NCBI RefSeq assembly: GCF_003019035.1
Contig: NZ_CP027447.1
From: Escherichia coli
Lineage (GTDB): Bacteria; Pseudomonadota; Gammaproteobacteria; Enterobacterales; Enterobacteriaceae
Direction: 5' to 3' (one strand)
Length of the DNA stretch: 64,000 nucleotides
Shown here: positions 1 to 64,000 of the stretch, piece by piece
How positions within the stretch are numbered: position 1 is the first letter of the stretch
Layout: each line of letters opens with the position of its first letter
The notes under the pieces: generated by a model
What the model saw: the letters and a program-made list of their open reading frames with translations, nothing else
The model's database searches: none
What the model was told of the DNA's origin: nothing
Program-made: the position numbers and the translations under genes

Positions 1-434
1 TCCGTCTTCACATTGTTTGCGATGTCCCTGATGAACTTATTGATTTCACGTTTGAATGGAAAGGTCTGAAGAAATTATGCGTGGCAGTCTCCTTTCGGTC
101 AATAATAGCAGAACAAAAGAAAGAGCCCGAAATGACGGTCAGATATTATATCAGTTCTGCTGATTTAACCGCAGAGAAGTTCGCCACAGCAATCCGAAAC
201 CACTGGCACGTGGAGAATAAGCTGCACTGGCGTCTGGACGTGGTAATGAATGAAGACGACTGCAAAATAAGAAGAGGAAATGCAGCAGAATTATTTTCAG
301 GGATACGGCACATCGCTATTAATATTTTAACGAATGATAAGGTATTCAAGGCAGGGTTAAGACGTAAGATGCGAAAAGCAGCCATGGACAGAAACTACCT
401 GGCGTCAGTCCTTGCGGGGAGCGGGCTTTCGTAA
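1..434 (+). mobile_element. C-terminal part of an ISAs1-family / H-repeat-associated transposase-like protein; reading frame is open to position 1, so the gene is cut by the window edge (K-12 has a yafF H-repeat pseudogene here)
   Basis: ORF translation ...[39 protein letters not shown]... typical of H-repeat/ISAs1 transposase C-termini; no stop in frame between 3 and 80. Confidence 0.6.
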
Positions 435-482
435 TCTTGCCCTGACCCGTAGTCTTACCCCGGCCCTAAACACAACCCCCAC

Positions 483-1262
483 TCACCACAACCTAAACTC
501 ATCCGCATCCTGCCATGCCGGAAACTTTTCTCTATATTCCCGCAATGCCATCATCGACAGCTCCGCATCAATGCGCGTTGCCTGATGCGCGTCGGCGGTG
601 GCAATAATCTCGCCTTGTGGATTAATCACCCGGCTGTCACCGCGATAATGGCAGCCGTTGCCATCGCTGCCGACGCGATTGCATCCCGCCACATACGCCT
701 GATTCTCAATCGCGCGGGCTGTCAGCAATGCCTGCCAGTGCAGAGAGCGCGGAGCAGGCCAGTTGGCGACGTACAGGGCGAGGTCATAATCGTTGAGATT
801 GCGCGACCACACAGGAAAACGTAAGTCGTAGCACACCAGCGGCAAAATACGCCAGCCGCGCCATTCCACAATTACTCGCGCATTGCCCGCTTTATAATGC
901 AGATGCTCATCTGCCATGCGGAACAGATGACGCTTATCATAAAAATGTACCGTGCCGCCCGGCTCAACCAGCAAAAAGCGGTTAACCGAACCAGACTCCG
1001 TTTGTAATGCAACACTGCCTGCAATCAGCGCATTGCACTGCTGCGCTTTAGCTGTCATCCAGTTCACTACGTCATTTTGTGCTAGCGACGAAGCTGCCGC
1101 TTCCATGGCAAAGCCGCTGGTAAACATCTCCGGTAGAACGATCACATCGCGCCCGGTAATACCTTCCAGTTGACGATCAAAATGGCGCAGGTTGGCAGGG
1201 CCATCCATCCACACCAGTGGTTGCTGCAAAAGCGTAATCTTCAAACCAGGCACGGTGTACAA
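483..1262 (-). CDS. yafV: Carbon-nitrogen hydrolase family amidase (omega-amidase YafV)
   Basis: 259-aa ORF with nitrilase-superfamily features (catalytic Cys context ...LPLVCYDLRFP...); conserved position next to ivy. Confidence 0.85.
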   Translation of the reverse strand: MYTVPGLKITLLQQPLVWMDGPANLRHFDRQLEGITGRDVIVLPEMFTSGFAMEAAASSLAQNDVVNWMTAKAQQCNALIAGSVALQTESGSVNRFLLVEPGGTVHFYDKRHLFRMADEHLHYKAGNARVIVEWRGWRILPLVCYDLRFPVWSRNLNDYDLALYVANWPAPRSLHWQALLTARAIENQAYVAGCNRVGSDGNGCHYRGDSRVINPQGEIIATADAHQATRIDAELSMMALREYREKFPAWQDADEFRLW

Positions 1263-1406
1263 CTCCTTTATGCGAAGGGTTTTATAACTCTAACACCTTA
1301 TCAGGCAGTTGCCTTAGCGCAGAATAAATTGATAACAAATGCTGATATTGGAAATATCTGATTTGCAAATTATCGTGTTATCGCCAGGCTTTAGGAGGTT
1401 AATAAC

Positions 1407-1880
1407 ATGGGCAGGATAAGCTCGGGAGGAATGATGTTTAAGGCAATAACGACAGTCGCCGCTCTGGTCATCGCCACCAGTGCAATGGCGCAGGATGATT
1501 TAACCATTAGCAGCCTTGCAAAGGGCGAAACCACCAAAGCTGCGTTTAATCAGATGGTGCAAGGGCATAAGCTGCCTGCCTGGGTGATGAAAGGCGGTAC
1601 TTATACCCCTGCACAAACCGTAACGTTGGGAGATGAGACGTATCAGGTGATGAGCGCGTGCAAACCGCATGACTGTGGCTCGCAACGTATCGCTGTGATG
1701 TGGTCCGAGAAATCTAATCAGATGACGGGGCTGTTCTCGACCATTGATGAGAAAACGTCGCAAGAGAAACTCACCTGGTTGAATGTGAACGATGCGCTTT
1801 CTATTGATGGTAAAACGGTGCTGTTCGCGGCGTTGACCGGCAGCCTGGAAAACCATCCGGATGGCTTTAATTTTAAATAA
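1407..1880 (+). CDS. ivy: Inhibitor of vertebrate lysozyme (periplasmic)
   Basis: 157-aa ORF with signal peptide and CKPHDCG loop motif characteristic of Ivy. Confidence 0.9.
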   Translation: MGRISSGGMMFKAITTVAALVIATSAMAQDDLTISSLAKGETTKAAFNQMVQGHKLPAWVMKGGTYTPAQTVTLGDETYQVMSACKPHDCGSQRIAVMWSEKSNQMTGLFSTIDEKTSQEKLTWLNVNDALSIDGKTVLFAALTGSLENHPDGFNFK

Positions 1881-1895
1881 TTAGCGGATAAAGAA

Positions 1896-1916
1896 ACGGA
1901 GCCTTTCGGCTCCGTT
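1896..1916. terminator. Bidirectional hairpin terminator between convergent ivy and fadE
   Basis: Perfect palindrome ACGGAGCC-TTTC-GGCTCCGT immediately after both stop codons, flanked by A/T runs. Confidence 0.6.
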
Positions 1917-1922
1917 ATTCAA

Positions 1923-4367
1923 TTACGCGGCTTCAACTTTTCGCACTTTCTCCGGCAACTTTACCGGCTTCGTCGCCAGCTCTTCCGGATCAAAGTCATC
2001 AACATTAATACTGCGCAGACGGCTTTCTTCAGCTTTCACAAGAATAGCGGCTTCATCTTTATCAATCAGCCCCTTCGCCAGCGCGTTATGCGCCAGTTCA
2101 TCCAGACGGGTAAATGGCAGGTTTTTACCCAGCTCTTTACAGATCCTCTGATGAATTGGGTCGGCGGCAATCACATCCACCAGTGCCTCTTCCAGTAAAC
2201 CAACCGGGTTATGCTCGCTCGGCGTCAGGTACTGACCGCGGCCAATACGTGAGCGGGTGGCGTTTGGCACTTGTAAAATCTTCGCCACTTTATGATCCAG
2301 CTTGTCAGACGGTGCCAGATAATGACGTCCGGTCGGGAAGATCACCACATTCAGCAGCCCGGCAACCACGCGGTTCGGGAAGTTTTGCAGTAAATCGTCC
2401 ATCGCCTGCTCTGCCTGATACAGCGCATCCTGTACGCCCCAGTGCACCAGCGGCAGGTCGGCTTCATTACGGCCTTCGTCGTCATAACGCTTCAGAACGG
2501 CAGAGGCGAGGTAAAGCTGGCTTAAAATATCCCCCAGACGTGCCGAGATGCGCTCGCGACGTTTCAGGCTGCCGCCCAGCACCGCCATCGAGACATCAGA
2601 AAGCAGGGCGAGGTTGGCGCTCAGGCGGTTAAGATGCTGATAGTAGCGTTTAGTGGCATCGCCGGTTGGCGTGCTGCTGGTTAAACCGCGCGTCAGGCCC
2701 AGCCAGAAGCTGCGAACTTTGTTGCTACCGACGTGACCGATATGTTTGAACAGCAGTTTATCGAACGCGTTAACGTCATTGTTCTTCGCCGCTTCCATCT
2801 CTTCCAGCACGTACGGATGGCAACGAATCGCCCCCTGGCCGAAGATCATCATACTGCGGGTCAGAATGTTGGTCCCTTCAACGGTGATGGCAATCGGTGC
2901 GCCCTGATAAGCACGGGCCAGGAAGTTGCTCTGCCCGAGCATAATGCCTTTACCGCCGGTAATATCCATTGCATCAATAATTGACTGCTGCCCGCGGTGG
3001 GTACAGTGATACTTAACGATAGCCGACAGCACGGCAGGTTTTTCACCGAGCATAATGCCGTAGGTAATCAGCGATGCCGCAGCATCCATCACGTAGGCAT
3101 TACCGGCAATACGCGCCAGCGGCTCTTCAATCCCTTCCATCTTACCAATAGAGATTTTGAACTGACGGCGGATGTGCGCATACGCACCCGTTGCCAGCGC
3201 TACCGATTTCACGCCGCCGGTTGAGTTGGAAGGCAGGGTGATACCGCGGCCTACCGAGAGGCACTCCACCAGCATCCGCCAGCCTTGCCCGGCCATTTTC
3301 GGCCCGCCGATGATGTAATCGATCGGCACGAAGACATCTTTACCGCGCGTCGGTCCGTTCTGGAACGGTACGTTCAGCGGGAAGTGGCGACGACCAATTT
3401 CCACGCCCGGCGTGGTGGTCGGGATCAGCGCACAGGTAATACCTAAATCTTCTGTACCGCCGAGTAATTTCTCCGGGTCGGAGAGTTTAAACGCCAGCCC
3501 AAGCACGGTCGCAATCGGTGCCAGCGTAATGTAACGTTTGTTCCAGGTCAGTCGCATCCCCAGCACCTGCTGGCCCTGCCACTCGCCCATGCAAACAATC
3601 CCGGTATCCGGAATCGCGCCCGCATCGGAACCCGCTTCGGGGCTGGTCAGTGCAAAGCAAGGGATCTCCTGACCACGCGCCAGACGCGGCAGATAGTGAT
3701 CTTTCTGCTCGTCAGTGCCGTAATGTTGCAGCAGCTCGCCCGGACCTAATGAGTTCGGCACGCCGACGGTAATCGCCAGGATCCCGCTCACGCCGGAGAG
3801 TTTTTGCAGCACGCGAGACTGGGCATAAGCCGAGAACTCCAGCCCGCCGTACTCTTTTTTGATGATCATCGCGAAGAAGCGATGCTCTTTAAGATACGCC
3901 CACAGCTCCGGCGGCAAATCCGCCAGCTCATGGGTAATCTGGAAATCATTCGCCATCCGGCAGGCTTCTTCTACCGGACCGTCGAGAAACGCTTGCTCTT
4001 CAGCGGTCAGGCGCGGCTGCGGATAGTTATGCAGCTTTTTCCAGTCCGGCTTGCCCTGGAACAAATCGCCTTCCCACCAGGTGGTGCCCGCATCAATCGC
4101 TTCTTTCTCCGTGCGCGACATCGGCGGCATCACCTTACGGAAACCGCGAAATACCGGCGCGGAAATCATCGACCTACGCATAGGCGCAAAGTTAAATGGC
4201 ACGAGGATAATGGCCAGAGGCACCAGTACCCACACCGACCACAGACCAGCGACGCCGAGGGCGGCTGTCCAGGCGAGCAAAATCAGACTGCTGATAAATA
4301 AGCTCACGCGGTGATAGAACAACGCGCCGAGCAGGACAACCGTAGCGAGAATACTCAAAATCATCAT
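1923..4367 (-). CDS. fadE: Acyl-CoA dehydrogenase FadE (start taken at the internal [10 protein letters not shown]... Met; ORF track extends 26 codons further)
   Basis: 814-aa ORF, N-terminal membrane segment plus acyl-CoA dehydrogenase domains; ATGATG at 4367. Confidence 0.9.
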
Positions 4368-4389
4368 AACGAAAAGCCCCTTACTTGTA

Positions 4390-4406
4390 GGAGGTCTGAC
4401 CACTTG
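4390..4406. promoter_or_regulatory. Candidate FadR operator upstream of fadE
   Basis: GGTCTGACC palindrome (FadR half-site pattern GGTC-N-GACC) about 25 bp upstream of the fadE start. Confidence 0.4.
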
Positions 4407-4606
4407 TGATGATATGGTTGTAGTGGATGTGAAAACATTTAGCAATGCGTTTACAATATAATTACAACAAAGCTCACATTGTTGCTGTTTTTATCCGCAC
4501 TTCAGGTCAAAAAGTCCTGGTCATAGCACCTGCCCGTACTTCTCGCTTTTGGCGGTATCCGGTACACTGCATTTTGTCTATTACATTTATGCTGAAGGAT
4601 ATCCTC

Positions 4607-5185
4607 ATGTACCAGGATCTTATTCGTAACGAACTGAACGAAGCGGCGGAAACGCTGGCTAACTTTTTAAAAGATGACGCCAATATTCACGCCATTCAGC
4701 GCGCGGCGGTCCTGTTAGCAGACAGCTTTAAAGCCGGTGGCAAAGTGCTTTCCTGCGGCAACGGCGGCTCCCATTGCGACGCTATGCACTTTGCCGAAGA
4801 GTTGACCGGTCGCTACCGTGAAAACCGTCCGGGCTACCCGGCGATTGCCATTTCTGACGTTAGTCATATTTCCTGCGTCGGTAACGATTTTGGTTTCAAT
4901 GATATTTTCTCCCGTTACGTTGAAGCGGTAGGTCGCGAAGGCGATGTACTGCTGGGGATCTCTACCTCCGGTAACTCTGCAAACGTGATCAAAGCGATCG
5001 CAGCGGCGCGTGAGAAGGGGATGAAAGTGATCACCCTGACCGGTAAAGATGGCGGCAAAATGGCTGGCACGGCGGATATTGAAATTCGCGTTCCGCACTT
5101 TGGTTATGCCGACCGCATTCAGGAGATCCACATTAAAGTGATCCATATCCTGATCCAGTTAATTGAAAAAGAGATGGTTAAGTAA
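4607..5185 (+). CDS. gmhA: Sedoheptulose-7-phosphate isomerase (phosphoheptose isomerase)
   Basis: 192-aa ORF from [13 protein letters not shown]..., SIS domain; GAAGGA RBS at 4594; ORF-track N-terminal extension discarded. Confidence 0.9.
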
Positions 5186-5192
5186 GGTCTTT

Positions 5193-5227
5193 TCTCCCTT
5201 TCAGGGAGAGGGCCGGGGTGAGGGTAA
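5193..5227. repeat. GC-rich hairpin repeat unit (CTCCCT-loop-AGGGAG followed by GGCCGGGGTGAGGG)
   Basis: Same family recurs at 8476, 14941, 24661, 24735, 33951 and 34026. Confidence 0.6.
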
Positions 5228-5300
5228 CAACCTGCACCTTTGTACTTTTTAATCAATCTTCGCCGGGGGCCATGCGCTCCCGCTGTTGTGGAGGTTACCC

Positions 5301-6068
5301 ATGTGCGAATTGCTCGGGATGAGCGCCAACGTCCCTACCGATATCTGCTTTAGTTTCACCGGACTTGTACAGCGTGGTGGTGGAACCGGGCCACATAAAG
5401 ATGGCTGGGGCATTACCTTTTACGAAGGTAAAGGCTGTCGCACATTTAAAGATCCGCAACCCAGCTTTAATTCCCCCATCGCCAAACTTGTCCAGGACTA
5501 CCCGATAAAATCCTGTTCGGTGGTGGCTCATATTCGCCAGGCGAATCGGGGAGAGGTGGCGCTGGAAAATACTCACCCGTTTACCCGCGAGTTATGGGGG
5601 CGTAACTGGACTTATGCCCATAATGGACAACTGACGGGCTACAAATCACTGGAAACCGGCAACTTCCGCCCGGTCGGTGAAACCGATAGCGAAAAAGCCT
5701 TTTGCTGGCTCCTGCATAAATTAACGCAGCGTTACCCGCGCACACCGGGCAACATGGCGGCAGTGTTTAAATATATCGCCTCACTGGCGGATGAACTGCG
5801 GCAGAAGGGCGTTTTCAACATGCTGCTTTCTGACGGGCGCTATGTAATGGCGTATTGCTCGACTAATTTACACTGGATCACCCGCCGCGCGCCGTTTGGC
5901 GTGGCAACGTTGCTGGATCAGGATGTGGAAATCGACTTCAGCTCGCAGACCACACCGAATGATGTGGTTACGGTGATTGCGACACAGCCGCTGACGGGCA
6001 ATGAAACCTGGCAAAAGATTATGCCAGGCGAATGGCGCTTATTTTGCCTCGGGGAGCGTGTAGTTTGA
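5301..6068 (+). CDS. yafJ: Class II glutamine amidotransferase domain protein
   Basis: N-terminal MCELLGM (Cys2 nucleophile) typical of class II GATase; GGAGG RBS at 5290. Confidence 0.85.
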
Positions 6069-6779
6069 TGCCAGCTGTGGTTGCACAACTTCGTGGCTTA
6101 ACGGCTTGCTGACCACGTAACGGCCATTGACCACAGAAACGGTCGGTGGCTTACGGGTTTGCTCAAAGTAGTCGTAACCTGGCTTCAGCTGCTCCCAGAA
6201 GTCCTTAAAGTTGGAATATTTATGGCGCTTCATATTGGCGTCGGTCATGCGGAACGGGTAAATACTCACTTGCACGCTCGGCTGACCAAAAACCAGCGCA
6301 CCAGTAACGAACTGGAAGATCTCATCAATACCCTGATTGGTCATCGCGTAGCAGCCGATGGAAACACAATCGCCGTGGATCATCAGATATTTCCCTTCAT
6401 AACCATGCGCACGGTCATAGGCATTGGGGAATCCAATATTAATCGCTTTGTAGTAACGGCTGTCTGGTTTTAACTGATTACGCTGGACGCTATAAAACCC
6501 TTCCGGGCTTTTGAAATCGCCCTGACGCTGTTTTGGCCCTAAGCCGCCGGAATATTTACAGATTTTATAGCTGTCGAGCAGTTGATATTGCTCGCCCATT
6601 TTGACGTAGAGATCGAGCGTACGTTCTTCCTTGAAGATCTGGATGTAGACAGGGGATCCCATCAACTGCTGCTTATACTCTTTGCTCACTGGCGTGGTCG
6701 AGCTACTGCTGCCCAGCAAACCGGCAAACGAAACGCACGGGATCAACAACATCGCAAGAATTAATGCGATTTTACGCAT
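6039..6779 (-). CDS. yafK: L,D-transpeptidase family periplasmic protein (YkuD domain)
   Basis: 246-aa ORF with signal peptide and YkuD-like HGxxxxxxxSxGC motif (...[14 protein letters not shown]...). Confidence 0.85.
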
Positions 6780-6934
6780 ACTGCTTATTCCTTGATAAAA
6801 CGGTTACACACGCCAGGACGGCAAAATGGATCCCAAATCGGAATAGTCTGGATTGGGAAGGCTCACATTATCACCAAAAGAGTTTTACGCAAGCCTGTCG
6901 GCGCAGGGTTTACAAATTTCATCGGCAGCGGGCT

Positions 6935-7213
6935 TTACCCAAAGAGCGCCGCGTGAGTTCCAGTTCTCTCAAATCGTAAAAGTTTATCGGTAAGTTTGTA
7001 AATCAGGATCCAGTCCGGTTCGACATGAGCATCGCGATAACCTTTCCATGAACCTTGCAGCGGGTGGTCTTTATAAACAGCTGGAAGCAGTAAAGTATTA
7101 TTGATAAGAAGCGTCATAAGATATTTCAATTTATTCATATCCTTATGACGCTTTTGTGCAAGTTTTACATCCTTTGAAAATTGTCCCGAGTATTCAATAT
7201 CCCTTTGAATCAT
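6935..7213 (-). CDS. yafQ: RelE/YafQ family toxin (mRNA interferase)
   Basis: 92-aa ORF immediately downstream of the antitoxin gene, RelE-like sequence. Confidence 0.85.
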   Translation of the reverse strand: MIQRDIEYSGQFSKDVKLAQKRHKDMNKLKYLMTLLINNTLLLPAVYKDHPLQGSWKGYRDAHVEPDWILIYKLTDKLLRFERTGTHAALFG

Positions 7214-7215
7214 AT

Positions 7216-7476
7216 TTAAATTCCTAATTTATCAAATAAATCATCGGCGTCTTTGGCCTTATGAACACCAACGCCAGCTTCGCTGTTTTTGATTGATTGA
7301 ATAGTTAATTGATTAGGCTCGCGTAAATCAAACGGCAATGCCTTTTCACGCGCGACTTTTGTGAGGGTTATGCGAACCAGGTCAGAGATGGTCAGCCCCA
7401 TCCCGGCCAGTACGTCCGCCGCCTGATTCTTCAGATCTTCATCGATTCGGGCGCGAACAAACGCGTTAGCAGCCAT
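7216..7476 (-). CDS. dinJ: DinJ antitoxin (RHH fold)
   Basis: 86-aa ORF, 2-bp gap to yafQ, LexA box just upstream. Confidence 0.85.
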   Translation of the reverse strand: MAANAFVRARIDEDLKNQAADVLAGMGLTISDLVRITLTKVAREKALPFDLREPNQLTIQSIKNSEAGVGVHKAKDADDLFDKLGI

Positions 7477-7492
7477 TGGGGTATCTCCTGTG

Positions 7493-7508
7493 CTGTATAT
7501 TTATTCAG
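7493..7508. promoter_or_regulatory. LexA (SOS) box upstream of dinJ-yafQ
   Basis: CTGTATATTTATTCAG matches CTG-N10-CAG consensus, 17 bp upstream of the dinJ start. Confidence 0.7.
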
Positions 7509-7661
7509 CTTGAATTGTAGCTCAAATGAGCAACAGCGACAATCCATGAGTAATTTAATAAACGGATGTTTTTACATAATTAACTGAAATATATTTATTA
7601 ATTTTATAATAATGGTTTATTAAGTTTGTTCAGGTACGGGCCGGGATACACTGCAACATCA

Positions 7662-8435
7662 ATGCATGACCAGCCATTATTGAGAATGTCTTTGCCGTCG
7701 ATTCCCTCTTTTGTGTTGTCGGGATTATTGTTGCTTTGCTTGCCGTTTTCTTCATTTGCCAGCGCCACCACATCACATATCTCTTTCAGCTACGCCGCCC
7801 GCCAGCGGATGCAAAACCGTGCGCGTTTATTAAAACAGTACCAAACCCATCTGAAAAAACAGGCCAGCTATATTGTGGAAGGCAATGCCGAAAGCAGAAA
7901 GGCGCTGCGCCAGCACAACCGCGAACAGATAAAACAGCATCCAGAATGGTTTCCTGCGCCGCTCAAGGCGAGTGACAGACGCTGGCAGGCGCTGGCGGAG
8001 AACAACCATTTCTTAAGCAGCGACCATCTACACAACATCACCGAAGTGGCGATTCACCGCCTGGAGCAGCAGCTTGGCAAGCCTTACGTCTGGGGCGGCA
8101 CGCGGCCCGATCAAGGCTTCGACTGTAGCGGGTTGGTTTTTTATGCCTACAACAAGATCCTCGAGGCGAAACTCCCGCGCACGGCTAATGAGATGTATCA
8201 CTACCATCGGGCAACGATTGTGGCGAATAACGACCTGCGCCGGGGAGATTTGCTGTTTTTCCATATTCACAGCCGCGAGATAGCCGATCATATGGGGGTG
8301 TATCTGGGAGACGGTCAGTTTATCGAGTCACCACGTACCGGCGAAACCATTCGGATAAGCCGGTTAGCTGAACCTTTCTGGCAGGATCATTTTTTAGGCG
8401 CGCGGCGGATTTTGACGGAAGAGACGATTTTGTAG
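7662..8435 (+). CDS. yafL: NlpC/P60 family peptidoglycan endopeptidase-like lipoprotein
   Basis: Signal peptide, then NlpC/P60 core (...YVWGGTRPDQGFDCSGLVFYAY...HMGVYLGDGQFIES...). Confidence 0.85.
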   Translation: MHDQPLLRMSLPSIPSFVLSGLLLLCLPFSSFASATTSHISFSYAARQRMQNRARLLKQYQTHLKKQASYIVEGNAESRKALRQHNREQIKQHPEWFPAPLKASDRRWQALAENNHFLSSDHLHNITEVAIHRLEQQLGKPYVWGGTRPDQGFDCSGLVFYAYNKILEAKLPRTANEMYHYHRATIVANNDLRRGDLLFFHIHSREIADHMGVYLGDGQFIESPRTGETIRISRLAEPFWQDHFLGARRILTEETIL

Positions 8436-8475
8436 GACGGCAATACTGCGAAAAAGTTAAAGTCGTACACGTTTT

Positions 8476-8505
8476 TCTCCCTCGCCCCAAAGGGGCGAGG
8501 GGACA
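8476..8505. repeat. GC-rich hairpin repeat unit (CCTCGCCCC-AAA-GGGGCGAGG) at the left edge of the Flag-2 locus
   Basis: Perfect 9-bp stem; member of the repeat family listed at 5193. Confidence 0.6.
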
Positions 8506-8532
8506 GTCCGAGACCTTATATAGTCTCCCCCA

Positions 8533-10626
8533 TCAACTCAACGCCCCCATAATCTTCAACTCCAGCTCGTCCGGCACTTCGTTATACGACAGCACATGCA
8601 GCCCCGGCGCAAACAATCTCGCATAGCGCGCCAGCAAAGGGCGCAACTGCGGTGGCACCAGCAGCACAGGGTCTTTCCCCGCCGCTTTCATCTGCTCCTT
8701 CACTTGCGGCATCGTACTCTGGAACTGGTTGAGCATATTCGGGTCAACCGGCACGCTGTCGAGCATCACTTTGCCGGCCTGTTGCGCCTGATTCACCACG
8801 TTGGTCAGCAGATTTTCCAGCTCATTATTCAGCGTATACACCGTCAGCTCCTGCTTGCGAACGAACGGATGGGTAATGCTGCGCCGCAGCGCCAGGCGCA
8901 CATCTGCCGCCAGCAGAATATGATCTTTGGTCACCGCACTACTGGCGACAAGCACGGTGGCGATGGTGACGATATCGCGCAGGGAAACGCCTTCAGTCAG
9001 CAGCGCCCGGTACACTTTCAGCAACTGGCTGTAATTCAGCGCCGCGCTCAAATCCTCCGCCAGGCGCGGTGCCATCGACGACAAACGGTTATGCAGCTGA
9101 GTAATATCGTCATAGTTAAACAAATCAGGAATATAGCTGCGCACAATCTTATTCACATGTGTGGCAATTACGCTGGCGCTGTCGATCACCTGATACCCCA
9201 TATTCAGCGCCTTCGCCTTCTGCGCGGGCTGGATCCAGGTGACCGGCATCCCATATGCCGGGTCATTCCCCAGTACGCCGTCAATCTCGCCGTAGGTTTC
9301 GCTGGAGGGCAGGGCCATCAGTTTATCCGCCGGAATATCCGCTTCATCAGCCTTAATGCCGTTGATGAAAATGGCGTACTGGCTGGGCTTGAGACGGAAG
9401 TTTTCCCGAATACGGATCTCCGGCAGCAGCACGCCGTTACCGTCGGATATCACCTGCCGCACGCCGCGAATCCGCTGGGTGAGCGGGTTCCCCTGCGCTT
9501 TGTCCACCAGCGCCACCAGCTTGTAGCCGAGGCTTAAGCTGATGGGCTCGATCAGCGGAATGGTTTCCCAACTGACCTGTTGCTCGCTGGTTTCGGTGAT
9601 GGTTCGGGTCAGCGTTTCGAGGCTTTTCTCCTCCGCCTCCGCCGCCTGCGGGCGTTTGCTCATCCGCCAGCCGGTAAAGCCAAGCAGGGCGCTGAACAGC
9701 AAAAATGGCAGATGCGGCATCCCCGGCACCACCGCCAGCACAAACATGATCCCGGTGGCGGTGTAGAGCACCGACGGACTTGCCAGCAGCTGGTGGCGCA
9801 CGTCATGGGCGATATCGCCGTTGTCGCTGACGCGGGTGACGATAATTGCCGCCGCGGTGGAGAGCAGCAGGGACGGGATCTGCGCCACCAGCCCGTCGCC
9901 GATGGTCATCAGCACATATTGCTGGAAGGCGGCGTCGGCGCTCAGGTTGTATTTGAAGATCCCGATACAGACGCCGCCGATCAGGTTGATCGCCAGAATC
10001 ATCATCCCGGCGATGGCATCGCCGCGCACAAACTTCGATGCCCCGTCCATCGCGCCGTAGAAATCGGCCTCGCTGGCAACATCTTTACGCCGGGTTTGCG
10101 CCTGCGCCTGGTTGATCAATCCGGCGTTAAGATCGGCGTCAATCGCCATCTGCTTGCCGGGCATCGCGTCCAGGGTAAAGCGGGCAGAAACCTCGGAAAT
10201 ACGCTCGGCCCCTTTGGTGACGACGATAAAGTTGATGATCATCAGGATGATAAACACCACAAAGCCGACGACAAAGTTGCCGCCAATCACCACCTGACCA
10301 AATGACTCAATCACCTTACCCGCCGCGCCTGCGCCGAGATGCCCGTGCAGCAGCACCACGCGCGTAGAAGCAACGTTAAGCGTCAGGCGCATTAGGGTGG
10401 TGATCAGCAAAATGGTCGGGAACAGGCTGAATTCCAGCGGTCGTTTCGCCGACACCGCCACCAGCAGCACCATCACCGCCAGCACAATGTTGAAGGTGAA
10501 CAGAATATCCAGCAACGCAGGCGGCAGCGGCAGAATAACCATCGCCAGAATACACAGGATCACCAGCGGCACGCCGAGATTGCCGCCGCGCAGCAGCGCG
10601 AGGAACGATTTAGTTGTTTTCGCCAT
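8533..10626 (-). CDS. lfhA: Flagellar export apparatus protein FlhA homologue
   Basis: 697-aa ORF; N-terminal TM region and FHIPEP motifs. Confidence 0.9.
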   Translation of the reverse strand: MAKTTKSFLALLRGGNLGVPLVILCILAMVILPLPPALLDILFTFNIVLAVMVLLVAVSAKRPLEFSLFPTILLITTLMRLTLNVASTRVVLLHGHLGAGAAGKVIESFGQVVIGGNFVVGFVVFIILMIINFIVVTKGAERISEVSARFTLDAMPGKQMAIDADLNAGLINQAQAQTRRKDVASEADFYGAMDGASKFVRGDAIAGMMILAINLIGGVCIGIFKYNLSADAAFQQYVLMTIGDGLVAQIPSLLLSTAAAIIVTRVSDNGDIAHDVRHQLLASPSVLYTATGIMFVLAVVPGMPHLPFLLFSALLGFTGWRMSKRPQAAEAEEKSLETLTRTITETSEQQVSWETIPLIEPISLSLGYKLVALVDKAQGNPLTQRIRGVRQVISDGNGVLLPEIRIRENFRLKPSQYAIFINGIKADEADIPADKLMALPSSETYGEIDGVLGNDPAYGMPVTWIQPAQKAKALNMGYQVIDSASVIATHVNKIVRSYIPDLFNYDDITQLHNRLSSMAPRLAEDLSAALNYSQLLKVYRALLTEGVSLRDIVTIATVLVASSAVTKDHILLAADVRLALRRSITHPFVRKQELTVYTLNNELENLLTNVVNQAQQAGKVMLDSVPVDPNMLNQFQSTMPQVKEQMKAAGKDPVLLVPPQLRPLLARYARLFAPGLHVLSYNEVPDELELKIMGALS

Positions 10627-11749
10627 CCAGTTTAAGCACCTCTTTGGGAATGGAAATATGTCTGTTCAGAGCCGGGCGCGGCTGTGCGCCCTCGCGCCAG
10701 TGTTTCATTTGCAGGACGTAGGTCAGAACGTGGGCGATAGCCCGGTAAAGCTGAAACGGAATTTGCTGGTTCACCTGGGTGGTGTAGTAAACCGAGCGCG
10801 CCAGTCGCGGGAACTCGACCACTTCCACCTGATTCTCAGTGGCGACCTGGCGAATATAGAGGGCGATTTCATCGGTGCCTTTCGCCACCACAAACGGCGC
10901 GGCGGCGCGAGACTGGTCATACTGCAACGCCACGGCGTAGTGGATCGGGTTGGTGATCACCACGTTGGCTTTCGGCACCACTTTGCGAATTTGCCCCATC
11001 GCCAGTTGCCGTTGCAGCCGCCGCACGCGCGCCTTCACTTCCGGCTTGCCTTCCTGATTTTTGTACTCTTCTTTCAGCTCCTGTTTGGTCATCTTCAGCC
11101 CTTTGGTAAACAGGGCTTTCGCCAGCGGTACGTCGATCAGCGCGAAGAAGATAAACAGGATGACAAAGTTGCGCATCACGCTGGCGTAGAGCGATAAACC
11201 ATCGTTAATTGCCAGTTTGAACGGCAGCGCCTGCAGGCCGAGAAAGGCGGCAAAGTTATTGCGCAGGCTTACCCACAGCATCACCAGTATCACCACCGAC
11301 TTCACCGTCATCTTTCCCGTTTCCGCCAGATGCTCGCTGGAAAACAGCCGCCCAATCCCTTTTAACGGACTGATTTTGCTGAAATCAGGGAGGATTTTTT
11401 TCGGCAGAAACAGCCAGCCGCCAGGCACCAGCGAGGAGAGCAGTGCGGCGGCGGGCATCGGCAGCAAGGTAAGAATAAACTTGCCGAGAATTAACAGGTG
11501 ATGGCGCAGAAACTGGCCGATCACATCCGGGTTATTAATCTCCTGCGCGTACTGATGCACGCTGATAAAACTCTCGCGCACAAAATCGGCATACCACGGG
11601 AAGCTGCTGGAGATCACCACAAATGCCGCAAACAGGCTCGCCGCCAGCCCCATATCCTTCGAGCGCGGCAGTTGCCCCTCTTCACGCGCTTTACGCAGCT
11701 TTTGCGCCGAGGGTTTCTCTGTTTTTTCTTCGCTGCTGCTATCCGCCAT
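10610..11749 (-). CDS. lfhB: Flagellar export apparatus protein FlhB homologue
   Basis: 379-aa ORF; N-terminus ...EKTEKPSAQKLRKAREEGQ... and NPIH(Y) autocleavage-type motif. Confidence 0.9.
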   Translation of the reverse strand: MADSSSEEKTEKPSAQKLRKAREEGQLPRSKDMGLAASLFAAFVVISSSFPWYADFVRESFISVHQYAQEINNPDVIGQFLRHHLLILGKFILTLLPMPAAALLSSLVPGGWLFLPKKILPDFSKISPLKGIGRLFSSEHLAETGKMTVKSVVILVMLWVSLRNNFAAFLGLQALPFKLAINDGLSLYASVMRNFVILFIFFALIDVPLAKALFTKGLKMTKQELKEEYKNQEGKPEVKARVRRLQRQLAMGQIRKVVPKANVVITNPIHYAVALQYDQSRAAAPFVVAKGTDEIALYIRQVATENQVEVVEFPRLARSVYYTTQVNQQIPFQLYRAIAHVLTYVLQMKHWREGAQPRPALNRHISIPKEVLKLDGENN

Positions 11750-12521
11750 AGTGACCTTTCAGCGCGTCGAGTTGCTGCAACACAAAATTCGCCAGATGCA
11801 GATAGTGATCCGGCAGGTTGTAGAGCAGGGTGGCGAAGCAAACCAGCCCCGCCAGCATGTTGATGGGAAAGCCGAGCGAAAAAAGGTTCAGCGGCGGCGC
11901 AATGCGGTTAAGCAGGCCAAAGCAGCCCTGCACAATCAGCATGATAAAAGTGGTCGGCAGCGCCAGCAGTGATGCGGACGCCAGTACCCAGCTAAAGGCC
12001 AGCGCGATGGTGCGCAGGGTTTGCGGATGCAGCGCGTTGCCAATCGGCCAGTAGGTGAAGCCCTTATACAGCACGCTTACCAGCAGCAGATGCCCGTCCA
12101 TGGCAAAAAACAGCAGGATCGCGTAGACGTTAATTAATTCCGCCAGCACGGTTGTTGATGCGCCGCTGCTCGGGTCGTTCATCACCGCCATGCTCATCCC
12201 CATATTGAACGAGAGAATTTGCCCGGCCAGTTGCAGCGCCAGAAACAGAAACTGAAACATCAGCCCGAACAACATGCCCCATAAGATTTGCTCCACCGTC
12301 AGGATCAAACTGTTGAGCGAGAGCAAATCATGGGGAATGGGATGGGGGATCAACGGCGTGATGATGATTGCCAGCGCCAGCGACAAAATAATCCGCACGC
12401 GCACGGTCAGGGCGCTGTTATCCAGCACCGGCACATAGCGCAGAAACGCCATAATGCGCACGAAGGGAAACCACAGCCCCAGCGCCAGATCCATCAGTTG
12501 CGTAACGTCGCTTGTGCGCAT
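11739..12521 (-). CDS. lfiR: Flagellar export apparatus protein FliR homologue
   Basis: 260-aa polytopic membrane ORF; start set at the Met immediately after the lfiQ stop. Confidence 0.85.
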   Translation of the reverse strand: MRTSDVTQLMDLALGLWFPFVRIMAFLRYVPVLDNSALTVRVRIILSLALAIIITPLIPHPIPHDLLSLNSLILTVEQILWGMLFGLMFQFLFLALQLAGQILSFNMGMSMAVMNDPSSGASTTVLAELINVYAILLFFAMDGHLLLVSVLYKGFTYWPIGNALHPQTLRTIALAFSWVLASASLLALPTTFIMLIVQGCFGLLNRIAPPLNLFSLGFPINMLAGLVCFATLLYNLPDHYLHLANFVLQQLDALKGHYGG

Positions 12522-12522
12522 C

Positions 12523-12795
12523 TTAATGCACCAGCAGGGCGGCCTGGGTAAACAGGTGAATGCAGAGATCATGCAACTGGATAATCATCCATTTGCCGCA
12601 CACGCCCAGCACCACCAGCGTGACAATCAGCCTCGGCAAAAAGCTCAGGGTCTGTTCGTTAATCTGCGTCACCGCCTGGAACACGCTCACCAGCAGGCCG
12701 ACCAGCAGGCTTGGCACCACCAGTACCGAAACCAGCAAAATCACTACTTTAATGCCGCTGGCGACAATGTCGGCGGCTACGTCTACGGTCAACAT
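12523..12795 (-). CDS. lfiQ: Flagellar export apparatus protein FliQ homologue
   Basis: 90-aa two-TM ORF in conserved fliPQR order. Confidence 0.85.
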   Translation of the reverse strand: MLTVDVAADIVASGIKVVILLVSVLVVPSLLVGLLVSVFQAVTQINEQTLSFLPRLIVTLVVLGVCGKWMIIQLHDLCIHLFTQAALLVH

Positions 12796-12797
12796 AA

Positions 12798-13550
12798 TCA
12801 GCCCAGCCCCAGCCCGCGAATGCTGGTGGTGAGCGTGCCGATGGTCAGCGACCAGCCGTCAATCAGCACAAACAGCATCAGTTTAAAGGGCAGCGAAACA
12901 ATCAGCGGCGACAGCATCATCATCCCCATCGCCATCAATACGCTGGCGACAATCAGGTCGATAACCAGAAACGGGATGTAAATCATAAAGCCAATCTGGA
13001 AAGCGGTTTTCAGCTCGCTCAGTACATAGGCGGGCACCACGATGGAGAGATCCTGGTCGGCGGCATTGCCCTTCGCGCCGCCGATGGTCATGATTTGCGC
13101 CATCGCTTTTTTGTCGGTCTGCGCCAGCATAAAGCGTTTTAGCGGCGTCGCGGCGGTGCTTAACGCATCGGTCAGGGTAATCCGATCGTTTTCGAACGGC
13201 ACCACCGCGTGGTCGTAAATATTGAGCCAGATGGGGCGCATCACCAGCAGGGTGAGTGAGAGCGCAATACCTATCAGAATGCGGTTCGGCGGCGTTTGTT
13301 GCAGCCCCAGCGCCTGGCGCAGCAGCGACAGCACGATAATAAAGCGCGTAAAGCAGGTCATCATCAGCACCATCGTCGGCAGCAAACCGACGAGGGTCAT
13401 CAGAATCAGTACCTGAATTTTGACGCTGTACTCCTGAGTGTTGCCGTGGGTCACCACGTTAAGTAGCGCAATATCGCCACCCTGGGCCAACGCCAGCGGC
13501 GCAAGCGCCAGCAGCCCAAGGCCCAGCGCCAGTTGAGTGCGGCGTTTCAT
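12798..13550 (-). CDS. lfiP: Flagellar export apparatus protein FliP homologue
   Basis: 250-aa ORF with signal peptide and FliP family membrane core. Confidence 0.9.
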   Translation of the reverse strand: MKRRTQLALGLGLLALAPLALAQGGDIALLNVVTHGNTQEYSVKIQVLILMTLVGLLPTMVLMMTCFTRFIIVLSLLRQALGLQQTPPNRILIGIALSLTLLVMRPIWLNIYDHAVVPFENDRITLTDALSTAATPLKRFMLAQTDKKAMAQIMTIGGAKGNAADQDLSIVVPAYVLSELKTAFQIGFMIYIPFLVIDLIVASVLMAMGMMMLSPLIVSLPFKLMLFVLIDGWSLTIGTLTTSIRGLGLG

Positions 13551-13918
13551 GGTGCCAGGTCGTTGATATCGCGGGTGTTAAACTCCAGCACGCGCAGGCC
13601 GTACTTCTCGTTGACCACCACCACTTCCGCTTTGCCCAGCAGGATATTGTTCACTTTGATATCCAGCGGCTCCCCGGCGAGCTTATCCAGCTCAATCACC
13701 GTGTCGTCGTCGATGTTAAGCAGGTCGGCTAACATAATTTCCACCGACGACACTTCCAGCGTTAAGGTCACCGGAATGCGTTTCAGCAGCGTCATCGAGT
13801 CGGAAAAGCGGTCTTCCAGGCGGGTGACCAGCGTTTCGGCGTCGGCGGATTTCGTGACAGGCGCAACTTCATCGGCGAGGCCAAAATCCCCGGCTAAAAT
13901 ATCGTCTTGTTTACTCAT
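13547..13918 (-). CDS. lfiN: Flagellar motor switch protein FliN homologue
   Basis: SpoA/FliN C-terminal domain (...TLTLEVSSVEIMLADLLNIDDDTVIELDKLAGEPLDIKVNNILLGKAEVVVV...); start at the Met after the lfiM stop. Confidence 0.85.
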   Translation of the reverse strand: MSKQDDILAGDFGLADEVAPVTKSADAETLVTRLEDRFSDSMTLLKRIPVTLTLEVSSVEIMLADLLNIDDDTVIELDKLAGEPLDIKVNNILLGKAEVVVVNEKYGLRVLEFNTRDINDLAP

Positions 13919-14762
13919 GGCTATTCTCATTCTTGCCCGCCAGCTCCGACAAAAACAGTTTGTCTTTGTCTTCCACAATCAGGGCGCTAAATAATTCAGA
14001 TTGCCCAATCGCCACCGGGAACGTTTCTCCCAGCGAGATGGGTAAAATATCCCCGGCTTTTATCTGCGCCAGATCGGCGACATTCATCGATAGCTCGGCG
14101 ATTTTGACGTTCAGGGTCAGCGGCAGGGAGCGGATGATTTCTTTAATCAGGGCCGGTTTATTAACGGATTTCGCCACCTGCTGCGGTTTACTGTGCTCGC
14201 TGTGGCGGATCAGATTCAAAATAAAATCGGTGTGGGCGTCGTCGAGCAAAATACGAAAACTGCTCTCTTCATCGCCCGCAAGGGTAAAGGTTAATTGATA
14301 CGCCCAGTGGGTAATCACCGTGCTGCTGTCCAGTTTTAATTTCAGCGCAATACCGGAGGTTTGCAGATTAAAGATCAGCGTGCAGATATCCAGCGCGAGT
14401 CGGTTCTTTAACCGCGTTTCGGTTTTGGTCGGCAGCCCGTTATGCGCTTTCGCCTCTTCAAGAGAGGACTCCAGACCATAAAAATTGCCCAGCAGCATTA
14501 ACAGCAAGGAGCGATCAATATCAAACGCCAGATGCCCGACCTGGGAAACCATCAGTTCGGCGTTTTTATTAATAATATCCATTTCGCAGCCAATCTTTTT
14601 TAAGGTGATATTGCTGCGATGCTTTTTGAGAAAGTAGCTGCCAAGATGCGAATCAATCACGTCAAAATTCCCCGTAAACAGGGTCGGCAGGCGATGGTAG
14701 GGGCGTCCGAGCCGATTACCTTCTAATTTAAAGATGCCTGGCGTTTTACTGTACTTCAGCAT
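13911..14762 (-). CDS. lfiM: Flagellar motor switch protein FliM homologue
   Basis: 283-aa ORF directly upstream of lfiN, FliM-like. Confidence 0.8.
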   Translation of the reverse strand: MLKYSKTPGIFKLEGNRLGRPYHRLPTLFTGNFDVIDSHLGSYFLKKHRSNITLKKIGCEMDIINKNAELMVSQVGHLAFDIDRSLLLMLLGNFYGLESSLEEAKAHNGLPTKTETRLKNRLALDICTLIFNLQTSGIALKLKLDSSTVITHWAYQLTFTLAGDEESSFRILLDDAHTDFILNLIRHSEHSKPQQVAKSVNKPALIKEIIRSLPLTLNVKIAELSMNVADLAQIKAGDILPISLGETFPVAIGQSELFSALIVEDKDKLFLSELAGKNENSHE

Positions 14763-14940
14763 GGCTTACTTTCTCTGCTGTAATGGTATGGGTGTTTCTG
14801 TGCACGCAAATCCGGCTGTGACACAAGGTGAGGTATTAAATAGAGGGGGAGTGAAAGGGGCAAATTATTAATAGGGTGAAAAAATAATTAATCGATTAAT
14901 TGCTTAATGGGAGTTATTTTCGCCAATCAGTCTGCGGTCT

Positions 14941-14981
14941 GTCCCCTCGCCCCATCCGGGGAGAGGGTTAGGGTGAGGGGG
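14941..14981. repeat. GC-rich hairpin repeat unit in the lfiM-lafK divergent intergenic region
   Basis: CCCCTCGCCCCATCCGGGGAGAGGGTTAGGGTGAGGGG; same family as 5193 and 8476. Confidence 0.6.
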
Positions 14982-15134
14982 CATCACAGATGTCGAAATT
15001 AACAGTATTAATATCTAACTAATTGTTTACCATCAAATAATATTTTTATTATCGTTTAATTCGAACTTGTTAATCCCGCCGGTGATACGCTTCAGAACAT
15101 CCTGTTTTCTGTCGCTACTGATATCGTTCACCCT

Positions 15135-16121
15135 ATGTCTGAACTTATTGCAACTGCCGCTTCCAGCATTAACGCTTTTACTCTGGCAAAGCGTGTCGCC
15201 GCCTTTAACGTGCCGGTGCTCATTCAGGGCGAAACCGGTGCGGGCAAAGAGTGCGTGGCGAAATATATTCACACAGTCGCCTTTGGTGAAAATGAAAGCG
15301 CACCCTATGTCGGCGTGAACTGCGCGGCGATCCCGGAAAATATGCTGGAATCTACCTTATTTGGCTACGACAAAGGCGCATTTACCGGCGCAATTGCCAG
15401 CGTGCCAGGAAAAATGGAACTGGCGAATAACGGCACCTTATTACTCGATGAAATTGGCGATATGCCGCTGGCGTTACAGGCCAAAATATTACGCGTATTG
15501 CAGGAACAACAGGTTGAGCGATTAGGCAGCAACCGACAAATTAAACTCAATTTTCGCCTGATTGCCTGTACCAATAAAAACCTTGAACAGGAAGTTGCCA
15601 CCGGGCGTTTTCGTGAAGATCTCTATTATCGTCTGGCGGTGATTCCTATTACCATGCCGCCGCTGCGTGAACGTCTGAACGATATTATTCCGCTGGCAGA
15701 GTCATTTATTAAAAAATACTCCACGGTGCTGGTGAAAAATATCACCCTGTCGGAATCTACCCGCCGGGCGCTGCTCAATTACCGCTGGCCCGGCAACGTG
15801 CGCCAGCTCGAAAACGCCATTCAGCGTGGAATGATTTTAAATCGCGACGGCGTGATTTTCCCGGATGCCTTAGGCCTGCCGGAAACAGACGTTGCCGACC
15901 ACAGTGAACTGCAATGGCCTGTTCAGCCTGCCGTCCACATTGCCGAAACCAGCGATTTAGGCCAGCACGGACGAAGTGCGCAATATCAATATATCGCCGA
16001 CCTGATGCGTAAATATCAGGGCAACCGCAGCAAAATTGCCGACCTGTTAGGCATTACCCCGCGCGCACTGCGCTATCGACTGGCCTCCATGCGCAAGCAC
16101 GGTATCGAAGTTTTCTCCTGA
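15135..16121 (+). CDS. lafK: Sigma54-dependent transcriptional activator lacking an N-terminal receiver/regulatory domain (AAA+ core plus C-terminal HTH only)
   Basis: Walker A GETGAGKE 30 aa from the start, GAFTGA motif, C-terminal HTH (...IADLLGITPRALRYRL...); no in-frame upstream extension. Confidence 0.8.
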   Translation: MSELIATAASSINAFTLAKRVAAFNVPVLIQGETGAGKECVAKYIHTVAFGENESAPYVGVNCAAIPENMLESTLFGYDKGAFTGAIASVPGKMELANNGTLLLDEIGDMPLALQAKILRVLQEQQVERLGSNRQIKLNFRLIACTNKNLEQEVATGRFREDLYYRLAVIPITMPPLRERLNDIIPLAESFIKKYSTVLVKNITLSESTRRALLNYRWPGNVRQLENAIQRGMILNRDGVIFPDALGLPETDVADHSELQWPVQPAVHIAETSDLGQHGRSAQYQYIADLMRKYQGNRSKIADLLGITPRALRYRLASMRKHGIEVFS

Positions 16122-16135
16122 CCCGGAAGTTAAAA

Positions 16136-16477
16136 ATGAGCATTACCACAATCAACAGCACCATGCAGGCGCAAATCATGCAGGACGTGCAGCGGATGCA
16201 GGCCAACGCCCAGGCACCGGTGCTGCCCGCCATGACCTTCAGTTCCACCGACCCGGACGTTTCGTTTAACCGCATTATGAGCGGTGCGCTCGGTCATGTT
16301 GACCAGTTCCAGCAGGTGGCGGAGCAGCAGCAAACGGCTGTCGACACGGGCAAAAGTGATGACCTGGCAGGGGCGATGATCGCCAGCCAGCAGGCGTCGC
16401 TCTCGTTCTCCGCGCTGGTTCAGGTGCGCAACAAAATCGCCACCGGATTTAACGATCTGATGAGTATGTCGATCTAA
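16136..16477 (+). CDS. lfiE: Flagellar hook-basal body protein FliE homologue
   Basis: 113-aa ORF preceding the MS-ring gene. Confidence 0.8.
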   Translation: MSITTINSTMQAQIMQDVQRMQANAQAPVLPAMTFSSTDPDVSFNRIMSGALGHVDQFQQVAEQQQTAVDTGKSDDLAGAMIASQQASLSFSALVQVRNKIATGFNDLMSMSI

Positions 16478-16481
16478 CCCT

Positions 16482-18128
16482 ATGAATGAAAAAATAAAGA
16501 AGTTAACCCAGGTGTTTCCGGCGTTTCGACTGCGTCTTGCAGATAACAAACGCTGGGCGCTGATGGCGGGAGTGGGGCTTGCCGTGGCGGCGACGGCGAT
16601 TATCGTTAGCGTGCTGTGGACCGGTAATCGCGGCTACGTCTCGCTCTACGGACGCCAGGAAAATCTGCCCGTGTCGCAGATTGTCACCGTGCTGGACGGC
16701 GAAAAGCTCAGCTACCGCATCGACCCGCAAAGCGGGCAGATTCTGGTGCCGGAAGATGAACTGTCGAAAACGCGTATGACCCTTGCCGCGAAAGGCGTGC
16801 AGGCGATCTTGCCCAGCGGCTACGAGCTGATGGACAAAGACGAAGTGCTCGGCAGCAGCCAGTTCGTGCAGAACGTGCGCTACAAACGCAGCCTCGAAGG
16901 GGAGCTGGCGCAGAGCATTATGTCGCTGGACGCGGTGGAGAGCGCGCGGGTGCATCTGGCGCTCAACGAAGAGAGCTCGTTTGTGGTCAGCGATGAGCCG
17001 CAAAACAGCGCCTCGGTGGTGGTGCGTCTGCATTACGGCGCGAAGCTGAATATGGACCAGGTGAACGCCATTGTGCATCTGGTTTCCGGCAGCATTCCGG
17101 GGCTGCACGCCAGCAAAGTTAGCGTCGTCGATCAGGCGGGAAATCTGCTGACCGACGGCATTGGCGCGGGCGAAGCGGTTTCAGCCGCTACCCGTAAACG
17201 CGATCAGATCCTCAAAGATATTCAGGACAAAACCCGCGCCAGCGTGGCGAACGTGCTGGATTCGCTGGTCGGCAGCGGGAATTACCGCGTCAGCGTCATG
17301 CCGGATCTCGACCTCAGTAATATCGATGAAACTCAGGAACACTACGGCGACGCGCCGAAAATCAACCGCGAAGAAAACGTGCTGGACAGCGATACCAATC
17401 AGGTGGCGATGGGTGTGCCCGGTTCGCTCAGTAACCGTCCGCCGATTGCAGCGAATCAGATGACCAACGGTACGGAAGAAAACCGCTCGCCGGAAGCCCT
17501 TTCGAAACACAGCGAAAGCAAGCGCGATTACTCTTACGACCGCAGCGTCCAGCATATTCAGCATCCCGGCTTTGCGGTGAAACGCCTTAACGTGGCGGTG
17601 GTGCTCAATCAAAACGCTCCGGCGCTGAAAAACTGGAAGCCGGAGCAGACCACGCAACTGACCGCGTTGCTGAACAATGCCGCCGGGATCGACGTCCAGC
17701 GCGGTGACAATCTCACCTTATCGCTGCTTAACTTTGTGCCGCAGGCGGTGCCGGTCGAACCAATTATTCCGCTGTGGAAAGACGACAGCGTGCTGGCCTG
17801 GGTGCGGCTGATTGGCTGCGGCCTGCTGGCGCTGTTGTTGCTGTTCTTTGTGGTGCGCCCGGTAATGAAACGGCTGACGGCGGTACGTGCACCGGTTATC
17901 ACACCAGAACCGGAAGCCGTCAGCGAACCGTGGATCGCCATGCCGGAAGAGGAGCGCAAAAACGTCGATCTGCCGTCGCTACCCGGCGATGACAGCCTGC
18001 CTTCGCAGAGTTCCGGCCTCGAAGTAAAACTCGAGTTCCTGCAAAAACTGGCCATGAGCGACACCGATCGCGTAGCCGAAGTTCTCAGACAATGGATCAC
18101 CAGCAATGAGCGAATTGACAACAAATAA
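16482..18128 (+). CDS. lfiF: Flagellar MS-ring protein FliF homologue
   Basis: 548-aa ORF with N- and C-terminal TM segments. Confidence 0.9.
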   Translation: MNEKIKKLTQVFPAFRLRLADNKRWALMAGVGLAVAATAIIVSVLWTGNRGYVSLYGRQENLPVSQIVTVLDGEKLSYRIDPQSGQILVPEDELSKTRMTLAAKGVQAILPSGYELMDKDEVLGSSQFVQNVRYKRSLEGELAQSIMSLDAVESARVHLALNEESSFVVSDEPQNSASVVVRLHYGAKLNMDQVNAIVHLVSGSIPGLHASKVSVVDQAGNLLTDGIGAGEAVSAATRKRDQILKDIQDKTRASVANVLDSLVGSGNYRVSVMPDLDLSNIDETQEHYGDAPKINREENVLDSDTNQVAMGVPGSLSNRPPIAANQMTNGTEENRSPEALSKHSESKRDYSYDRSVQHIQHPGFAVKRLNVAVVLNQNAPALKNWKPEQTTQLTALLNNAAGIDVQRGDNLTLSLLNFVPQAVPVEPIIPLWKDDSVLAWVRLIGCGLLALLLLFFVVRPVMKRLTAVRAPVITPEPEAVSEPWIAMPEEERKNVDLPSLPGDDSLPSQSSGLEVKLEFLQKLAMSDTDRVAEVLRQWITSNERIDNK

Positions 18129-19116
18129 GAGCAACAGCTACCTGGAACAGGCGGCGATCCTGCTACTGTGCCTTGGCGAAGAAGCGGCGGCGACGGTGAT
18201 GCAAAAACTCAGCCGCGAAGAAGTGGTGCGCCTGAGCGAAAACATGGCGCGGCTTTCCGGTGTCAAAACCAGCATGGCGCGCAAAGTGATCAACAACTTC
18301 TTTGATGAGTTCCGCGAACAGAGCGGGATCAACGGCGCGTCGCGATCTATGTTGCAGGGCATTCTCAACAAAGCGCTAGGCACCGAGATCGCCAGCAGCG
18401 TGATCAACGGCATCTACGGCGATGAGATCCGCTCGCGGATGGCGCGCCTGCAATGGGTGGAACCACGCCAGCTGGCGATGCTGATCTCCGAAGAACATCT
18501 GCAATTGCAGGCGGTGTTCCTCGCGTTTCTGACGCCGGAAATCTCGGCAGCGGTGCTTTCGTATCTCAACGAATCGGTGCAAAACGAAATTCTCTATCGG
18601 GTGGCGAAACTCAACGACGTCAACCGCGACGTGGTGGATGAACTGGACAGGCTGATCGAACGCGGCCTGTCGGTGCTTTCGGAGCACGGCTCGAAGGTGA
18701 AAGGCATCAAACAGGCGGCGGATATCGTCAACCGCTTCCAGGGCAACCAGCAGGTGATCCTCGACCAGATGCGCGAGCGCGACGAAGACGTGCTGGAGCA
18801 GTTGCAGGATGAGATGTACGACTTCTTTATTCTCAGCCGCCAGAACGAAGAGGTGCGCCGTCGCCTGCTCGACGAAGTGCCGATGGAAGACTGGGCGGTG
18901 GCGCTGAAAGGCACCGAAGCTCTGCTGCGTCGCTCCATTTACGCGGTAATGCCAAAACGTCAGGTGCAGCAACTGGAAGCGATCACTGCGCGCCTGGGGC
19001 CGGTGCCGGTCAGCCGTATCGAACAGATCCGCCGCGAAATCATGGGCATTGCCCGTGAACTGGAAGAGGCGGGCGAAATTCAGCTACAGCTCTTTGCGGA
19101 ACAGACGGCGGAGTAA
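18106..19116 (+). CDS. lfiG: Flagellar motor switch protein FliG homologue
   Basis: 336-aa ORF, 23-nt overlap with lfiF. Confidence 0.9.
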   Translation: MSELTTNKSNSYLEQAAILLLCLGEEAAATVMQKLSREEVVRLSENMARLSGVKTSMARKVINNFFDEFREQSGINGASRSMLQGILNKALGTEIASSVINGIYGDEIRSRMARLQWVEPRQLAMLISEEHLQLQAVFLAFLTPEISAAVLSYLNESVQNEILYRVAKLNDVNRDVVDELDRLIERGLSVLSEHGSKVKGIKQAADIVNRFQGNQQVILDQMRERDEDVLEQLQDEMYDFFILSRQNEEVRRRLLDEVPMEDWAVALKGTEALLRRSIYAVMPKRQVQQLEAITARLGPVPVSRIEQIRREIMGIARELEEAGEIQLQLFAEQTAE

Positions 19117-19119
19117 CCC

Positions 19120-19830
19120 ATGACCATTGAAACACTGCGCGGGCGCTATCGCCTGCATCGTTTCCCGCCGCGCCAGCGTGCGGTGACCGGAGAACCGCTC
19201 ACCGCCAGCATCAGCGCCGCCGATTACCAGCGCCAGTTGATGGACGGTTTTCAGGAAGGGCTGCAAAAAGGGTTTGCTCAGGGAATGACCGAAGGCCAGG
19301 AGCAGGGCTTTAGCGAAGGTCATCAACAAGGTTTTGCCGAGGGGCGACGCCAGGGCTACACCGAAGGCAGCCTCGCCGGGCAGCAGGAAGGGCGCAAACA
19401 GTTTGTTGACGCGGCACAGCCGCTGGAAGCCATCAGCGGAAAAGTGAACGACTTCCTCGCCCATATCGAACGTAAACAGCGGGAAGATTTGCTGCAACTG
19501 GTGGAAAAAGTCACCCGCCAGGTGATCCGCTGCGAACTGGCGCTGCAACCGACGCAGTTGCTGGCGCTGGTGGAAGAGGCACTGGCGGCCTTCCCGGCAA
19601 TGCCGGAGACCCTCCAAGTGATGCTAAGTACGGAAGAATTTAACCGCTTGCGCGACGCGGTGCCGGAAAAGGTCAGCGAATGGGGGCTGACGCCTTCGCC
19701 GGATCTGCCGCCGGGTGAATGCCGGGTGATTACCGATAAATCTGAACTGGATATCGGCTGCGAGCACCGCCTTGAACAGTGCATGACCGCGCTGAAAGAA
19801 ACACTCACGCCGGAGTCGCAGGGTGAGTGA
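19120..19830 (+). CDS. lfiH: Flagellar export ATPase regulator FliH homologue
   Basis: 236-aa ORF between fliG and fliI homologues. Confidence 0.8.
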   Translation: MTIETLRGRYRLHRFPPRQRAVTGEPLTASISAADYQRQLMDGFQEGLQKGFAQGMTEGQEQGFSEGHQQGFAEGRRQGYTEGSLAGQQEGRKQFVDAAQPLEAISGKVNDFLAHIERKQREDLLQLVEKVTRQVIRCELALQPTQLLALVEEALAAFPAMPETLQVMLSTEEFNRLRDAVPEKVSEWGLTPSPDLPPGECRVITDKSELDIGCEHRLEQCMTALKETLTPESQGE

Positions 19831-21160
19831 TTTTTCCGCTTTCGATAACGCCCTGCGCTCGCTGGAGTCGATCCCGCTGGCCCGCGTCGCCGGGCGGCTG
19901 GTGCGCCTTAATGGCATCCTGCTGGAGAGCGTCGGCTGCCCGCTAATGACCGGGCAGCTGTGTCGCATCGAAAGCGCCAATCACACGCTGATCGACGCGC
20001 AGGCCGTGGGCTTTAATCGCGACATCACTTACTTAATGCCGTTTAAACAACCGGTCGGCCTGATGGCAGGCGCGCGCGTCTTCCCGGAAGAAAAAGCCCA
20101 CGACATCCTGATTGGCGAAAGCTGGTTAGGCCGCGTGGTTAACGGCCTCGGCGAACCGCTGGATGGCAAAGGCCGCCTGAACGGCAACGACCTTCTGTCG
20201 CCGCTGCCGCCGTCGGTTAATCCCTTAACCCGCCGTTCGGTGGACGAACCGCTGGACGTGGGCGTGAAAGCGATCAACGGCCTGCTGACCATCGGCAAAG
20301 GCCAGCGTGTCGGGCTGATGGCGGGCAGCGGCGTCGGGAAAAGCGTGCTGCTGGGGATGATCACCCGCCAGACCAAAGCCGACATTGTGGTGGTCGGGTT
20401 GATTGGCGAACGCGGGCGCGAAGTAAAAGAGTTTATCGACCACTCGCTGGGCGCGGACGGGCTGGCAAAGTCTATCGTCGTCGTCGCGCCCGCCGATGAA
20501 TCGCCGCTGATGCGCCTGAAAGCCACCGAACTGTGCCACTCCATCGCTGCCTGGTTTCGCGACCGCGGGCATCACGTTTTACTGCTGGTGGATTCCCTGA
20601 CCCGTTACGCGATGGCCCAGCGGGAAATAGCTCTCTCGCTCGGCGAACCGCCCGCCACCAAAGGCTATCCGCCGTCGGCATTCGGCATGATCCCCAAACT
20701 GGTCGAGAGCGCAGGCAACAGCGAAAGCGCGGGATCGATGACCGCCATCTACACCGTGTTGGCGGAAGGCGACGATCAGCAAGATCCGATTGTCGACTGC
20801 GCCCGTGCGGTGCTGGACGGGCATATCGTATTAACCCGCAAACTGGCGGAAGCGGGGCACTATCCGGCTATTGATATCGGCCAGTCGATCAGCCGTTGCA
20901 TGAATCAGGTGACCAGCCTGGAACATCAGCAATCCGCCCGTGCGTTAAAGCAAAACTACGCCGCGTATATGGAGATCAAACCGCTGATCCCGCTCGGCGG
21001 CTACGTGGCAGGTGCCGACGCCAGCGTCGACAAAGCGGTAAAAATGTTCCCGGCTATCGAGCGTTTTTTGCGCCAGGAGATGTGCGAACCCGCCTCCCTG
21101 GAACTGGTGCAAAGCCGCCTGCAAATTCTCTTTCCTGGCGTCAAAAAGGCAGAACAGTAA
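19823..21160 (+). CDS. lfiI: Flagellum-specific ATP synthase FliI homologue
   Basis: Walker A (GSGVGKS) and F1/T3SS ATPase core. Confidence 0.9.
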   Translation: MSDFSAFDNALRSLESIPLARVAGRLVRLNGILLESVGCPLMTGQLCRIESANHTLIDAQAVGFNRDITYLMPFKQPVGLMAGARVFPEEKAHDILIGESWLGRVVNGLGEPLDGKGRLNGNDLLSPLPPSVNPLTRRSVDEPLDVGVKAINGLLTIGKGQRVGLMAGSGVGKSVLLGMITRQTKADIVVVGLIGERGREVKEFIDHSLGADGLAKSIVVVAPADESPLMRLKATELCHSIAAWFRDRGHHVLLLVDSLTRYAMAQREIALSLGEPPATKGYPPSAFGMIPKLVESAGNSESAGSMTAIYTVLAEGDDQQDPIVDCARAVLDGHIVLTRKLAEAGHYPAIDIGQSISRCMNQVTSLEHQQSARALKQNYAAYMEIKPLIPLGGYVAGADASVDKAVKMFPAIERFLRQEMCEPASLELVQSRLQILFPGVKKAEQ

Positions 21161-21162
21161 CC

Positions 21163-21597
21163 ATGCGACAAATCATCGACACCCTGGCGCAGTTGCAGCG
21201 CCTGCGGGATAAATCGGTCAAAGACAAAACCGTCGAGCTGGCAAAGCAAAAACAGATTTGTGCGGGTTATGACAACAATATCAAAGCATTAGGCTACCTG
21301 GTGGAGAAAACATCTGCGGGCGCGGCAGCGTCGGTGGAATCGCTGAAAAACGTCAGCGGTTACAAAGGTACGCTGCGCAAGGTGATCGCCTGGCAGGAGC
21401 AGGAAAAAACGCTAGCTAGCATCAAAGCCACGCGAATGCAGAAAAACCTCACGGCGGCGGCGTGCGAAGAGAAAGTGGTGGCCCTGACGCTGGACGACAA
21501 ACGCCGCGAGCAGCAAGAAAGTGCCACGGCGAAAGCGCAAAAAGCGGTGGATGACATCGCCGTCCAGTGCTGGCTGCGGCATAAGTTAGCGGAGTAG
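21163..21597 (+). CDS. lfiJ: Flagellar export chaperone FliJ homologue
   Basis: 144-aa coiled-coil ORF following fliI; ORF-track upstream extension discarded. Confidence 0.75.
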   Translation: MRQIIDTLAQLQRLRDKSVKDKTVELAKQKQICAGYDNNIKALGYLVEKTSAGAAASVESLKNVSGYKGTLRKVIAWQEQEKTLASIKATRMQKNLTAAACEEKVVALTLDDKRREQQESATAKAQKAVDDIAVQCWLRHKLAE

Positions 21598-21599
21598 CC

Positions 21600-22004
21600 A
21601 TGAAAACGGTCATCACCTTCGGCACCTTCGATGTGTTTCATGTCGGTCATCTGCGCCTTTTACAACGCGCCCGCACGCTGGGCGAACGGCTGCTGGTCGG
21701 CGTATCGTCCGACGCCTTAAATATCGCCAAAAAGGGCAGAGCACCGGTTTACCCTCAGGATGACCGCATGGCGATTATCGCCGGGCTGGCGTGCGTGGAT
21801 GGCGTATTTCTCGAAGAATCGCTGGAGCAGAAAGCGGAGTATTTGCGCGGGTACAGTGCGGATATTTTGGTGATGGGCGATGACTGGGCAGGGAAGTTTG
21901 ATAGCTTTGCGTATATTTGTGAGGTGGTGTATTTCCCCCGTACGCCGTCGGTGTCGACGACGGGGATTATTGAGGTGATTAGGGGGAAATCAGCAACCTA
22001 CTGA
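21600..22004 (+). CDS. Glycerol-3-phosphate cytidylyltransferase (TagD-like, makes CDP-glycerol)
   Basis: N-terminal ...ITFGTFDVFHVGH... (HxGH nucleotidyltransferase motif) and ...MGDDWAGKFD...CEVVYFPRT.SVSTTGI... closely parallel Bacillus TagD as recalled. Confidence 0.8.
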   Translation: MKTVITFGTFDVFHVGHLRLLQRARTLGERLLVGVSSDALNIAKKGRAPVYPQDDRMAIIAGLACVDGVFLEESLEQKAEYLRGYSADILVMGDDWAGKFDSFAYICEVVYFPRTPSVSTTGIIEVIRGKSATY

Positions 22005-22052
22005 TTTAATTCCCGAAGTGAGAGAAGATGATGCCGTTTGGCTATGTTAAAT

Positions 22053-22155
22053 ATGTTTAAAAAATCGCGTTTTTTCGACATATCCCCAAAACATGTCGAT
22101 GGCATAAACGTATTCCAACGACATGTTTAAAAATCGCATTTTATCGACATATCCC
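22053..22155. repeat. Two imperfect 33-bp direct repeats 70 bp apart, containing a TCGACAT/ATGTCGA inverted motif
   Basis: ATGTTTAAAAAATCGCGTTTTTTCGACATATCCCC (22053-22087) and ATGTTTAAAAATCGCATTTTATCGACATATCCC (22123-22155); second copy overlaps the stop of the minus-strand transferase gene. Confidence 0.7.
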
Positions 22156-24612
22156 TGACGATTCCTTGCCCGCCAACGTCTCCACAATCACCATCGCCGC
22201 CCGTTCTCCCGCCTTGCCATCCATAAACGCATCGCAATAGTGATGACGAATCTTCGTAAGCCGCGCCTGCACCGCACCCCAGTCAAACGCCTCTGACAAC
22301 AAATAACGCAGTTCCGCAACATCATGAGCCACCGGCAATATTTCGCGGATTCGCTGGTCGGCGCTCTCCGGCGTGGAGTAGCTTTTCTCGCCGTCGAGCA
22401 ATTCACTCATGCCCGGAAAGTCGAGCAGGATCACCCGCTTATCGACATGGATAGCATCGAAAATAAAGCCGCTGTTATCGGTCAGCACGTAATCGGCCTT
22501 TGCCAGCAGCGCCAGCGTGTGGCGGGCGGAGTCGGTGCGCTGTTTTAAATGTCTGCGCGCGAGTGCCAGCGATGCAGTTTCTTCCGGGCGCGAGCAGGTG
22601 CCGTGGTGCAGTTTGCAAATCAGGTTCACATCATCGCTTAAGCGCCCCAATTTTTCTGCCCAGTGGGGCAGGGAGCTTAATGCGCCAAACGTTGGGGCGT
22701 AGAGCACCGTAGGTTTACGGGAATCGGGTTGAATATTTTCTGGCAGAATGCGGTCAAACGTGCCGTTATGCCAGGCGTCGAAGCGCGGGTTGCCGACTGC
22801 TTTTGCATTGCCGAAATGCGCCAGCGCCCGCTGGCTGTAGTGGCTGTAACACAAAATGCGCTGATAAAAACGGTTCCAGTCGGCGTGGTTCCACGTCTCT
22901 TTGGCTAAGCCGTACATGGCGCGAACGTTCACCGCTGCCAGGCCATTGAGCGCGGGCGTGTGGTAGGGGCTGACCAGGCATTTCACCCGCTGACCGTGTG
23001 CCTGCATTTCAGATAAGCGCATTCCTTTAAGCTGCGGATCGTCGATGCTTTTTAGCGTCTCCAGCATTTCATCCAGAAACGGTTTAAACACGCGGTCATT
23101 GATCACCAGTGTGCAGCTCTGCCCCTGCGCCTGTAGAGCGGTGATGATTGGGCGATACAGCGAGTAGTGGAATGAGGTTTCCATAAAAAAGCCGATGGTG
23201 TTGGCGATGGGGAATGCGGATGGTTTTGTAACTACGGGTAACTTATTGAAATAGTGACTAATGTTGTCGGTCACTTTTTTCTCGATGTCACTAAAGCCCG
23301 GTCGCTGATAACTAAGGCTCGGGTAACAGGCCAGCCATTTGTCGGCGCGCAGCAGCGGCTGCCAGCACTCTTCCAGCGAGTGCTCACCGTTGCCCATCTG
23401 CTGTGCCAGTTGCGGGTAGTAGCGGCTGTTCACCAGATAAGCACACACTTTGCGGCAGTCCCGCGCGTGCACCAGCCCCGGCAAACTTTTTAGCATCGTT
23501 CCCTGCGAAATTTCGCCGCCAAGGATCATCACCTGCCAGGGAATTTTCGCCAGGCTCGCCAGCAGCGTGTTCAGCACCTGAATATGTTTCTCCTGCTTGA
23601 GAATAACCGCGTCATCTTCCAGCAGCAGATAGTTTTGCCAGCCGTGCTGTTGCGCCAGGCGCAGCGCCTGCAAGTGCGACAGGCGGCGGCCCCGTTGACC
23701 GTTTTCATCTTCACAGGCGGCAAGGCGGGTGATTTTCTCGGGCGGAATATGCAGCAGTGCCAGTTCTTCACGGATCTGTTGTAAGCGATCCGGGCGTTTA
23801 TCCAGATTGATCAATACGACCTGATCGATCGCCTGATGGTTGATCGCCTGGTGATGAGTGGCGTTATGCAGACTCAGATAAGCATTGCGGAGCAGCGGAT
23901 CGCGGACGATATCCGTAAGCGCCGCGTTTACTGGCGTGCTGGCCCCGAGAATAAAGTCTTTATCAAAGGTGTTGTGGCTGTGCGAGATACACAAAATCGT
24001 GCGCTCGCCGGGCAGTTGTAGCGGGTTAGCGCTGAAATTGTCGGTGAAACTTTTCTCTTCGCCTAAATTGCAATCGTCATCGTAGCGGTGCTTTTTCAGG
24101 TAGTTACGGTGATAGCAAAAGGTGCCGTTGAGGATGTTATGCGGGCCGAAGCTGCGGCTTTGAAAGATGCGATTGATGTGGCTGTACCAGATGGGGATCT
24201 GGTCGGAACCGGAGATGAGCGCCCGGTTTTTTTGCATCATAGCGATGGTGTAAGAGATTTTATCTGCCGGGTAGTAGTCGTCATCGTCCATGCAGAGGAT
24301 GTATTCGCCGCGCGCCAGTTCGTTGAGCATATTGCGTTTTTTGCCCAGCGGCAGTTTTTCCGGGTGATGGATGTAGCGGATGTTGAAGGCTTCCTGTGTG
24401 CCATTGGTCAGGCGGTCGATGATGTGTTGATGGCTTTGCGGGGAATCGTCGAGGATGATGAGTTCGCGGCGGTCTGCCGGGTAGTCCTGATAGCGGTACA
24501 TATAAAGCAGGTACGGCAGGAATGCGCTGCGGTTCCAGGTTGGCGTGACGACGCTGACGAACGGTTTTTCGCGCTGGGTGGCGAGTGTTTTGATAATGGT
24601 TGGTGTTGGCAT
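22141..24612 (-). CDS. Three-domain transferase: N-terminal GT2-like, central GT25-like, C-terminal TagF/TagB-like CDP-glycerol glycerophosphotransferase domain
   Basis: GT2-like VSVVTPTWNRSAF...ILDDS...CMDDDDYY; GT25-like VVLINLDKRPDRL; TagF-like LYAPTFG and VLTDNSGFIFDAI motifs; start set at MPTPTIIK because the longer ORF runs into a repeat. Confidence 0.75.
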   Translation of the reverse strand: MPTPTIIKTLATQREKPFVSVVTPTWNRSAFLPYLLYMYRYQDYPADRRELIILDDSPQSHQHIIDRLTNGTQEAFNIRYIHHPEKLPLGKKRNMLNELARGEYILCMDDDDYYPADKISYTIAMMQKNRALISGSDQIPIWYSHINRIFQSRSFGPHNILNGTFCYHRNYLKKHRYDDDCNLGEEKSFTDNFSANPLQLPGERTILCISHSHNTFDKDFILGASTPVNAALTDIVRDPLLRNAYLSLHNATHHQAINHQAIDQVVLINLDKRPDRLQQIREELALLHIPPEKITRLAACEDENGQRGRRLSHLQALRLAQQHGWQNYLLLEDDAVILKQEKHIQVLNTLLASLAKIPWQVMILGGEISQGTMLKSLPGLVHARDCRKVCAYLVNSRYYPQLAQQMGNGEHSLEECWQPLLRADKWLACYPSLSYQRPGFSDIEKKVTDNISHYFNKLPVVTKPSAFPIANTIGFFMETSFHYSLYRPIITALQAQGQSCTLVINDRVFKPFLDEMLETLKSIDDPQLKGMRLSEMQAHGQRVKCLVSPYHTPALNGLAAVNVRAMYGLAKETWNHADWNRFYQRILCYSHYSQRALAHFGNAKAVGNPRFDAWHNGTFDRILPENIQPDSRKPTVLYAPTFGALSSLPHWAEKLGRLSDDVNLICKLHHGTCSRPEETASLALARRHLKQRTDSARHTLALLAKADYVLTDNSGFIFDAIHVDKRVILLDFPGMSELLDGEKSYSTPESADQRIREILPVAHDVAELRYLLSEAFDWGAVQARLTKIRHHYCDAFMDGKAGERAAMVIVETLAGKESSGICR

Positions 24613-24660
24613 GGTGTTTGGGTGAGTTAATGGGTGAATGTGATGAATGTGCGTGCTGAT

Positions 24661-24770
24661 GCCCTCACCCCGACCCTCTCCCACAGGGAGAGGGAGAAAA
24701 CCAGCGCCGATTTTAACACCGTGCTCGATCGGTTCCCTCGCCCCTTTGAGGAGAGGGTTAGGGGGAGGGG
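24661..24770. repeat. Two GC-rich hairpin repeat units (24661-24696 and 24735-24770) between the transferase gene and the upstream 309-aa gene
   Basis: CCCTCTCCC-ACA-GGGAGAGGG and CCCTCGCCCC-TTTG-AGGAGAGGGTTAGGGGGAGGGG; same family as 5193. Confidence 0.6.
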
Positions 24771-24790
24771 AAAAGCGCGCACAGAGCGAC

Positions 24791-25720
24791 TCACGTCAGC
24801 AGCGAAAATGCTGACAGCAGCGGCTCTGCCGCACATAACGACTGGAGCTGCTGGCGAATCGCCGCAGCATTTTCACTCTCTCGCCAGCGTTCAAACACCG
24901 CAAAAAGGGCGAAAATATCCTCCTTCCGCAGCGGTGAACCATCCAGCGTCCATAAACTGATTAACGTGCGGATGAGATAAAAATCACACACCAGCGGGCA
25001 ATAATCTGCTCCGTCTGCCTGCCCAATCACGTCGTGATAAACGCGGTAAATCAGCCAGTTGCGCATCATCCACGGCGCGGCGGCAAAATGCTGTTGCCAG
25101 GTGGTTTGCCACTGCACCTTAAGCTGCTGTTGCAACAAAGCTTCGCTGTTGGCGTCATGCAACGTCAGCAAAGTCACCTGCAACGGTAGCGAGGCTTTGC
25201 GCGGGCTTTCCGGCAAAATCGACCAGTCAAACGCAAAACTCCCGAGCAGCGTCACCAGTTGGCGCGCCAGTTGTGGCACGGGTGGGAGTTGGGCGAACTG
25301 TGCCTGTAGCGTGCCTTTTTGTGCATGATCCCCCAGCGCCTGTGGCAGCGTTGTCAAGCGGGCAAGAATATCTCCGTCTCTGCCCGGCATTTTACTGGCG
25401 CGGGAGAGCAAAATCCCGACGGCATACAGGGAAAGCTCCGGGGTTAAATCGGGGAGCGTAAGGGTACTCAAAATTATCTGGTTGACTATCGCATCGCGCG
25501 CGGATAGCTCGGCGGCATTGTCTTCCACAGGGCGGTAGGTGAGCTGTAAATCAAAGGCCCTGGCATCGTTGAGCACCGCTTTGCAACTTTCAATATCGGT
25601 CAATGCCAGGCTCTGGCGAATCTCATTCTTCCAGACCTTGCGGACGTACAAAGGCGAATCGGGATATTGCGTCATAAAATTGCGCACGTATTCCGGTTCG
25701 TAACATTCAATAAAACTCAT
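24791..25720 (-). CDS. Hypothetical protein (309 aa) in the Flag-2 variable/modification region
   Basis: Long ORF co-oriented with lfgN and the transferase gene; no motif I can assign; start chosen at the first ATG (ORF-track start is TTG). Confidence 0.6.
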   Translation of the reverse strand: MSFIECYEPEYVRNFMTQYPDSPLYVRKVWKNEIRQSLALTDIESCKAVLNDARAFDLQLTYRPVEDNAAELSARDAIVNQIILSTLTLPDLTPELSLYAVGILLSRASKMPGRDGDILARLTTLPQALGDHAQKGTLQAQFAQLPPVPQLARQLVTLLGSFAFDWSILPESPRKASLPLQVTLLTLHDANSEALLQQQLKVQWQTTWQQHFAAAPWMMRNWLIYRVYHDVIGQADGADYCPLVCDFYLIRTLISLWTLDGSPLRKEDIFALFAVFERWRESENAAAIRQQLQSLCAAEPLLSAFSLLT

Positions 25721-25847
25721 AGGTGGCTTCCAGTCTTTATTACTTTGCGGAATGTGCAATAAGCGTGCCGGGAATTTTTGTAATCAAAAACAAGGGATTG
25801 AGAATCAGGCGGAAAATCCGTTTCCGCGATGGGGGAAGGAATTGTCG

Positions 25848-26276
25848 TTATTCCTGGTACAGAAAATCTGCTTCGCCGCCTAAAAAAGACTGAATAAATT
25901 CATACTGGCGAATCAACAGCTCGCCGTTTTTGTCGTTGTAGGCTTTGCAGCGTTCCGCTTTTTGCTCAAGGCGTTGCCACAACTGTTGTGCTGCTGCTTT
26001 TTGCACAGCCGGAAGCCAGGCAAAAACCTGCGCCAGACCGTCACGATTTACACTGACATTGAGCATTTTCAGCAGGCTGTGTCGCTGATGGCTATGCCCA
26101 TGCAACTGCTCATAGTGATGTGTTATCTCGTCGTTTACCGCCAGCAGATCTTCGCTGGCGCGGCGAATCATGCAGATCCGCTGACGCTGGAGAAGTTCGC
26201 GCAGGGAATCGTACAGTGCGTCGTCGTCACGAATGCCCTGCAACAACGCCTTCACCTGTTGTAACCGGATACTCAC
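25848..26276 (-). CDS. lfgN: Flagellar export chaperone FlgN homologue
   Basis: 142-aa helical ORF downstream of the flgM homologue. Confidence 0.75.
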   Translation of the reverse strand: MSIRLQQVKALLQGIRDDDALYDSLRELLQRQRICMIRRASEDLLAVNDEITHHYEQLHGHSHQRHSLLKMLNVSVNRDGLAQVFAWLPAVQKAAAQQLWQRLEQKAERCKAYNDKNGELLIRQYEFIQSFLGGEADFLYQE

Positions 26277-26288
26277 TTCATCGGCCTC

Positions 26289-26567
26289 TTAGTTCTGGAA
26301 AAAACTCAGCATGTCGCTGGCTAACTGTTCGGTGTCCACTTGCAGGCTGCCGGACGCCAGCATCGCTTGCATTTGCGCCACTTTGTCGCTGTCGATATCG
26401 CTCTCTTGCTGGTCGTTCAGCGTTTGCTGGGCAGACTGCAATCCCGCCTGGGTAATGTCGTCGGCGCTCAGCGTCGTGGCGGTGGTCGCCGTGCTTTTGC
26501 GCGGCTGACTGGAGCCTGCCATTGTGGCTGTCGGGCGATTGCCTGGCATCGTCGGGGTGATTTTCAT
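26289..26567 (-). CDS. lfgM: Anti-sigma28 factor FlgM homologue
   Basis: 92-aa ORF with FlgM-like C-terminal helices (...KVAQMQAMLASGSLQVDTEQLASDML...). Confidence 0.8.
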   Translation of the reverse strand: MKITPTMPGNRPTATMAGSSQPRKSTATTATTLSADDITQAGLQSAQQTLNDQQESDIDSDKVAQMQAMLASGSLQVDTEQLASDMLSFFQN

Positions 26568-26647
26568 CGCAACCTCGTCTCGGTATTTGGGTGGGTTACT
26601 CCGGTAAAGCGGTTAACAGGCGGCAAAACTTTAATCGCCTGCGCAAA

Positions 26648-27406
26648 TTACTCCGCGCTTACCGTCGTCACCACGCCGCTTTCTGCCACCATTGCGCTGA
26701 TGACCCGCTGGCTGCTGGCGTTACGTACTTTCACCATCTCGCCTTTGCGGCCATTTTTCAGCGCCACGCCGGGCATCGAGGCGGTGATCCCCGCGCTCTG
26801 GTAAACAATCATCACCGGCTCATCGCGTTCGACCAGCACTGGCGAAACCAGCTCTTCTTTGGTGATTGGTCTGCCCGGTTGCAACGCGTGCTTACTGCTG
26901 AAACCAATTGCGTCATCGAGCTCCATCAGCACATCCCGCCGCTGGGCGCTGACGTTGTAGGGCTTCAGCTCCACATCATTTGCCGTGAGCGGCGTATCGC
27001 GGGCAATCAGTGACTTTGCCATCACCACCGGCACCAGAACATCCGGGCGCACCGCGACGTTCATCTGCCAGCTTTGCGGGCAACTGACGGTGAAGTTCAT
27101 CCGGTTAAGGGCGATTTCCGCAGGCGACGTCAGCGTGACGCCGGGTGACGTTGTACAGGGCGCGGCGGTCGCAATCTGCGACGGAATATAGACCTTAAAG
27201 GTGTAGCGATAGTCATGCCATTGCCGCTGCTGCGCCAGCGATTCAATTTTTTGGCTCGCGGCATTCAGTACCTGGGCGTTGATTTGTTCCCGCGCGCTAT
27301 GTTGCACGGGATGGACGGCGGCGTAGCCCGGTAAGGCCAGCGCCAGGAGGAAATAAAACTTCCGCCTGCAAAATTGAAAACTCATAAACCCTTTCTCATC
27401 AGTCAC
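26648..27406 (-). CDS. lfgA: Flagellar P-ring assembly chaperone FlgA homologue
   Basis: 252-aa ORF with signal peptide, divergent from the flgB operon. Confidence 0.8.
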   Translation of the reverse strand: MTDEKGFMSFQFCRRKFYFLLALALPGYAAVHPVQHSAREQINAQVLNAASQKIESLAQQRQWHDYRYTFKVYIPSQIATAAPCTTSPGVTLTSPAEIALNRMNFTVSCPQSWQMNVAVRPDVLVPVVMAKSLIARDTPLTANDVELKPYNVSAQRRDVLMELDDAIGFSSKHALQPGRPITKEELVSPVLVERDEPVMIVYQSAGITASMPGVALKNGRKGEMVKVRNASSQRVISAMVAESGVVTTVSAE

Positions 27407-27414
27407 TTAAAAAT

Positions 27415-27430
27415 TGGCACAGCGATTGCA
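27415..27430 (+). promoter_or_regulatory. Sigma54 (-24/-12) promoter upstream of lfgB
   Basis: TGGCAC-AGCGA-TTGCA, exact match to TGGCAC-N5-TTGCW. Confidence 0.7.
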
Positions 27431-27466
27431 TAGCGTATGCGGATTGAAGCAGGAGTGACGCAGGAA

Positions 27467-27802
27467 ATGGGGATCAGTTTTCAGCAGGCATTGGGAGTAC
27501 ATCCGCAGGCAGTGAAGTTACGTCTTGAGAGGACCGAGCTACTGACTGCGAATCTGGCGAATGTCGATACGCCAAATTTCAAGGCTAAAGATATTGATTT
27601 TGCCAGGGAGATGCAACGGGCAAATAACGCGGCGGTGGATGTCCAGTACCGCGTGCCGATGCAGCCGTCAGAAGATGGCAACACCGTGGAACTGAACAGC
27701 GAACAGGCACGGTTTTCACAAAATAGTATGGATTATCAAAGCAGTCTGACCTTTCTGAATCTGCAAATCAGCGGCATCAGAGAGGCCATTGAAGGGAAAT
27801 AA
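27467..27802 (+). CDS. lfgB: Flagellar basal-body rod protein FlgB homologue
   Basis: ...LLTANLANVDTPNFKAKDIDF... rod-protein N-terminal motif; start set downstream of the predicted sigma54 transcription start (ORF track 27437). Confidence 0.8.
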   Translation: MGISFQQALGVHPQAVKLRLERTELLTANLANVDTPNFKAKDIDFAREMQRANNAAVDVQYRVPMQPSEDGNTVELNSEQARFSQNSMDYQSSLTFLNLQISGIREAIEGK

Positions 27803-27804
27803 GC

Positions 27805-28236
27805 ATGTCATTTACTGATATCTATCAGATTTCCGGCTCGGCGATGACGGCGCAAACGCTACGTCTGAATACCGTCGCCAGTAACCTGGCGAATGCTAAT
27901 GCACCTGCCGGCAGCGAGGCGCAGGCGTATAAAGCGCGCAGCCCGGTGTTTGCGGCGGTGTATCACCACAGCTTGCTGGTGGGTACACATCGTCATGCCA
28001 TTGATGGTGCCAGCGTGCAGGTGCAGGACGTGCTGCAAACCGGCGGGGCGGTGAAACGCTATGAACCGCATTCGCCGCTGGCGGATGCTAACGGGGATGT
28101 CTGGTATCCCGACGTCAACGTGGTGGAACAGATGGCGGACATGATGTCGGCCTCGCGCGATTTTGAAACCAATGTCGATGTGCTCAACAACGTGAAAAGT
28201 ATGCAGCAAAGCCTGCTGAAACTGGGAGAAGCCTGA
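27805..28236 (+). CDS. lfgC: Flagellar basal-body rod protein FlgC homologue (uninterrupted)
   Basis: 143-aa ORF with rod-protein N-terminal (...ASNLANANA...) and C-terminal motifs. Confidence 0.85.
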   Translation: MSFTDIYQISGSAMTAQTLRLNTVASNLANANAPAGSEAQAYKARSPVFAAVYHHSLLVGTHRHAIDGASVQVQDVLQTGGAVKRYEPHSPLADANGDVWYPDVNVVEQMADMMSASRDFETNVDVLNNVKSMQQSLLKLGEA

Positions 28237-28949
28237 TGAATACCCTGGCGCTGAATGCGCAATCGCCGCAGCCGACCGCCACGGCGGAAAGCAACAACGT
28301 GGCGGCCAGCGACACGCAAAGTAGCAGCGATAGCTCGCCCGTCGATACCTTCCTGACGCTGTTTGTCGCTGAGATCCAAAACCAGGACCCGACCGACCCG
28401 ACCGACGCCACCGAATATATCGACCAGCTTTCGTCAATGGCGCAGGTGGCGATGATGGAAGAGATGAGCGTGCAGGCGAATACCAACGCGGTGTTGATGA
28501 GCAACATTCAGGTGATGGCGCTCGGCAACCTGGTGGGCGACGACATTATGGTGCAGACCACCGCCTTGCAGGTGAGTGACCAGACCATTAACGGTCGCGC
28601 CACGCTTGACGACGCCTGTACCACCGCCGATCTCCACTTTACCGATGCCGCAGGCGATGACTATACGGTGTCGCTGATCCCGGAAGGGAGTTCGTCCGTC
28701 GGGCCAGGCCAGGTGGATTTCTCGGTGAATCCCGCGGATTACGGTATCCCGCCGGGTGATTACGACGTCTCGGTGGTCACCAACACCGGGGAAGAAGAGG
28801 TGCCGATTGAAGTCTCCGGCGAAGTGGAAGATGTGCGCATCCCGCTCGACGGCAGCTCTCCGGTGCTCAATGTTGCAGGTGTAGGCGAAGTGCCGTTCAC
28901 CATGATTAGCCAGTTTGGCGTACCCGATGCCGACAGTGATGTGGCGTAA
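28236..28949 (+). CDS. lfgD: Flagellar hook cap/assembly protein FlgD homologue
   Basis: 237-aa ORF between the flgC and flgE homologues. Confidence 0.8.
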   Translation: MNTLALNAQSPQPTATAESNNVAASDTQSSSDSSPVDTFLTLFVAEIQNQDPTDPTDATEYIDQLSSMAQVAMMEEMSVQANTNAVLMSNIQVMALGNLVGDDIMVQTTALQVSDQTINGRATLDDACTTADLHFTDAAGDDYTVSLIPEGSSSVGPGQVDFSVNPADYGIPPGDYDVSVVTNTGEEEVPIEVSGEVEDVRIPLDGSSPVLNVAGVGEVPFTMISQFGVPDADSDVA

Positions 28950-28971
28950 GAACAATTAACAGGAAGAAACA

Positions 28972-30174
28972 ATGAGTTATGAAATTGCCGCAACGGGGCT
29001 GAATGCCGTTAACGAACAGCTGGACGGGATCAGTAACAACATCGCCAACGCCGGAACGGTAGGCTATAAGTCGATGACCACCCAGTTTTCAGCCATGTAT
29101 GCCGGAAGTCAGGCGATGGGCGTCAGCGTGGCAGGCACCGCGCAAAGTATTTCGCGCGGCGGTTCGCTGGTATCCACCGGTAACGCGCTGGATCTGGCGA
29201 TTAACGACGACGGTTTTTTTGTTACCTGCGACAGCGCGGGCAACATTTCTTATACCCGCGCCGGATCGTTTGAAACCGACAAAAACGGCTATATCGTCAA
29301 CGCCTCAGGCGCTTATTTGCAGGGCTATCCGGTCGATGACACGGGCACCCTGCAAACCGGTACAGTCACCGATATCCAGATCAAAACTGGCAATATTCCG
29401 GCGCAGGCCAGCAGCAGCCTGACCTTTACCGCCAACTTCGATGCCAGCGACGACGCTATCGACCGCACTACCGTACCGTTCGACGCGACCAACAGCAGCT
29501 CGTACACCGACAGCTACACCACCACGGTGTACGACTCATTAGGCAACGAACATTCGGTATGCCAGTACTTCACCAAAACCAGCGACAACACCTGGGAAGT
29601 GCAGTACACCTTCGACGGTCAGCAGCAGACCGGCGTTCCAGCGACGACGTTAACCTTCGACCCGAACACCGGGAAGCTGACTTCGCCAACTACGCCGCAG
29701 ACCATTGAATTTCAGACCGACGCCGCCGCACCCATCGACTTAACCGTCGATTACTCCACCTGTACGCAATACGGTTCTGAATTTTCTGTCACCACCAACG
29801 CCGCCGACGGCTACGCCTCCGCGACTCAGAACGGTGTGCAGGTCGATGACGATGGCAAAGTTTACGCCACCTACAGCAACGGCGAGCGCATGTTGCAGGG
29901 CCAGGTGGTGCTGGCGACTTTCCCTAACGACGACGGCCTGCAAGCCGTAAGCGGTACCGCGTGGGTACAAACCGGGGAATCCGGCACGCCACTGATTGGT
30001 GTTCCCGGTTCCGGAACCTGCGGCACGCTCACGTCGGGAGCGCTTGAGAGCTCTAACGTCGATATTACCAGCGAACTGGTTAACCTGATGACCGCCCAGC
30101 GTAACTATCAGGCCAACACCAAAGTGATCGCCACCAGCACGCAGCTCGATGACGCGCTGTTCCAGGCAATGTAA
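28972..30174 (+). CDS. lfgE: Flagellar hook protein FlgE homologue
   Basis: 400-aa ORF with conserved axial-protein N and C termini (...LVNLMTAQRNYQANTKVI...). Confidence 0.9.
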   Translation: MSYEIAATGLNAVNEQLDGISNNIANAGTVGYKSMTTQFSAMYAGSQAMGVSVAGTAQSISRGGSLVSTGNALDLAINDDGFFVTCDSAGNISYTRAGSFETDKNGYIVNASGAYLQGYPVDDTGTLQTGTVTDIQIKTGNIPAQASSSLTFTANFDASDDAIDRTTVPFDATNSSSYTDSYTTTVYDSLGNEHSVCQYFTKTSDNTWEVQYTFDGQQQTGVPATTLTFDPNTGKLTSPTTPQTIEFQTDAAAPIDLTVDYSTCTQYGSEFSVTTNAADGYASATQNGVQVDDDGKVYATYSNGERMLQGQVVLATFPNDDGLQAVSGTAWVQTGESGTPLIGVPGSGTCGTLTSGALESSNVDITSELVNLMTAQRNYQANTKVIATSTQLDDALFQAM

Positions 30175-30911
30175 TGGATCGCTTGATTTATACCGCCCTG
30201 AGCGGGGCTTCTCAGACGTTGTATGAGCAGCAGATTAGCGCCAACAACCTGGCGAACGTCAACACCAACGGTTTTCGCGCCGATATGGCAATGGCGACCA
30301 ATGACAAGGTGAAAGGCGGCGGCTTCGACACTCGCTATATGGCGCAGGAAGGGGCCAGCGGCGTGAACGACAGCACGGGTGCGGCGGAGAAAACCGAACG
30401 CCCGCTGGACGTGGCGATTCAGGGCGCGGGTTACATTGCGGTGCAGGATAAAAACGGCAACGAAGTCTATACCCGCAACGGCAACATTCAGCAGGACGAC
30501 CAGGGGCAACTGACCATCGACGGCAATCTGGTGCTGGGGGATAACGGGCCGATCATTCTGCCGCCGAACGCTATTGCTTCGTTTGGCAGCGACGGCACGC
30601 TGTCGGTGACGCCCGATGACGGCGACGTGACCGCGACGATGGATATCGACCGCCTGAAGCTGGTGGATATTCCGGTTGCTAACCTGGCGAAAAATCCTGA
30701 AGGGATGCTGATAACGGCGGATGGCGTTCCGGCCCAGCGCGATGAAAACATCAAAGTCAGCGGCGGTTTTCTCGAAGGCAGCAACGTCTCGGCGGTGAGC
30801 GAAATGATGTCGTCCATCGCCATGAATCGCCAGTTTGAAGCGCAGATCAAGATGATGAAAACCGCCGAAGATATCAGCGACGCGGGCAACCGCTTATTGC
30901 GCGGCTCGTAA
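30174..30911 (+). CDS. lfgF: Flagellar basal-body rod protein FlgF homologue
   Basis: 245-aa rod-family ORF. Confidence 0.85.
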   Translation: MDRLIYTALSGASQTLYEQQISANNLANVNTNGFRADMAMATNDKVKGGGFDTRYMAQEGASGVNDSTGAAEKTERPLDVAIQGAGYIAVQDKNGNEVYTRNGNIQQDDQGQLTIDGNLVLGDNGPIILPPNAIASFGSDGTLSVTPDDGDVTATMDIDRLKLVDIPVANLAKNPEGMLITADGVPAQRDENIKVSGGFLEGSNVSAVSEMMSSIAMNRQFEAQIKMMKTAEDISDAGNRLLRGS

Positions 30912-30921
30912 CCGCACATCG

Positions 30922-30957
30922 TAGGCCGGATAAGGCGTTCACGCCGCATCCGGCAAC
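30922..30957. repeat. REP (repetitive extragenic palindromic) element
   Basis: GTAGGCCGGATAAGGCGTTCACGCCGCATCCGGCAA. Confidence 0.8.
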
Positions 30958-30989
30958 TGCGGCCCAAAAATAACACGGAATTTACCACC

Positions 30990-31775
30990 ATGAACGCAGC
31001 ACTATGGATCAGCAAAACCGGCCTCTCGGCGCAGGATGCTGAAATGAGCGCGATTGCCAACAACATCGCCAACGTTAACACCACCGGCTTCAAGCGCGAT
31101 CGGGTGATGTTTCAGGATCTGTTCTACCAGACCCAGGAAGCGCCGGGCGCGATGCTCGACCAGAACAACATCATGCCGACCGGGCTGCAATTCGGGAGCG
31201 GCGTACGCATTGTCGGTACCCAGAAAACCTTCACCGAAGGCAACGTTGAGACCACCGACAACGCGATGAATGTCGCCATTATGGGGCAGGGATTTTTGCA
31301 GGTGCAAAAGGCCAACGGCGATATCGCCTATACCCGCGATGGCAACTTACAGGTGAACGCCGACGGCGTACTGACCAACTCGCAGGGCTTGCCGTTGCAG
31401 CCGGAAATCGACGTTCCGGCGGGGGCGACCAACGTTGCGTTTGGTGAGGACGGCACGGTGACGGCGATCTTACCCGGCGACAGCGATGTGACCGAGTTAG
31501 GGCAACTGACACTGGTGAACTTCGCTAACCCGGCGGGGCTCTCCGCCGAGGGCGACAACCTGTATCTGGAAACCGCTGCCAGCGGTCAGCCGACCGAAGG
31601 CGTACCGGGCGAAGATGGGCTTGGCACCTTGCAGGATAACGCGCTGGAAGGATCGAACGTGGATATCGTCAACGAGATGGTGGCGATGATTACGGTGCAA
31701 CGCGCGTACGAGATGAACGCCAAAATGGTCTCGGCGGCAGACGATATGTTGCAGTACATCAGTCAGACGCTGTAA
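30990..31775 (+). CDS. lfgG: Flagellar distal rod protein FlgG homologue
   Basis: 261-aa rod-family ORF. Confidence 0.9.
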   Translation: MNAALWISKTGLSAQDAEMSAIANNIANVNTTGFKRDRVMFQDLFYQTQEAPGAMLDQNNIMPTGLQFGSGVRIVGTQKTFTEGNVETTDNAMNVAIMGQGFLQVQKANGDIAYTRDGNLQVNADGVLTNSQGLPLQPEIDVPAGATNVAFGEDGTVTAILPGDSDVTELGQLTLVNFANPAGLSAEGDNLYLETAASGQPTEGVPGEDGLGTLQDNALEGSNVDIVNEMVAMITVQRAYEMNAKMVSAADDMLQYISQTL

Positions 31776-31793
31776 GGCCGAAATGTCGGATGC

Positions 31794-31825
31794 GACGCTG
31801 ACGCGTCTTATCCGACCTACAAGAG
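31794..31825. repeat. REP-like palindromic element inside the lfgG-lfgH spacer
   Basis: GTCGGATGCGACGCTGACGCGTCTTATCCGAC. Confidence 0.7.
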
Positions 31826-31857
31826 CACATAACTCACTGTATTTAAACAGGCAGAAC

Positions 31858-32523
31858 GTGAAAAATTATCTCTGGCTGGTGGCGCTGCTTCCCCTGCTTA
31901 GCGGGTGTGAATCGCAGGCCATTCTGGTCAAAAAAGACGACGCATACTTTGCGCCACCAACCACCGAAGCGCCGCCTCCGGCAGACGGGCGTGCCGGGGG
32001 CGTGTTTGAAACCGGCTACAACTGGTCGCTAACCGCCGACCGGCGGGCTTACCGCGTGGGCGATATCCTGACGGTGATCCTCGAAGAATCCACCCAGTCG
32101 AGCAAACAGGCGAAAACCAACTTCGGCAAAAGCAACACCGTTGATATCGGCGCGCCGACCATTTTTGGGCACACCAAAGATAAGCTTTCCGGCTCTATCG
32201 ACGCCAACCGCGACTTTGACGGCAGCGCCACTTCCCAGCAGCAGAACAGCCTGCGTGGGGAGATCACTGTTTCCGTCCATGCGGTGCAGCCTAACGGTAT
32301 TCTCGAAATTCGCGGCGAGAAATGGCTCACCCTCAACCAGGGCGATGAGTACATCCGCTTAAGCGGCCTGGTACGCGCCGACGACATCCAGAACGACAAC
32401 TCGGTTTCCTCTCAGCGGATCGCCGATGCCCGCATCTCCTATGCCGGACGCGGCGCGTTAAGCGACGCCAACGCCGCAGGCTGGTTGACGCGGCTGTTTT
32501 ACCATCCTCTGTTCCCGATTTAA
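31858..32523 (+). CDS. lfgH: Flagellar L-ring lipoprotein FlgH homologue (probable GTG start; ORF-track start at 31783 lies in the REP element)
   Basis: Lipoprotein signal ...LLPLLSGC followed by FlgH family sequence. Confidence 0.8.
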
Positions 32524-32537
32524 TGCCGGAGAGTGCA

Positions 32538-33638
32538 ATGCAAAACTGGATAAAGGCCGCAGCGATCGCTGTAAGTCTGACGCTGCCCGGCGTGGCGCTG
32601 GCGCAATCGCTGGAGTCGCTGGTCAACGTACAAGGTGTGCGTGAAAACCAACTGGTCGGCTACAGCCTGGTGGTCGGCCTTGACGGCACGGGTGATAAAA
32701 ACCAGGTCAAATTTACCAACCAGACCATCACCAATATGTTGCGCCAGTTTGGCGTGCAACTGCCGAATAAAATCGACCCGAAAGTGAAAAACGTCGCCGC
32801 GGTAGCGGTGAGCGCCACGCTGCCGCCGATGTACTCGCGCGGGCAGACCATCGATGTCACTGTTTCGTCGATTGGCGATGCTAAAAGTATTCGTGGCGGC
32901 ACTTTGTTGCTGACCCAGTTGCACGGCGCGGATGGCGAAGTTTATGCGCTGGCGCAGGGCAGCGTGGTGGTGGGCGGGATGAATGCCACCGGGGCCAGCG
33001 GTTCGAGCGTAACGGTTAATACGCCAACCGCCGGGTTAATTCCTAACGGCGCAACGGTAGAGCGCGAGATCCCCAGCGATTTTCAGATGGGCGACACTAT
33101 CACCCTCAACCTGAAACGTCCGTCGTTTAAAGATGCCAACAATATTGCGGCGGCGATTAACGCCTCGTTTGGCGGCATTGCTACTGCGCAGAGCTCTACC
33201 AACGTCAGCGTGCGCGCGCCCACCAGCCCCGGCGCGCGGGTGGCATTTATGTCGCAACTGGATGATGTACAGGTGCAGGCAGAGAAAATCCGCGCCCGTG
33301 TGGTGTTTAACTCGCGTACCGGCACGGTGGTGATGGGCGATGGCGTTGCGCTGCACGCGGCGGCGGTGTCGCACGGCAGTTTGACCGTCTCGATTAACGA
33401 AACCAGCAACGTCAGCCAGCCGAATGCCTTTGCGAGTGGGCGCACGACGGTAACGCCGCAGAGCAATATCGCGGTGAATCATGCCCGTCCGGGCGTGGTG
33501 AGTTTGCCGGAGTCGAGCAGCCTGAAAACGCTGGTCAATGCGTTGAACAGTTTGGGCGCGACGCCGGACGACATTATGTCGATTTTACAGGCGCTGCATG
33601 AGGCGGGCGCGCTGGATGCCGACCTGGAGGTGATCTGA
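32538..33638 (+). CDS. lfgI: Flagellar P-ring protein FlgI homologue
   Basis: Signal peptide plus FlgI family sequence; start at MQNWIK. Confidence 0.9.
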
Positions 33639-33937
33639 TGAAAGTGAACGCCAGCGGCGGGATTGATGGCAGCGATGCGTTAATGGGGCCGAAGGTTCAG
33701 GCCAATGATATTAAGCAGGCCGCGGAGCAGTTTGAGGCGATTTTTTTACGCAACATGCTGAAAGAGATGCGTAAAACCAACGAGTTGTTCGATTCGAAAG
33801 ATAACCCATTTAACAGCGATTCGGTGCGCATGATGCAGGGGTTTTATGACGATGAGTTGTGTAACACCCTGGCGCAGCAGCACGGGATTGGGATTGCGGC
33901 GATGATTGTGAAGCAGTTGTCGCCGAAGGGGAAATGA
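33638..33937 (+). CDS. lfgJ: FlgJ-like rod-binding domain protein (99 aa, no muramidase domain)
   Basis: Matches the N-terminal rod-binding part of FlgJ (...QAAEQFEAIFLRNMLKEMR...); ORF ends before any glucosaminidase domain. Confidence 0.75.
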   Translation: MKVNASGGIDGSDALMGPKVQANDIKQAAEQFEAIFLRNMLKEMRKTNELFDSKDNPFNSDSVRMMQGFYDDELCNTLAQQHGIGIAAMIVKQLSPKGK

Positions 33938-33950
33938 GGGGCGCGCTTTG

Positions 33951-34060
33951 CCCCTCACCCTAACCCTCTCCCCAAAGGGGCGAGGGGACCGATTGAGCGC
34001 GGAGGTGAATATGGCGCAGGTTTTCGCCCTCTCCCTGTGGGAGAGGGCCGGGGTGAGGGC
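33951..34060. repeat. Two GC-rich hairpin repeat units (33951-33987 and 34026-34060) between lfgJ and lfgK
   Basis: CCCTCTCCCC-AAA-GGGGCGAGGGG and CCCTCTCCC-TGT-GGGAGAGGGCCGGGGTGAGGG; same family as 5193. Confidence 0.6.
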
Positions 34061-34142
34061 ATCAGCGCGCACCATTATCCACTTAAGAATCCCCATCTTC
34101 ACGCCGCTTTTAACCGGCACGATTTACCGGTAAGGATCCAAC

Positions 34143-35519
34143 ATGGACATGATTAACATCGGCTACAGCGGCGCATCAACCGCGCAGGTAGAGCTGAACG
34201 TCACGGCGCAAAACACCGCCAACGCCATGACCACGGGCTACACCCGTCAGGTGGCGGAGATCAGCACCATCGGCGCCAGCGGTGGTTCGCCGAACAGCGC
34301 CGGTAACGGCGTGCAGGTCGACAGCATTCGCCGCGTCTCTAACCAGTATCAGGTGAATCAGGTGTGGTATGCCGCCAGCGATTACGGCTATTACAGCACC
34401 CAGCAGGGGTATCTCACGCAACTGGAAGCGGTACTGAGCGACGATAACAGCAGCCTGAGCGGCGGCTTCGATAACTTCTTCGCCGCCCTTAACGAAGCGA
34501 CCACCAGCCCCGATGATTCCGCCCTGCGCGAACAGGTGATCAGCGAAGCCGGGGCGCTGTCGTTGCGTATCGACAACACGCTGGATTACATCGACTCGCA
34601 AAGCACGGAAATCATCAGCCAGCAGCAGGCGATGGTGTCGCAAATCAACACGCTCACCAGCGGTATCGCCAGCTATAACCAGCAAATCGCCCAGGCTGAA
34701 GCCAACGGTGATAATGCCTCCGCGCTGTATGACGCCCGTGACCAGATGGTGGAAGAGCTTAGCGGGATGATGGATGTGCAGGTCAATATCGACGACCAGG
34801 GCAACTACAACGTCACCCTGAAAAACGGTCAGCCGCTGGTGAGCGGGCAACAAAGCTCGACCATCGCGCTGGAAACCAACGCCGACGGTACGCCGACCAT
34901 GTCGCTGACGTTCGCTGGCACCACCTCGACGATGACTACCGACACCGGCGGTTCATTAGGCGCACTGTTTGATTATCAAAACGACGTGCTGACGCCGCTG
35001 ACCGACACCATCAACAGCATGGCGTCGCAGTTTGCCGATGCGGTCAACAATCAACTGGTGCAGGGCTACGATCTCAACGGTAACCCCGGCGAGCCGCTGT
35101 TTATTTACGATGCCAGCAATGCCGATGGCCCGCTGACCGTTAACCCGGATATCACCGCCGATGAACTGGCGTTCTCCAGTTCGCCGGATGAAAGCGGCAA
35201 CAGCGACAACCTCCAGGCGCTGATCAATATCTCCACCGAACCGCTGGAGATAGCCAACCTTGGCAGCGTGACGGTCGGGCAGGCGTGCTCGTCAATCATC
35301 AGCAATATCGGCATTTACAGTCAGCAAAATCAGACGGAAGTCGATGCCGCGTCCAATGTCTATTCCGCAGCGCAAAACCAGCAGAGTAGCGTCAGCGGCG
35401 TCAGCATGGACGAAGAAGCGGTGAACCTGATCACCTATCAACAAATTTATGAAGCTAATCTGAAAGTCATTTCCGCCGGGGCCGAGATTTTCGATTCGGT
35501 GCTGGAAATGTGCAGCTAA
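34143..35519 (+). CDS. lfgK: Hook-associated protein 1 FlgK homologue
   Basis: 458-aa ORF with axial-protein N-terminus (...GYSGASTAQVELNVTAQNTANA...). Confidence 0.85.
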   Translation: MDMINIGYSGASTAQVELNVTAQNTANAMTTGYTRQVAEISTIGASGGSPNSAGNGVQVDSIRRVSNQYQVNQVWYAASDYGYYSTQQGYLTQLEAVLSDDNSSLSGGFDNFFAALNEATTSPDDSALREQVISEAGALSLRIDNTLDYIDSQSTEIISQQQAMVSQINTLTSGIASYNQQIAQAEANGDNASALYDARDQMVEELSGMMDVQVNIDDQGNYNVTLKNGQPLVSGQQSSTIALETNADGTPTMSLTFAGTTSTMTTDTGGSLGALFDYQNDVLTPLTDTINSMASQFADAVNNQLVQGYDLNGNPGEPLFIYDASNADGPLTVNPDITADELAFSSSPDESGNSDNLQALINISTEPLEIANLGSVTVGQACSSIISNIGIYSQQNQTEVDAASNVYSAAQNQQSSVSGVSMDEEAVNLITYQQIYEANLKVISAGAEIFDSVLEMCS

Positions 35520-35533
35520 GCGGGAGCGCGAAA

Positions 35534-36463
35534 ATGCGAGTAACCACCCAACAAACCTACGTCTCGATGACGCAAAGTTTTAATAATCTCTCCGGCTCTC
35601 TGGCGCATGTGGTCGAGCAGATGGCAACCGGCAAGGAAATTTTGCAGCCGTCGGATGACCCGATCGCCGCCACGCGTATCACCCAGTTGAACCGCCAGCA
35701 GTCGGCGATTGAGCAGTATCAAAGCAATATTGACTCTGCGTCGGCGGGGTTAAGCCAGCAGGAGTCGATTCTCGATGGCGTCAACAACAGCCTGCTGGCG
35801 GTGCGCGACGACCTGCTGGAAGCGGCGAACGGCACCAATACCGCTGATTCGCTCGCAAGCCTCGGGCAGGATATTCAGTCGCTCACCGAATCGATGGTGG
35901 CGGCGCTCAATTATCAGGACGAAGACGGGCATTACGTGTTTGGCGGTACCATCAACGATCAGCCGCCGATTGTGGCGGTGGACGATGATGGCGATGGCGT
36001 GACCGACAGCTATAGCTATCAGGGCAACAGCGACCACCGCCAGACCACGGTGTCGAACGGCGTGGAAGTGGATACCAACGTGGCGGCGAGCGATTTCTTC
36101 GGCAGCAATTTAGATGTGCTCAACACGCTCAATTCGCTCTCTCAGGAGTTGCAAGACCCAAACGTTGACCCGGCCGATCCGCAGGTGCAGAGCGATATTC
36201 AGAACGCCGTTGATGTGGTGGACACCGCTTCGGACGATCTCAACGCCTCGATTGCGTCGCTTGGCGAGACGCAGAACACCATGTCGATGCTGAGCGATGC
36301 GCAGACCGATATTTCTACCTCTAATGATGAGTTGATTGGTTCTTTACAGGATCTCGATTACGGCCCGGCGTCGATCACCTTTACCGGACTGGAAGTGGCA
36401 ATGGAAGCTACCCTCAAGACTTACTCGAAAGTGAGTGAGTTGAATTTATTCAGCGTTCTCTAA
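35534..36463 (+). CDS. lfgL: Hook-associated protein 3 FlgL homologue
   Basis: 309-aa flagellin-like junction protein; start at MRVTTQQ. Confidence 0.8.
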   Translation: MRVTTQQTYVSMTQSFNNLSGSLAHVVEQMATGKEILQPSDDPIAATRITQLNRQQSAIEQYQSNIDSASAGLSQQESILDGVNNSLLAVRDDLLEAANGTNTADSLASLGQDIQSLTESMVAALNYQDEDGHYVFGGTINDQPPIVAVDDDGDGVTDSYSYQGNSDHRQTTVSNGVEVDTNVAASDFFGSNLDVLNTLNSLSQELQDPNVDPADPQVQSDIQNAVDVVDTASDDLNASIASLGETQNTMSMLSDAQTDISTSNDELIGSLQDLDYGPASITFTGLEVAMEATLKTYSKVSELNLFSVL

Positions 36464-36479
36464 CTCTTTCAGGAACCGT

Positions 36480-37457
36480 ATGCAGGTCGGACTTACTTCT
36501 TCGTCACTCACCACCGGCGGCGCGCATAGCGCTGCGGTATCGTCGTCAACCGTTGCGCCCACTCAGGCGGTGCGGCAAAAACTCCCGGCGACGGCGAGTG
36601 AATATCCGGCCTCGCCGCTGATTACCACTCGCCCGCAGCGTTACAGTGTGCAGCTTAACGATCAGCTCACCACGTTGCAGCAGGCGGATCACTATCTCGG
36701 GCAACTGGAACAGCAGTTGCTCGATTACCGTCACAGCCAGCGTAAGGGCGGGCAGGCGCAGAGTTCAGCGCTGATGCAGATGCTGGACAAACGCACCGCG
36801 CTTTCCGGCGGCGCGGTGGACCGCCAGTTGCAGCCAGTGTTGCAGGGGGAAGCGCGGGTGACTTTTCACTCGCCGGATCTGACGAATCTGGTACACAATC
36901 CCACGCCGGGAACGCGCATGTTCAGTGTCACTGGCGGGCGGCAGACCCAGCTTTCGGCGGTGATGCTGTCTGAGGATGACAGCGCCGCGCAGTATCAGAC
37001 GCGGCTGACCAACGCTCTGCGCCGCGTGGGTGTGCAACTGCATCAGCAAGCGGACGGCATCAGCTTCTCCACCACTGAAAAACAGTGGCCCCATATCGAG
37101 CGCACCTTAAGCGTGCGCACCGATGGCGATAAGTCGGCGTTTATGCCGCTGAAAACCTTTGCCGAACCGTCACAGGCGGACCGCTTAGCGCAAAGCCTGC
37201 AACAAGGCGGGGCGGGAATTTCTCAAATGCTGGAAAACATTAATCAGCAGCGCGCGCAAATGGCGGTGCAGCAGGAAAAAGCGCGGCAGTTGATCGACGG
37301 CATGTCCCGCTTCCCGCAAACGGAAAGCGCCGTGCAGGCGTCGGAAAATCTCGGCGGCGTGCTGGATAGCGCCAATCATAACTATCAAGTTTTATTGCAG
37401 GCGGTGAACGGTCAGGCACGGATTTCCAGCCAGACGGTGAGGAGTTTATTGGGGTAG
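36480..37457 (+). CDS. lafW: Hypothetical Flag-2 protein (325 aa), no recognisable family
   Basis: Ser/Thr/Gln-rich ORF in the position given as lafW in the Flag-2 nomenclature as I recall it. Confidence 0.6.
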   Translation: MQVGLTSSSLTTGGAHSAAVSSSTVAPTQAVRQKLPATASEYPASPLITTRPQRYSVQLNDQLTTLQQADHYLGQLEQQLLDYRHSQRKGGQAQSSALMQMLDKRTALSGGAVDRQLQPVLQGEARVTFHSPDLTNLVHNPTPGTRMFSVTGGRQTQLSAVMLSEDDSAAQYQTRLTNALRRVGVQLHQQADGISFSTTEKQWPHIERTLSVRTDGDKSAFMPLKTFAEPSQADRLAQSLQQGGAGISQMLENINQQRAQMAVQQEKARQLIDGMSRFPQTESAVQASENLGGVLDSANHNYQVLLQAVNGQARISSQTVRSLLG

Positions 37458-37547
37458 TGTTATTGAAAATCAATCAAATGAGGCTGTTGTAAAAAATCAT
37501 TTCAGTGCAGAATATGCTATAACTCTACGGGTTAAAAAAGGAATGAA

Positions 37548-37691
37548 ATGACCACTCTCAAGCAACTGATGGATAAGCAAAGCCCTGAAAGTCGTAGGCG
37601 AATAATAAAAAAAGCAGAACGAATCCGGCAAACTATCATTAATAAAAAGCTAGAGTTACCAATAACTAAAACTATCAGCAATTCCGATTGA
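37548..37691 (+). CDS. Possible small ORF (47 aa, basic)
   Basis: ATG with AAGGA RBS 5 nt upstream; MTTLKQLMDKQSPESRRRIIKKAERIRQ...; AT-rich with rare codons, so may not be translated. Confidence 0.25.
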   Translation: MTTLKQLMDKQSPESRRRIIKKAERIRQTIINKKLELPITKTISNSD

Positions 37692-37710
37692 TTTCATTCG
37701 GGATTTTCGT

Positions 37711-37746
37711 TGGCCGGATAAGACGCGTTTAGCGTCGCATCCGGCA
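37711..37746. repeat. REP element
   Basis: GGCCGGATAAGACGCGTTTAGCGTCGCATCCGGCAT. Confidence 0.8.
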
Positions 37747-37760
37747 TATATTGGCACTCG

Positions 37761-38603
37761 TCAGCATTTCTGCACAGTATTTAACAACTTCTCTAAATTC
37801 TGATACATCGCGCGATTAATATCGCTGTTCTGCCAGCCTTCCACATTAAAAGTTAATTGCCAGCTACCATTGCACTGGTTGCGCAGAACAATATCACTTT
37901 CCAGTCGGTTACGAACATATTTATAATAAGTTGTCATTGTCATATTATGCGCTGACAATAAATTATCGAGTTTGTCTTTTCCTGGTTCGAGGGTTTGTGA
38001 CAGTAACGGTACGGAATTATTTTCCTTTCCAGAACTAAGATGAAATATTTTTATTCTTGGACTGTTAATTGACTCTTTTACCAGTTGCGGGGCGTCAGGT
38101 GTACTTTTCAAGTGTGAATACCCCACGGTCGAGCCAATAAATATAACAGCCGCGGTCAACGCTAACCCCATCAGTCCTTTATGTTTTTTTCTAACTGGTA
38201 CAGGCGGTGTTGTCGAAGATATCTCTTCTGACACAGTTTCCTGTACCTGGTCGGTAATCATCAGCTTTTCCGCAGGCGATAACTCCGGCAAAGACACATA
38301 CTCTTTATTGCACAAGTAACCTTTCTTCGGAATTGTTTTAATAATGTTCTGTTGTTTGCCATCATCGTCGATAGCAACGCGTAACGCATGGATCGCCGTC
38401 GGCAGGCTGTTACCGCCGACTATGCGGTTCTTCCATACTTCGGCACATAAATAAGATCGCGATAAAACCACATCGGCATTTTTTGCTAATGTTTCCAGCA
38501 AAATAAAATGGTATTCGCCGAGACGACGTGTTTCACCCGTTTCGCAATGTATTAAGGCATTAAGCGACGGGTCCATCCGCCAGTTGTTGATAATAATACT
38601 CAT
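37761..38603 (-). CDS. lafZ: ToxR/CadC-like membrane-anchored transcriptional regulator (N-terminal winged-helix domain, one TM helix, periplasmic C-terminal domain)
   Basis: Winged-helix core ...LSRSYLCAEVWKNRIVGGNSLPTAIHALRVAID...; hydrophobic segment GLMGLALTAAVIFIGSTVGY; gene is markedly AT-rich. Confidence 0.75.
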   Translation of the reverse strand: MSIIINNWRMDPSLNALIHCETGETRRLGEYHFILLETLAKNADVVLSRSYLCAEVWKNRIVGGNSLPTAIHALRVAIDDDGKQQNIIKTIPKKGYLCNKEYVSLPELSPAEKLMITDQVQETVSEEISSTTPPVPVRKKHKGLMGLALTAAVIFIGSTVGYSHLKSTPDAPQLVKESINSPRIKIFHLSSGKENNSVPLLSQTLEPGKDKLDNLLSAHNMTMTTYYKYVRNRLESDIVLRNQCNGSWQLTFNVEGWQNSDINRAMYQNLEKLLNTVQKC

Positions 38604-39089
38604 AGTTGAGTTTACCTTAGCAAGGGATAAATGTTTCCTGATAGTGCTTTGCATAAAGCACAGTCTTATACGTCCCTGAGAAGATGATTTTTCTGCGTGA
38701 TAATTAATATTTTATGGTAATAGGATTATTCTTAATCACTATATGGCGTGGAAATGTAACGAAATGACAGGACAGGTACAATAGCCAAATGTGTACTATT
38801 TGCAACGCAATGTAAATTTTGGCATCAGTACATTGAGAACAAAACGCGATAATTGATGACAATCTTAACTATATCAAGCATTTGATAAAGACATATTTTG
38901 ATACCTGGCCATGTGGCAGATATTGCTAATAATCTTTTTATCTGAATTTAAACTCTGCTTTTTTTTAGCTAAAAGTGGCATCGGATAATACGTGGCGAAA
39001 AAATTTTAACGGCGATTTTAAGTTTGCTCCTGAGGTGTCGTTTTTACAGGGTATCGAAACGAAAACGATTAATCCCAAGGAGCAGTATC

Positions 39090-40004
39090 ATGTTATCTAT
39101 TAACACCAATAACGCCTCAATGGCCGCCGTTAATGCAATCAGCAAAAGCAGCTCTTCTCTGTCTACATCTATGGAACGCCTGGCAACGGGTAACCGGATT
39201 AACTCTTCTGCCGATGACGCAGCGGGCAAACAAATTGCTAACCGTCTGACAGCACAGTCCAGCGGTATGGGTGTGGCGCTGAGCAACATCAATGATGCCA
39301 CCGCGATGCTGCAAACCGCCGACAGCATGTTCGACGAAATGTCTGATGTGCTGGGTCGTATGAAAGACCTGTCAACTCAGGCAGCGAACGGCACCTACAG
39401 CGACGACGATCTACAGGCGATGCAGGACGAATACGACGAACTGGGTCAGCAGATGTCTGACATGCTGCAAAACACCACTTACGGCGGCACCAACCTGTTC
39501 GGTGTTTCCGGTACCAGCAACACCGGTACTGACGGTCTGTTCCAGAGCGCAGTAACTTTCCAGGTGGGCGCGGAATCTTCCGACACCATGACCGTGAATA
39601 TTTCAAGCCAGCTGAATACCCTGGTGACGGATCTTTCTGCTATCAGCAACTCCTTCAGTGCGGATCAGGCTGACACCACTGGCACCGCAGGCGTTTCTGG
39701 CGGTACTGAGCTGACTGCGTCTGGCTCGGCTAACCAGATGATTACCAGCATTTCGACCGCGATGGATGATGTTTCGCAGATCCAATCCAAGCTGGGTGCG
39801 TCTATTAACCGTCTGAACGACACTGCCAACAACCTGACCAGCATGCAGGACAACACCGAAGTCGCTATCGGTAACATTATGGATACCGACTACGCGACGG
39901 AAGCGTCCAACATGACTAAACAGCAGGTGCTGATGCAGACCGGCATCACCATGCTGAAACAGTCCAACAGCATGTCCAGCATGGTTTCCAGCCTGCTGCA
40001 GTAA
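39090..40004 (+). CDS. lafA: Lateral flagellin
   Basis: 304-aa ORF with flagellin N-terminus (MLSINTNNASMAAVNAI...RLATGNRINSSADDAAG) and C-terminus (...MTKQQVLMQTGITMLKQSNSMSSMVSSLLQ); AGGAG RBS. Confidence 0.9.
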   Translation: MLSINTNNASMAAVNAISKSSSSLSTSMERLATGNRINSSADDAAGKQIANRLTAQSSGMGVALSNINDATAMLQTADSMFDEMSDVLGRMKDLSTQAANGTYSDDDLQAMQDEYDELGQQMSDMLQNTTYGGTNLFGVSGTSNTGTDGLFQSAVTFQVGAESSDTMTVNISSQLNTLVTDLSAISNSFSADQADTTGTAGVSGGTELTASGSANQMITSISTAMDDVSQIQSKLGASINRLNDTANNLTSMQDNTEVAIGNIMDTDYATEASNMTKQQVLMQTGITMLKQSNSMSSMVSSLLQ

Positions 40005-40014
40005 TGGCGGACTT

Positions 40015-40045
<31 letters not shown>

Positions 40046-40162
40046 ACGAACAACACCGCCTGCGGGCGGTGTTGTGCTTTCTGCGGCAGGCGTATTTCCG
40101 CCAGACCGGAAATGGCTTTTCCGCCTGTTTTTCAATCTATTGATTCTTCACATAAAAAATAT

Positions 40163-40177
40163 TGGCACGCCTTTTGC
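40163..40177 (+). promoter_or_regulatory. Sigma54 (-24/-12) promoter upstream of lafB
   Basis: TGGCAC-GCCTT-TTGC, about 30 bp upstream of the lafB start. Confidence 0.7.
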
Positions 40178-40209
40178 CAATAACCTGACATCGTTATCCG
40201 GAGTCATCA

Positions 40210-41526
40210 ATGATCAACCCAAGAACCATTGCGCAAGAAATCGCCTATGCGGATGTTGCCACTCAGGCGGCAAACTTGCAGGAGAAGCAGAGCGAGCTGG
40301 ATGCTGAAAGCAGCGGCCTGGACTCGCTCAGCTCAGCGTTGAGCGATTTTCAGAGCGCCGTTGACGCGCTGAACAGCGATACTGACGGCCCGGTGACGTT
40401 TGCCGCCACCAGCAATAATGACTCGGCGACCGTTTCCGCTAACTCGCAGGCACAGGCGGGAAGCTACTCGTTTTTCGTTGAGCAACTGGCGCAGGGGCAG
40501 CAAACCACGTTCAGTATGGGCGACGACGCCTTTTCCGCCACCGGCACTTTTGAACTGACGATGGGCGACAGCACCATGGATATTGATCTGTCGGCGGCGG
40601 ATCAAAACGGTGACGGCGACGGTTTTATCGACGCCAGTGAACTGGTGAATGCGATTAACGACTCTGATGACAATCCGGGCGTGTCGGCGGCACTGGTAAA
40701 AACCGACGGCACCACCACCATTATGCTCACCTCCGATAGCACCGGGGCGCAGAGCGCATTTTCGGTGAGCGTAACGGGGCATGACACCAGCAACGATAGC
40801 GCCAGCGCGCCCGTTGCCACGGATGTTTCCTCCGCTCAGGACGCGATTATTCATCTCGGCAGTGCCACAGGGCCTGAGATCACCAACAGCAGCAATACGT
40901 TTGATGATGTGATCCCCGGTGTCACCATGACTTTCACCGAAGTCAGCGATTCTGACAGCGACCTCACTACCTTTAACATTAGCGAAGATTCCAGCGCCAG
41001 CCAGGAGAAAGTGCAGACCTTTGTCGATGCCTATAACACCCTGATCGATACGGTTGATTCGCTAACCACCCACGGTGATGACAGTACCAGCGCCGGGGTA
41101 TTTGCAGGCGACGCAGGACTCAGTTCACTGGCGAACCAGCTCGATGATATCGCCCATGCCAGCTACAACGGGGTATCGATTGTTGACTATGGCATCACGC
41201 TTGATTCTCACGGCCACTTACAGATTGACTCCGACCAGTTCAACGACGAAATGGCGAAAAATCCTGACGGTCTGACCTCTATTTTCGTTGGCGACAACAG
41301 CATGGTGGCACAGATGGACGACCTGATTAACACCTACACGGACTCCAGCAACGGCATCATCACCCTGCGCCAGCAGAACATTGACGATCAGATGAGCAAA
41401 ATTCAGGACGAAGGCGATCAGCTTACTGATACCTATAACGCCAACTACGACCGTTATCTCGAGGAGTACACCAACACGCTGGTCGAGGTGTACACCATGA
41501 AAGCCAGCATGGCGGCATTCGCGTAA
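40210..41526 (+). CDS. lafB: Flagellar filament cap protein FliD homologue
   Basis: 438-aa ORF immediately after the flagellin gene. Confidence 0.8.
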   Translation: MINPRTIAQEIAYADVATQAANLQEKQSELDAESSGLDSLSSALSDFQSAVDALNSDTDGPVTFAATSNNDSATVSANSQAQAGSYSFFVEQLAQGQQTTFSMGDDAFSATGTFELTMGDSTMDIDLSAADQNGDGDGFIDASELVNAINDSDDNPGVSAALVKTDGTTTIMLTSDSTGAQSAFSVSVTGHDTSNDSASAPVATDVSSAQDAIIHLGSATGPEITNSSNTFDDVIPGVTMTFTEVSDSDSDLTTFNISEDSSASQEKVQTFVDAYNTLIDTVDSLTTHGDDSTSAGVFAGDAGLSSLANQLDDIAHASYNGVSIVDYGITLDSHGHLQIDSDQFNDEMAKNPDGLTSIFVGDNSMVAQMDDLINTYTDSSNGIITLRQQNIDDQMSKIQDEGDQLTDTYNANYDRYLEEYTNTLVEVYTMKASMAAFA

Positions 41527-41548
41527 CTCAGAAGGAATATCCCTAAAG

Positions 41549-41941
41549 ATGTACCAAGTACAGGACGGCTATTCGCAATATAAAGAGATCGATCTCGCGG
41601 CGCGTACTGCGGCGGCATCGCCTCTGGAACTGGTGCTGGTGCTGTTTTCTGGTCTGATGGACGAGCTGGAACGCGCCAAAAGCCATATTGAAGGGCGGCG
41701 TTTCGAGAAGAAAGCCCAGAGCATCAATAAATGCATCGACATTCTCAATGCGCTCACCAGTTCGCTGGAGTTTGAAACTGGCGGCGAGCTGGTGGTCAAC
41801 CTTTCGCGCCTCTATGACCACTGTGTGTATCGCTTGTATGAGGCTAGCGGCGAACTGTCGGCAGAGAAAATCGATGAAGTGATGCTGATCTTAAGCAACC
41901 TGCGTGAAGGCTGGGAAGGGCTTTCGGGCAAGCTGGGTTAA
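41549..41941 (+). CDS. lafC: Flagellin chaperone FliS homologue
   Basis: 130-aa four-helix ORF (...LELVLVLFSGLMDELERAK...). Confidence 0.85.
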   Translation: MYQVQDGYSQYKEIDLAARTAAASPLELVLVLFSGLMDELERAKSHIEGRRFEKKAQSINKCIDILNALTSSLEFETGGELVVNLSRLYDHCVYRLYEASGELSAEKIDEVMLILSNLREGWEGLSGKLG

Positions 41942-41945
41942 GACG

Positions 41946-42257
41946 ATGGAAAAACAACGCAGGCAACTTTTCGCGCTGGTTGAAGCGATGAACGAAGCCC
42001 TCGACAAGCAACGCTGGCGACGCCTTCCGGCACTGCATCAGCAGTTGATGCGCCAGTTTCACGATTACGTGGCGGCGGAAACCGACGCGGCGCAGTTGTG
42101 TGCGGTGAAGGCGCAGCTGTACGGCGCGTTTAATGCCCTGATTAAACGGCGCGAGCAGCGTGCAGAAGTGTTGACGGCGCGTATGGAACAGCATCAGCGG
42201 CATCAGGAAGGCGTACTGGCCTACTCAATTGTTAATTTACTTTCGGAGAAGTCATGA
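41946..42257 (+). CDS. lafD: FliT-like flagellar chaperone (small helical protein)
   Basis: 103-aa ORF following the fliS homologue; assignment by position. Confidence 0.55.
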   Translation: MEKQRRQLFALVEAMNEALDKQRWRRLPALHQQLMRQFHDYVAAETDAAQLCAVKAQLYGAFNALIKRREQRAEVLTARMEQHQRHQEGVLAYSIVNLLSEKS

Positions 42258-43312
42258 ATCCGGCATTGCTTGCCACGCTCGGAACACTTGCGGAAACGGC
42301 GTCGCTGAAAGCGGATATTTTACCGCCGGTGAGTAGTGAAAACGCGCCCGCGTTTACCCTGCCGAAAATGGCGGTCGCGGCGGTGGCGGAGCGCGTTCAT
42401 AGCGCAAAAACCAGTCAGCAACAGGCGACGCGCCCGCAGGAGAACGATCCGGTGGCGATGCAGGCGCTAATGGCGCTGTTACTTCCGCAACCTGCCGCGC
42501 CGCATCAGGTCACGCCGCAGCCGCGAAACGTCGCAACATCGCCGGTTATCCAGCAATTGACGAAAGCGGTGGTGCAAAACGCGCCGCAACGCCCGACGCA
42601 GCAGCAGGAATTCACGCCGTTGCCGCCGCAGTTGCAGGAGCTGATCAGTCAGTTGCCGCAGGCGAAACCCGAACAGCAGGCCAGACTGGCAATTTACGCC
42701 AGTGAAGATTTACATGCCATTGCGCCGACGCAGCCGCGCGTCTCAACACAGCCAGCTCGCCCGAAACCTGAACTAACCCGTGTGAACGCGCGCCCGCAGG
42801 TCGAGCGTAAAACGGAAAAAGTGCCGGACAGCGAACCGGTTATTGCGCGTGCGGTGTTGCAGGTTAAGACGCCGGATCTGGTCAGCGAACATCAGGAGAT
42901 TGTCGCCAAACCAGCCACGCTTTCGATGGACGAACTGGGCGAAAAACTGACGACGCTGTTGAAAGATCAGATCCACTTTCAGCTCAACAAACAACAGCAG
43001 ATCTCCACCATCCGTCTCGATCCACCGTCGCTTGGCAAGCTCGAGATCGCCGTACAACTCGACAACGGCAAACTGATGGTGCACATCGGCGCGAACCAAA
43101 GTGAAGTTTGCCGCGCGTTACAGCAGTTTAGCGACGATCTCCGCCAGCATCTGACGGCGCAAAATTTTATGGAGGTGAACGTACAGGTTTCCTCCGAAGG
43201 GCAGTCGCAGCAACAACAGTCGGGCCATCAGCAGGAAGAGGTGAGTGCCGCCTTACAGCTTGATGATGCGCCTCAATTTCAACAGAACGAATCCGTTTTG
43301 ATCAAAGTGTAA
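42254..43312 (+). CDS. lafE: Hook-length control protein FliK homologue
   Basis: Pro/Gln-rich central region and FliK-like C-terminal domain (...IRLDPPSLGKLEIAVQLDNGKLMVHIGAN...). Confidence 0.8.
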   Translation: MNPALLATLGTLAETASLKADILPPVSSENAPAFTLPKMAVAAVAERVHSAKTSQQQATRPQENDPVAMQALMALLLPQPAAPHQVTPQPRNVATSPVIQQLTKAVVQNAPQRPTQQQEFTPLPPQLQELISQLPQAKPEQQARLAIYASEDLHAIAPTQPRVSTQPARPKPELTRVNARPQVERKTEKVPDSEPVIARAVLQVKTPDLVSEHQEIVAKPATLSMDELGEKLTTLLKDQIHFQLNKQQQISTIRLDPPSLGKLEIAVQLDNGKLMVHIGANQSEVCRALQQFSDDLRQHLTAQNFMEVNVQVSSEGQSQQQQSGHQQEEVSAALQLDDAPQFQQNESVLIKV

Positions 43313-43319
43313 AGGCAAT

Positions 43320-43787
43320 ATGAAGAAAATCGTGGTGGCGGGCGTGGTCAGCGCCGTTCTGGCGTTGGTGGTCGGCGCTGGAGCTGGATGGGGTGTCTGG
43401 CATCATTATGCCGGAAAAGGAAAACCGACTGCCGTTGCGCGGACGGAAGCGGTAGAAACCCTGGATGAAAGCAAAAGCGTGTTTGTGACGCTGCCGGAAA
43501 CCATTGTCACGCTGCATGACAACAACGGCGCGGACCATTATTTGTCGGCGGAATTAGTGATGGTGGTTGCCAGTGACAAAGAAGCGGAAAAAATAAAGCA
43601 TCAGGAGCCGTTGTATCAAAGTATTGCGGTTGAATGCCTGACGGAAATGAAATTTGAAGATTTGCGGGGCATGAAAATATCTGCCATCCGCAAACTGATT
43701 TCGGATGCGTTAAAGAAAGATCTTCAGCGTCGCAAAATGAGCGCACCGTATAAGGATTTGCTGGTGAAAAAAGTGGTCTTCCAGTAA
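43320..43787 (+). CDS. lafF: Flagellar basal body-associated protein FliL homologue
   Basis: 155-aa ORF with single N-terminal TM helix. Confidence 0.8.
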   Translation: MKKIVVAGVVSAVLALVVGAGAGWGVWHHYAGKGKPTAVARTEAVETLDESKSVFVTLPETIVTLHDNNGADHYLSAELVMVVASDKEAEKIKHQEPLYQSIAVECLTEMKFEDLRGMKISAIRKLISDALKKDLQRRKMSAPYKDLLVKKVVFQ

Positions 43788-43806
43788 TCACCAGGCGGAT
43801 ATAAAC

Positions 43807-44526
43807 ATGCTACAGGACGTATTATTCGAGTCAGAAGAATTTGCTGCCGCGCCGGTATTAACCCCGCAGCAGGAGAGCCACTACTTGCAGGCCTATTTAC
43901 CACTGGTGCGTAAAGTGGTGCGGCAACTTGCCCCGCAGTGTAATTGCATTATTGATCGTCAGGATATGGAACAAACGGCGTTAATGGGGCTGCTTAATGC
44001 CATTCGCCGCTACGGGCTGCCGGACGAAGGTTTTGCGGGCTATGCCGTGCACCGTATTCGCGGCGCGATCCTGGATGAGCTGCGCGCTCTCGACTGGCGA
44101 CCGCGCCAGCTGCGACAGAAATATCATCAGATGAAAGACCTGATTCGCGAAACGCGTAAAAAACTGGGGCACGAACCGGAGTGGCAGGAGCTGGCTGAGG
44201 AAGGGATCTCGCATGAAGATTATCTCGAATATCAGCAACTGGAAGGGGCGGAAACGCTCGCCAGCCTGGACGAACTGCTGAACGGCGAAGGGCCAGGCAT
44301 TCCGCTTGCTGGCAGAGACCTGGAAGATCAGTTTGTCACGCAGAAAATGCTGCAACACGCGCTTTCACAATTAAGCGAAAAAGAGCAACTGATCCTCTCC
44401 ATGTATTACCAGCATGAGATGAATCTCAAAGAGATTGCGCTGGTATTAGGGCTAACCGAGGCCCGAATTTGTCAACTGAATAAACAGATCGCGCAGAAAA
44501 TTCGTGATTTTGTCTATCCGAATTAA
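43807..44526 (+). CDS. lafS: Flagellar sigma factor (sigma28/FliA family)
   Basis: 239-aa ORF with sigma70 region 2 and region 4 HTH (...LKEIALVLGLTEARICQLNKQ...). Confidence 0.85.
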   Translation: MLQDVLFESEEFAAAPVLTPQQESHYLQAYLPLVRKVVRQLAPQCNCIIDRQDMEQTALMGLLNAIRRYGLPDEGFAGYAVHRIRGAILDELRALDWRPRQLRQKYHQMKDLIRETRKKLGHEPEWQELAEEGISHEDYLEYQQLEGAETLASLDELLNGEGPGIPLAGRDLEDQFVTQKMLQHALSQLSEKEQLILSMYYQHEMNLKEIALVLGLTEARICQLNKQIAQKIRDFVYPN

Positions 44527-44538
44527 AGTGAAGAAATC

Positions 44539-45402
44539 ATGCAAAAAATATTAGGTTTACTGGTGGTGCTCGGCTGCGTATTTGGCGGTTATTTTGAAGC
44601 GGGCGGCCAATTAGTGGCTATCTGGCAGCCTGCAGAGATAGTTATTATTTTAGGTGCTGGTTTCGGGGCGATGATTATTGGGAACCCGAAACATGTGCTG
44701 AAAGAGATTGCCCATCAAATTAAAGGCGTGATCAGTAAAAAACAGCTCGGGCCGGAGTTTCAGCGCCAGCTATTAATGTGCCTGTATGAGTTGCTTGAAA
44801 TGGTACAAAACGGCGGTCTGCGGATGTTGGATCAGCATATTGAGCAGCCGGAAGAGAGTACCGTTTTCCAGAAATACCCGCTGGTGTTAACCCAGAAGCG
44901 GCTGGTGACTTTTATTGCCGATAACTTTCGCCTGATGGCGATGGGTAAAATCGACGCCCATGAACTGGAAGGCATTCTCGATCAGGAGCTGGACACCGCT
45001 GAAGAGTCGCTGTTAACGCCGTCACGCTCGCTGCAACGGACCGCCGAAGCGATGCCGGGATTTGGTATTTGCGCGGCAGTGCTGGGCATCATCATCACCA
45101 TGCAGTCAATTGACGGTTCTATCGCCCTGATTGGCCTGAAAGTGGCGGCAGCGCTGGTGGGGACATTTTTAGGCGTGTTTATTTGCTACTGCCTGATGGA
45201 CCCGCTCGCCAACGCCATGGAACAGCAGGCGCGGGCGGAACATTCGCTGCTGGAGTGTGTGCGTACCGTGCTGGTGGCCCAGGCGGGCGGCAAACCGACG
45301 CTGCTGGCGGTGGACGCCGGGCGTAAGCTGCTGCATCTGGCGTCCAAACCGACCTTCGCCAACCTCGATGCATGGGTGAATGCGATGCTGGAGCAAGAAT
45401 AA
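44539..45402 (+). CDS. lafT: Flagellar motor stator protein MotA homologue
   Basis: 287-aa four-TM ORF. Confidence 0.85.
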   Translation: MQKILGLLVVLGCVFGGYFEAGGQLVAIWQPAEIVIILGAGFGAMIIGNPKHVLKEIAHQIKGVISKKQLGPEFQRQLLMCLYELLEMVQNGGLRMLDQHIEQPEESTVFQKYPLVLTQKRLVTFIADNFRLMAMGKIDAHELEGILDQELDTAEESLLTPSRSLQRTAEAMPGFGICAAVLGIIITMQSIDGSIALIGLKVAAALVGTFLGVFICYCLMDPLANAMEQQARAEHSLLECVRTVLVAQAGGKPTLLAVDAGRKLLHLASKPTFANLDAWVNAMLEQE

Positions 45403-45404
45403 GC

Positions 45405-46328
45405 ATGAGAAAGACGGGCAACCGCCGCGAGCGTGGGGCAAAAACCACCATCGTCCGGCGGCAGATCAAAAAGAATCATGCCGGGCACCACGGCGGGGCG
45501 TGGAAGGTAGCGTTCGCCGACTTTACCCTGGCGATGATGGCGCTATTTATGACGCTGTGGATTGTCAATAGCGTCAGTAAATCCGAGCGTGAAAGCATTA
45601 TCGCCGCGCTGCACGGGCAGTCGATTTTTAACGGTGGTGGGCTGTCGCCGTTAAATAAAATCAGCCCGTCTCATCCGTCAAAACCTGCCACCGTGGCGGT
45701 GCCGGAAGAGACGGAGAAAAAAGCGCGCGACGTCAACGAGAAAACGGCGCTGCTGAAGAAGAAATCCGCCACCGAGCTTGGTGAGCTGGCAACCAGCATC
45801 AACACCATTGCCCGTGATGCGCATATGGAAGCGAATCTGGAGATGGAGATTGTCCCGCAGGGATTACGCGTGCTGATTAAAGACGACCAGAATCGCAATA
45901 TGTTCGAACGCGGCAGCGCGCAGATTATGCCGTTCTTTAAAACGCTGCTGGTGGAGCTCGCGCCAGTGTTCGACTCGCTCGATAACAAAATTATTATTAC
46001 CGGGCATACCGATGCGATGGCCTACAAAAACAATATCTACAACAACTGGAACCTTTCGGGTGACCGCGCGCTTTCGGCTCGTCGGGTGCTGGAAGAGGCA
46101 GGAATGCCGGAAGATAAAGTGATGCAGGTGAGCGCAATGGCGGACCAGATGCTGCTGGACGCGAAAAATCCGCAAAGCGCGGGCAACCGGCGCATTGAGA
46201 TTATGGTGCTGACTAAAAGCGCGTCCGATACGCTGTATCAATACTTTGGTCAGCATGGGGATAAAGTGGTGCAGCCGCTGGTGCAAAAGCTGGATAAGCA
46301 GCAGGTGCTTTCGCAGCGAACGCGTTAA
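45405..46328 (+). CDS. lafU: Flagellar motor stator protein MotB homologue (OmpA-like C-terminal domain)
   Basis: N-terminal TM plug region and OmpA-like domain (...TGHTDAMAYKNNIYNNWNLSGDRALSARRVL...); start at MRKTGNRRE. Confidence 0.85.
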   Translation: MRKTGNRRERGAKTTIVRRQIKKNHAGHHGGAWKVAFADFTLAMMALFMTLWIVNSVSKSERESIIAALHGQSIFNGGGLSPLNKISPSHPSKPATVAVPEETEKKARDVNEKTALLKKKSATELGELATSINTIARDAHMEANLEMEIVPQGLRVLIKDDQNRNMFERGSAQIMPFFKTLLVELAPVFDSLDNKIIITGHTDAMAYKNNIYNNWNLSGDRALSARRVLEEAGMPEDKVMQVSAMADQMLLDAKNPQSAGNRRIEIMVLTKSASDTLYQYFGQHGDKVVQPLVQKLDKQQVLSQRTR

Positions 46329-46366
46329 ATGCTGAATCTTTACGCATTTCTCAAACCCTGAAATCA

Positions 46367-46382
46367 CTGTATACTTTACCAG
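46367..46382. promoter_or_regulatory. LexA (SOS) box upstream of dinB
   Basis: CTGTATACTTTACCAG matches CTG-N10-CAG. Confidence 0.75.
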
Positions 46383-46398
46383 TGTTGAGAGGTGAGCA

Positions 46399-47454
46399 AT
46401 GCGTAAAATCATTCATGTGGATATGGACTGCTTTTTCGCAGCGGTGGAGATGCGCGACAATCCTGCCCTGCGCGATATCCCTATTGCTATTGGCGGCAGC
46501 CGCGAACGTCGGGGGGTGATCAGCACCGCCAATTATCCCGCGCGTAAATTTGGCGTACGTAGCGCTATGCCGACAGGGATGGCACTCAAATTATGCCCAC
46601 ATCTCACGCTGCTTCCAGGGCGCTTTGACGCCTACAAAGAAGCCTCAAATCATATCCGCGAAATTTTCTCGCGCTATACCTCGCGCATTGAACCGTTATC
46701 ACTGGATGAAGCCTATCTCGACGTCACCGATAGTGTGCATTGCCACGGTTCTGCGACCCTCATCGCCAAGGAAATCCGTCAGACGATCTTTAACGAGCTG
46801 CAACTGACGGCATCTGCGGGCGTTGCGCCGGTAAAGTTTCTCGCCAAAATTGCTTCCGACATGAATAAACCCAACGGTCAGTTTGTGATTACGCCGGCAG
46901 AAGTTCCGGCATTTCTGCAAACCTTACCGCTGGCAAAAATTCCCGGCGTCGGCAAAGTCTCGGCGGCAAAACTGGAAGCGATGGGGCTGCGGACCTGCGG
47001 TGATGTGCAAAAGTGTGATCTGGTGACTCTGCTCAAACGTTTTGGCAAATTTGGCCGCATTTTGTGGGAGCGTAGTCAGGGGATTGACGAGCGCGACGTT
47101 AACAGTGAACGGTTGCGAAAATCCGTCGGCGTGGAACGCACGATGGCGGAAGATATTCATCACTGGTCTGAATGTGAAGCGATTATCGAGCGGCTGTATC
47201 CTGAACTTGAACGCCGTCTGGCAAAGGTAAAACCTGATTTACTGATTGCTCGCCAGGGGGTGAAATTAAAGTTTGATGATTTTCAGCAAACCACTCAGGA
47301 GCACGTCTGGCCGCGGCTGAATAAAGCTGATCTAATCGCCACCGCGCGTAAAACCTGGGATGAACGTCGCGGCGGGCGCGGTGTGCGTCTGGTGGGGCTG
47401 CATGTGACGTTACTTGACCCTCAAATGGAAAGACAACTGGTGCTGGGATTATGA
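46399..47454 (+). CDS. dinB: DNA polymerase IV (Y-family translesion polymerase)
   Basis: 351-aa ORF beginning [22 protein letters not shown]... Confidence 0.95.
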
Positions 47455-47903
47455 ATAACATACAAATAAGAAACTATCAGCCTTGCGATTTTCAGCAACT
47501 ATGCGCTATTTTCATTAGAGCAGTTACGATGACCGCCAGTCAGCACTATTCTCCACAGCAAATTGCCGCCTGGGCGCAGATTGACGAATCTCGCTGGAAA
47601 GATAAACTCGCGAAATCACAAGTGCGGGTTGCAGTCATTAATGCACAACCGGTTGGTTTTATTTCCCGCATTGAACATTATATCGATATGTTATTTGTTG
47701 ACCCGGAATACACCCGCCGTGGGGTTGCCAGCGCTTTGTTAAAACCTTTGATTAAGTCTGAATCCGAACTTACGGTGGACGCCAGCATAACCGCAAAGCC
47801 CTTTTTTGAACGTTATGGTTTTCAGACAGTTAAGCAGCAGCGCGTTGAATGCCGGGGAGCGTGGTTTATTAATTTTTATATGCGTTATAAACCGCAACAT
47901 TAA
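47451..47903 (+). CDS. yafP: GNAT family N-acetyltransferase
   Basis: 150-aa ORF overlapping the dinB stop by 4 nt. Confidence 0.85.
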
Positions 47904-47980
47904 ATCCAGCTTGCAATGAAAATAACGCCCGCCTAGTATGTGTGCGTTTTCTTATTCCACAAACTGCAAGGAGGTAAATC

Positions 47981-48028
47981 ATGACAAATCCTTTATCAAT
48001 GACTCTTTGCAGACCTTTCCAGGATTAA
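47981..48028 (+). CDS. Possible 15-codon upstream ORF / leader peptide ahead of rtcB2-prfH
   Basis: ATG preceded by strong SD AAGGAGGT with 7-nt spacing; MTNPLSMTLCRPFQD. Confidence 0.3.
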   Translation: MTNPLSMTLCRPFQD

Positions 48029-48081
48029 TTCTTTTTTTCTTGCCCTGGATTCGTCTGCCATTTCCTGATTTTTATTCATAA

Positions 48082-49233
48082 ATGGAATGGTACATGGGCA
48101 AATATATTCGTCCCTTATCCGATGCGGTATTTACCATCGCATCTGATGACCTGTGGATCGAGAGTTTAGCGATCCAACAATTACACACCACGGCAAATTT
48201 ACCCAACATGCAACGCGTAGTAGGGATGCCAGATTTACATCCCGGACGCGGCTATCCGATTGGCGCAGCGTTCTTCTCCGTAGGCCGTTTTTACCCGGCA
48301 CTGGTCGGCAATGATATCGGCTGCGGTATGGCGCTATGGCAAACAGATATTTTCGCGCGCAAATACAACGCCGATAAGTTTGAAAAGCGATTATCTGCGC
48401 TGGATGACGTTGCTGAAGAAAGCTGGCTGGAGGAAAACCTGCCGTCAGCGTTAGCACAGCATCCGTGGCGCAGCTCGCTGGGTTCCATCGGTGGCGGAAA
48501 CCACTTCGCAGAACTGCAACAAGTTGATCAAATTATCGACGCTGAACTGTTTGCACTGACAGGTCTGGATGCGCAGCATCTGCAACTGCTGGTTCATAGC
48601 GGCTCGAGGGGGCTGGGGCAGTCTATTTTACAGCGGCATATTGCCTCGTTTTCGCATCATGGTTTGCCTGAAGGCAGTGACGACGCGCTACGGTATATTG
48701 CGGAACATGACGATGCGCTGGCGTTTGCGCGTATTAATCGCCAGATGATCGCTTTGCGCATAATGCAACAGGTTAAGGCCACCGGAAGTCCTGTTCTGGA
48801 TGTGGCGCATAACTTTGTTAGCGCCTGTCAAATCGGCGATCAACAGGGCTGGTTGCATCGTAAAGGTGCCACGCCGGATGACAACGGTCTGGTGATTATT
48901 CCCGGTTCACGCGGTGATTACTCCTGGCTGGTTAAACCTGTTGCGAACGAAAAAACACTCCACTCGCTGGCGCATGGGGCAGGGCGTAAATGGGGGCGCA
49001 CCGAGTGTAAAGGGCGTCTGGCAGCGAAATACACGGCGACGCAACTCTCGCGTACTGAACTTGGCAGTCGGGTAATTTGTCGCGATAAACAACTCATCTT
49101 TGAAGAAGCGCCACAAGCCTATAAATCGGCTGAAAGCGTGGTGCAATGTCTGGTGCAGGCCGGTTTAATTATTCCTGTCGCGCGGCTGCGTCCGGTGCTA
49201 ACGCTCAAAAACAATGGAGGGAAAAAAGGATGA
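48082..49233 (+). CDS. rtcB2: RtcB-family RNA ligase paralogue (full-length counterpart of the K-12 ykfJ pseudogene)
   Basis: RtcB motifs (...[19 protein letters not shown]...[11 protein letters not shown]...); stop overlaps the prfH start. Confidence 0.85.
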
Positions 49234-49844
49234 TCTTGCTACAACTCTCCTCAGCTCAGGGGCCGGAAGAATGTTGCCTGGCAGTGAAAAAGGCGCTGGA
49301 CAGGTTGATTAAAGAAGCTACCCGACAAGACGTCGCGGTAACGGTGCTGGAAACAGAAACGGGTCGCTACTCTGACACACTGCGTTCGGCGCTGATTTCT
49401 CTGGATGGCGATAACGCATGGGCTCTAAGCGAAAGCTGGTGTGGCACTATCCAGTGGATTTGTCCGAGTCCGTATCGGCCTCATCATGGGCGCAAAAACT
49501 GGTTTCTGGGCATTGGGCGTTTTACCGCTGATGAGCAGGAACAATCCGACGCGATCCGTTATGAGACGCTGCGTTCGTCGGGGCCGGGCGGTCAACATGT
49601 CAATAAAACCGACTCGGCGGTACGCGCCACGCATCTGGCATCCGGTATTAGCGTGAAGGTTCAGTCAGAGCGCAGTCAGCATGCTAACAAACGGCTGGCG
49701 CGATTACTGATTGCCTGGAAGCTGGAACAACAGCAACAGGAAAATAGCGCGGCGCTGAAATCGCAGCGGCGAATGTTCCATCATCAAATTGAACGTGGCA
49801 ATCCGCGACGGATATTTACCGGGATGGCTTTTGTTGCTGTGTAA
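49230..49844 (+). CDS. prfH: Peptide chain release factor homologue PrfH (GGQ-domain protein)
   Basis: 204-aa ORF with GGQ motif (...[17 protein letters not shown]...); translationally coupled to rtcB2. Confidence 0.85.
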
Positions 49845-49905
49845 TTGAGGAATGTCTCCCGCCGTTTTCTATATGAAAGCGGCGGGCAAAACGAAAGGAA
49901 TCGTC

Positions 49906-50415
49906 ATGTTTATCGGTCATCTTCCGGCTGGTTATTTAATAACTTGTACTTTAGTGAAACGCTTGCCACTGATTGCTCGTCATGCGCGCTGGGCGATGGT
50001 TATTGGCTTAGTTGGGGCCATTGCGCCCGATTTTGATCTTTTCTGGTGCTATCTGGTTGATAACGGGCAACGCCATCATCATCTTTACCCGTCTCATTGG
50101 CCATTATTATGGTTTGCTCTGCTGGCGGCGACATTAGTTTGGGCCGCAATTGCGAAGAATAAACTTCCGGCGTGGTTGGGCGTGGTGTTTTGCCTGAATG
50201 GTATCGTGCATTTATTACTCGATACGCTGGTCGGTGATATCTGGTGGTTGATGCCTTTCGTTAACCAACCCTTTGCACTCTTTCATATTACGGCGGTACA
50301 TCATCCGTGGTGGCTCAATTTTTTATTACACTGGTCGTTTTTACTTGAACTGGCATTAGTGGTTGCCGCCATTGCCATGTGGTACAGGCGTAATGCCAAA
50401 ATGGTAAATGCATGA
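49906..50415 (+). CDS. Membrane-bound metal-dependent hydrolase family protein (YdjM/DUF457-like)
   Basis: 170-aa polytopic ORF beginning MFIGHLPAGYL... with His-rich segments; AAAGGAA RBS. Confidence 0.65.
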   Translation: MFIGHLPAGYLITCTLVKRLPLIARHARWAMVIGLVGAIAPDFDLFWCYLVDNGQRHHHLYPSHWPLLWFALLAATLVWAAIAKNKLPAWLGVVFCLNGIVHLLLDTLVGDIWWLMPFVNQPFALFHITAVHHPWWLNFLLHWSFLLELALVVAAIAMWYRRNAKMVNA

Positions 50416-50690
50416 AAAAATAATTCTGACTTTAAGCGGCGTAACATGTTTCCTGGGGAAATTCTCCCGTGGCTAAGTATGTTTTCCTGACTTTGCCCCA
50501 GGCTCTGAACATATAAAAATTCTGCTTTTCACCCTTAAGTTCTTTCACGGATTCCAGCGCAAAACTTTCTTTGGTGATCAGAAACTCCCCCCATGAAATA
50601 TGGTCGCAGCTATATAAATATGCGACCTTTTCATGAGTTTCATAATGTTTTGTTATTTCGATATAGATAGCCATTGGCTTCAAACAGAAG

Positions 50691-50710
50691 TCCACGCCCG
50701 CAGGCGTGGA
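50691..50710 (-). terminator. Probable intrinsic terminator of pepD
   Basis: TCCACGCC-CGCA-GGCGTGGA hairpin 12 bp after the pepD stop, followed on the minus strand by a U-rich tract. Confidence 0.55.
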
Positions 50711-50721
50711 CATTATCGTAA

Positions 50722-52179
50722 TTACTTCGCCGGAATTTCTTTCAGCAGTTCAGTCAGCAGTGTCCAGTAATGGCCTACGCTTTCGATGTGAACTTGCTCA
50801 TCCGGAGAGTGTGGACCGGTGATGGTTGGCCCGATTGAAACCATGTCCATTTCCGGATACGGTTTTTTAAACAGACCACATTCCAGGCCCGCGTGGATAA
50901 TCTGGATGTTCGGCGTCTTGTTGAACAGACGCTGATAGGTTTCACGTACCAGATGCATCACCGGAGAATTAGCGTCCGGCTGCCAGCCAGGATATGCGCC
51001 TTTCGCTTCGGTTTTCGCGCCAGCCAGTTTACCCAGAGAATCCAGCATGCTCACCACGTAGTCTTTACCGCTGTCGATCAGAGAACGGATCAGGCAGTGA
51101 ATTTCTACGTTATTGTCAGTCATGGTCACCACACCCACGTTCAGGGAGGTTTCGACCACGCCTTTTGCCACGTCGGAGTTGCGGATCACACCGTTCGGGG
51201 TGGCGTTCAGCAGACGAATAAAGGTATCGCGAGATTTCGCAATCAGGGCAGCTTTATCGTTCGCAACAGAGTCCAGCAGCAATGCCAGATTTTTCTCTTT
51301 CTCTGCCAGCTCGTTTTTCAGGATCTCCTGATAGGTATTCACCAGAGATTTCAGTGCGTCGACTTTATCAGCTGCGACAGCAATCGTCGCAAAGGCTTCA
51401 CGCGGGATGGCGTTACGCAGTGTACCACCGTTGAAATCGATAAGGCGCAGGTCCAGCTCTTCCGCATGACCCGCCAGGAAGCGCACCAGCAGTTTGTTGG
51501 CATTACCCAGGCCAACGTGGATTTCACCGCCGGAGTGACCGCCTTTCAGACCTTTTAAGGTTAACTTGAAGGTTTCAAAACCAGCTGGAACCGCTTCACG
51601 ATCTAAATGCAGGTTGGAGGTGAAGTCGATACCCCCCGCACAACCCATGTAGATTTCACCTTCTTCTTCGGAGTCGGTGTTAATCAGAATATCAGCCTGC
51701 AACCAGTTGCTCTGTAAGCCAAAAGCACCGTCCATACCGGCTTCTTCGGTCATGGTCAGCAGCACTTCCAGCGGGCCGTGAACCACGTTTTCGTCAGCCA
51801 GAACCGCCAGTGCAGAGGCCATACCAATGCCGTTATCCGCACCCAGCGTGGTGCCGCGCGCTTTAACCCATTCGCCATCAATATAAGGCTGGATAGGATC
51901 TTTAGTGAAGTCATGCACGGTGTCGTTATTTTTCTGCGGCACCATATCGAGGTGGGCCTGCAAGACGACCGGTTTACGATTTTCCATACCTGCGGTAGCA
52001 GGTTTACGAATCAGGATATTACCTACCTGATCGCGTTCGACATGGAAACCTTTCTCTTTTGCCCAACCAACAATGTATTCAGCGAGTTGCTCTTCATGAT
52101 AGGACGGGTGAGGAATAGAACAGATTTTGGCAAAAATATCCCACAGCGGCTGTGGAGATAATTGAGACAGTTCAGACAC
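50722..52179 (-). CDS. pepD: Cytosol non-specific dipeptidase (aminoacyl-histidine dipeptidase)
   Basis: 485-aa M20-family ORF. Confidence 0.95.
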   Translation of the reverse strand: MSELSQLSPQPLWDIFAKICSIPHPSYHEEQLAEYIVGWAKEKGFHVERDQVGNILIRKPATAGMENRKPVVLQAHLDMVPQKNNDTVHDFTKDPIQPYIDGEWVKARGTTLGADNGIGMASALAVLADENVVHGPLEVLLTMTEEAGMDGAFGLQSNWLQADILINTDSEEEGEIYMGCAGGIDFTSNLHLDREAVPAGFETFKLTLKGLKGGHSGGEIHVGLGNANKLLVRFLAGHAEELDLRLIDFNGGTLRNAIPREAFATIAVAADKVDALKSLVNTYQEILKNELAEKEKNLALLLDSVANDKAALIAKSRDTFIRLLNATPNGVIRNSDVAKGVVETSLNVGVVTMTDNNVEIHCLIRSLIDSGKDYVVSMLDSLGKLAGAKTEAKGAYPGWQPDANSPVMHLVRETYQRLFNKTPNIQIIHAGLECGLFKKPYPEMDMVSIGPTITGPHSPDEQVHIESVGHYWTLLTELLKEIPAK

Positions 52180-52439
52180 GTTAAGTCTCCTTGTCGATCA
52201 CCCGCAAAACAGTATTGCAGGTCACAGGGTTAGCAGAAAATGTTGTCAACACAAGACAGGCTTGCGAGATATGTTTGAGAATACCACTTTATCCCGCGTC
52301 AGGGAGAGGCAGTGCGTAAAAAGACGCGGACTCATGTGAAATACTGGTTTTTAGTGCGCCAGATCTCTATAATCTCGCGCAACCTATTTTCCCCTCGAAC
52401 ACTTTTTAAGCCGTAGATAAACAGGCTGGGACACTTCAC

Positions 52440-52898
52440 ATGAGCGAAAAATACATCGTCACCTGGGACATGTTGCAGATCCATGCACGTAAACTCGCAA
52501 GCCGACTGATGCCTTCTGAACAATGGAAAGGCATTATTGCCGTAAGCCGTGGCGGTCTGGTACCGGGTGCGTTACTGGCGCGTGAACTGGGTATTCGTCA
52601 TGTCGATACCGTTTGTATTTCCAGCTACGATCACGACAACCAGCGCGAGCTTAAAGTGCTGAAACGCGCAGAAGGCGATGGCGAAGGCTTCATCGTTATT
52701 GATGACCTGGTGGATACCGGTGGTACTGCGGTTGCGATTCGTGAAATGTATCCAAAAGCGCACTTTGTCACCATCTTCGCTAAACCGGCTGGTCGTCCGC
52801 TGGTTGATGACTATGTTGTTGATATCCCGCAAGATACCTGGATTGAACAACCGTGGGATATGGGCGTCGTATTCGTCCCGCCAATCTCCGGTCGCTAA
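52440..52898 (+). CDS. gpt: Xanthine-guanine phosphoribosyltransferase
   Basis: 152-aa ORF with PRPP-binding motif (...[14 protein letters not shown]...). Confidence 0.95.
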
Positions 52899-52989
52899 TC
52901 TTTTCAACGCCTGGCACTGCCGGGCGTTGTTCTTTTTAACTTCAGGCGGGTTACAATAGTTTCCAGTAAGTATTCTGGAGGCTGCATCC

Positions 52990-54234
52990 ATGACACAGGC
53001 AAACCTGAGCGAAACCCTGTTCAAACCCCGCTTTAAACATCCTGAAACCTCGACGCTAGTCCGCCGCTTTAATCACGGCGCACAACCGCCTGTGCAGTCG
53101 GCCCTTGATGGTAAAACCATCCCTCACTGGTATCGCATGATTAACCGTCTGATGTGGATCTGGCGCGGCATTGACCCACGTGAAATCCTCGACGTCCAGG
53201 CACGTATTGTGATGAGCGATGCCGAACGTACCGACGATGATTTATACGATACGGTGATTGGCTACCGCGGCGGCAACTGGATTTATGAGTGGGCTACCCA
53301 GGCGATGGTGTGGCAACAAAAAGCCTGTGCGGAAGAAGATCCGCAACTCAGTGGTCGTCACTGGTTGCATGCGGCTACGTTGTACAACATTGCCGCCTAT
53401 CCTCATCTGAAAGGAGATGATCTGGCCGAGCAAGCGCAGGCTTTGTCAAACCGTGCCTATGAAGAGGCCGCCCAACGTCTGCCGGGCACGATGCGGCAGA
53501 TGGAGTTTACCGTACCCGGCGGTGCGCCCATCACCGGCTTTTTGCATATGCCGAAAGGTGATGGCCCGTTCCCGACAGTATTAATGTGTGGTGGTCTGGA
53601 TGCGATGCAGACGGACTATTACAGCCTGTATGAACGTTATTTTGCGCCGCGCGGCATTGCGATGCTGACTATTGATATGCCGTCGGTGGGCTTTTCTTCA
53701 AAATGGAGGCTCACCCAGGACTCCAGCCTGTTGCATCAGCACGTCTTAAAGGCGCTGCCTAACGTACCGTGGGTAGATCACACTCGCGTCGCGGCCTTTG
53801 GTTTCCGTTTCGGCGCTAACGTTGCCGTGCGTCTGGCATACCTTGAATCGCCGCGTCTGAAAGCGGTTGCCTGTCTTGGTCCGGTAGTTCATACCCTGTT
53901 GAGTGATTTTAAGTGCCAGCAACAGGTGCCGGAAATGTATCTTGACGTTCTGGCGAGCCGTTTGGGGATGCATGATGCTTCCGACGAAGCGTTGCGCGTG
54001 GAGCTGAATCGCTATTCATTAAAAGTGCAAGGATTGCTGGGACGTCGCTGCCCAACGCCAATGTTATCAGGCTACTGGAAGAACGATCCGTTCAGCCCGG
54101 AAGAGGACTCACGCTTAATCACCTCATCATCTGCTGACGGTAAATTGTTAGAGATCCCATTTAACCCGGTGTATCGGAATTTTGACAAAGGTCTTCAGGA
54201 AATCACCGACTGGATCGAAAAACGATTGTGTTAA
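52990..54234 (+). CDS. frsA: Esterase FrsA (alpha/beta hydrolase)
   Basis: 414-aa ORF in conserved position between gpt and crl. Confidence 0.9.
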
Positions 54235-54693
<459 letters not shown>

Positions 54694-54731
54694 GTGAAAT
54701 GTGCCGGATGCATCACATCCGGCAATATCCA

Positions 54732-55787
54732 TTAAAACTGATAGGTCATGCCAACCGCGACAATATCATCATTATTGATGTTCAGCTTATTATCGCTATC
54801 CAGTTGGTTTATTTTATAATCAACAAATGCCGACATATTTTTGTTGAAATAATACGTAGCACCGACGTCGATATAATTAACCAGATCTTCATCACCGATG
54901 CCCTCAATATCTTTCCCTTTCGATAAGACATAACCCAGCGACGGACGCAGACCAAAGTCAAACTGGTATTGAGCGACCGCTTCAAAGTTCTGTGTCTTAT
55001 TGGCAAAGCCGCCAGAGATTGGCGTCATTTTACGCGTTTCAGAATAAAAAGTTGCCAGATAAATATTATTGGCATCGTATTTCAGACCTGTTGCCCATGC
55101 TTCTGCACGCTTGCCTGTACCACGGCTTTGCAGGTTCTGCTCGTTGGTGCGATCAGAGTTGGTATAGGCTCCACTGATGGCGAAATCGCTGCCACCAAAG
55201 TCATATGTCAATGACGTGCCGAAGCCATCGCCGTTTTGCTTTTTAACGTCGCGGTTTTCGTTTTTCCCTTGATATTGCAGGGTTAAGTTCAGACCATCGA
55301 TAACGCCGAAGAAGTCGGTGTTCCTATACGTCGCCAGACCGCTGGCACGTTTGGTCATAAAGTTGTCGGTCTGTGCGGAGGAGTCGCCACCAAACTCCGG
55401 GAACATATCGGTCCAGGCTTCCACGTCATACAGCGCGCCCAGGTTACGACCATAATCGAAAGAACCCAAATCTTTATATTTCAACCCGGCAAAAGCGAGA
55501 CGCGTTTTTTGCTGTGCAGTATCACTCTCCGCTTTATTACCGGCAAACTCTGCTTCCCACCGACCATAACCCGTCAGTTGATCGTTAATTTGTGTTTCGC
55601 CTTTAAAACCAAAACGGATATAACTTTGGTCGCCATCTTTACTGTCATTATCGCTCATATAATGCATGGCTTTAACTTTGCCATAGACATCCAGTTTATT
55701 ACCGTCTTTGTTATATATTTCTGCGGCCTGTACGGATGCCGATGCCACAATGCCCATCACCACTAATGCCAGAGTGCTCTTTTTCAT
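54732..55787 (-). CDS. phoE: Outer membrane phosphoporin PhoE
   Basis: Signal peptide plus general porin family sequence ending ...VAVGMTYQF. Confidence 0.95.
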
Positions 55788-55869
55788 TTTCATTCCTGAT
55801 TTTAATTAACGCGCGAATATTCAGCGGGAGAGCCCCGTTGAAAACAGGAAAGTTTTTAACCTGAGATTG

Positions 55870-55886
55870 TTAAAGATATATTACAG
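55870..55886 (-). promoter_or_regulatory. Candidate Pho box (PhoB binding site) upstream of phoE
   Basis: Minus-strand CTGTAATATATCTTTAA resembles pho-box direct repeats. Confidence 0.4.
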
Positions 55887-56074
55887 ATTAATGATATTCT
55901 TAAAATGTGGTAATTTATTAAATCTGTAATAAAAGCGTAAACAACTGCCGCTACGCTTGCTGATCCCGCGCAACAAAACGCCATGCTTTGCTTGCAGATG
56001 GTTGGCAACCGACGACAGTCCTGCTAAAACGTTCGTTTGATATCATTTTTCCTAAAATTGAATGGCAGAGAATC

Positions 56075-57178
56075 ATGAGTGACAGCCAGACGCTGGTGGT
56101 AAAACTCGGCACCAGTGTGCTAACAGGCGGATCGCGCCGCCTGAACCGTGCCCATATCGTTGAACTTGTTCGCCAGTGCGCGCAGTTACATGCCGCCGGG
56201 CATCGGATTGTTATTGTGACGTCGGGCGCGATCGCCGCCGGACGTGAGCACCTGGGTTACCCGGAACTGCCAGCGACTATCGCCTCGAAACAACTGCTGG
56301 CGGCGGTAGGGCAGAGTCGACTGATTCAACTGTGGGAACAGCTGTTTTCGATTTATGGCATTCACGTCGGGCAAATGCTGCTGACCCGTGCTGATATGGA
56401 AGATCGTGAACGCTTCCTGAACGCCCGCGACACCCTGCGTGCGTTGCTCGATAACAATATCGTTCCGGTAATCAATGAGAACGATGCTGTTGCTACGGCA
56501 GAGATTAAGGTCGGCGATAACGACAATCTTTCTGCGCTGGCGGCGATTCTGGCGGGTGCCGATAAACTGTTGCTGCTGACCGATCAAAAAGGTTTGTATA
56601 CCGCTGACCCGCGCAGCAATCCGCAGGCAGAACTGATTAAAGATGTTTACGGCATTGATGACGCACTGCGCGCGATTGCCGGTGACAGCGTTTCAGGCCT
56701 CGGAACTGGCGGCATGAGTACCAAATTGCAGGCCGCAGACGTGGCTTGCCGTGCGGGTATCGACACCATTATTGCCGCGGGCAGCAAGCCGGGCGTTATT
56801 GGTGATGTGATGGAAGGCATCTCCGTCGGTACGTTGTTCCATGCCCAGGCGACTCCGCTTGAAAACCGCAAACGCTGGATTTTCGGTGCGCCGCCGGCGG
56901 GTGAAATCACGGTAGATGAAGGGGCAACCGCCGCCATTCTCGAACGCGGCAGCTCCCTGTTGCCGAAAGGCATTAAAAGCGTGACTGGCAACTTCTCGCG
57001 TGGTGAAGTCATCCGCATTTGCAACCTCGAAGGTCGCGATATCGCTCACGGCGTCAGTCGTTACAACAGCGATGCATTACGCCGTATTGCCGGACACCAC
57101 TCGCAAGAAATTGATGCAATACTGGGATATGAATACGGCCCGGTTGCCGTTCACCGTGATGACATGATTACCCGTTAA
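56075..57178 (+). CDS. proB: Glutamate 5-kinase
   Basis: 367-aa ORF from [16 protein letters not shown]...; ORF-track N-terminal extension discarded. Confidence 0.95.
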
Positions 57179-57189
57179 GGAGCTGGCCG

Positions 57190-58443
57190 ATGCTGGAACA
57201 AATGGGCATTGCCGCGAAGCAAGCCTCTTATAAATTAGCGCAACTCTCCAGCCGCGAAAAAAATCGTGTGCTGGAAAAAATCGCCGATGAACTGGAAGCA
57301 CAAAGCGAAATCATCCTCAACGCTAACGCCCAGGATGTTGCTGACGCGCGTGCCAATGGCCTTAGCGAAGCGATGCTTGACCGTCTGGCACTGACGCCCG
57401 CACGGCTGAAAGGCATTGCCGACGATGTGCGCCAGGTGTGCAATCTCGCCGATCCGGTGGGGCGGGTAATCGATGGCGGCGTACTGGACAGTGGCCTGCG
57501 TCTGGAGCGTCGTCGCGTACCGCTGGGGGTTATTGGCGTGATTTATGAAGCGCGCCCGAACGTGACGGTTGATGTCGCTTCGCTGTGCCTGAAAACAGGT
57601 AACGCAGTGATCCTGCGCGGCGGCAAAGAAACGTGTCGCACTAACGCGGCAACGGTGGCAGTGATTCAGGACGCCCTGAAATCCTGTGGCTTACCGGCGG
57701 GTGCCGTGCAGGCGATTGATAATCCTGACCGTGCGCTGGTCAGTGAAATGCTGCGTATGGATAAATACATCGACATGCTGATCCCGCGCGGCGGGGCTGG
57801 TTTGCATAAACTGTGCCGCGAACAGTCGACAATTCCGGTGATCACTGGTGGTATAGGCGTATGCCATATTTACGTTGATGAAAGCGCAGAGATCGCTGAA
57901 GCATTAAAAGTGATCGTCAACGCGAAAACTCAGCGACCGAGCACATGTAATACGGTAGAAACGTTGCTGGTAAATAAAAACATCGCAGATAGCTTCCTGC
58001 CCGCATTAAGCAAGCAAATGGCGGAAAGTGGCGTGACGTTACACGCAGATGCTGCTGCGCTGGCGCAGTTGCAGGCAGGCCCCGCGAAGGTGGTGGCTGT
58101 TAAAGCCGAAGAGTATGACGATGAGTTCCTGTCATTAGACTTGAACGTCAAAATTGTCAGCGATCTTGACGATGCTATCGCCCATATTCGTGAACACGGC
58201 ACGCAACACTCCGATGCGATCCTGACCCGCGATATGCGCAACGCCCAGCGTTTTGTTAATGAAGTAGATTCATCCGCTGTTTACGTTAACGCCTCTACGC
58301 GTTTTACCGACGGCGGCCAGTTTGGACTGGGCGCGGAAGTGGCGGTAAGCACACAAAAACTCCACGCGCGTGGCCCGATGGGCCTGGAAGCACTGACCAC
58401 TTACAAGTGGATCGGCATCGGTGATTACACCATTCGTGCGTAA
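57190..58443 (+). CDS. proA: Gamma-glutamyl phosphate reductase
   Basis: 417-aa aldehyde dehydrogenase-fold ORF following proB. Confidence 0.95.
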
Positions 58444-58557
58444 ATAAAACCGGGTGATGCAAAAGTAGCCATTTGATTCACAAGGCCATTGACGCATCGC
58501 CCGGTTAGTTTTAACCTTGTCCACCGTGATTCACGTTCGTGAACATGTCCTTTCAGG

Positions 58558-58633
58558 GCCGATATAGCTCAGTTGGTAGAGCAGCGCATTCGTAATGCGA
58601 AGGTCGTAGGTTCGACTCCTATTATCGGCACCA
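58558..58633 (+). tRNA. thrW: tRNA-Thr (anticodon CGU); phage attachment target
   Basis: GCCGATATAGCTCAGTTGGTAGAGCAGCGCATTCGTAATGCGAAGGTCGTAGGTTCGACTCCTATTATCGGCACCA; cloverleaf with CGT anticodon and encoded CCA end. Confidence 0.9.
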
Positions 58634-58647
58634 TTAAAATCAATAAG

Positions 58648-59811
58648 TTACACATCATTAGTACCTTCCTTATTTTTTGACTGGGACAAATTTGGGACCG
58701 ATGGGTTCAGGATCGAGTCTATTTGCCGTGCGTGTTCGGTAAGGTGATTAGGTGCAAGGTGAGCATATCGACGAACCATTTCGATAGACTCCCAGCCTCC
58801 CATTTCCTGTAACACTGACAACGGGACTCCGGCTTGAACCAGCCAACTTGCCCAGGTGTGTCTCAAGTCGTGAAATCTGAAATCATCAATACCAGCCCGT
58901 CTCAGCGCCGCTTTCCAGGCTGTGTTTGCGTCATACCGCATCTTCCTTACTGTTGGCGCTTTCGTTCCGTCTGGTTTGGTACAGCTTTCCTTGTACACAA
59001 ATACCCAACGGTGATGATTCCCGATTTGTTTTTTCAATACGCGACATGCAGTATCATTCAGCGCAACGCCAATTGCGCGGTTTGATTTACTCTCTTCCGG
59101 GTTTATCCATGCCACCCGGCGCTGCATATCTATTTGTTGCCATTCAAGGTTGATGATGTTCGAGCGTCTTAAGCCTGTTGCCAGTGCAAATTCAACAACA
59201 GACTTTAATGGCTCCGGACATTCATCAATCAGCCTTTGTGCTTCATGGGGTTCCAGCCAGCGGATCCGTTTATTCTTTGGTTGAGGCACTTTAATAATTG
59301 GTGCCTTATCCAGCATTTTCCATTCACGCTCTGCGGCTCTTAGTAGGGCCTTTATAAATGAAAGATGCGTAGCCTTCGTTGCAACGGACGCTGGTTTTGG
59401 CGTGTATTCTGGAACAGGTTTCCCTTTTTTTCTGCATGCTTCTGCCCTGAGTTTCCAGTTTTCCTCATGACGCCGGTTCGTCATTTTCTGCATTGCTGAA
59501 TAAATTTTTGATTCAGTAATGTCTCTTAGTTGCATTCCTGCGAAATGTTGAAGCCAGAATCCGATCCGGCTTTTGTCATCGTCCAGTGATTTTTTATGTG
59601 CTTTCTCTTCAAGCCACCTGACACACGCTTCCTCGAACGTTATATCAGGTATTTCACCAAGTTTGCTGACCCGCCATGCTTCGGCCTTTAGCTTGTCATG
59701 GAGTTCTGTCGCCTGCCTTTTGTCCTTTGTTCCAAGAGACTGTTTAAATCTTTTACCGTTCGGCAATGTGAAACTGGCGTACCATATTTCACCTCTGCGG
59801 AAGAGTGACAT
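58648..59811 (-). CDS. int: Phage tyrosine integrase (P22-type)
   Basis: 387-aa [27 protein letters not shown]... with catalytic ...HDLRHTWAS... and ...VRRYAHL... motifs. Confidence 0.9.
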
Positions 59812-60038
59812 TTTCTTTCCTCTGTTATGCCATCACCCGCGCTCACCTGGACAGTATGCAGCGGAGACTGAAGAGCCGCAATGCAGGCTTGTCGTGTTGT
59901 GAGGTAAGGAGATTTATTCTTAGTGGGATCTTTGCGTGTTGCCTGAAGACGCCCTGTGCGTATCCAGTTAATAGCAGTCGGTCTGGATATCTTGAGAAAA
60001 TGACAGGCCTCATCGAGTGTGAGGCTGTATGGCTCCAT
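59688..60038 (-). CDS. xis: Excisionase-like DNA-binding protein (116 aa), 3' end overlapping the int start
   Basis: HTH-like N-terminus ...[26 protein letters not shown]...; GAGGTG RBS; TAATG stop-start overlap with the upstream gene. Confidence 0.55.
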
Positions 60039-60382
60039 TATTTCACCTCTTGCTGTGACATTGTTGAAAAATGGATACCAGCTCGTTGCTGCCAGACGAT
60101 CCAACCGAGAGTCATATCCCATGCCATGTATTCGTTATCGCCGTTTTTTGCTCTCCGACGATCGACTGTTTTACCGAAACGCTTTTCCATAAATAATTCA
60201 TAGGCTACGCGTTCATCTGGCTCAACTTCCAGAGATGCCAGTGCAATCCGTGCCAGTTCTAAATCATTTTCAAGCTCAGCGCGAATCTCAGCGAATGCAC
60301 TCTGTGTTAAGGCGAACTCAATGCTCTGCACTTTATTCCGTGCGCGCTCAAGCAGTGCATGGTAGTTAATTTCGGTTGTCAT
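60038..60382 (-). CDS. Phage hypothetical protein (114 aa)
   Basis: ORF translationally coupled to neighbours on both sides. Confidence 0.6.
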   Translation of the reverse strand: MTTEINYHALLERARNKVQSIEFALTQSAFAEIRAELENDLELARIALASLEVEPDERVAYELFMEKRFGKTVDRRRAKNGDNEYMAWDMTLGWIVWQQRAGIHFSTMSQQEVK

Positions 60383-61257
60383 ACCCCTACCTCTTCGAAT
60401 TCCAATTCCAATTGATCACCCCAGATTTCACATGACTCTGAACACGAACCGGTATCGAATCGCCTGGCCTGTACCATCGCCTGATACAAATTTCTGTAGT
60501 CGCTGTTGGCAGACATTCTGGCAATTCCGTCAAGCGTCAGGTGACCACGGTACATAATGTCTTTACCTGTTCTGCGATGACCATCCCTGACGTGTTTGCC
60601 TGTAACCAGCTCATTAAAAACTCGCATCAGACCTGGTTCGTCTTTACATGCAAGCCCCAGCTTTTGCGTTGACTTTTTGATGCAGAAAACACAGTTCCCG
60701 AGATGCTCCGGGATTTGCAAATCAAAAGGTTGTTTTCGCCACCACCGGATAACATCCGACTTATCAAAATCTGACAGCTCGGCAAGATACCGGACGCCCG
60801 ATTTCGGTTTCAGCCTACGGGGTTCGTCTGCACGAATACCCAGCCATGTGATGTAATTACCTCGCCCGAAATGGTTATCGCAGTATTTCGTGAAAGGGAT
60901 GAGTTTTAGCCTGTCAGTACAGAACGCGCCGCCGATGTATGGCGTGCCGTACTTTTTAACCATGTCCATAAACGGTTTAAGCACCGGCATTCGTGTCTGA
61001 ATATCCTTTGGCTCCCATTCTGTATAACCATTTGGCTGCCCAAGCTCAGGATTTATATCGACCTGTAACACAGTTAGTGGTATGTCCCAGAACTTTACAA
61101 CCTCCCGGATAAAGCGGTATGTCAGCGGATGTTCGCAACCGGTATCCATAAAGATGTAGCAGACGTTATTGCCAGCCTTTCTTTGTTCTTCCATCAGGTG
61201 AACAAGATATGCGGATGTTCTCCCGCCAGAAAAACTAACTACATGAGTTATGCACAT
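60379..61257 (-). CDS. Phosphoadenosine phosphosulfate reductase-like (PP-loop ATPase superfamily) phage protein
   Basis: SGGRTS PP-loop motif near the N-terminus; start set at MCITHVVSFSGG (ORF track extends upstream). Confidence 0.7.
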   Translation of the reverse strand: MCITHVVSFSGGRTSAYLVHLMEEQRKAGNNVCYIFMDTGCEHPLTYRFIREVVKFWDIPLTVLQVDINPELGQPNGYTEWEPKDIQTRMPVLKPFMDMVKKYGTPYIGGAFCTDRLKLIPFTKYCDNHFGRGNYITWLGIRADEPRRLKPKSGVRYLAELSDFDKSDVIRWWRKQPFDLQIPEHLGNCVFCIKKSTQKLGLACKDEPGLMRVFNELVTGKHVRDGHRRTGKDIMYRGHLTLDGIARMSANSDYRNLYQAMVQARRFDTGSCSESCEIWGDQLELEFEEVGV

Positions 61258-61784
61258 TTGCGTAATTCCGATAACTCGTTGAAGCGTTCCATAAACATCC
61301 CGTAGGCATGGCCCGGTGCCAGTGGAATAACTTTGAACATCTCTGTTGCCGGGATACCTTCCAGTACAGGCCATAAAGAGCCATCATCAAGCCCGAGATC
61401 ACGGCGTTCGGTTGCCAGCATAATGAGATCGGCATATTTCACTGGCGTGCTCATAACAGGAGGTAACCCGTATTTCTCACGGATTACTGCATCTATTTTT
61501 TCTTCCATCCGTTTATAGTCAGGAAGAAGGCGTTTCAGTGGTGCGGGGATGTCCTGGCAATACGCTTCTGTTGCATCATGCATTAACGCTTCAAAAGCAA
61601 ATTCCTGCGGCACCAGCTGGCTGCAAAGCACCGCATGTTGGGCGACACTGTAGAAGTGAGAAAGATGACCGGCAAAGCGGCAGATATTTGAAAGGGAAAC
61701 CGCGATATCGTTAATCACGATGTCGTCTTTATTTATCTTGTCATAATAAAAATGCTTCCCGGAAAAAGTTTTAATAAATGACAT
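61248..61784 (-). CDS. HD-domain phosphohydrolase (YfdR-like 5'-deoxynucleotidase family)
   Basis: 178-aa ORF with HD motif context (...VAQHAVLCSQL...ALMHDATEAYCQDIP...); GGAG RBS. Confidence 0.7.
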   Translation of the reverse strand: MSFIKTFSGKHFYYDKINKDDIVINDIAVSLSNICRFAGHLSHFYSVAQHAVLCSQLVPQEFAFEALMHDATEAYCQDIPAPLKRLLPDYKRMEEKIDAVIREKYGLPPVMSTPVKYADLIMLATERRDLGLDDGSLWPVLEGIPATEMFKVIPLAPGHAYGMFMERFNELSELRKCA

Positions 61785-61911
61785 TTTGTTCTCCACGTAT
61801 ATGCGCTGCACCGCGCTGAATTCTGGTAAAAAGAATCCCTCACCATCCGGCGATTATTGAGTAAATTACGTTTCCATAAATGCCCCCGCAGGGGCATTTG
61901 CAGTAATGAAA

Positions 61912-62736
61912 TCAGGCGGTGAAAGTACCAATAAAGGTTTCTACTTTGCTGTCCTTGAATTTCTCAACAAGCAGATCACGAAATTCGTTAGCCATTTCTT
62001 CCTGCACCGCCTCCAGCTGAATAATGCGCAGAACCAGTACAGGACGATCTCCAGTGATAATACTGAGGCGTAATTTAAACGGACGTTCTTTCAGACCTTC
62101 AAACGGAACGCATTTAAATTCAAATGCCACTGGCATAATGTCTTTGGTCTTCGCTTCGACAGACTCCATCAGGGAGCGTTTGCCGCTGAAGTCATTATCT
62201 TCAAAATCAGCGGTCTGGTTTGCTTCAATCGTGATTTTACGGACAGCCGCAGCCGCTTTTGTTGCCTGAATAGCGTCACCATTAGCATCAAAGCCCACAA
62301 GATAGTCGGCCCAGTCTTCAATCCATTCTGCCAGTGACTTCTGGGAGTTACGCTCGCCGTTAACAGACAACAGAGCAGAGAACGGTGCTGTCTTTTTCAG
62401 TTTGAGTGTGGCGGTGTTATCTGCGTGACCTGGTTCATCAATAGTACCCAGGTTAAGCACACTGACGGCACGCATATTATCAGCATCGATAAAGCAGCGG
62501 GTGCCTTCATCTGCAAGATCTTTAGAATAACGGGTAAAGTCATCGATGCTGGCAGTGGAAAGCGCACCACGGAAACGGAAGCGATTTAAATTAAATTTTT
62601 CCAGATCATGAATGCGGAAATTCTCAGGCAATGCCACAGCATCGGCACCAATCTTACTGATAATTTCATTAACACCCTGAGCAGAAATAAGGGCATGGAT
62701 TTGATTAATTGCGGTTGCGTCTAAGTTCTGAGACAT
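61912..62736 (-). CDS. Phage-associated hypothetical protein (274 aa), resembles prophage CPS-53 YfdQ as recalled
   Basis: Long ORF in the leftward early operon; family assignment from memory only. Confidence 0.6.
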
Positions 62737-62801
62737 AATAAGTCCTCACTATATAAAGATATTCAGTGATGAGATAAATAATCAGTTAATTAAAAACGAT
62801 A

Positions 62802-63164
62802 TTAACGACCTGCTGCGCGGAGTTTTCCGTCAGGTTCACCGGCAAGAGTCAGTAACTGTCCCTGGTCTTCCTGCAGAATAGTCAGGCGACCACCGCGATT
62901 GACATACATCGGCGTTTCGGTGGTGTCTTCTTCGGAAATTTTCCCGCGGTTAGTCGGGCGAACATATGAGAGTTTGTGTTTGATTTTCACACGGTTCTCA
63001 TCAAATGGTTCGATTTCCAGGTTGAGTGAGACCTTACCTTTGGTTTTCGTGTTCATCACACCGGAAGCGACTTCACTGAGAACTGCGCCGATTTTGGTTT
63101 CAAATACGCCGCCGTCCAGCTCCCCGATAAATGCCTGCACATCAGTACTGCGTTCGCTAGCCAT
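62802..63164 (-). CDS. Phage hypothetical protein (120 aa)
   Basis: ORF with AGGAG RBS 8 nt upstream of the ATG at 63164; longer ORF-track version discarded. Confidence 0.6.
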   Translation of the reverse strand: MASERSTDVQAFIGELDGGVFETKIGAVLSEVASGVMNTKTKGKVSLNLEIEPFDENRVKIKHKLSYVRPTNRGKISEEDTTETPMYVNRGGRLTILQEDQGQLLTLAGEPDGKLRAAGR

Positions 63165-63212
63165 TTTGCTGCTCCTCATCATATCGACCCTGCAAGGCCG
63201 ATTAGTTTCTCC

Positions 63213-63301
63213 ACAAAACAGAGAAGAACACCTGCGGTGGCAGCCGCCCGGATGGATTGGGTTATGAGCCCGTCGTCCGGTGATGCTCTTCTCTGTTTTG
63301 T
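63213..63301. repeat. 15-bp perfect inverted repeat (ACAAAACAGAGAAGA / TCTTCTCTGTTTTGT) enclosing a 59-bp GC-rich spacer
   Basis: Arms at 63213-63227 and 63287-63301; a second hairpin GGTACCAGC-N17-GCTGGTACC follows at 63311-63345. Confidence 0.7.
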
Positions 63302-63601
63302 AAAAAGGACGGTACCAGCCGGAAGCAAGGGTACAAGCTGGTACCGCCAGGACTACACACAGCATAAAGTTGTGGTGCCGGGTGCCTCCCGGTGCCTGGC
63401 GAAGGTTGCACACCAGGCGGGTGGGTATCCACAGAAGGTCGACTGTCAGCCTCAACCTTAACCCGCGTGCGCTGAGCCGCATTCACCACAACGCTAAGGA
63501 TTCTCTCTGGTTGAAAATACTTAGCTGTTATGTGCCTGTCTTTTCACCACTTCAGGCTCGGTGGTATCCTTTTAAGCCCGTATACATAAAAGGAAAATCA
63601 A

Positions 63602-63847
63602 ATGACTTTTGATGAAAAAGAACTTGATAATGCAATTAATAAAATCATCGTAACGTCGCTCTTTTCCTGTCTCAGCGACACTCAGCAGAAACAGTTCTAC
63701 GAATCGGCTTTCAACATGATCGAGCGTTGTTGTTTCTGCGATGCCGACGAGTTACCTGAAAAAATCAGGAAACAGTTGGCTGATGCTCTTCGAGTGCGAC
63801 TTTCTGACCAATTTTCTGAAATGTGCTCTCCGAATTTGGACAAATAG
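63602..63847 (+). CDS. Phage hypothetical protein (81 aa)
   Basis: ORF with AAGGA RBS, rightward from the divergent intergenic region. Confidence 0.5.
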   Translation: MTFDEKELDNAINKIIVTSLFSCLSDTQQKQFYESAFNMIERCCFCDADELPEKIRKQLADALRVRLSDQFSEMCSPNLDK

Positions 63848-64000
63848 AAAAAGGCCATTTCCATTCAGGGTCTGATGGAAATACTTCAGCCTGTTCCAAA
63901 GCACGGCGTAAAGAGAACACAACTCCAGCCATAATCTGATGTTTCCCATTGGTCCAGCTATCGCCGCTCTGATCTACAGGGGCGGCTATGTCGTATGACC

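Follow-up and report, generated by a model that had tools for sequence, protein, structure and literature searches.

LafZ of the Escherichia coli Flag-2 locus is probably a ToxR/VtrA-class membrane regulator that has lost the partner of a two-gene co-component cassette

The window, by which we mean the whole 64-kb stretch of DNA that was analysed, carries the complete Flag-2 locus of an E. coli chromosome and has a fadE 100% identical to that of a RefSeq strain. Within it the lafZ gene is best explained as encoding an orphaned regulator of the ToxR/VtrA class. This regulator would derive from a two-gene co-component cassette whose partner gene has been deleted in Escherichia and Pseudocitrobacter, with the AT-rich island around lafZ being a mosaic, and we consider this reading as a whole to be probable. 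The core of the finding, that Flag-2 contains a ToxR-like membrane regulator, is not new and has already been named: the paper of 2005 that first described Flag-2 calls LafZ a "putative transmembrane regulator", as quoted in later papers. In the literature Flag-2 is diagnosed by the markers lafZ, lafK and lafW, the LafZ protein is given as the least conserved one of the system with an average identity of 38.9%, and a non-motile strain without lafZ is mentioned. No experimental paper on LafZ was found in our literature search, and it has been only a name since 2005 in a flagellar system that is present in about a quarter of the complete E. coli genomes.

LafZ is a protein of 280 residues, and the start of its gene at position 38603 agrees with the RefSeq annotation of orthologues and with the N-termini of 48 homologues (Table 1). 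An in-frame ATG further upstream, at position 38654, would give a product of 297 residues but has a poor Shine-Dalgarno sequence and disagrees with the homologue N-termini, and was rejected. Of 5426 complete E. coli genomes, 1271 carry the gene with an identity of 90-98%, and it is intact (coverage of at least 80%) in 1265 of these. As stated in a first-pass annotation of this DNA it is divergent from lafA, the two genes being separated by an intergenic region of 486 bp, and it is convergent with lafW, for which a Pfam search gave no family. The lafA protein is 97-100% identical among Escherichia and Pseudocitrobacter. When one genome per species was sampled, 80 loci of the LafZ family were obtained, and in 58 of them, spread over at least five enterobacterial families, lafZ is located between lafW and lafA. 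The remaining 22 cassettes lie outside any Flag-2 context and adjoin unrelated genes, for example those encoding GGDEF-EAL proteins, chemoreceptors or ATP-grasp enzymes, indicating that the family is not intrinsically flagellar.

Table 1. Coordinates of lafZ, its encoded domains, its surroundings and lafK in the window.
Feature	Position	Strand	Basis
lafK, sigma54 activator, candidate downstream target of LafZ	15135..16121	plus	Pfam Sigma54_activat, AAA lid, HTH_8
lafW, Flag-2-specific putative hook-associated protein, convergent with lafZ	36480..37457	plus	Literature
Truncated helix-turn-helix (antitoxin-like) pseudogene in the lafW-lafZ spacer	37548..37691	plus	Incomplete HTH protein in NZ_CP054353
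Palindromic hairpin of the REP type, immediately 3' to lafZ, in the place of the partner gene	37713..37745	minus	RNA fold -22.8 kcal/mol, z -4.0
lafZ CDS, 280 aa and stop	37761..38603	minus	ORF list, RefSeq annotation of orthologue, Pfam Trans_reg_C
Invariant C-terminal Cys280	37764-37766	minus	
Periplasmic sensor domain, aa 166-280 (115 aa), beta2-alpha-beta3-alpha VtrA/ToxR fold	37764..38108	minus	
Invariant Cys244	37872-37874	minus	
Single transmembrane helix, aa 143-165	38109..38177	minus	Kyte-Doolittle maximum 1.85
Linker of low complexity (Ser/Thr/Pro/acidic), aa 101-142, with the positive-inside motif RKKHK at its end	38178..38303	minus	Sequence
Winged-helix DNA-binding domain, OmpR/PhoB-type, cytoplasmic, aa 1-100	38304..38603	minus	Pfam, PDB sequence matches
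Divergent lafZ-lafA regulatory region, GC 0.348	38604..39089	no strand	Alignment of 14 intergenic regions from 6 genera
Conserved block GAAATGTAACGAAAT, 10-bp-periodic direct repeat	38751-38765		Cross-genus alignment
Conserved block ATTTGCAACGCAATGTAAA	38798-38816		Cross-genus alignment
Conserved block ATATTGCTAATAATC	38920-38934		Cross-genus alignment
Sigma28-like lafA promoter, TAAGTTT-N11-GTCGTTTT	39019-39044		Cross-genus conservation
lafA Shine-Dalgarno sequence, AAGGAG	39077-39082		Cross-genus alignment
lafA, lateral flagellin, divergent neighbour of lafZ	39090..40004	plus	RefSeq annotation of orthologue

The Pfam family Trans_reg_C covers residues 25-97 of LafZ (E 1.4e-13), with neither a second domain nor a receiver domain in the protein, and the best PDB sequence matches of the DNA-binding domain are ToxR (8b4b, 3.4e-8) followed by CadC (5ju7, 2e-6). 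The only Kyte-Doolittle window above 1.6 is found at residues 143-165, and a strong hydrophobic helix is present at the same site in every homologue. The linker in front of it differs widely in length between the homologues. The RKKHK motif before the helix predicts an N-in/C-out topology. Thus the protein has both the winged helix without receiver and the single predicted membrane helix of a ToxR-like membrane-bound transcription factor, an architecture that had been proposed in the first-pass annotation, and its closest solved DNA-binding relative is ToxR of Vibrio cholerae. The periplasmic domain proposed at the same time is likewise predicted, but with 115 residues and not about 130.

The periplasmic domain shows the order of elements beta2-alpha-beta3-alpha by which the VtrA/ToxR fold is defined in PMC9214523. 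It gave no Pfam family and no sequence relative in the PDB, even when a profile of 48 sequences was used. An alignment of 48 divergent homologues shows no exchange at Cys244 or Cys280 and hardly any at Trp257, and a putative disulfide between the two cysteines would probably lock the domain. An exhaustive search collected about 44 clusters (50% identity) of full-length relatives, and clusters of truncated lafZ proteins also exist. The further suggestion that LafZ is CadC-like did not hold, since the protein scores 33.9 bits with the CadC equivalog model against a cutoff of 400, and CadC, which works together with LysP, has a periplasmic sensor with two subdomains and about 320 residues whereas that of LafZ has only 115 and the VtrA/ToxR fold. 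The sensor half of LafZ is therefore ToxR/VtrA-like and not CadC-like.

The founder of the co-component signal transduction superfamily is VtrA/VtrC (PDB 5kev/5kew), a receptor for bile acids in Vibrio parahaemolyticus. Kinch et al. 2022 (PMC9214523) describe the members of this superfamily as cassettes of two genes that evolve fast, overlap in their reading frames and include a lipocalin-like partner. According to the same paper such systems control secretion systems and adhesins; flagella are not mentioned in it. Like VtrA/VtrC the LafZ cassette evolves fast, but no similarity can be detected outside the winged helix (10-13% identity), the cassette is found in a flagellar locus whereas VtrA/VtrC is found in a type III secretion island, the window has no VtrC-like gene, and LafZ differs from VtrA in having two invariant periplasmic cysteines, a feature shared with ToxR. 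ToxR of the Vibrio ToxR/ToxS pair resembles LafZ in overall size and topology, is the top match of its DNA-binding domain, and has two periplasmic cysteines of which one is at the extreme C-terminus. LafZ is nevertheless not an orthologue of ToxR; the similarity is confined to the DNA-binding domain, a toxS-like gene is absent here, and of the strict ToxR boxes (TNAAA-N5-TNAAA, 5 found against 2.5 expected) not one falls in the regulatory region of lafZ-lafA or in that of lafK. Two pairs from E. coli itself belong to the same superfamily and are likewise tied to horizontally mobile loci, namely YqeI/YqeJ, which goes with the ETT2 secretion-system island, and GrvA/FidL, which goes with the regulation of the LEE (enterocyte effacement). 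According to PMC9214523 they differ from LafZ in that their lipocalin partner is retained and in that the models of YqeI and GrvA are without the C-terminal helix of LafZ, VtrA and ToxR. That paper also names two uncharacterised Yersinia cassettes, YP3283/3282 and YP3564/3565, which might be orthologues of the LafZ cassette.

VtrA and ToxR each act together with a partner (VtrC and ToxS, respectively) that is encoded just downstream. In 69 of the 80 LafZ-family loci an open reading frame on the same strand, mostly of about 145-195 codons, starts inside the end of lafZ, and in most loci it overlaps the lafZ stop codon by 20-29 nt. The encoded proteins carry an N-terminal hydrophobic segment (signal or transmembrane) and are of two subtypes, which are homologous to each other (hhalign probability 94%) and neither of which gave a Pfam family. 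For structure prediction with AlphaFold, the LafZ periplasmic domain was joined by a Gly/Ser linker to the ectodomain of the partner from the same locus, and a paired alignment was used. The pair from E. cloacae, judged as a single-chain fusion by pTM and pLDDT alone, reached a pTM of 0.81 with both domains above 90 pLDDT and a disordered linker at about 44. The partner is a membrane-tethered lipocalin-like protein of the VtrC/ToxS type, with which LafZ may form a heterodimer in the periplasm. The LafZ family fits the co-component superfamily and is ancestrally a two-gene system, and the one-component nature that had been assigned to LafZ is accordingly true of the gene content of this genome but not of the family. 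In a comparative study from 2020 the interval between lafW and lafZ was named "VR2" and found in 81% of the loci, with an average of 0.6 kb, a low GC content and one mostly hypothetical protein, and it was read as horizontally acquired cargo. Since position and size match those of the partner gene, we infer that the commonest VR2 "cargo" is the co-sensor of LafZ. The commonest variable insert of enterobacterial Flag-2 loci is in this way reinterpreted as the sensor partner of a regulator, of which E. coli has an orphan version.

The partner gene is absent from all Escherichia loci (L003-L006) and from all Pseudocitrobacter loci (L007-L009), and a tblastn search of the 64-kb window with all 69 genuine partner proteins gave no credible homologue; no VtrC/ToxS-type gene overlaps lafZ on its downstream side here. 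The partner is retained in Citrobacter, whose LafZ is the closest relative, and in every deeper lineage; by parsimony it has therefore been lost in the Escherichia/Pseudocitrobacter lineage. As judged from gene content, the LafZ of Escherichia is an orphan, the half that is left of a sensor. In L004-L009 only 56-62 bp separate lafZ from lafW; the window has 303 bp, and about as many are found in L003, which has the spacer version of the window. The REP-type hairpin stands where the partner gene would be. It is kept in the Escherichia and Pseudocitrobacter relatives, and a second copy is located at positions 31785-31816. In Rfam the hairpin gave only a sub-threshold match to naRNA4, which is REP-derived. 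It is not followed by a T-tract and a scan for intrinsic terminators found none. The hairpin is likely to be the 3'-end or a stabiliser of the transcript.

The orphaned gene does not appear to be decaying. The dN/dS of the whole of lafZ is 0.07-0.25, with 0.00-0.06 for the winged helix and 0.3-1.3, that is nearly neutral, for the linker; almost neutral evolution is limited to the linker and the membrane helix. For the periplasmic domain the values are 0.09-0.17 in lineages without the partner and 0.08-0.29 in those with it, which are indistinguishable, and by this measure purifying selection still acts on the sensor domain of the orphan.

A scan of GC content and GC3 bore out the earlier observation that lafZ and both of its flanks are AT-rich. 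The GC content is 0.420 for lafZ, 0.380 for the spacer at positions 37458-37760 and 0.348 for that at 38604-39089, and the GC3 of lafZ is 0.434 as compared to 0.57-0.77 for all other Flag-2 genes. Together they form an island of 1632 bp with a GC content of 0.391, the minimum of all segments of this size in the 64 kb (mean 0.533, sd 0.043). The same is seen elsewhere: lafZ has a lower GC content than its flanks in 57 of the 58 Flag-2 loci (mean difference -0.077, and -0.135 for GC3) and in 21 of the 22 family members outside Flag-2, and the low GC content is thus an old, maintained trait of the family and not evidence for a recent import. When the window is compared to Pseudocitrobacter, the neighbouring genes have a dS of 0.25-0.39 and proteins that are 92-100% identical, whereas lafZ has a saturated dS of 2.7-4.1 with a dN/dS of about 0.07-0.10. 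Between approximately positions 37800 and 39000, a stretch consisting of lafZ and the lafZ-proximal part of the intergenic region, the DNA is only 38-82% identical, down from 87-99%. Within Escherichia the dS of lafZ is not above that of its neighbours, which makes a locally raised mutation rate unlikely. The separate acquisition that had been suggested from the AT-richness stands as a separate history, but not as a recent import. The simplest reading of these comparisons is that the island is a recombination mosaic in which the resident gene underwent allelic replacement, and not a de novo insertion. As for a genomic island, deviant composition and discordant history are both found; patchy presence is not, and mobility genes (integrase or transposase) are absent.

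The region between lafZ and lafA contains blocks that are conserved across six genera and stand in otherwise unalignable AT-rich DNA. The GAAATGTAACGAAAT and ATTTGCAACGCAATGTAAA blocks are candidates for an operator or a promoter element of lafZ. Each of the two upstream motifs has a single occurrence in the window, and neither GAAATGTAACGAAAT nor ATTTGCAAC..AATGTAAA recurs near lafK or elsewhere in it; with the conserved intergenic motifs absent near lafK, a link from LafZ to lafK is not backed by a shared operator. Sites resembling σ70 promoters are found 11 times in the lafZ-lafA region against 5.5 expected. The lafA promoter was missed in a scan with the E. coli σ28 consensus and was recognized only by its conservation across the genera. 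A possible σ54 promoter in the same region, TGGCAG-N4-TTGCT at about position 38911, has the wrong spacing and was rejected, no site with two mismatches or fewer being present, while near-consensus σ54 sites precede lfgB and lafB. In LafK the AAA+ domain (Pfam Sigma54_activat) starts already at residue 6 and there is no N-terminal receiver or sensor domain, which makes a gate upstream of it conceivable without singling out LafZ for this role. No H-NS ChIP or expression data for Flag-2 were found in the literature search.

In the mechanism that we propose, lafZ opens a co-component cassette of two genes in most Enterobacterales, and the partner gene overlaps its stop codon. By analogy, and with lower confidence, a hydrophobic ligand bound by the partner would turn on the regulator. 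In Escherichia and Pseudocitrobacter, where the partner has been deleted and a REP hairpin is found in its place, LafZ would act without the ligand-binding half, and its activity would probably be set by its abundance, by its disulfide or stability state and by self-association, the level of expression possibly being subject to H-NS antagonism. The AT-rich island would be the cassette's own fast-evolving gene together with its promoter region. With moderate confidence we place LafZ at or near the top of the Flag-2 hierarchy, where it would activate transcription at lafK and/or the lafZ-lafA region.

The orphan reading has to be weighed against three others. The one closest to the first-pass annotation sees in lafZ a self-contained ToxR/CadC-like one-component sensor that was acquired recently and separately, is silenced by H-NS and gates Flag-2 through lafK. 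The compositional trough, which is the deepest in the window, the history of the island that is discordant with its flanks, the absence of a partner gene from the genome and the missing sensor domain of LafK all agree with it, as do the intergenic GC content of 0.35 and the A/T tracts, which we infer to be typical of an H-NS substrate. It is unlikely all the same, because 58 Flag-2 loci have the gene in this very slot, with a low GC content in 57 of them, which argues for an ancient and maintained gene, because the sensor is of the VtrA/ToxR and not of the CadC kind, because the ancestral state is two genes, and because no mobility genes flank it, only a pseudogene and a REP element. A second view takes the co-component origin for granted and asks whether Escherichia LafZ still works. 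VtrA/VtrC is described as an obligate heterodimer in PMC9214523, so orphan LafZ might be inactive, and the gene would then be a decaying remnant, non-functional after the loss of an obligate VtrC-like partner, in a Flag-2 that is itself cryptic or defective in many E. coli strains. ToxR is destabilised without ToxS according to the literature, Flag-2 has been reported to be non-functional in some E. coli strains, with frameshifts, and swarming not seen, in strains 042 and W, and the truncated protein clusters point the same way. We find such decay quite improbable in view of the 1265 intact genes among 1271 carrying genomes, a whole-gene dN/dS of no more than 0.25, a periplasmic constraint equal to that of the lineages keeping the partner, and the full conservation of both cysteines and the winged helix.

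It could finally be that LafZ regulates non-flagellar genes, for example for the envelope or adhesion, and that its place in Flag-2 is merely a recombination-prone hotspot for cargo. The strict lafW-lafA synteny over 58 loci of deep divergence, the conserved intergenic blocks shared with lafA and the use of lafZ as a diagnostic Flag-2 marker make this very improbable, even though 22 of the 80 family members are found, with the partner, beside unrelated genes away from Flag-2, the interval between lafW and lafZ is a known cargo hotspot, and other co-component systems control secretion systems and adhesins. The reading of LafZ as an orphan of a two-gene cassette can also be extended, by analogy with the bile-acid receptor, to a doubtful but far-reaching proposal for the Enterobacterales as a whole: Flag-2 would be switched on by LafZ together with a lipocalin-like partner sensing a lipid from the host or a surface, such as bile acids, and E. 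coli with its closest relatives would have lost the ligand-binding half. If so, the loss of the partner would explain why no conditions inducing Flag-2 have been found in E. coli, and the partner supplied in trans, or overexpression of LafZ, would awaken its cryptic flagella. Co-component systems, which so far have been tied to virulence loci, would then extend to the control of motility, and work on LafZ and its partner could reveal when lateral flagella are made.

The left flank of lafZ between positions 37458 and 37700 is the remnant of the helix-turn-helix pseudogene, a decayed insertion of 243 bp that is outside the unit of lafZ and is the only part of the island that varies between strains. 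The pseudogene is absent from L004-L009, a toxin/antitoxin pair is described in the literature for the same site in strain 042, and the spacer version with the pseudogene is found in only 46 of the 1142 E. coli genomes that match the spacer.

The flagellar proteins LafA, LfgK, LfgL and LafB of the Pseudocitrobacter loci (L007–L009) show 95–100% identity to those encoded in the E. coli window (34143–41526), and dS between these loci and the window is mostly 0.25–0.39 in the Flag-2 structural genes, with lafB reaching 0.57. This similarity is far too high for separate genera and implies that the Flag-2 locus moved recently from one genus to another. The closest locus overall, with 97.7% identity over 7.4 kb, is L003, which comes from a metagenome-assembled genome labelled Citrobacter sp. 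and is probably a mis-binned Escherichia contig. No lafZ more than 97.7% identical to that of the window was found among the complete E. coli genomes in a search of the genome collection, in contrast to fadE of the window, which is 100% identical to that of strain SCU-301.

In 69 of the 80 species-level loci, the stop codon of lafZ lies within a conserved gene for a VtrC/ToxS-like partner protein of about 145–195 aa; this gene is probably what an earlier catalogue listed as the Flag-2 "VR2 cargo" (the interval between lafW and lafZ). Its product matches no Pfam family. After those LafZ/partner cassettes that are not in a Flag-2 locus (Erwinia, Yersinia massiliensis) comes a convergent ORF of 331–351 aa, also without a Pfam family, whose products have a signal peptide and share the N-terminal motif C..R...E.tVC....L.WLD.

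In the window the spacer between lafW and lafZ carries a truncated helix-turn-helix pseudogene, present in only 46 of the 1142 E. coli genomes that match the spacer. Strain 042 is reported to have a toxin/antitoxin pair at this position, of which the pseudogene is probably the remnant. Two REP-type palindromic hairpins are located inside the Flag-2 locus, and the one directly 3' of lafZ gives a sub-threshold match to Rfam naRNA4. LafW, which has no Pfam family, evolves faster than every other protein of the cluster except LafZ, with 67% identity to Citrobacter vs about 90% for LafA and LfgK. The cargo of variable region 1, a glycosyltransferase and a second protein, presumably constitutes flagellin-modification genes.

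Features of the window and of related loci (own coordinates for L-numbers)
Feature	Location	Strand	Remark
lafK	15135-16121	+	sigma54 activator
Family-2 glycosyltransferase, 847 aa	22141-24684	-	variable region 1, between lfiJ and lfgN
322-aa protein, no Pfam family	24791-25759	-	variable region 1, between lfiJ and lfgN
sigma54 -24/-12 site (predicted)	27415-27430	+	before lfgB; perfect
REP-type hairpin	31785-31816		lfgG/lfgH junction
LafW	36480-37457	+	Flag-2-specific "putative hook-associated protein"
HTH pseudogene	37548-37691	+	
REP-type hairpin	37713-37745		
lafZ	37761-38603	-	
sigma28-type lafA promoter (predicted)	39019-39044	+	conserved across genera
sigma54 -24/-12 site (predicted)	40163-40178	+	before lafB; one mismatch
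Partner gene	L010 6941-7417; L071 6884-7351; L030 6854-7318		66 further loci
Convergent ORF	L030 7305-8360; L070 7331-8341; L081 7419-8414	-	after cassette

With a predicted sigma28-type promoter at lafA and a sigma54-type site at lafB, the two filament genes seem to differ in promoter class. The AAA+ domain of LafK begins at residue 6, which leaves no receiver or sensor domain at the N-terminus. The region upstream of lafK (14763–15134) is AT-rich, with a GC-rich palindrome-like stretch around 14940–14985.

Follow-up and report, generated by a model that had tools for sequence, protein, structure and literature searches.

How the late genes of the second flagellar system of Escherichia coli are brought into play may depend on what transcribes its sigma-28 gene. 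In the lateral-type Flag-2 locus this gene, lafS, lies within an operon headed by lafB, just downstream of lafA, and the question is whether lafB is served by a sigma-54 promoter, which would place lafS under the activator LafK and make lafA a late gene. Ren et al. (2005) reportedly gave the first description of the Flag-2 locus, in E. coli 042. A second flagellar locus of this kind occurs in roughly a quarter of complete E. coli genomes, clinically important lineages included: in a BLAST search, 1269 of 5426 complete genomes held most of a query covering positions 39000-41600. The stretch of E. coli chromosome analysed here (64,000 nucleotides; the window) carries an intact Flag-2 locus in which all listed open reading frames are intact, and the same 39000-41600 segment is 98.9% identical to a chromosome in which lafA, fliD and fliS are annotated at this place (BLAST, complete E. 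coli genomes).

According to the annotated neighbourhood, the minus-strand genes lfhAB-lfiRQPNM are followed by lafK-lfiEFGHIJ and then by a variable region that encodes a glycosyltransferase and a FliB-like lysine-N-methylase (LafV). Beyond it lie lfgNMA on the minus strand, lfgB-L, lafW, lafZ, lafA and lafBCDEFSTU, and finally dinB. Among the window's own proteins, Pfam and NCBIfam scans recovered FliD, FliS, a FliK-like protein, FliL, a FliA/WhiG sigma factor, MotA and LafU, together with the FliB-like methylase and a sigma-54 activator. From lafB to lafU the genes are spaced between a 4-nt overlap (lafD/lafE) and gaps of at most 22 nt, and a scan of this interval found plus-strand terminators and promoters no more often than expected by chance. 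Since the genes are so tightly packed and plus-strand terminators are not in excess, lafS would most simply be part of a transcript that starts in front of lafB. The same order, from fliD to motB, recurs in distant loci whose LafB is only 31-35% identical.

The initial annotation had pointed to a consensus sigma-54 motif, TGGCAC-GCCTT-TTGC, at 40163-40177, about 30 bp before lafB. It is present as an exact match on the plus strand, ending 32 nt upstream of the lafB ATG at 40210, with a GGAG at 40200-40203. The GG and GC doublets are exactly 10 bp apart. The extended consensus TGGCACG-N4-TTGCW specifies 12 positions, of which 11 agree, the odd one being the base after TTGC, which is C and not A or T. 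A C at this place is typical of the E. coli clade, against the consensus. With the usual sigma-54 spacing, transcription is predicted to start at about 40188-40190. Exact TGGCAC-N5-TTGC occurs twice in the 64 kb (both strands) against 0.32 copies expected, a count reached in 3 of 100 shuffles, and both copies are intergenic, lie inside Flag-2 and face the first gene of an operon (lfgB and lafB). When one mismatch is allowed, the number of sigma-54 patterns in the window is not above chance (9 vs 7.15); what carries statistical weight is therefore that exact matches occur, where they are placed and how well they are conserved. A weighted scan covering the two strands of the window (128 kb) ranks three intergenic sites highest, 32-37 nt before lfgB, lafV and lafB. 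The features discussed below are collected in the table.

Table. Features of the Flag-2 locus that bear on lafB transcription (positions in the window)
Feature	Position	Strand	Sequence	Remarks
Predicted core sigma-54 promoter, lafB operon	40163..40177	+	TGGCACGCCTTTTGC	TGGCAC-GCCTT-TTGC = TGGCAC-N5-TTGC; -24 GG 40164-40165, -12 GC 40176-40177
Dyad, candidate enhancer (LafK box) of lafB	40108..40122	+	GGAAATGGCTTTTCC	centre 49.5 bp upstream of -24 GG, about -74 from predicted start
A/T-rich IHF-like element	40132..40145	+	TCAATCTATTGATT (YAANNNNTTGATW)	between dyad and promoter; read by eye in anchored sequences
REP element	40015..40044	+		between lafA stop and terminator; BLAST median 23 sites per E. 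coli genome
lafA terminator hairpin	40049..40075	+	AACAACACCGCC-TGCG-GGCGGTGTTGT, then GCTTTCTG	strong GC-rich 11-bp stem
Operon lafB-lafC-lafD-lafE-lafF-lafS-lafT-lafU	40210..46328	+		fliD, fliS, fliT-like (small ORF), fliK-like, fliL, sigma-28, motA, motB-like
lafS, FliA/WhiG-family sigma-28 factor	43807..44526	+		NF009091, 446 bits, cutoff 339
lfgM, anti-sigma-28 (FlgM) homologue	26289..26567	-		annotation of 98%-identical locus
lafK, sigma-54 enhancer-binding protein	15135..16121	+		GAFTGA; Walker A GETGAGKE; Walker B; HTH_8 residues 284-317
Second exact sigma-54 promoter (predicted)	27415..27429	+	TGGCACAGCGATTGC	lfgA-lfgB intergenic, 37 nt before lfgB
lfgB dyad	27349-27363	+	GGAAATAAAACTTCC	centre 60.5 bp upstream of GG
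Third sigma-54-type promoter (predicted)	25755..25770	-	CGGCACGCTTATTGCA	34-35 nt before lafV (FliB-like lysine-N-methylase), then GT2 glycosyltransferase
lafV dyad	25811-25825	-		centre 49.5 bp upstream of GG
Sigma-28 (LafS)-type promoter of lafA (predicted)	39018..39046	+	TTAAGTTT-N11-GTCGTTTT	about 43 nt before ATG at 39090
Candidate LafS-type promoter of lfgK-lfgL-lafW	34083..34112	+	TTAAGAAT-N12-GCCGCTTT	found by eye
Candidate LafS-type promoter of lfgM-lfgN	26605..26634	-	TAAAGTTT-N12-ACCGCTTT	found by eye

The motif before lafB has been kept over a large evolutionary distance. Among seven E. coli variants TATTGGCACGCCTTTTGCCA is invariant; the spacer upstream of it has undergone substitutions as well as REP insertions, of 45 and 91 bp. 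One genome per species was then scanned with an alignment of six LafB sequences. The 22 relevant loci obtained in this way encode LafB proteins of 55-100% identity and belong to Escherichia spp., Pseudocitrobacter, many Citrobacter, Phytobacter, Leminorella and an Enterobacter sp. In every one of these 22 enterobacterial loci TGGCAY-N5-TTGCW precedes the start codon by about 30-43 nt, and the spacer sequences differ. Seven more distant homologues (31-35% LafB identity) include, by their cluster names, two Pseudomonas (one of P. fragi type, one Pseudomonas sp.), one Erwinia/Pantoea and Vibrio alfacsensis. Five of them, namely the two Pseudomonas, the Erwinia/Pantoea and two unnamed loci, have exact TGGCAC-N5-TTGC 28-65 nt upstream; another (L041, with 104 bp of upstream sequence only) gives a poor match, TGGTAC-N5-ACGC. 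The Vibrio sites are less consensus-like than that of E. coli: TGGCGT-N5-TTGC in V. alfacsensis and, as a predicted site before lafB of V. parahaemolyticus, TAGGCACGTATCTTGCGAT, that is AGGCAC-N5-TTGC (PMC9817140).

In an anchored alignment of 23 non-redundant loci, which reach from Escherichia as far as Erwiniaceae, Pseudomonas and Vibrio, TGGC and TTGC before lafB/fliD(L) are invariant. Information content reaches 2 bits at T-G-G-C and at T-T-G-C, 1.7 at the A and about 1 at the Y and the G; the spacer has 0.05-0.95 bits, and the bases downstream have about 0.1-0.7. Such an analysis takes the best-scoring 16-mer per locus and is biased to the consensus, which is mitigated by the fact that only three sites reach the score on the two strands of the window. 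The promoter motif is kept whichever gene adjoins it upstream, lafA or flgN. As TGGC and TTGC stay constant where the spacer and the flanks vary, the comparison marks the lafB motif as a sigma-54 recognition footprint and not as the trace of a hairpin or of a coding constraint.

A sigma-54 promoter calls for an activator. LafK is the sole sigma-54 activator encoded in the Flag-2 locus; the protein (328 aa) consists of a Sigma54_activat domain from residue 6, an AAA lid and an HTH_8 domain, with no N-terminal sensory or regulatory domain. Plesiomonas, by comparison, has no lafK. The gene for sigma-54 itself, rpoN, belongs to the E. coli core genome and is absent from the window. The lfgB and lafV sites seem to be built on the same plan as that of lafB, and the FliB-like orthologue in Leminorella shows the same arrangement of sigma-54 site and dyad. 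It can be inferred that the same LafK/sigma-54 module also heads lfgB-J and the lafV-glycosyltransferase operon. The lfiM-lafK intergenic region shows neither a sigma-54 site nor a dyad.

This dyad, GGAAA-N5-TTTCC, came to light when the lafB upstream regions were aligned on the promoter. At lafB it belongs to an extended element (40095-40127) that also has a TTTCC half-site on its upstream side and GCCTG at its end. The 20-nt pattern GGAAANNNNNNTTCCGCCTG, which comprises the extended dyad with GCCTG, has exactly three occurrences in the window, one each before the sigma-54 sites of lafB, lfgB and lafV; even with two mismatches, only 0.59 matches would be expected. All 24 lafB upstream regions have a dyad scoring at least 8/10, and in 22 of them its centre lies 47.5-52.5 bp from the GG, the remaining two being at 60.5 bp in Vibrio and at 94.5 bp in one Pseudomonas; a score of at least 9/10 is reached by 1.7% of random stretches. 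The distance from dyad to GG, about 49.5 bp at lafB and lafV and about 61 (60.5) bp at lfgB, thus falls into two values that differ by one helical turn. The longer one is found again, together with the sigma-54 site, at the lfgB promoters of five further genera (Pseudescherichia, Leminorella, Paramixta, Cedecea and Serratia; 60.5-62.5 bp). The arms are constant (GGAA/TTCC, no covariation), the 5-nt spacer varies even between E. coli strains, and at lfgB the dyad sits within the coding sequence of the divergent lfgA. Among the E. coli variants, REP insertions shift the end of the lafA gene and leave the distance between dyad and promoter as it is. Because of this fixed distance, the constant arms and the location inside lfgA, the dyad has the character of a promoter-linked protein site and not of a terminator, and its co-occurrence with the three sigma-54 sites suggests LafK as the protein that binds it. 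Only one full dyad is seen upstream of lafB, fewer than the two or more sites on which many enhancer-binding proteins rely. Between dyad and promoter, most species have similar A/T-rich elements, for which a function in binding IHF can be supposed.

The spacer between lafA and the promoter is itself structured. The initial annotation had the motif follow a REP/hairpin terminator region of lafA, and both the REP and a terminator hairpin indeed precede it. The lafA stop is at 40002-40004, and the fold of 40002-40162 is markedly stable (z = -6.1), with a second small hairpin also present between the stop and the motif. A search of 38500-40400 with Rfam yielded a sub-threshold match to the REP-derived naRNA4 at the REP element, which has extra insertions in some strains, and no match at the sigma-54 motif. 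Most other genera with lafA upstream have a hairpin of the lafA type as well, usually with a clean T-run, which is interrupted in E. coli.

A search for a sigma-28-type promoter, which the initial annotation had proposed, did turn up such an element upstream of lafA: TTAAGTTT-N11-GYCGYWTT is conserved in 16 aligned lafA upstream regions. The window's -35 agrees in 7 of 8 positions with the TAAAGTTT-like consensus, and its -10 in 4 of 8 with GCCGATAA, at a spacing of 11 nt. A scan with the FliA consensus (TAAAG-N13-15-GCCGATAA) gave nothing upstream of lafA, since the -10 departs from GCCGATAA, and the promoter emerged only from the cross-species alignment. In the lafA-lafB spacer (40005-40209), neither the FliA consensus nor the LafS-type motif (TTAAGTTT-N11/12-GYCGYTTT, a provisional model) was found. 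The resulting map has predicted sigma-54 promoters at lfgB, lafB and lafV, sigma-28-type ones at lafA, lfgKL and lfgMN, and neither at lfiM and lafK. The wider proposal, with lafS under sigma-54 and LafK and lafA as a late gene, is borne out in each element that can be read from the DNA, namely the operon order, the invariant -24/-12, a complete LafK and a sigma-28-like promoter before lafA. A cascade in which LafK and sigma-54 would lead to lafS, and LafS to lafA, is supported by these elements, and we consider it highly probable that 40163-40177 is a functional LafK/sigma-54 promoter driving lafBCDEFSTU.

Other readings have to be weighed against this one. The motif is embedded in a palindrome, TATTGGCA-N7-TGCCAATA at 40160-40182, which might be an antisense terminator or the operator of a dimeric regulator, with an incidental likeness to sigma-54 promoters. 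A terminator scan reports it on the minus strand, with a perfect 8-bp stem and a T-run behind it, and the RNA fold (-14.3 kcal/mol, z = -2.5) is in line with this. However, the palindrome is restricted to the E. coli/Pseudocitrobacter clade, with its -12 region reading TTGCCAATA. In most other genera TTGCT runs into unrelated sequence and the repeat is lost, yet TGGC and TTGC stay invariant, and no compensatory changes that would preserve the stem were seen. Part of the symmetry is built into the consensus, TGGCA and TGCCA being reverse complements. No gene converges or ends there on the minus strand, and as an intrinsic terminator the palindrome was rejected for its missing plus-strand U-tract and its unconserved stem. 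We regard this explanation as extremely unlikely. It could also be imagined that the motif is a chance or decayed likeness in a cryptic locus, with lafB expressed by read-through from the sigma-28 promoter of lafA or from an unrecognised sigma-70 promoter. One-mismatch motifs are, after all, not enriched in the window, and laboratory cultures do not express Flag-2 (PMC4637896). Some read-through is conceivable across the interrupted U-tract of the E. coli lafA terminator (GCTTTCTG), and the homologous fliD operon of V. parahaemolyticus is also listed as sigma-28 dependent (class III; PMC6963403). In the E. coli spacer, by contrast, such a motif was not found, and the single sigma-70-like match runs into the start codon. 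Read-through would also create a logical loop, lafA itself needing LafS, and neither chance nor decay accounts well for an element that is invariant over so large an evolutionary distance, behind lafA or flgN alike, and coupled to a conserved dyad at a fixed spacing. This alternative is very improbable, too.

The LafK/sigma-54 promoter has a nearer competitor in the idea that the promoter is real and another activator serves it, or that the dyad belongs to another factor such as LafZ or is the terminator hairpin of the upstream gene. E. coli has about a dozen other sigma-54 activators, and LafZ, with its Trans_reg_C domain, is encoded near lafB. The dyad was flagged as terminator-like, with a short hairpin and CCTGTTTTTC behind it, and lies downstream of a same-strand gene at lafB and at lafV. 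Yet its arms are conserved in sequence without covariation, with a spacer that varies among E. coli strains. The dyad keeps its distance to the promoter and not to the upstream gene end, which is all that the REP insertions move; inside the divergent lfgA a terminator would make no sense, and the true terminator of lafA is the separate hairpin at 40049-40075. As a terminator, the dyad was rejected. Against LafZ it counts that winged-helix proteins of the OmpR/ToxR type usually bind direct repeats and not inverted ones. Within the window the extended dyad is confined to the three Flag-2 promoters; this suggests a factor specific to the locus, whose sole encoded activator is LafK. On balance, this set of alternatives is unlikely.

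For the promoter under LafK and sigma-54, the following course of events can be proposed. Sigma-54 RNA polymerase would form a closed complex on GG 40164-65 and GC 40176-77, and LafK would bind the dyad GGAAA-N5-TTTCC, centred at about -74. Its activity is probably set by its amount, since it has no sensory domain. Bending of the intervening DNA, with the IHF-like A/T-rich element, would bring the two together, and ATP hydrolysis by LafK would open the promoter, with transcription from about 40189. The transcript would carry lafS, and LafS would presumably be held by LfgM, as a checkpoint, until the hook-basal body is complete. Once freed, LafS could read TTAAGTTT-N11-GTCGTTTT of lafA and probably also the promoters of lfgKL-lafW and lfgMN, by which the flagellin would become a late gene.

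Such a promoter is reminiscent of pspA, a sigma-54 promoter served by an activator without regulatory domain: PspF has about 325 aa and consists of AAA+ and HTH only. Similarly, the lafB region combines a -24/-12 core, a dyad suited to a Fis-type HTH, an A/T-rich IHF-like element and, in LafK with its 328 aa, an AAA+-plus-HTH activator. It differs in the sequence of the dyad and in that one full dyad is visible. We know of no PspA-like negative regulator of LafK.

Liu et al. (2015, PMC4578781) had already predicted the sigma-54 sites before lfgB and lafB, in Flag-2 of E. coli PCN033. Their paper concerns the same locus and the same two genes, with the same consensus TGGCAC-N5-TTGC and the same argument from the Sigma54-activation domain of LafK; the part of it that was available contains no mention of cross-genus conservation, the lafV site, the GGAAA-N5-TTTCC dyad or LafS-type promoters. 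As a prediction, then, the lafB promoter is already known, and its regulatory logic is textbook for lateral flagella. In V. parahaemolyticus, LafK and sigma-54 activate class II operons that include flgB-J(L) and fliDSTKLA-motAB(L) (Stewart and McCarter 2003, via PMC6963403, PMC4481668, PMC3658858, PMC3930126). There the fliD operon contains the sigma-28 gene, lafA, flgKL and flgMN form the sigma-28-dependent class III (PMC6963403, PMC4481668, PMC3658858), and fliM(L) is LafK-independent (PMC3930126). Operon for operon, the predicted E. coli map equals this hierarchy. The dyad of Vibrio lafB, on the other hand, is one helical turn further out (60.5 bp) than that of E. coli lafB. Purified RpoN gave no EMSA shift with a V. 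parahaemolyticus lafB promoter fragment despite the predicted site, a result obtained in a different organism (PMC9817140).

In the lateral flagellar hierarchy of Aeromonas hydrophila (Wilhelms et al. 2013, via PMC5013049, PMC4481668), class I of the three comprises the LafK-independent operons of fliM(L) and lafK, flgB(L) belongs to class II and lafA to class III. Class I agrees with the E. coli lfiM-lafK region, which has neither sigma-54 site nor dyad. The Aeromonas promoters were tested by reporter fusions, whereas those of E. coli are predictions. Unlike the Vibrio system, E. coli Flag-2 has never been shown to be expressed, and in the ST131 strain EC958 LafA was undetected in laboratory culture (PMC4637896); because of this, the lafB promoter may be silent under usual conditions. 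Nevertheless, the middle genes of Flag-2, the sigma-28 gene among them, appear to be served by LafK/sigma-54 promoters that are intact and strongly conserved. What prevents expression is therefore likely to be found upstream, in the expression of lafK or in its signal, and not in promoter decay, and forced expression of lafK would be the obvious way to switch Flag-2 on.

The lafB promoter adds no new concept, as it repeats the lateral-flagella paradigm of Vibrio and Aeromonas. What may be new is the candidate LafK box, a modest by-product with its two phasing classes and the extension to a flagellin-modification operon; a loose literature search brought nothing relevant on a LafK binding site. 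A metagenome scan with the composite pattern GGAAA-N5-TTTCC-N{36,52}-TGGCAC-N5-TTGC discriminates poorly. Among the matches listed, 80 loci were read: at least 14 are lafA-lafB spacers, one of them distant, about 40 of the 80 are a single recurrent and unrelated human-gut sequence (gap 50; probably coding), and the rest are singletons. The composite pattern is thus not exclusive. The full proposal would be that GGAAA-N5-TTTCC is an undescribed LafK box of lateral and Flag-2 systems, with a regulon of at least three E. coli operons (lfgB-J, lafBCDEFSTU and the flagellin-modification operon lafV-GT) and with two classes of spacing that differ by one helical turn and are conserved across Enterobacteriaceae, Erwiniaceae, Pseudomonas and Vibrio, and that LafS reads a distinct -10 (GYCGYTTT, not GCCGATAA). 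Taken as a whole, it has about even chances of being right. If it is true, the distinct -10 of LafS could insulate the late genes of Flag-2 from the FliA regulon of Flag-1 in strains that have both.

Each sigma-54 promoter of the Flag-2 locus is preceded by one copy of the dyad GGAAA-N5-TTTCC, a candidate binding site for LafK, the only sigma-54 enhancer-binding protein encoded in the locus. The dyad centre lies about 49.5 bp from the -24 GG at lafB; for lfgB the figure is about 61 bp. The dyad-to-promoter distance is fixed at Flag-2 and lateral flagellar operons of many genera (loci L014-L042 and L163-L167 of the comparison set). A third sigma-54-type promoter precedes lafV, and shares both its upstream dyad and its spacing with lafB. 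The available part of the PCN033 genome paper (PMC4578781) gives the lfgB and lafB sites only, the lafV site being absent from its list. In variable region 1, the predicted lafV promoter heads the genes for the lysine-N-methylase and the glycosyltransferase, so the modification of flagellin would share its regulation with the middle genes.

Features of the Flag-2 locus, in window coordinates
Feature	Position	Strand	Remark
Dyad, lafB	40108-40122		GGAAA-N5-TTTCC
Dyad, lfgB	27349-27363		GGAAA-N5-TTTCC
Dyad, lafV	25811-25825		GGAAA-N5-TTTCC
Sigma-54-type promoter, lafV	25755-25770	-	CGGCACGCTTATTGCA
lafV	24791-25720	-	FliB-like lysine-N-methylase
Glycosyltransferase gene	22141-24612	-	GT2
Candidate LafS promoter	39018-39046	+	common -35 TTAAGTTT/TAAAGTTT
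Candidate LafS promoter	34083-34112	+	same -35
Candidate LafS promoter	26605-26634	-	same -35
Perfect 8-bp inverted repeat	40160-40182		TATTGGCA-N7-TGCCAATA
GC-rich palindromic repeat, lfiM-lafK intergenic region	~14941-14981		CCCTCTCCCC...GGGGAGAGGGTTAGGGTGAGGG type
Two more copies, lfgJ-lfgK intergenic region	~33945-34070		same type

An extra dyad-like site, GGAAATCGACGTTCC, lies inside lfgG (31403-31417, plus strand). At the expected distance from it no convincing sigma-54 core was found, the best nearby sequence being CGGCACGGTGACGGCG at 31451; this site could mark an internal promoter for lfgH-J or else be a chance match.

At the lafB promoter itself, TTGCCAATA is the sequence of the -12 region solely among members of the E. 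coli/Pseudocitrobacter clade, so that there, and only there, the promoter becomes part of a perfect inverted repeat. The lafA-lafB spacer is polymorphic and can carry additional REP-type insertions (window 40005-40050 compared with the E. coli variants L007 and L008), of 45 bp in strain ST540 and 91 bp in DETEC-C31. As both are situated upstream of the lafA terminator, the distance between dyad and promoter is unchanged. The arms of this terminator hairpin (40049-40075), ACACCGCC and GGCGGTGT, are kept in sequence and position across genera (L014-L040), even at loci where LafA identity is only 45%, and a single locus, L026, has a compensatory change (TACCGC/GCGGTA). Such conservation is unusually strong for a plain terminator.

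The candidate promoters of LafS, the sigma-28 factor of the locus, have GYCGYTTT as their -10 element in place of the GCCGATAA of the FliA consensus, and the promoter specificities of LafS and FliA may therefore be separate in strains carrying both flagellar systems. In the divergent lfiM/lafK promoter region (14763-15134), neither a sigma-54 site nor the dyad nor a LafS-type motif was found, as would be expected if these genes belonged to class I and were expressed independently of LafK, like their counterparts in Aeromonas and Vibrio.

In the metagenome pattern scan, the most frequent sequence among the matches listed was a recurrent one, GGAAATGATCTTTCC...CACTGGCACAGATCTTGC (gap 50), present at L049, L052, L054, L055, L057, L058 and at least about 35 other loci, all from human gut metagenomes. 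No similarity to Flag-2 proteins was found for it, and it probably belongs to a coding region in some organism that is abundant in the gut.

At 47448-47460, dinB joins yafP directly. NZ_CP134805, the closest complete genome, is annotated with the yafN-yafO toxin-antitoxin pair between these genes; by BLAST, the window lacks that pair. Enterobacter sp. kpr-6 (L026) has an element similar to the GC-rich palindromic repeats downstream of lafA.

Follow-up and report, generated by a model that had tools for sequence, protein, structure and literature searches.

Here we show that dinB and yafP form a two-gene operon in the stretch of Escherichia coli DNA analysed (64,000 nucleotides of contig NZ_CP027447.1, hereafter the window), in which the dinB TGA stop and the yafP ATG start share the sequence ATGA at positions 47451-47454 and the toxin-antitoxin genes yafN and yafO are absent. 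This organization is no peculiarity of the strain; it is a common and already published polymorphism, first described in 2011. By linking the structure of the junction, its distribution within and beyond E. coli, and the diversity of its flanks, we consider it likely that the window carries a two-gene SOS allele of dinB that belongs to an old cassette polymorphism, shaped by recurrent repeat-mediated loss and by recombination, in which translation of yafP is coupled to that of dinB. It is important to note for annotation that K-12 should not be taken as the reference for half of E. coli.

Sequences compared

Comparisons among loci within Escherichia were made with a set of 29, consisting of the window and 28 public loci; loci are referred to by number, L001 and so on, where needed. 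L013, truncated by a contig end, gave no information. K-12 was represented by its derivative ET12567, whose annotation (lafU-dinB-yafN-yafO-yafP) bears out the four-gene operon that the original prediction had stated for K-12. The four-gene state of Escherichia fergusonii was taken from PMC3105422.

The two-gene operon of the window

Both reading frames of the operon are intact, and the features identified are summarized in Table 1. DinB scored 547 bits against the NCBIfam equivalog NF002677 (cutoff 256) over residues 1-345, which identifies it as a Y-family DNA polymerase IV, and YafP scored 325 bits against the GNAT equivalog NF007338 (cutoff 146) over positions 1-150 of 150, which is its full length. 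YafP modulates the toxicity of nitroaromatic compounds, an effect that Pol IV counteracts. The YafP of the window shares 96% amino-acid identity with that of K-12; at its residue 12 (47484-47486) the window and strain SCU-301 encode Cys (TGC) and all other sampled alleles Gly (GGC).

The original prediction had read an ATGA overlap between the two genes and the absence of the yafN-yafO pair from the sequence, and both readings hold. Alignment with the K-12-derived strain leaves a single clean gap of 759 bp exactly at the dinB/yafP junction, and tblastn searches with K-12 YafN and YafO gave no match across the whole 64-kb window. Lacking an adjacent yafN (Phd/YefM-like antitoxin) and yafO (PF13957 toxin), the window does not encode a YafNO type II toxin-antitoxin system; its overlapping, directly joined genes place it with the two-gene dinB-yafP alleles of the CFT073 type.

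Table 1 Features in and around the dinB-yafP operon of the window
Feature	Position	Strand	Basis or remark
Flag-2 cluster end, sigma factor	43807-44526
Flag-2 cluster end, motA-like gene	44539-45402
Flag-2 cluster end, lafU	45372-46328
Candidate sigma-70-like promoter (TTCTCA, 16 nt, TATACT) upstream of dinB	46348..46375	+	Consensus scan only
LexA (SOS) box CACTGTATACTTTACCAGTG	46365..46384	+	CTG-N10-CAG core at 46367-46382; read from sequence
dinB, DNA polymerase IV (351 aa)	46399..47454	+	ORF list; NCBIfam NF002677; annotated as dinB in SCU-301
Single ATTATGA copy, containing the ATGA overlap	47448..47454	+	Aligned against the K-12-type and FDAARGOS_1291 loci
yafP, GNAT-family N-acetyltransferase (150 aa)	47451..47903	+	ORF list; NCBIfam NF007338
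rtcB-family RNA ligase	48082-49233		Intact; downstream of yafP
prfH, release factor H	49146-49844		Intact; downstream of yafP

The same architecture, with the ATGA overlap, without yafN and yafO, and under LexA control, is found in the two-gene operons of CFT073, UTI89, and Nissle 1917 (PMC3105422, PMC7167474), and the junction sequence GGGATTATGAATAAC is the same in the window, Nissle 1917, and other sampled two-gene strains. The window allele differs by about 2-5% from most other dinB/yafP alleles and, unlike the other two-gene systems compared, it adjoins an intact Flag-2 cluster. A variant two-gene junction was observed in E. coli BS-04 (L036, ~1330-1350), where dinB has a different 3' end (...CAACGTTGATTATGA, 6 nt shorter) and the resulting DinB of 347 aa stops 2 nt before the yafP ATG. 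The four-gene operon of K-12 (McKenzie et al. 2003; Singletary et al. 2009; both as cited in PMC3105422) contains 759 bp more than the window, with yafP beginning 9 nt after the yafO stop.

Of 5,426 complete E. coli genomes, 2,569 (47%) gave a contiguous match to a 120-nt probe centred on the direct dinB-yafP junction, and the 759-bp K-12 segment was present at 80% coverage or more in 2,831 of them (52%). These frequencies can be set beside those of Gutierrez et al. 2011, who reported that 40-50% of strains carry dinB and yafP only, 'always fused' with an ATGA overlap (PMC3105422). A collapse of yafNO out of the window during assembly or sequencing is extremely improbable, given that the same junction occurs in so many independently assembled complete genomes, that SCU-301 has the 1,801-bp region with 100% identity, and that both frames are intact.

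SOS control of the operon

The LexA box upstream of dinB, which the original prediction had described as retained, is identical to that of the K-12-type locus L001. The candidate dinB promoter is likewise the same in L001, its -10-like hexamer TATACT falling inside the LexA box, and upstream of dinB the window matches the K-12-derived strain over 70 nt without a difference; the view of the operon as a simpler SOS-controlled unit is supported to the extent that the window has the same operon without yafNO behind the same upstream sequence. Beyond Escherichia, the LexA core CTGTATACTT..CCAGT also precedes dinB in Citrobacter, Kluyvera, Pseudocitrobacter, and L023.

SOS- and LexA-dependent induction has been demonstrated experimentally for CFT073 and K-12 (PMC3105422); a YafP-YFP fusion is produced in the two-gene strain CFT073 and responds to mitomycin C by SOS induction (Gutierrez et al. 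2011, PMC3105422). From sequence identity we infer that the operon of the window would also be induced by DNA damage in a LexA-dependent manner, with one LexA-repressed promoter giving rise to a dinB-yafP transcript. A terminator scan of the + strand after yafP found nothing, and a weak hairpin with a U-rich tail at ~47924-47955 was no better than shuffled sequence (z = -0.84).

Translation of yafP

An ATGA overlap is a classic arrangement for translational termination followed by reinitiation. In the window, the sequence upstream of yafP pairs with the anti-Shine-Dalgarno sequence at -4.0 kcal/mol, via a GGGA located inside the end of dinB, compared with -7.1 kcal/mol for dinB's own site; in K-12, where yafP starts 9 nt after the yafO stop, the value is +0.4 kcal/mol and there is no Shine-Dalgarno-like pairing. 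Since yafP is devoid of a proper Shine-Dalgarno sequence, reinitiation from the dinB stop is most likely. Judging from general knowledge of such junctions, ribosomes ending at the dinB TGA would most likely restart at the overlapping ATG to make YafP, and this coupling, if operating, would tie YafP synthesis to DinB synthesis. Translational frameshifting was proposed for yafP instead by Gutierrez et al. 2011 (PMC3105422); on general grounds, it would be unneeded because yafP has its own ATG.

The 759-bp indel and its flanking repeat

The difference between the window and K-12 is a real homologous indel and not a product of chance. In K-12, the 759 bp comprise a 51-nt leader, yafN, yafO, and a spacer of 9 nt whose end is the second ATTATGA; the yafNO cassette can be described as 752 bp plus a 7-bp ATTATGA repeat, placed between the dinB stop and the yafP start. 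The extra segment of the four-gene form begins right after the dinB TGA (TGA/TGTATAC...) and ends in ...TTTAT/ATTATGA-ATAAC, such that one ATTATGA copy holds the dinB stop and the other holds the yafP start, and in four-gene strains the yafP ATG is preceded by 3 nt that duplicate the end of dinB. The repeat occurs twice in 13/13 sampled four-gene Escherichia loci and in the three-gene locus of Escherichia sp. E1V33. The repeat that bounds the E. coli cassette is 7 bp long, beyond the 4-bp ATGA noted in the literature.

The 752-bp segment codes for yafN and yafO only. Of the hallmarks of a transposon-like insertion, short direct repeats are found in Escherichia; a recombinase or transposase and terminal inverted repeats are missing, the cassette ends TGTATACT... 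and ...GAATTTAT being no inverted copies of each other when compared. On account of these missing elements and of older four-gene forms that have no repeat, we rejected a transposon origin with target-site duplication for the cassette. Base composition was also set aside as evidence of origin, as the GC content of yafP (43.7%) makes it about as AT-rich as the cassette (41.9%; dinB, 53%) and does not discriminate.

Distribution of the cassette outside E. coli

Surveyed at the same site in related lineages, the two-gene and four-gene forms both predate E. coli. Citrobacter amalonaticus (dinB-TAA-CCGCG-ATG-yafP) and two genomes of Kluyvera (dinB-TAA-CC-ATG-yafP) have no yafNO and occupy the same genomic position (with pepD-gpt-frsA downstream); L014 (dinB-TAA-A-ATG-yafP), in the same position, also has no yafNO. 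Such tight adjacency in three lineages that have no deletion-guiding repeat favours dinB-yafP as the original core. Within the genus, Escherichia marmotae and Escherichia sp. MOD1-EC7003 have an ATGA overlap identical to that of the window, and the flanks of E. marmotae are deeply diverged (8.3% nucleotide difference in dinB and 15% in yafP).

Four-gene operons occur at the dinB site in Escherichia whittamii and L005, and further afield in Pseudocitrobacter (L016-L018, 1597-3858), where the cassette of the dinB-yafN-yafO-yafP operon starts at the same base after the dinB stop, has a different 15-nt right spacer, and has no flanking repeat. In L026, the cassette is of the E. coli type with a spacer of 9 nt (ATTTAGAAG), dinB terminates in TAA, and there is no repeat; in L023 (L023-L025) dinB-yafN-yafO is followed by rtcB-prfH, yafP being absent. 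One chromosomal cassette therefore fills exactly the same inter-cistronic site in several genera. Identity of the cassette to K-12, compared with that of dinB, was 68-70% vs 77.9% in L023, 77-79% vs 80.3% in Pseudocitrobacter, 89-91% vs 84.7% in L026, and 98-99% vs 93.8% in E. whittamii, so that cassette identity ranks in the same order as dinB identity across lineages. The common left junction, together with divergence that tracks dinB, favours a single ancient insertion and, after it, a long period of co-inheritance with losses.

Distant YafNO homologues (63-69% identity) are located in unrelated variable islands of Klebsiella and other genera, which supports mobility of the toxin-antitoxin family. 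Junction regions also move between genera by recombination, as seen in the mosaic locus L015, whose yafP is 87.8% identical to that of L026 but comes with a Pseudocitrobacter-type 5' end and spacer. A similar placement of a toxin-antitoxin pair between two cistrons is known from relA-mazEF-mazG, where strains that lack the pair have the operon as an intact bicistronic unit (PMC7167474); it differs from dinB-yafNO-yafP in its locus and in its toxin-antitoxin family.

Switching between the two forms within Escherichia

Neighbour-joining trees built from dinB and from yafP mix two-gene with four-gene alleles throughout, and a comparison of 11 E. coli alleles of each kind gave an Fst of about 0 in all 100-nt windows, those touching the junction included. 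Random alleles at the dinB-yafP locus differ by about 4%. Strain VTB96929v (two-gene) and strains ExPEC_XM/Combat2C1 (four-gene) have identical flanks from -316 to +212 (528 nt), and LR14 (two-gene) and O157:H7 FRIK804 (four-gene) from -484 to +72 (556 nt). Identical flanks in both states, Fst values of about 0, and interspersed alleles together indicate clean, recent, and recurrent switching, for which deletion from one ATTATGA to the other would most simply provide the route, in agreement with the 2011 paper. Deletion at other short repeats also occurs inside the cassette, as in E1V33 (L004, about 2970-3000), in which yafO is nearly wholly deleted at TTAT, leaving dinB-yafN-yafP with an orphan antitoxin. 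The remaining yafO lesions are an internal TAG stop in FDAARGOS_1291 (L002, 3003-3401), a premature TAA in L005 (about 2940-2960), and a frameshift in L026 (1142-1560); in several lineages, the toxin gene often decays first and yafN stays intact.

Between E. coli and E. whittamii, divergence at synonymous sites amounts to 0.238 for dinB, 0.100 for yafN, 0.028 for yafO, and 0.172 for yafP, the yafO value being 6-8 times lower than those of dinB and yafP, and diversity climbs sharply at the yafO/yafP boundary among four-gene loci (L001-L007, L038-L046). Recurrent deletion alone gives no explanation for the low yafO divergence, which suggests that Escherichia lineages have recently exchanged the cassette. 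Low cassette diversity was also considered as proof of two-gene ancestry; it is not decisive, since the two states share flanks identical over more than 500 nt and Fst is about 0. Within E. coli, the synonymous diversity of dinB is itself unusually high (0.142).

Explanations for the two-gene form

In the explanation that we find likely, the dinB-yafP pairing would be the conserved core and yafNO an accessory toxin-antitoxin cassette, probably an insertion in origin, whose presence or absence would be an old polymorphism reaching beyond E. coli. The empty form would arise repeatedly and cleanly in E. coli, most simply via deletion between the two ATTATGA copies, and both operon forms would also be shuffled by homologous recombination. 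Several points count against it. The four-gene form is also old, as Pseudocitrobacter shows, and since cassette divergence follows that of dinB, a very old four-gene ancestor with many losses is conceivable. The low yafO divergence, conversely, suggests recent spread of the cassette in addition to loss. The window allele has no near-identical four-gene partner, the closest being 32 of 1,505 sites away. The model of Gutierrez et al. 2011 takes the four-gene operon as ancestral to Escherichia, possibly more widely, and every two-gene allele as a precise yafNO deletion. Their four-gene ancestor was inferred from the four-gene operon of E. fergusonii, with at least three losses on the ECOR tree (PMC3105422), and it gains from the left junction that the four-gene operons of E. 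whittamii, L005, L026, and Pseudocitrobacter have in common, from cassette divergence that tracks dinB divergence, from flank haplotypes identical in both states, and from decaying yafO in FDAARGOS_1291, L005, L026, and E1V33. It requires, however, that Kluyvera, C. amalonaticus, L014, and Escherichia independently underwent deletions, precise to the base, that left both genes intact and 0-5 nt apart, although older four-gene forms (Pseudocitrobacter, L026) have no flanking repeat that would ease such a deletion, and the very low interspecies divergence of yafO at synonymous sites misfits purely vertical descent of the cassette. We regard deletion as the sole source of two-gene alleles as conceivable, though on balance improbable.

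The opposite polarity follows from Fraikin et al. 2020, for whom the dinB-yafP pair of UTI89 and similar strains is an 'undisturbed bicistronic operon' and the toxin-antitoxin pair an insertion (PMC7167474). Applied to the window, its junction would be original, and yafNO would have been inserted in other lineages with duplication of ATTATGA and then spread by recombination. The close adjacency of the two genes in Kluyvera, Citrobacter, and L014 agrees with such a history, as do the same ATGA junction on the deeply diverged flanks of E. marmotae, the duplicate of the dinB end in the 3 nt before the yafP ATG, as expected of a target duplication, a common ancestor of the cassette (above all of yafO) much more recent than that of its flanks, and the exchange of junction regions between genera seen in L015. 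The AT-richness of the cassette relative to dinB points the same way, but yafP is also AT-rich and composition is uninformative; moreover, the cassette has neither transposase nor inverted ends, the repeat is missing from the Pseudocitrobacter and L026 forms and is no general signature of insertion, repeat-mediated deletion would leave the same repeat pattern, and the import of a cassette from another haplotype would hardly leave flanks identical over more than 500 nt. A never-occupied site in the window is, in our estimation, rather unlikely. It is similarly doubtful that the E. coli-type yafNO is a reversible, recombinase-less insertion into the ATGA junction (with a 7-bp duplication) that has spread between Escherichia species and is excised precisely via the repeat, the window retaining the original operon and not a degraded one; this reading, if true, would reverse the polarity inferred in 2011.

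For the lineage of the window itself, the original prediction had proposed alignment with K-12 and other strains as a way to decide between an ancestral state and a precise deletion. The alignment established a clean indel, and for this strain the data fit a cassette that was lost as well as one that was never present. The nearest four-gene alleles (MS6198, FDAARGOS_1291) differ from the window at 32-34 of 1,505 sites and are identical to it over only 53-72 nt around the junction; among two-gene alleles, the dinB-yafP segment is 100% identical to that of SCU-301 (L003) over 1,801 nt.

Genomic neighbourhood

Directly upstream of dinB, the window contains a complete Flag-2 (lateral flagella) cluster (24000-46328). 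This stretch is covered at 80% or more in only 814 of the 5,426 complete E. coli genomes, with a best identity of 97.7%, which places the window strain outside that genome set. In K-12 and SCU-301, only a deletion remnant of Flag-2, an flhA fragment joined to lafU, is left. SCU-301 is thus the same as the window over dinB-yafP, yet carries the Flag-2 deletion just upstream, making the region a local mosaic. On the other side of the operon, the rtcB-family RNA ligase and prfH genes are intact in the window, whereas both are truncated pseudogenes in K-12. In non-Escherichia relatives, rtcB-prfH also follows dinB-yafP (L014) or dinB-yafNO (L023).

Follow-up and report, generated by a model that had tools for sequence, protein, structure and literature searches.

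The rtcB2-prfH locus of Escherichia coli raises the question of how expression of a ribosome repair system is controlled, and whether a short open reading frame (ORF) upstream of the two genes serves as the sensor. The system was described by Tian et al. 2022 (PMC9304027) and Maviza et al. 2022 (PMC9223846), and the RtcB2-PrfH proteins of E. coli ATCC 25922 protect against 16S rRNA cleavage by colicin E3 or CdiA-CT (PMC9223846, PMC9304027). In the rtcB2-prfH papers searched for regulatory terms, the regulation of the native operon is undescribed, and no native promoter, leader or upstream ORF is mentioned. We analyzed one such locus in a window, that is, the whole 64,000-nucleotide stretch of E. 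coli DNA under study. A sequence-only reading of this DNA had proposed that an upstream ORF (uORF) might be a translation-sensing leader.

An intact gene pair preceded by a short upstream ORF

The main features of the locus are listed below.

47911..47939, + strand: putative sigma-70 promoter of leader-rtcB2-prfH, identified by comparison, with -35 TTGCAA (47911-47916), N17, -10 TAGTAT (47934-47939) and then a GC-rich discriminator
47968..47975, + strand: Shine-Dalgarno (SD) sequence AAGGAGGT of the uORF, 5 nt before its ATG
47981..48028, + strand: uORF of 15 codons plus TAA (48026-48028), encoding MTNPLSMTLCRPFQD; PA5471.1 orthologue on comparative grounds
48094..49233, + strand: rtcB2, an intact PrfH-coupled RtcB-family RNA ligase of 379 aa (NCBIfam and Pfam profiles)
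49230..49844, + strand: prfH, release factor H of 204 aa, with an intact GGQ motif (NCBIfam and Pfam profiles)

Both genes had been described as full length, and the profile scores bear this out. On NCBIfam models, rtcB2 scores 622 bits with TIGR03073 (release_rtcB) and 642 bits with NF007153 (positions 1-377), and prfH scores 330 bits over the full TIGR03072 model (1-200/200); the Pfam families are RtcB and RF-1, respectively. The full-length RtcB2 contains the HGAGR nucleotidyl-histidine motif (...LAHGAGRKW...), and the full-length PrfH lacks RF domain 1 and carries GGQ at residues 120-122, which was also said to be intact. As was likewise noted earlier, the TGA of rtcB2, which lies directly 5' of prfH, overlaps the prfH ATG within ATGA at 49230-49233; an overlapping or adjacent stop-start layout is also present at the other rtcB-prfH loci compared. 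The statement that K-12 carries truncated versions is correct, in that K-12 retains only fragments of rtcB2 and prfH, and its rtcB2 remnant, ykfJ, is reported to be inducible by 4-azaleucine (PMC3516279). Judged by its genes, the pair in the window has the makeup of the RtcB2-PrfH ribosome rescue/repair module (PMC9304027, PMC9223846) and probably functions as such.

The uORF, which is annotated neither in RefSeq nor in MG1655, is present as claimed, with its ATG at 47981 and AAGGAGGT at 47968-47975. The 53 bp reported to lie between its RBS and rtcB2 are in fact what separates the uORF stop from the first ATG in frame (48082), and this ATG is not the conserved rtcB2 start. The start at 48094 is the one kept from genus to genus; RefSeq uses it, and the NCBIfam model matches it. 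Because rtcB2 starts there, the uORF ends 65 nt 5' of it, with the uORF SD beginning 126 nt 5' of the gene.

Transcription presumably starts from the putative promoter, which Klebsiella, Citrobacter and P. aeruginosa share with Escherichia in the form TTGCAA/TTGCGC-N17-TAnTAT/TAGGAT. A consensus promoter scan did not call it (8/12 matches versus a threshold of 9/12).

Conservation of the upstream ORF

A check for conservation at other rtcB2-prfH loci came out in favor of the uORF: at 19 of 25 other loci examined, a homologous leader is recognizable, with a short SD-led uORF in the same place. They are spread over four orders of Gamma- and Betaproteobacteria, an IncC plasmid and metagenomes, and include leaders of Enterobacterales, Pseudomonas, Tahibacter and Ralstonia; the leader accompanies rtcB2 into unrelated genomic neighborhoods and plasmids. 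A single-protein scan of genome contigs provided 8 loci. Two leaders (L046 and L078) were gained by scanning metagenome DNA with the pattern GCAAAGGRG-N25-45-TTTGCRG-N35-65-CYGCC, which is too loose, as 118 of its 120 matches lacked rtcB downstream.

Among the 19 aligned leaders, the uORF has 15 codons in all Enterobacterales and 13-14 elsewhere; at one further locus it has 18. An AGGAG or AGGGG sequence lies 7-10 nt from the ATG in every aligned leader (19/19). The uORF frame contains no stop in 255 codons, and the other two frames contain 16 and 6 stops in 236 codons. Codons 2-8 diverge freely without indels, whereas the neighboring loops do have indels. The stop, which is UAA in 17 of the 19 leaders and follows varied residues, is located 9-15 nt past the basal arm of a helix described below (P2) in every leader, including those in which the frame differs. 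The conservation of the open frame, SD and ATG lends indirect support to the uORF being a translated leader peptide gene.

No conservation is seen in the peptide itself, which varies except where its codons coincide with helices. The conserved CUUUGCAGG motif is in a different reading frame in two lineages. No conserved nascent-peptide arrest motif of the SecM, TnaC, ErmCL or SpeFL type was found in the compared leaders. A tnaC-like stall at the uORF stop was also considered and rejected, as the uORF peptides end in varied residues, never in proline.

Three helices connect the upstream ORF to the rtcB2 start

Three predicted helices (P1, P2 and P3) extend from the uORF SD to the rtcB2 initiation region.

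47964..47973, + strand: P1 5' arm (CUGCAAGGAG), overlapping the uORF SD; duplex of -15.3 kcal/mol with 48003-48012
48003..48012, + strand: P1 3' arm (CUCUUUGCAG), in uORF codons 8-11, containing the nearly invariant CUUUGCAG (from duplex and alignment)
48009..48023, + strand: P2 5' arm, GCAGAC (48009-48014) and CCAGG (48019-48023), in uORF codons 10-15 (from pair counts and RNAalifold)
48044..48058, + strand: P2 3' arm, CCUGG (48044-48048) and GUCUGC (48053-48058) (from pair counts and RNAalifold)
48058..48065, + strand: anti-SD CCAUUUCC, the P3 5' arm, abutting the P2 3' arm and pairing with 48084-48090
48084..48096, + strand: rtcB2 initiation region, the P3 3' arm, with SD-like GGAAUGG (48084-48090) and AUG (48094-48096) (from alignment and pairing)

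The energy of the P1 duplex ranges from -10 to -17 kcal/mol across the 19 leaders, and no better partner exists within any of them. P1 exhibits no covariation (p=0.09), because its arms are too conserved. P2 is the consensus structure predicted by RNAalifold, and every one of the 19 leaders has canonical pairs at its six basal positions. Double changes occur at three positions: AU to GC in Proteus, AU to GC in six leaders and CG to UA in Entomohabitans. Overall, 91.9% of P2 cells are paired, a share that falls to at most 48% when the partners are slid. Double-change cells number 11, versus 4.9±2.0 in shuffles (0/500), and the covariation score is 0.218 versus 0.168 (2/500). For these pair counts, long loops were trimmed in 9 sequences of the alignment, in which MAFFT had misplaced the Proteus 3' arm.

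P3 covaries with the ribosome-binding site (RBS) across genera: CCAU(n)UCC occurs with GGAAUGG, and CCA(C)AUCC or CCAAU(U)CC with GGAUUGG, and Ralstonia and Tahibacter have other anti-SD and RBS sequences that keep the pairing. The duplex has an energy of -7 to -13.6 kcal/mol in 18 of 19 leaders, with partners matched by type, and own partners are favored over permuted ones (p~0.001). When P2 is open, GGGCAA (48096-48101) is also able to pair with UUGCCC (48040-48045).

Large insertions are confined to helix loops. ERIC elements are present in the P3 loop of K-12 and of the L003, L005 and L008 leaders, and a 175-nt insert in the P2 loop of L011. The ERIC insertions, which occur in many strains, can also be read differently, in that P3 pairing might be dispensable. 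Two further ideas were discarded: the 5'-UTR sequence UUAUUCCA as a second anti-SD, which is not conserved, and the notion that the leader imitates the site at which colicin E3 cuts 16S rRNA, for which no similarity was found.

P2 and P3 have an abutting or overlapping arm in common, and folding calculations suggest how one might affect the other. Averaged over 17 leaders, opening the rtcB2 initiation region is calculated to cost 8.9 kcal/mol with P2 enforced, 11.9 in the free leader and 12.2 when a ribosome occupies the uORF stop. The corresponding costs for E. coli are 7.0, 12.0 and 11.9 kcal/mol; placing a ribosome on the early codons gives 7.9. In these models, enforcing P2 lowers the cost relative to the free leader in 17/17 cases; in K. 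oxytoca and an Enterobacteriaceae MAG, P2 brings no gain over a ribosome at the stop. The calculated thermodynamic effects are modest and non-uniform. The ribosome-free equilibrium looks OFF-like in silico. Translational attenuation calls for a helix that occludes the RBS and is an alternative to a helix overlapping the leader ORF; the modeled folds have this arrangement.

Relation to the Pseudomonas PA5471.1 leader

The genes and leader at this locus resemble those of a known system in Pseudomonas aeruginosa. ArmZ (PA5471) is 60% identical to RtcB2 over 375 aa, and PA5470 is 62% identical to PrfH. The PA5471.1 leader peptide is MIQFSTLCRLRLA, and its locus shares with that of E. coli GCAAAGGAGG, CCCUUUGCAGGC, the GGUCUGCC arm and AUGGAUUGG...AUGGGCAA. 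In both, the SD context is GCAA(A)GGAGG, L-C-R is encoded by the CUUUGCAG(A/G) core, and the GUCUGCC 3' arm is located just 5' of the AUGGAUUGG-N3-AUGGGCAA start region; the two promoters are laid out similarly. Leaders of Pseudomonas sp. YH-1 (MQALITLCRSRLA), Limnobaculum and Proteus are intermediates that bridge the two. Given an SD-led ORF and leader homology, the E. coli uORF is the orthologue of PA5471.1.

The two leaders also differ. The uORF has 15 codons in E. coli and 13 in P. aeruginosa, and the spacer to the downstream gene is 65 nt rather than 212 nt. The E. coli leader lacks the terminator-bearing insert and has a covarying P3, whereas P3 is absent from P. aeruginosa, in which the anti-SD pairing amounts to -3.6 kcal/mol. 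When folded, the P. aeruginosa leader gave no structure better than shuffled sequence (z=0.16), so that the segments 1-4 of the published model were not recovered.

Morita and colleagues reportedly found in 2009 that PA5471.1 mutated in its start codon is constitutively ON, which counts against the model proposed below. Control of armZ-PA5470 by PA5471.1 (J Bacteriol 191:4966) has been reviewed (PMC12057347), and experiments have shown that interference with PA5471.1 translation induces PA5471/armZ, and an amber mutation at codon 3, deletion of the leader, or a clinical 7-nt deletion of leader nt 16-22 leads to constitutive armZ expression (PMC12057347, PMC13041342, PMC3884212). Mapped onto the L023 leader, nt 16-22 are ACCCUUU, the P1 3' arm. 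The missense mutations Q3K and F4L in the Pseudomonas leader leave expression unchanged, unlike the nonsense mutation. By analogy, the function is probably the same in both leaders, that is, impaired leader translation would derepress the operon. E. coli lacks the MexZ/MexXY target, and the output would therefore be the ribosome repair/rescue pair itself. The output step need not match that of P. aeruginosa, because P3 is absent there and the published model invokes terminators in the 212-nt spacer.

A model for control by ribosome progress

The conservation of the uORF, the covarying helices that reach the rtcB2 RBS and the orthology to PA5471.1 support the original suggestion of a translation-sensing leader. 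We propose, with a probability of roughly 0.65, that the uORF is a translated leader through which ribosome progress switches rtcB2-prfH, by means of RBS sequestration. The enterobacterial leader is compact and appears to act in this way.

In the model, the leader-rtcB2-prfH mRNA is made from its own promoter, with the uORF in its 5' leader. Under OFF conditions, ribosomes that reach the uORF stop would unwind the P2 5' arm, and the freed P2 3' arm, together with the anti-SD, would close the rtcB2 initiation region; P1 would re-form behind the ribosome and compete with P2. When translation is impaired, possibly by damaged 16S rRNA, antibiotics or starved tRNAs, ribosomes would remain on the SD or early codons, or would fail to reach the distal codons. 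P1 would then be held open, and P2 could form and sequester the arm that extends P3. The rtcB2 site would open more easily, and the coupled rtcB2-prfH pair would be made. Because the peptide sequence is not conserved, the signal is probably general translation impairment rather than peptide arrest, and the sensor would read ribosome progress, not a specific nascent peptide. That the P2 conformer is the ON state, that the output in E. coli is translational and not transcriptional, and that colicin E3-type damage elicits a response are what we infer from these comparisons. A literature search found no expression, Ribo-seq or reporter data on the E. coli leader; no paper matches the leader peptide string, nor do the acid-stress Ribo-seq supplements.

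Alternative explanations

The strongest competitor, which we nonetheless regard as unlikely, uses the same leader sensor and places control in E. coli at transcription elongation, through Rho-dependent or intrinsic termination, with RBS sequestration as a secondary effect. In the Pseudomonas model, terminators within the spacer attenuate transcription (PMC12057347, PMC13041342); the E. coli leader past the uORF stop is C/U-rich, G-poor and untranslated for 65 nt; and non-enteric leaders have an extra GC-rich hairpin in the P2 loop, followed in some (for example, Tahibacter) by a U-rich stretch. However, a simple scan for intrinsic terminators predicted no terminator-like site at 47900-48100, although this is a weak test, as the P. 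aeruginosa spacer was equally blank in the same scan. A CAGGA:UCCUG hairpin with a U-tract was considered as an E. coli terminator and rejected, as it has only 5 bp and is not conserved. In addition, P3 ends exactly on the rtcB2 SD and AUG in 18 of 19 leaders, as translational control predicts, and the Pseudomonas mechanism has elsewhere been termed "translational attenuation" (PMC3575510, PMC3884212).

We consider it improbable that the leader is a structured RNA that works without uORF translation, for example an RNA thermometer or a leader that binds a protein or ligand, with the ORF incidental. Such an RNA would explain why nucleotide motifs and helices are conserved and the peptide is not, with CUUUGCAGG out of frame in two lineages, and the K-12 intergenic region is among the riboswitch-like candidates of a structural-entropy screen (PMC4448311). 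It would not explain why the ATG, SD spacing, open frame (0/255 stops) and stop position are kept in every leader, or why nonsense but not missense changes in the Pseudomonas leader alter expression. Also, no Rfam family matches the leader: STnc350 reaches 21.8 bits versus a gathering threshold of 60, on the minus strand, and at the Salmonella locus Rfam finds nothing but an ERIC-like V_AS5 match upstream.

A trans-acting micropeptide that binds, for example, RtcB2, PrfH or the ribosome is more doubtful still. L-C-R is kept in most leaders, but its codons are the CUUUGCAG core common to P1 and P2; the IncC and L146 leaders have F-A-G at those codons, and the remaining positions vary freely. 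Finally, a chance ORF beside a strong SD-like sequence, or a yafP terminator region, in either case with no regulatory role, is scarcely credible because of the comparative evidence, in which the element follows rtcB2 rather than yafP to other contexts, and not because of motif rarity, as the lone AAGGAGGT-N5-ATG in 64 kb is only mildly unusual (0.02 expected; at least one in 2/100 shuffles).

Implications and comparison with known systems

The E. coli leader is a previously unannotated example of the known PA5471.1-type leader, an RNA that is widely conserved, has three helices and belongs to no Rfam family. Orthology to PA5471.1 offers a specific mechanism, open to testing, by which the repair module could be induced; on this basis, rtcB2-prfH of Enterobacterales should be induced by ribosome inhibitors and ribotoxins. 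The leaderless plasmid constructs used so far would bypass native control. The orthology also suggests that the ancestral role of the MexXY-inducing attenuator of Pseudomonas was to call up ribosome repair. No paper in the literature searched names ArmZ together with RtcB2 or colicin E3, and a 2026 PrfH structure paper mentions neither Pseudomonas nor PA5470.

A more speculative extension, which we hold only tentatively, is a closed feedback specific to ribosome damage. Ribosomes with a cleaved decoding center would load at the strong SD of the uORF and stall in its early codons, P1 would be kept open, P2 would form and rtcB2-prfH would be switched on. PrfH would release these stalled ribosomes from the leader, RtcB2 would religate their 16S rRNA, and the switch would reset; the ArmZ/PA5471.1 regulator of aminoglycoside resistance would then be a recent co-option of an old, Proteobacteria-wide repair riboregulator. 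The E. coli leader would then serve in vivo as a natural indicator of ribosomes that are damaged or slow.

The leader resembles the trp, his and pheA attenuators and tnaC in that the ribosome position on a leader ORF would select the RNA fold. It differs from them in having no regulatory codon run, predicted intrinsic terminator, arrest peptide or Pro-stop context. With the erm/cat-type leaders (ermC, ermB, cat86, cmlA), it shares a short SD-led ORF over alternative hairpins that would gate a downstream RBS, and a proposed induction after perturbed leader translation. In those systems, however, arrest is specific to a drug or peptide, and the stalled ribosome melts the first hairpin and frees the RBS, whereas the peptide of the rtcB2 leader is unconserved, its sensor appears to be generic, and P2, the helix that is sensitive to the ribosome, seems to have an activating role.

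The E. coli rtcBA operon (RtcB1) also encodes an RtcB-family RNA ligase that is induced by damage to the translation apparatus, but it depends on sigma-54 and the transcription activator RtcR rather than on a cis-acting leader peptide; no RtcR-type regulator gene adjoins rtcB2 in the window. In prfB (+1 frameshift) and arfA (truncation by RNase III, tmRNA), as in the proposed control of prfH, a rescue or termination factor is set by the defect that it corrects, although the mechanisms are unrelated. We hypothesize that PrfH would likewise exert feedback through ribosomes stalled on its own leader.

The rtcB2-prfH operon and its upstream ORF

The gene order in the window is lafU-dinB-yafP-(intergenic)-rtcB2-prfH-ydjM-like-pepD. 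The operon and the elements that precede it are as follows; the leader is the 5' RNA that carries the upstream ORF (uORF).

47911-47939: promoter-like TTGCAA-N17-TAGTAT
47968-47975, + strand: Shine-Dalgarno (SD) sequence of the uORF, AAGGAGGT, then 5 nt to the ATG at 47981
47981-48028, + strand: uORF, ATG 47981 to TAA 48026-48028, 15 codons, predicted peptide MTNPLSMTLCRPFQD
48094-49233, + strand: rtcB2, full-length match to the PrfH-coupled RtcB models TIGR03073 (622 bits) and NF007153 (642 bits)
49230-49844, + strand: prfH, TIGR03072 (330 bits)

The two gene products belong to the Pfam families RtcB and RF-1, respectively. These matches bear out the sequence-only reading that both genes are full-length here, and its other details also hold: the GGQ motif of the prfH product is intact, the rtcB2 TGA overlaps the prfH ATG (ATGA), and K-12 carries truncated versions, in which rtcB2 is reduced to an N-terminal piece (ykfJ) and prfH to a C-terminal one. 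The 15-codon ORF with a strong SD was likewise correctly described, but its distance to rtcB2 was not. The first in-frame ATG of rtcB2 is at 48082, and the start at 48094 is the one kept across genera and chosen by RefSeq; the distance from the end of the uORF is therefore 65 nt. RefSeq E. coli records, that of MG1655 among them, carry no annotation for the uORF.

The promoter-like element is kept as far as Pseudomonas and scores below the threshold of the promoter scanner. After its -10 element comes a GC-rich stretch (GTGTGCG in the window, 47940-47967 region; ACGCGCAC in other genera), and the 5' UTR up to the uORF SD is C/U-rich and nearly G-free in all genera. These sequences might serve as a stringent-type discriminator or bind Rho or S1.

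Several features of the neighborhood were also observed. The dinB stop and yafP start overlap at 47451-47454, and the yafN-yafO toxin-antitoxin pair, which lies between these genes in K-12, is absent from this strain. Between prfH and pepD is a 169-aa ORF (49906-50415, + strand) of the YdjM inner-membrane protein family (PF04307, 35 bits), preceded by a 7-bp inverted repeat, CCCGCCG...CGGCGGG (49859-49886). In K-12 records, 56 bp separate prfH from pepD, with no gene annotated there.

Conservation of the uORF

The region hardly varies within E. coli, where 5,405 of 5,426 genomes match at >=95% identity. We therefore examined rtcB-prfH loci from species-representative genomes, contigs with RtcB2 homologues (protein search), plasmids and metagenomes. 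A strong-SD short ORF occupies the same position in Escherichia spp., Klebsiella, Citrobacter, Salmonella, Intestinirhabdus, Kosakonia, Cronobacter, Entomohabitans, Limnobaculum, Proteus, two Pseudomonas, Tahibacter and Ralstonia, as well as on an IncC plasmid and three metagenome or read-assembly contigs. In 19 aligned leaders, a small and partly related sample, the SD-to-ATG spacing is 7-10 nt, the uORF has 15 codons in all Enterobacterales members and 13-14 elsewhere (18 in one further contig), and the stop is UAA in 17. The uORF frame contains no in-frame stop in 255 codons, versus 16 and 6 in 236 for the other two frames. Codons 2-8 vary freely without indels, which are present in the adjacent noncoding loops. 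Conservation of the uORF thus extends across genera, though it is not universal: the Novosphingobium locus has no uORF and an SD immediately ahead of rtcB, none was found in the Skermanella locus examined, and the Shinella and Methylosinus loci have unrelated uORFs of 13-14 codons. Because the leader accompanies rtcB2 into unrelated neighborhoods, it is not a 3' feature of yafP.

The conjugative multiresistance IncC plasmid pKpnB4_3 (K. pneumoniae; locus L021, 880-2749) carries a diverged rtcB-prfH pair adjoining sul1. Its PrfH is 44% identical, and the pair has a homologous leader of its own. PrfH matches occur in eight Klebsiella plasmid records, and an E. coli plasmid gives an identical 43.6% match. 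In Intestinirhabdus (L011, 3137-3812), prfH is apparently split into ORFs of 144 and 61 aa and is possibly a pseudogene.

Predicted helices in the leader

Three helices are predicted in the leader.

47964-47973 with 48003-48012: P1, uORF SD region with codons 8-11
48009-48023 with 48044-48058: P2, GCAGAC...CCAGG (codons 10-15) with CCUGG...GUCUGC
48058-48065 with 48084-90: P3, anti-SD CCAUUUCC with GGAAUGG just upstream of the rtcB2 AUG

P2 is the RNAalifold consensus structure, and its six basal pairs are canonical in 19 of 19 leaders, with compensatory exchanges in Proteus (GCGGAC/GUCCGC), Limnobaculum and others (GCAGGC/GCCUGC) and Entomohabitans (GCAGAU/AUCUGC). In a MAFFT alignment for which nine sequences had long loops trimmed and in which the 3' arm of Proteus is misaligned, 91.9% of P2 cells are paired versus <=48% for slid partners, and 11 cells show double changes versus 4.9+-2.0 in shuffles (0/500). 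For P3, GGAAUGG occurs with CCAU(n)UCC, and GGAUUGG with CCA(C)AUCC or CCAAU(U)CC; Ralstonia and Tahibacter retain pairing with different sequences. Its own partners give -9.4 kcal/mol versus -8.2 for permuted partners (p~0.001). Both arms of P1 are too conserved for covariation to be visible; its duplex energy ranges from -10 to -17 kcal/mol across the 19 leaders, and in every leader the 3' arm is the best partner of the SD arm. The helices compete, with GCAG contested by P1 and P2, and (G)UCUGCC by P2 and extended P3.

Large insertions are tolerated in loops only. The Intestinirhabdus leader has an insert of ~175 nt within the P2 loop. A 127-bp palindromic element lies in the P3 loop, between the anti-SD and the rtcB2 SD, in K-12 and numerous other E. 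coli strains, some of which have an intact RtcB ligase in their annotation (insertion point ~48075 in the window; 2696-2822 in the K-12 locus L001). The element is also present in L003, L005 and L008, with shorter copies at the identical spot in K. spallanzanii and Escherichia sp. L005. Judged by the ERIC1R and ERIC2 primer sequences, it is presumably of the ERIC/IRU type. Upstream of the Salmonella leader (L010, 1680-1803, minus strand) is a weak Rfam match to V_AS5 (39.9 bits; gathering score 96), which looks like an ERIC-like repeat and not a true V_AS5 member.

What appears to be conserved is the RNA and its being translated, not the peptide. The near-invariant core, CUUUGCAG(A/G), is read as L-C-R in most leaders. 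In the IncC leader (MQNTSTSFAGLVR) and contig L146 (MQHVTLQSTNRFAGIFWG), the core nucleotides lie one frame over and are read as F-A-G, which makes an arrest peptide or a functional micropeptide less likely. Codon 11 (48011-48013) is the rare arginine codon AGA, or AGG in most other leaders; its fixation follows from its position within the GCAG(A/G) core that P1 and P2 share, and it could act as a ribosome brake at the entry to the P2 arm.

Relationship to the Pseudomonas leader peptide PA5471.1

In the MexXY literature, P. aeruginosa armZ (PA5471) encodes an RtcB-like ligase of the PRK09588 cluster, the NCBIfam model that the window's rtcB2 matches, and PA5470 is prfH. This operon is preceded by a 13-residue leader peptide, PA5471.1, and is induced by interference with PA5471.1 translation; reported inducers are ribosome-targeting antibiotics and suhB, cca or fmt/folD defects (PMC12057347, PMC13041342, PMC3884212, PMC3516279). 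In addition, 4-azaleucine induces K-12 ykfJ (PMC3516279). Over 375 gap-free residues, E. coli RtcB2 shares 60% identity with ArmZ, and E. coli PrfH is 62% identical to PA5470. At the P. aeruginosa locus (L023), the leader peptide is MIQFSTLCRLRLA, with Q3 and F4 agreeing with published numbering. The two leaders share the GCAAAGGAGG SD context, the CCCUUUGCAGGC core, the GGUCUGCC 3' arm and the AUGGAUUGG-N3-AUGGGCAA start region. By sequence comparison, this makes the E. coli uORF orthologous to PA5471.1, and an unannotated leader peptide gene of this type. Together with the conserved uORF and the helices, this orthology supports the proposal of the sequence-only reading that the leader senses translation on behalf of a repair module.

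The rtcB2-prfH papers that were searched with regulatory terms give no description of native control of the operon, and in the literature searched no paper names ArmZ together with RtcB2 or colicin E3. The leader thus joins two research fields (rtcB2-prfH and PA5471.1/MexXY) that apparently do not cite each other, and the ribosome-repair operon gains a testable induction mechanism.

Proposed mechanism

In published Pseudomonas work, an early amber codon in PA5471.1, deletion of the leader, or a clinical deletion of leader nt 16-22 leads to constitutive expression, and no increase in expression is seen with the missense changes Q3K and F4L. By our own mapping onto L023, nt 16-22 are ACCCUUU, in the P1 3' arm. 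The abstract of a 2009 PA5471.1 study reportedly describes M1T and C8opal as likewise constitutive. Since these leader mutants are constitutive, repression corresponds to complete translation of the leader.

In every leader, the uORF stop is 9-15 nt past the basal P2 arm, and a ribosome at the stop would hold the entire P2 5' arm inside its mRNA channel. Constrained ensemble folding of 17 leaders gave the energy needed to open the rtcB2 initiation region (-16 to +5).

Opening cost (kcal/mol)
P2 enforced: mean 8.9; E. coli 7.0
Ribosome on early codons: mean 10.4; E. coli 7.9
Free leader: mean 11.9; E. coli 12.0
Ribosome at uORF stop: mean 12.2; E. coli 11.9

The cost with P2 enforced is below that of the free leader in 17 of 17 leaders. 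In direction, these energies agree with repression by complete translation, and the modeled effects are modest and sometimes absent. During healthy translation, ribosome traffic across the distal uORF would hold P2 open, so that the P2 3' arm and the anti-SD could clamp the rtcB2 site (through extended P3 and through UUGCCC:GGGCAA), and P1 would re-form behind each ribosome, hindering P2. When translation is impaired, a ribosome might be held up at the SD or within the first codons, or the distal codons might not be reached. Competition from P1 would then be removed, P2 would form and P3 would be weakened, permitting translation of rtcB2 and, by coupling, prfH. That the P2 form is the ON conformer is inferred, and the output may be purely translational.

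Comparison with known systems

Trp-type attenuators have a terminator and a run of regulatory codons, and the E. coli leader has neither. Its logic is similar to that of the erm and cat translational attenuators, without their conserved arrest peptide. Compared with the PA5471.1 type, the output module differs. No P3 is present in the P. aeruginosa leader, whose 212-nt spacer has proposed terminators. Judged from these sequences, the enterobacterial leader looks like a compact variant that would act by RBS sequestration.

Follow-up and report, generated by a model that had tools for sequence, protein, structure and literature searches.

A YdjM/DUF457-family membrane protein gene at the prfH-pepD junction of Escherichia coli is probably an old and often lost resident next to the rtcB2-prfH module

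The window analyzed here, a stretch of 64,000 nucleotides of an Escherichia coli chromosome, carries a small gene for a predicted membrane protein between prfH and pepD, which raises the questions of what the gene encodes, how it came to this junction, and whether it belongs to the ribosome-repair module beside it. The gene order in the window is dinB, yafP, rtcB2, prfH, the gene in question (called the hydrolase gene here after its database name), a small minus-strand ORF, pepD (minus strand), gpt, and frsA. The intact rtcB2 (48094-49233) and prfH (49230-49844) form a two-gene ribosome-repair module on the plus strand (48094-49844), with calls from NCBIfam (NF007153/TIGR03073 and TIGR03072) and Pfam (RtcB and RF-1). 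Collectively, we consider it likely that the hydrolase gene is a genuine, vertically inherited accessory gene for a YdjM/DUF457 membrane protein that was lost in K-12, with the mechanism and the mode of expression proposed below.

The hydrolase ORF (49906-50415, plus strand) consists of 169 codons and a stop, and its product starts with MFIGHLPAGYL. Based on the reading frame, Pfam, PGAP annotation, dN/dS, and an AF2 model, it is assigned as the CDS of a 169-aa YdjM/DUF457-family (PF04307) inner-membrane protein, WP_001361775.1. A Shine-Dalgarno-like AAGGA (49895-49899, plus strand), read from the sequence, is located 6 nt 5' of the ATG, and the GAAAGGA motif before the start is kept in 8 aligned Escherichia loci. 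The mechanical ORF list also has a longer version that starts with the ATG at 49852; it was dismissed, because all homologues begin with MFIGH and RefSeq/PGAP calls an identical 510-nt CDS, named 'metal-dependent hydrolase', in a genome that is 100% identical across the segment. Pairwise comparison among five Escherichia alleles gives dN/dS values of 0.08-0.28, comparable to those of rtcB2 (~0.10-0.14), with third-position changes in excess; the most divergent pair shows 17, 6, and 39 substitutions at the three codon positions. Furthermore, a database search with the protein returned 399 homologues at E ≤ 1e-3, and among the matches listed nearly all full-length homologues are 160-200 aa long with a precomputed PF04307 assignment. 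The low dN/dS with third-position excess and the 399 homologues argue for a genuine gene under purifying selection, beyond a chance reading frame.

The sequence-only reading had called the protein YdjM-like, and the Pfam search agrees: PF04307 is matched with 35.4 bits (gathering cutoff, 29; E = 9.9e-9), over protein residues 3-157 and profile positions 4-167 of 176. No model of NCBIfam or PADLOC matches the protein. BLASTP against K-12 finds no significant similarity to either YdjM (E = 8.6) or YbcI (E = 0.85), and orthology to either is not borne out, with insignificant pairwise similarity and different loci. Yet the profile of the 46-sequence hydrolase subfamily matches K-12 YbcI in hhalign with 94% probability (E = 1e-7, 100 columns), and this match takes in the APD.D, H..H, and HxxLD motifs. 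A profile match in the absence of a significant BLASTP match points to a third, distant member of the YdjM/YbcI family in E. coli, a paralogue missing from K-12. The top literature match for 'DUF457', a preprint on the Cap1 CRISPR effector, was discarded as false, the paper being concerned with DUF4579.

The His-rich motifs and the polytopic nature that had been noticed in the protein both hold at the residue level. RHHHLYPSH is located at residues 56-64 and VHH at residues 131-133, and the AF2 model (mean pLDDT 94.4, pTM 0.88) shows five long helices (residues 2-19, 27-50, 66-82, 87-109, and 143-168) and a structured loop (110-142), in agreement with the hydropathy profile. The subfamily alignment (46 sequences, down to 36% identity) contains 22 invariant columns, ten of which are His, Asp, or Glu (H5, D42, D44, D52, H58, H59, H64, H102, D106, and E148), and its APD.D and HxxLD regions align to YbcI. 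Lys and Arg residues cluster at residues 18-28, at 83-86, and at the C-terminus; the loop 51-65 has one such residue and the loop 110-142 has none. According to the positive-inside rule, the protein would be a five-transmembrane-helix protein with its K/R-rich segments in the cytoplasm and its N-terminus and the loops 51-65 and 110-142 facing the periplasm. With the K/R clusters on the cytoplasmic side, the ten invariant residues may be gathered at the periplasmic membrane interface, where the His/Asp/Glu cluster could bind a divalent metal, and the metal site could hydrolyze a substrate associated with the membrane (a phospholipid or lipid-linked molecule, for example). A metal-dependent hydrolase acting at the periplasmic face is thus a tentative reading of the model, to which we give somewhat less than an even chance, and it agrees with the conventional name of the family and with a 'putative phospholipase' comment (PMC10215302). 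No relative of the protein was found among solved structures by sequence or fold, and the literature search returned no biochemical report for any PF04307 member.

The gap of 61 nt between prfH and the hydrolase gene, which are on the same strand, contains only a stem-loop and the Shine-Dalgarno sequence. A GC-rich palindrome had been placed at 49861-49888 from the letters of the sequence; it exists, and its true position is slightly to the left, at 49858-49886 (plus strand), where the inverted repeat, the fold, and conservation define a GC-rich stem-loop with 12-nt arms (49858-49869 and 49875-49886) and a 5-nt loop. The fold energy of a 66-nt stretch with this hairpin is -25.9 kcal/mol (z = -4.6 in comparison with shuffled sequences). 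The hairpin is kept in 8 Escherichia loci, with a C-G pair replaced by U-A in one compensatory change. It lacks a U tract on both strands and is not called by the terminator scan. The only Rfam match in 49700-50800 is a chance snoRNA match far below the gathering score. The promoter scan gives no plus-strand site in 47800-52500, and it is uninformative about a promoter of the hydrolase gene because it is blank even at rtcB2. Since nothing but the Shine-Dalgarno sequence and this stem-loop, which lacks a U tract, intervenes after prfH, the hydrolase gene is probably transcribed at least partly through read-through from rtcB2-prfH in this strain, and local co-transcription with prfH seems plausible.

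Junction alignments and feature tables define a segment of approximate extent, 49900-50721, that is present or absent in comparison with K-12-type genomes; its left boundary is approximate, the surroundings of the hairpin being only loosely alignable between the two states. The segment contains the hydrolase gene, an 80-aa gene, and the pepD-proximal hairpin. An 877-bp sequence (49845-50721) covering it occurs in ~6% of complete E. coli genomes (329 of 5426), at 331 places that are all chromosomal (median 1 per genome, maximum 2, with a second place in two genomes). The sequence-only reading had expected no such gene in K-12, and in MG1655, where the presence of the gene at this position was checked, it is indeed absent: the prfH pseudogene ends at 254202 and pepD is at 254259, leaving an intergenic region of 56 bp. 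The prfH-pepD gap in K-12, U12A, 2011C-3911, and SMS-3-5 is 55-57 bp with a single hairpin and without the hydrolase gene. A strain named ST648 carries the segment and SMS-3-5 does not; because we take both SMS-3-5 and the sequence type ST648 to belong to phylogroup F, the presence/absence polymorphism probably cuts across close lineages.

One genome, E. coli HS-02 (NZ_CP172818.1; locus L002, 5638-6057), has a 420-bp prfH-pepD intergenic sequence that resembles the 5' part of the hydrolase gene in patches and contains long homopolymer runs of A/T; decay of the gene or an assembly error could account for it. HS-02 also has the K-12-type rtcB-prfH deletion, with flanks identical to the carrier lineage. 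It was rejected as a third common allele, being found in 1 of 5426 genomes.

Several other differences were observed in the wider locus. The last four codons of prfH (49833-49844) give the PrfH C-terminus GMAFVAV* in the window versus GMAFIEG* in K-12-type genomes, and this polymorphism is independent of the presence of the hydrolase gene, because E. whittamii combines the IEG ending with the gene. In E. albertii (locus L036, 5839-7588), prfH is called with 166 aa and rtcB with 405 aa, separated by a 31-nt gap versus the usual 4-nt overlap, which suggests that prfH is disrupted or re-started there. Further upstream, dinB (46399-47454) is followed by yafP (47451-47903) with a 4-nt overlap (47451-47454). 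The yafN-yafO toxin-antitoxin genes are found at the dinB/yafP junction in K-12, FDAARGOS_497, and SMS-3-5, and are absent from the window, U12A, and 2011C-3911. Lateral flagellar (Flag-2) genes, including lafA, fliD, fliK, and a full-length 318-aa lafU ORF, occupy ~38000-46328 upstream of dinB, a site where lfhA and lafU pseudogene remnants are all that is left in K-12. At least 80% of the Flag-2 stretch is covered in 1267 of 5426 complete genomes, with 98.5% identity in the best match.

The second gene of the variable segment (50432-50674, minus strand), identified from the ORF, dN/dS, and homologues, encodes an 80-aa soluble orphan. PGAP calls it with 93 aa (50432-50713), an over-extension that takes in the pepD terminator hairpin. 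In locus L013 the additional 5' part is interrupted by a stop codon while the 80-aa core is intact, so the conserved start is Met14 of the 93-aa call. Most allele pairs give dN/dS of ~0.08-0.27 with third-position excess, which places the gene under purifying selection. The protein has 22 database relatives with at least 75% identity, every named one from Escherichia, and its gene is carried by E. coli, E. albertii, E. whittamii, and cryptic Escherichia lineages. It has no match in Pfam, NCBIfam, or PADLOC, and its AF2 model is unusable (mean pLDDT 49). The gene is convergent with the hydrolase gene, with 16 nt between the two stop codons. Immediately downstream of the pepD stop, the terminator scan and folding identify a terminator-like 9-bp hairpin with the tail TTCTGTTTGA (50690-50711, minus strand; -21.4 kcal/mol, z = -3.5), and the 80-aa ORF begins 16 nt later on the same strand.

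An additional ORF of 171 aa is observed between pepD and the 80-aa gene in E. albertii and some divergent Escherichia (locus L036, 4450-4965; locus L040, 4458-4973). The N-terminal part of its product is soluble, the C-terminal part contains two hydrophobic helices, and there is no significant Pfam match. Neither the window nor any of the 5426 complete E. coli genomes contains this ORF, which might constitute a two-gene unit together with the 80-aa gene. The prfH-pepD site is eroded stepwise, from three genes to the two of the window and to none in K-12.

The hydrolase gene had been described as inserted between prfH and pepD, a claim that does not survive the synteny comparison. The same slot (prfH or yafP, the gene, and convergent pepD) is occupied in other Escherichia and Enterobacteriaceae lineages, by orthologues in E. 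whittamii (95% aa identity), Escherichia sp. MOD1-EC7003 (99%), E. albertii, and the divergent 'E. coli' SCPM-O-B-8794 (88%), and beyond Escherichia in Superficieibacter electus (68%), enteric contigs (73%), and a Klebsiella aerogenes genome (62%). Outside Escherichia, the 62-73% identity of the hydrolase lies between that of yafP (55-60%) and that of rtcB/prfH (75-81%). The two states differ across the whole intergenic region in the junction alignments, ending exactly at the pepD stop. A recent horizontal insertion into some E. coli lineages, with the rtcB2-prfH island or separately, would fit the carriage by just 6% of complete genomes, the patchiness within phylogroup F, the GC content of 46.7% in the hydrolase gene and 39.9% in the adjacent small ORF (under the 51-54% of the neighbors), and the few close homologues outside Escherichia, with the gene seemingly rare in K. 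aerogenes. It conflicts, however, with the identical site in at least five other Escherichia/enterobacterial lineages, where divergence follows the flanking genes, and with a dS between E. coli alleles of 0.075 for both the hydrolase gene and the flanking pepD. Nor were the marks of a mobile insertion (repeats, mobility genes, other sites or plasmids) found: the segment borders show no flanking direct or inverted repeats, integrase, transposase, tRNA, or IS and adjoin core genes only, no plasmid copy occurs among the 5426 complete genomes, and a second place is found in only 2 of 329 carriers. We therefore regard such an insertion as improbable, and the small share of probability kept for acquisition or re-introduction is due to the lower GC, the rarity in K. 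aerogenes, and the phylogroup F patchiness. Because orthologues share the slot, divergence tracks the flanking genes, and mobile-element marks are absent, the hydrolase gene is probably an old resident of the prfH/yafP-pepD slot that was lost with the small ORF in most E. coli, including K-12. The loss was most likely repeated, or single with the short allele then spreading through recombination. A simple deletion between ATCGT pentamers (49900-49904 and 50715-50719) was rejected as an explanation for the K-12 state, because the junction it predicts differs from the K-12 sequence.

The other suggestion, that the gene could belong to the rtcB2-prfH island, is not borne out as a general rule either. 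An intact rtcB2-prfH is present in ~2674 of 5426 complete E. coli genomes versus 329 with the hydrolase segment, and ~2350 genomes keep the module without the hydrolase gene; the K. aerogenes genome has the order dinB-yafP-hydrolase-pepD and lacks rtcB-prfH. No rtcB or prfH is located within 6 kb of the homologues at 20 loci outside Enterobacteriaceae, and the neighborhoods of three distant homologues (Pseudomonas, Alcanivorax, and Aromatoleum) share no conserved partner, so the co-occurrence across taxa that a third component of the module would show was not found. Published work on diverse bacteria describes rtcB2-prfH as an operon of two genes (PMC1586002, PMC9223846), and RtcB2-PrfH needs no third protein to function in vitro or in vivo (PMC1586002, PMC9223846, PMC9304027). 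Given the K. aerogenes genome without the module, the unequal genome counts, and the two genes of the published module, comparative genomics places the hydrolase gene as a neighbor of the module and not a defining part of it. These findings make it very unlikely that the hydrolase is a functional third component of the repair and colicin-E3-resistance module, co-transcribed with it and, for example, hindering the entry of a nuclease colicin or toxin, although the gene follows prfH by 61 nt on the same strand with a U-tract-less stem-loop between them, no promoter is predicted before it (in a scan blank also at rtcB2), and the rtcB-prfH-hydrolase order recurs in S. electus and another enteric. 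A 2640-bp query from rtcB2 through the segment is also covered to at least 80% in 327 genomes, so that ~327 of 329 carriers have the intact module, but this co-occurrence in E. coli is explicable by linkage, with lineages of undeleted locus having kept both. A very slim chance is left to a lineage-specific membrane partner of RtcB2-PrfH, expressed by read-through and aiding nuclease-colicin or ribotoxin resistance at the inner membrane. If this were true, the hydrolase might, for example, modify a lipid or envelope component required for toxin translocation while RtcB2-PrfH would repair the ribosomes that are hit, and the near-perfect co-occurrence in E. coli would be functional beyond linkage, which would be moderately interesting. 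An SOS-regulated orthologue or duplicate of YdjM within the LexA regulon could be imagined from the Pfam family being named after the LexA-regulated ydjM and from the LexA-controlled dinB 3.5 kb upstream. The dinB box at 46367 was recovered as the positive control of our LexA search, but CTG-N10-CAG is missing within 200 nt upstream of the hydrolase gene in the window and in 27 related loci; with BLASTP insignificant for both K-12 proteins and similarity to YbcI at the profile level only, this origin is extremely improbable. Since the box is absent here and in the related loci, the SOS link implied by the family name does not appear to apply to this gene. Finally, the protein may not be a hydrolase, with the His/Asp/Glu cluster serving instead to bind or transport metal, to sense, or to play a structural or regulatory part in the membrane, which we consider unlikely.

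The old-resident membrane protein gene described here has a RefSeq annotation already, and its Pfam family is known but functionally uncharacterised; as an ordinary accessory gene it matters little by itself. Because K-12 lacks it, K-12-based functional genomics has never sampled this third YdjM/YbcI-family paralogue. The prfH-pepD junction is a small variable spot of Escherichia with up to three small genes (the hydrolase, the 80-aa orphan, and the 171-aa two-TM orphan), and its variability is relevant to work on rtcB2-prfH in non-K-12 strains. With ten His/Asp/Glu residues that are invariant and a five-helix model of high confidence, there is a concrete entry to the first DUF457 biochemistry.

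In comparison with known systems, the closest counterpart is WP_001361775.1, annotated by PGAP in strains such as FDAARGOS_497, which is identical in protein and position, and the segment is also matched at 100% in the strain named ST648; its name 'metal-dependent hydrolase' is a family-level prediction. The rtcB2-prfH operon is the immediate same-strand upstream neighbor and co-occurs with the hydrolase gene in all but 2 of the 329 E. coli carriers, but it consists of two genes, and the operon and the hydrolase gene each occur without the other (~2350 E. coli genomes and K. aerogenes, respectively). SACOL1927/YfhP of Staphylococcus aureus is a membrane protein of the YdjM superfamily that is set apart by its description, as a Gram-positive and much more distant relative; it was mutated under daptomycin selection, and its deletion left the MIC unaffected. 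K-12 YdjM (b1728, 196 aa), the LexA-regulated inner-membrane protein that gives PF04307 its name, belongs to the same Pfam family by HMM, whereas the hydrolase gene has a different locus, a pairwise E of 8.6, and no upstream LexA box. K-12 YbcI (b0527, 173 aa, 'PF04307 family inner membrane protein') resembles the hydrolase in Pfam family, size, and polytopic inner-membrane character, but its locus, cysS-ybcI-ybcJ-folD, is different, and YbcI is core in K-12 whereas the hydrolase gene is accessory.
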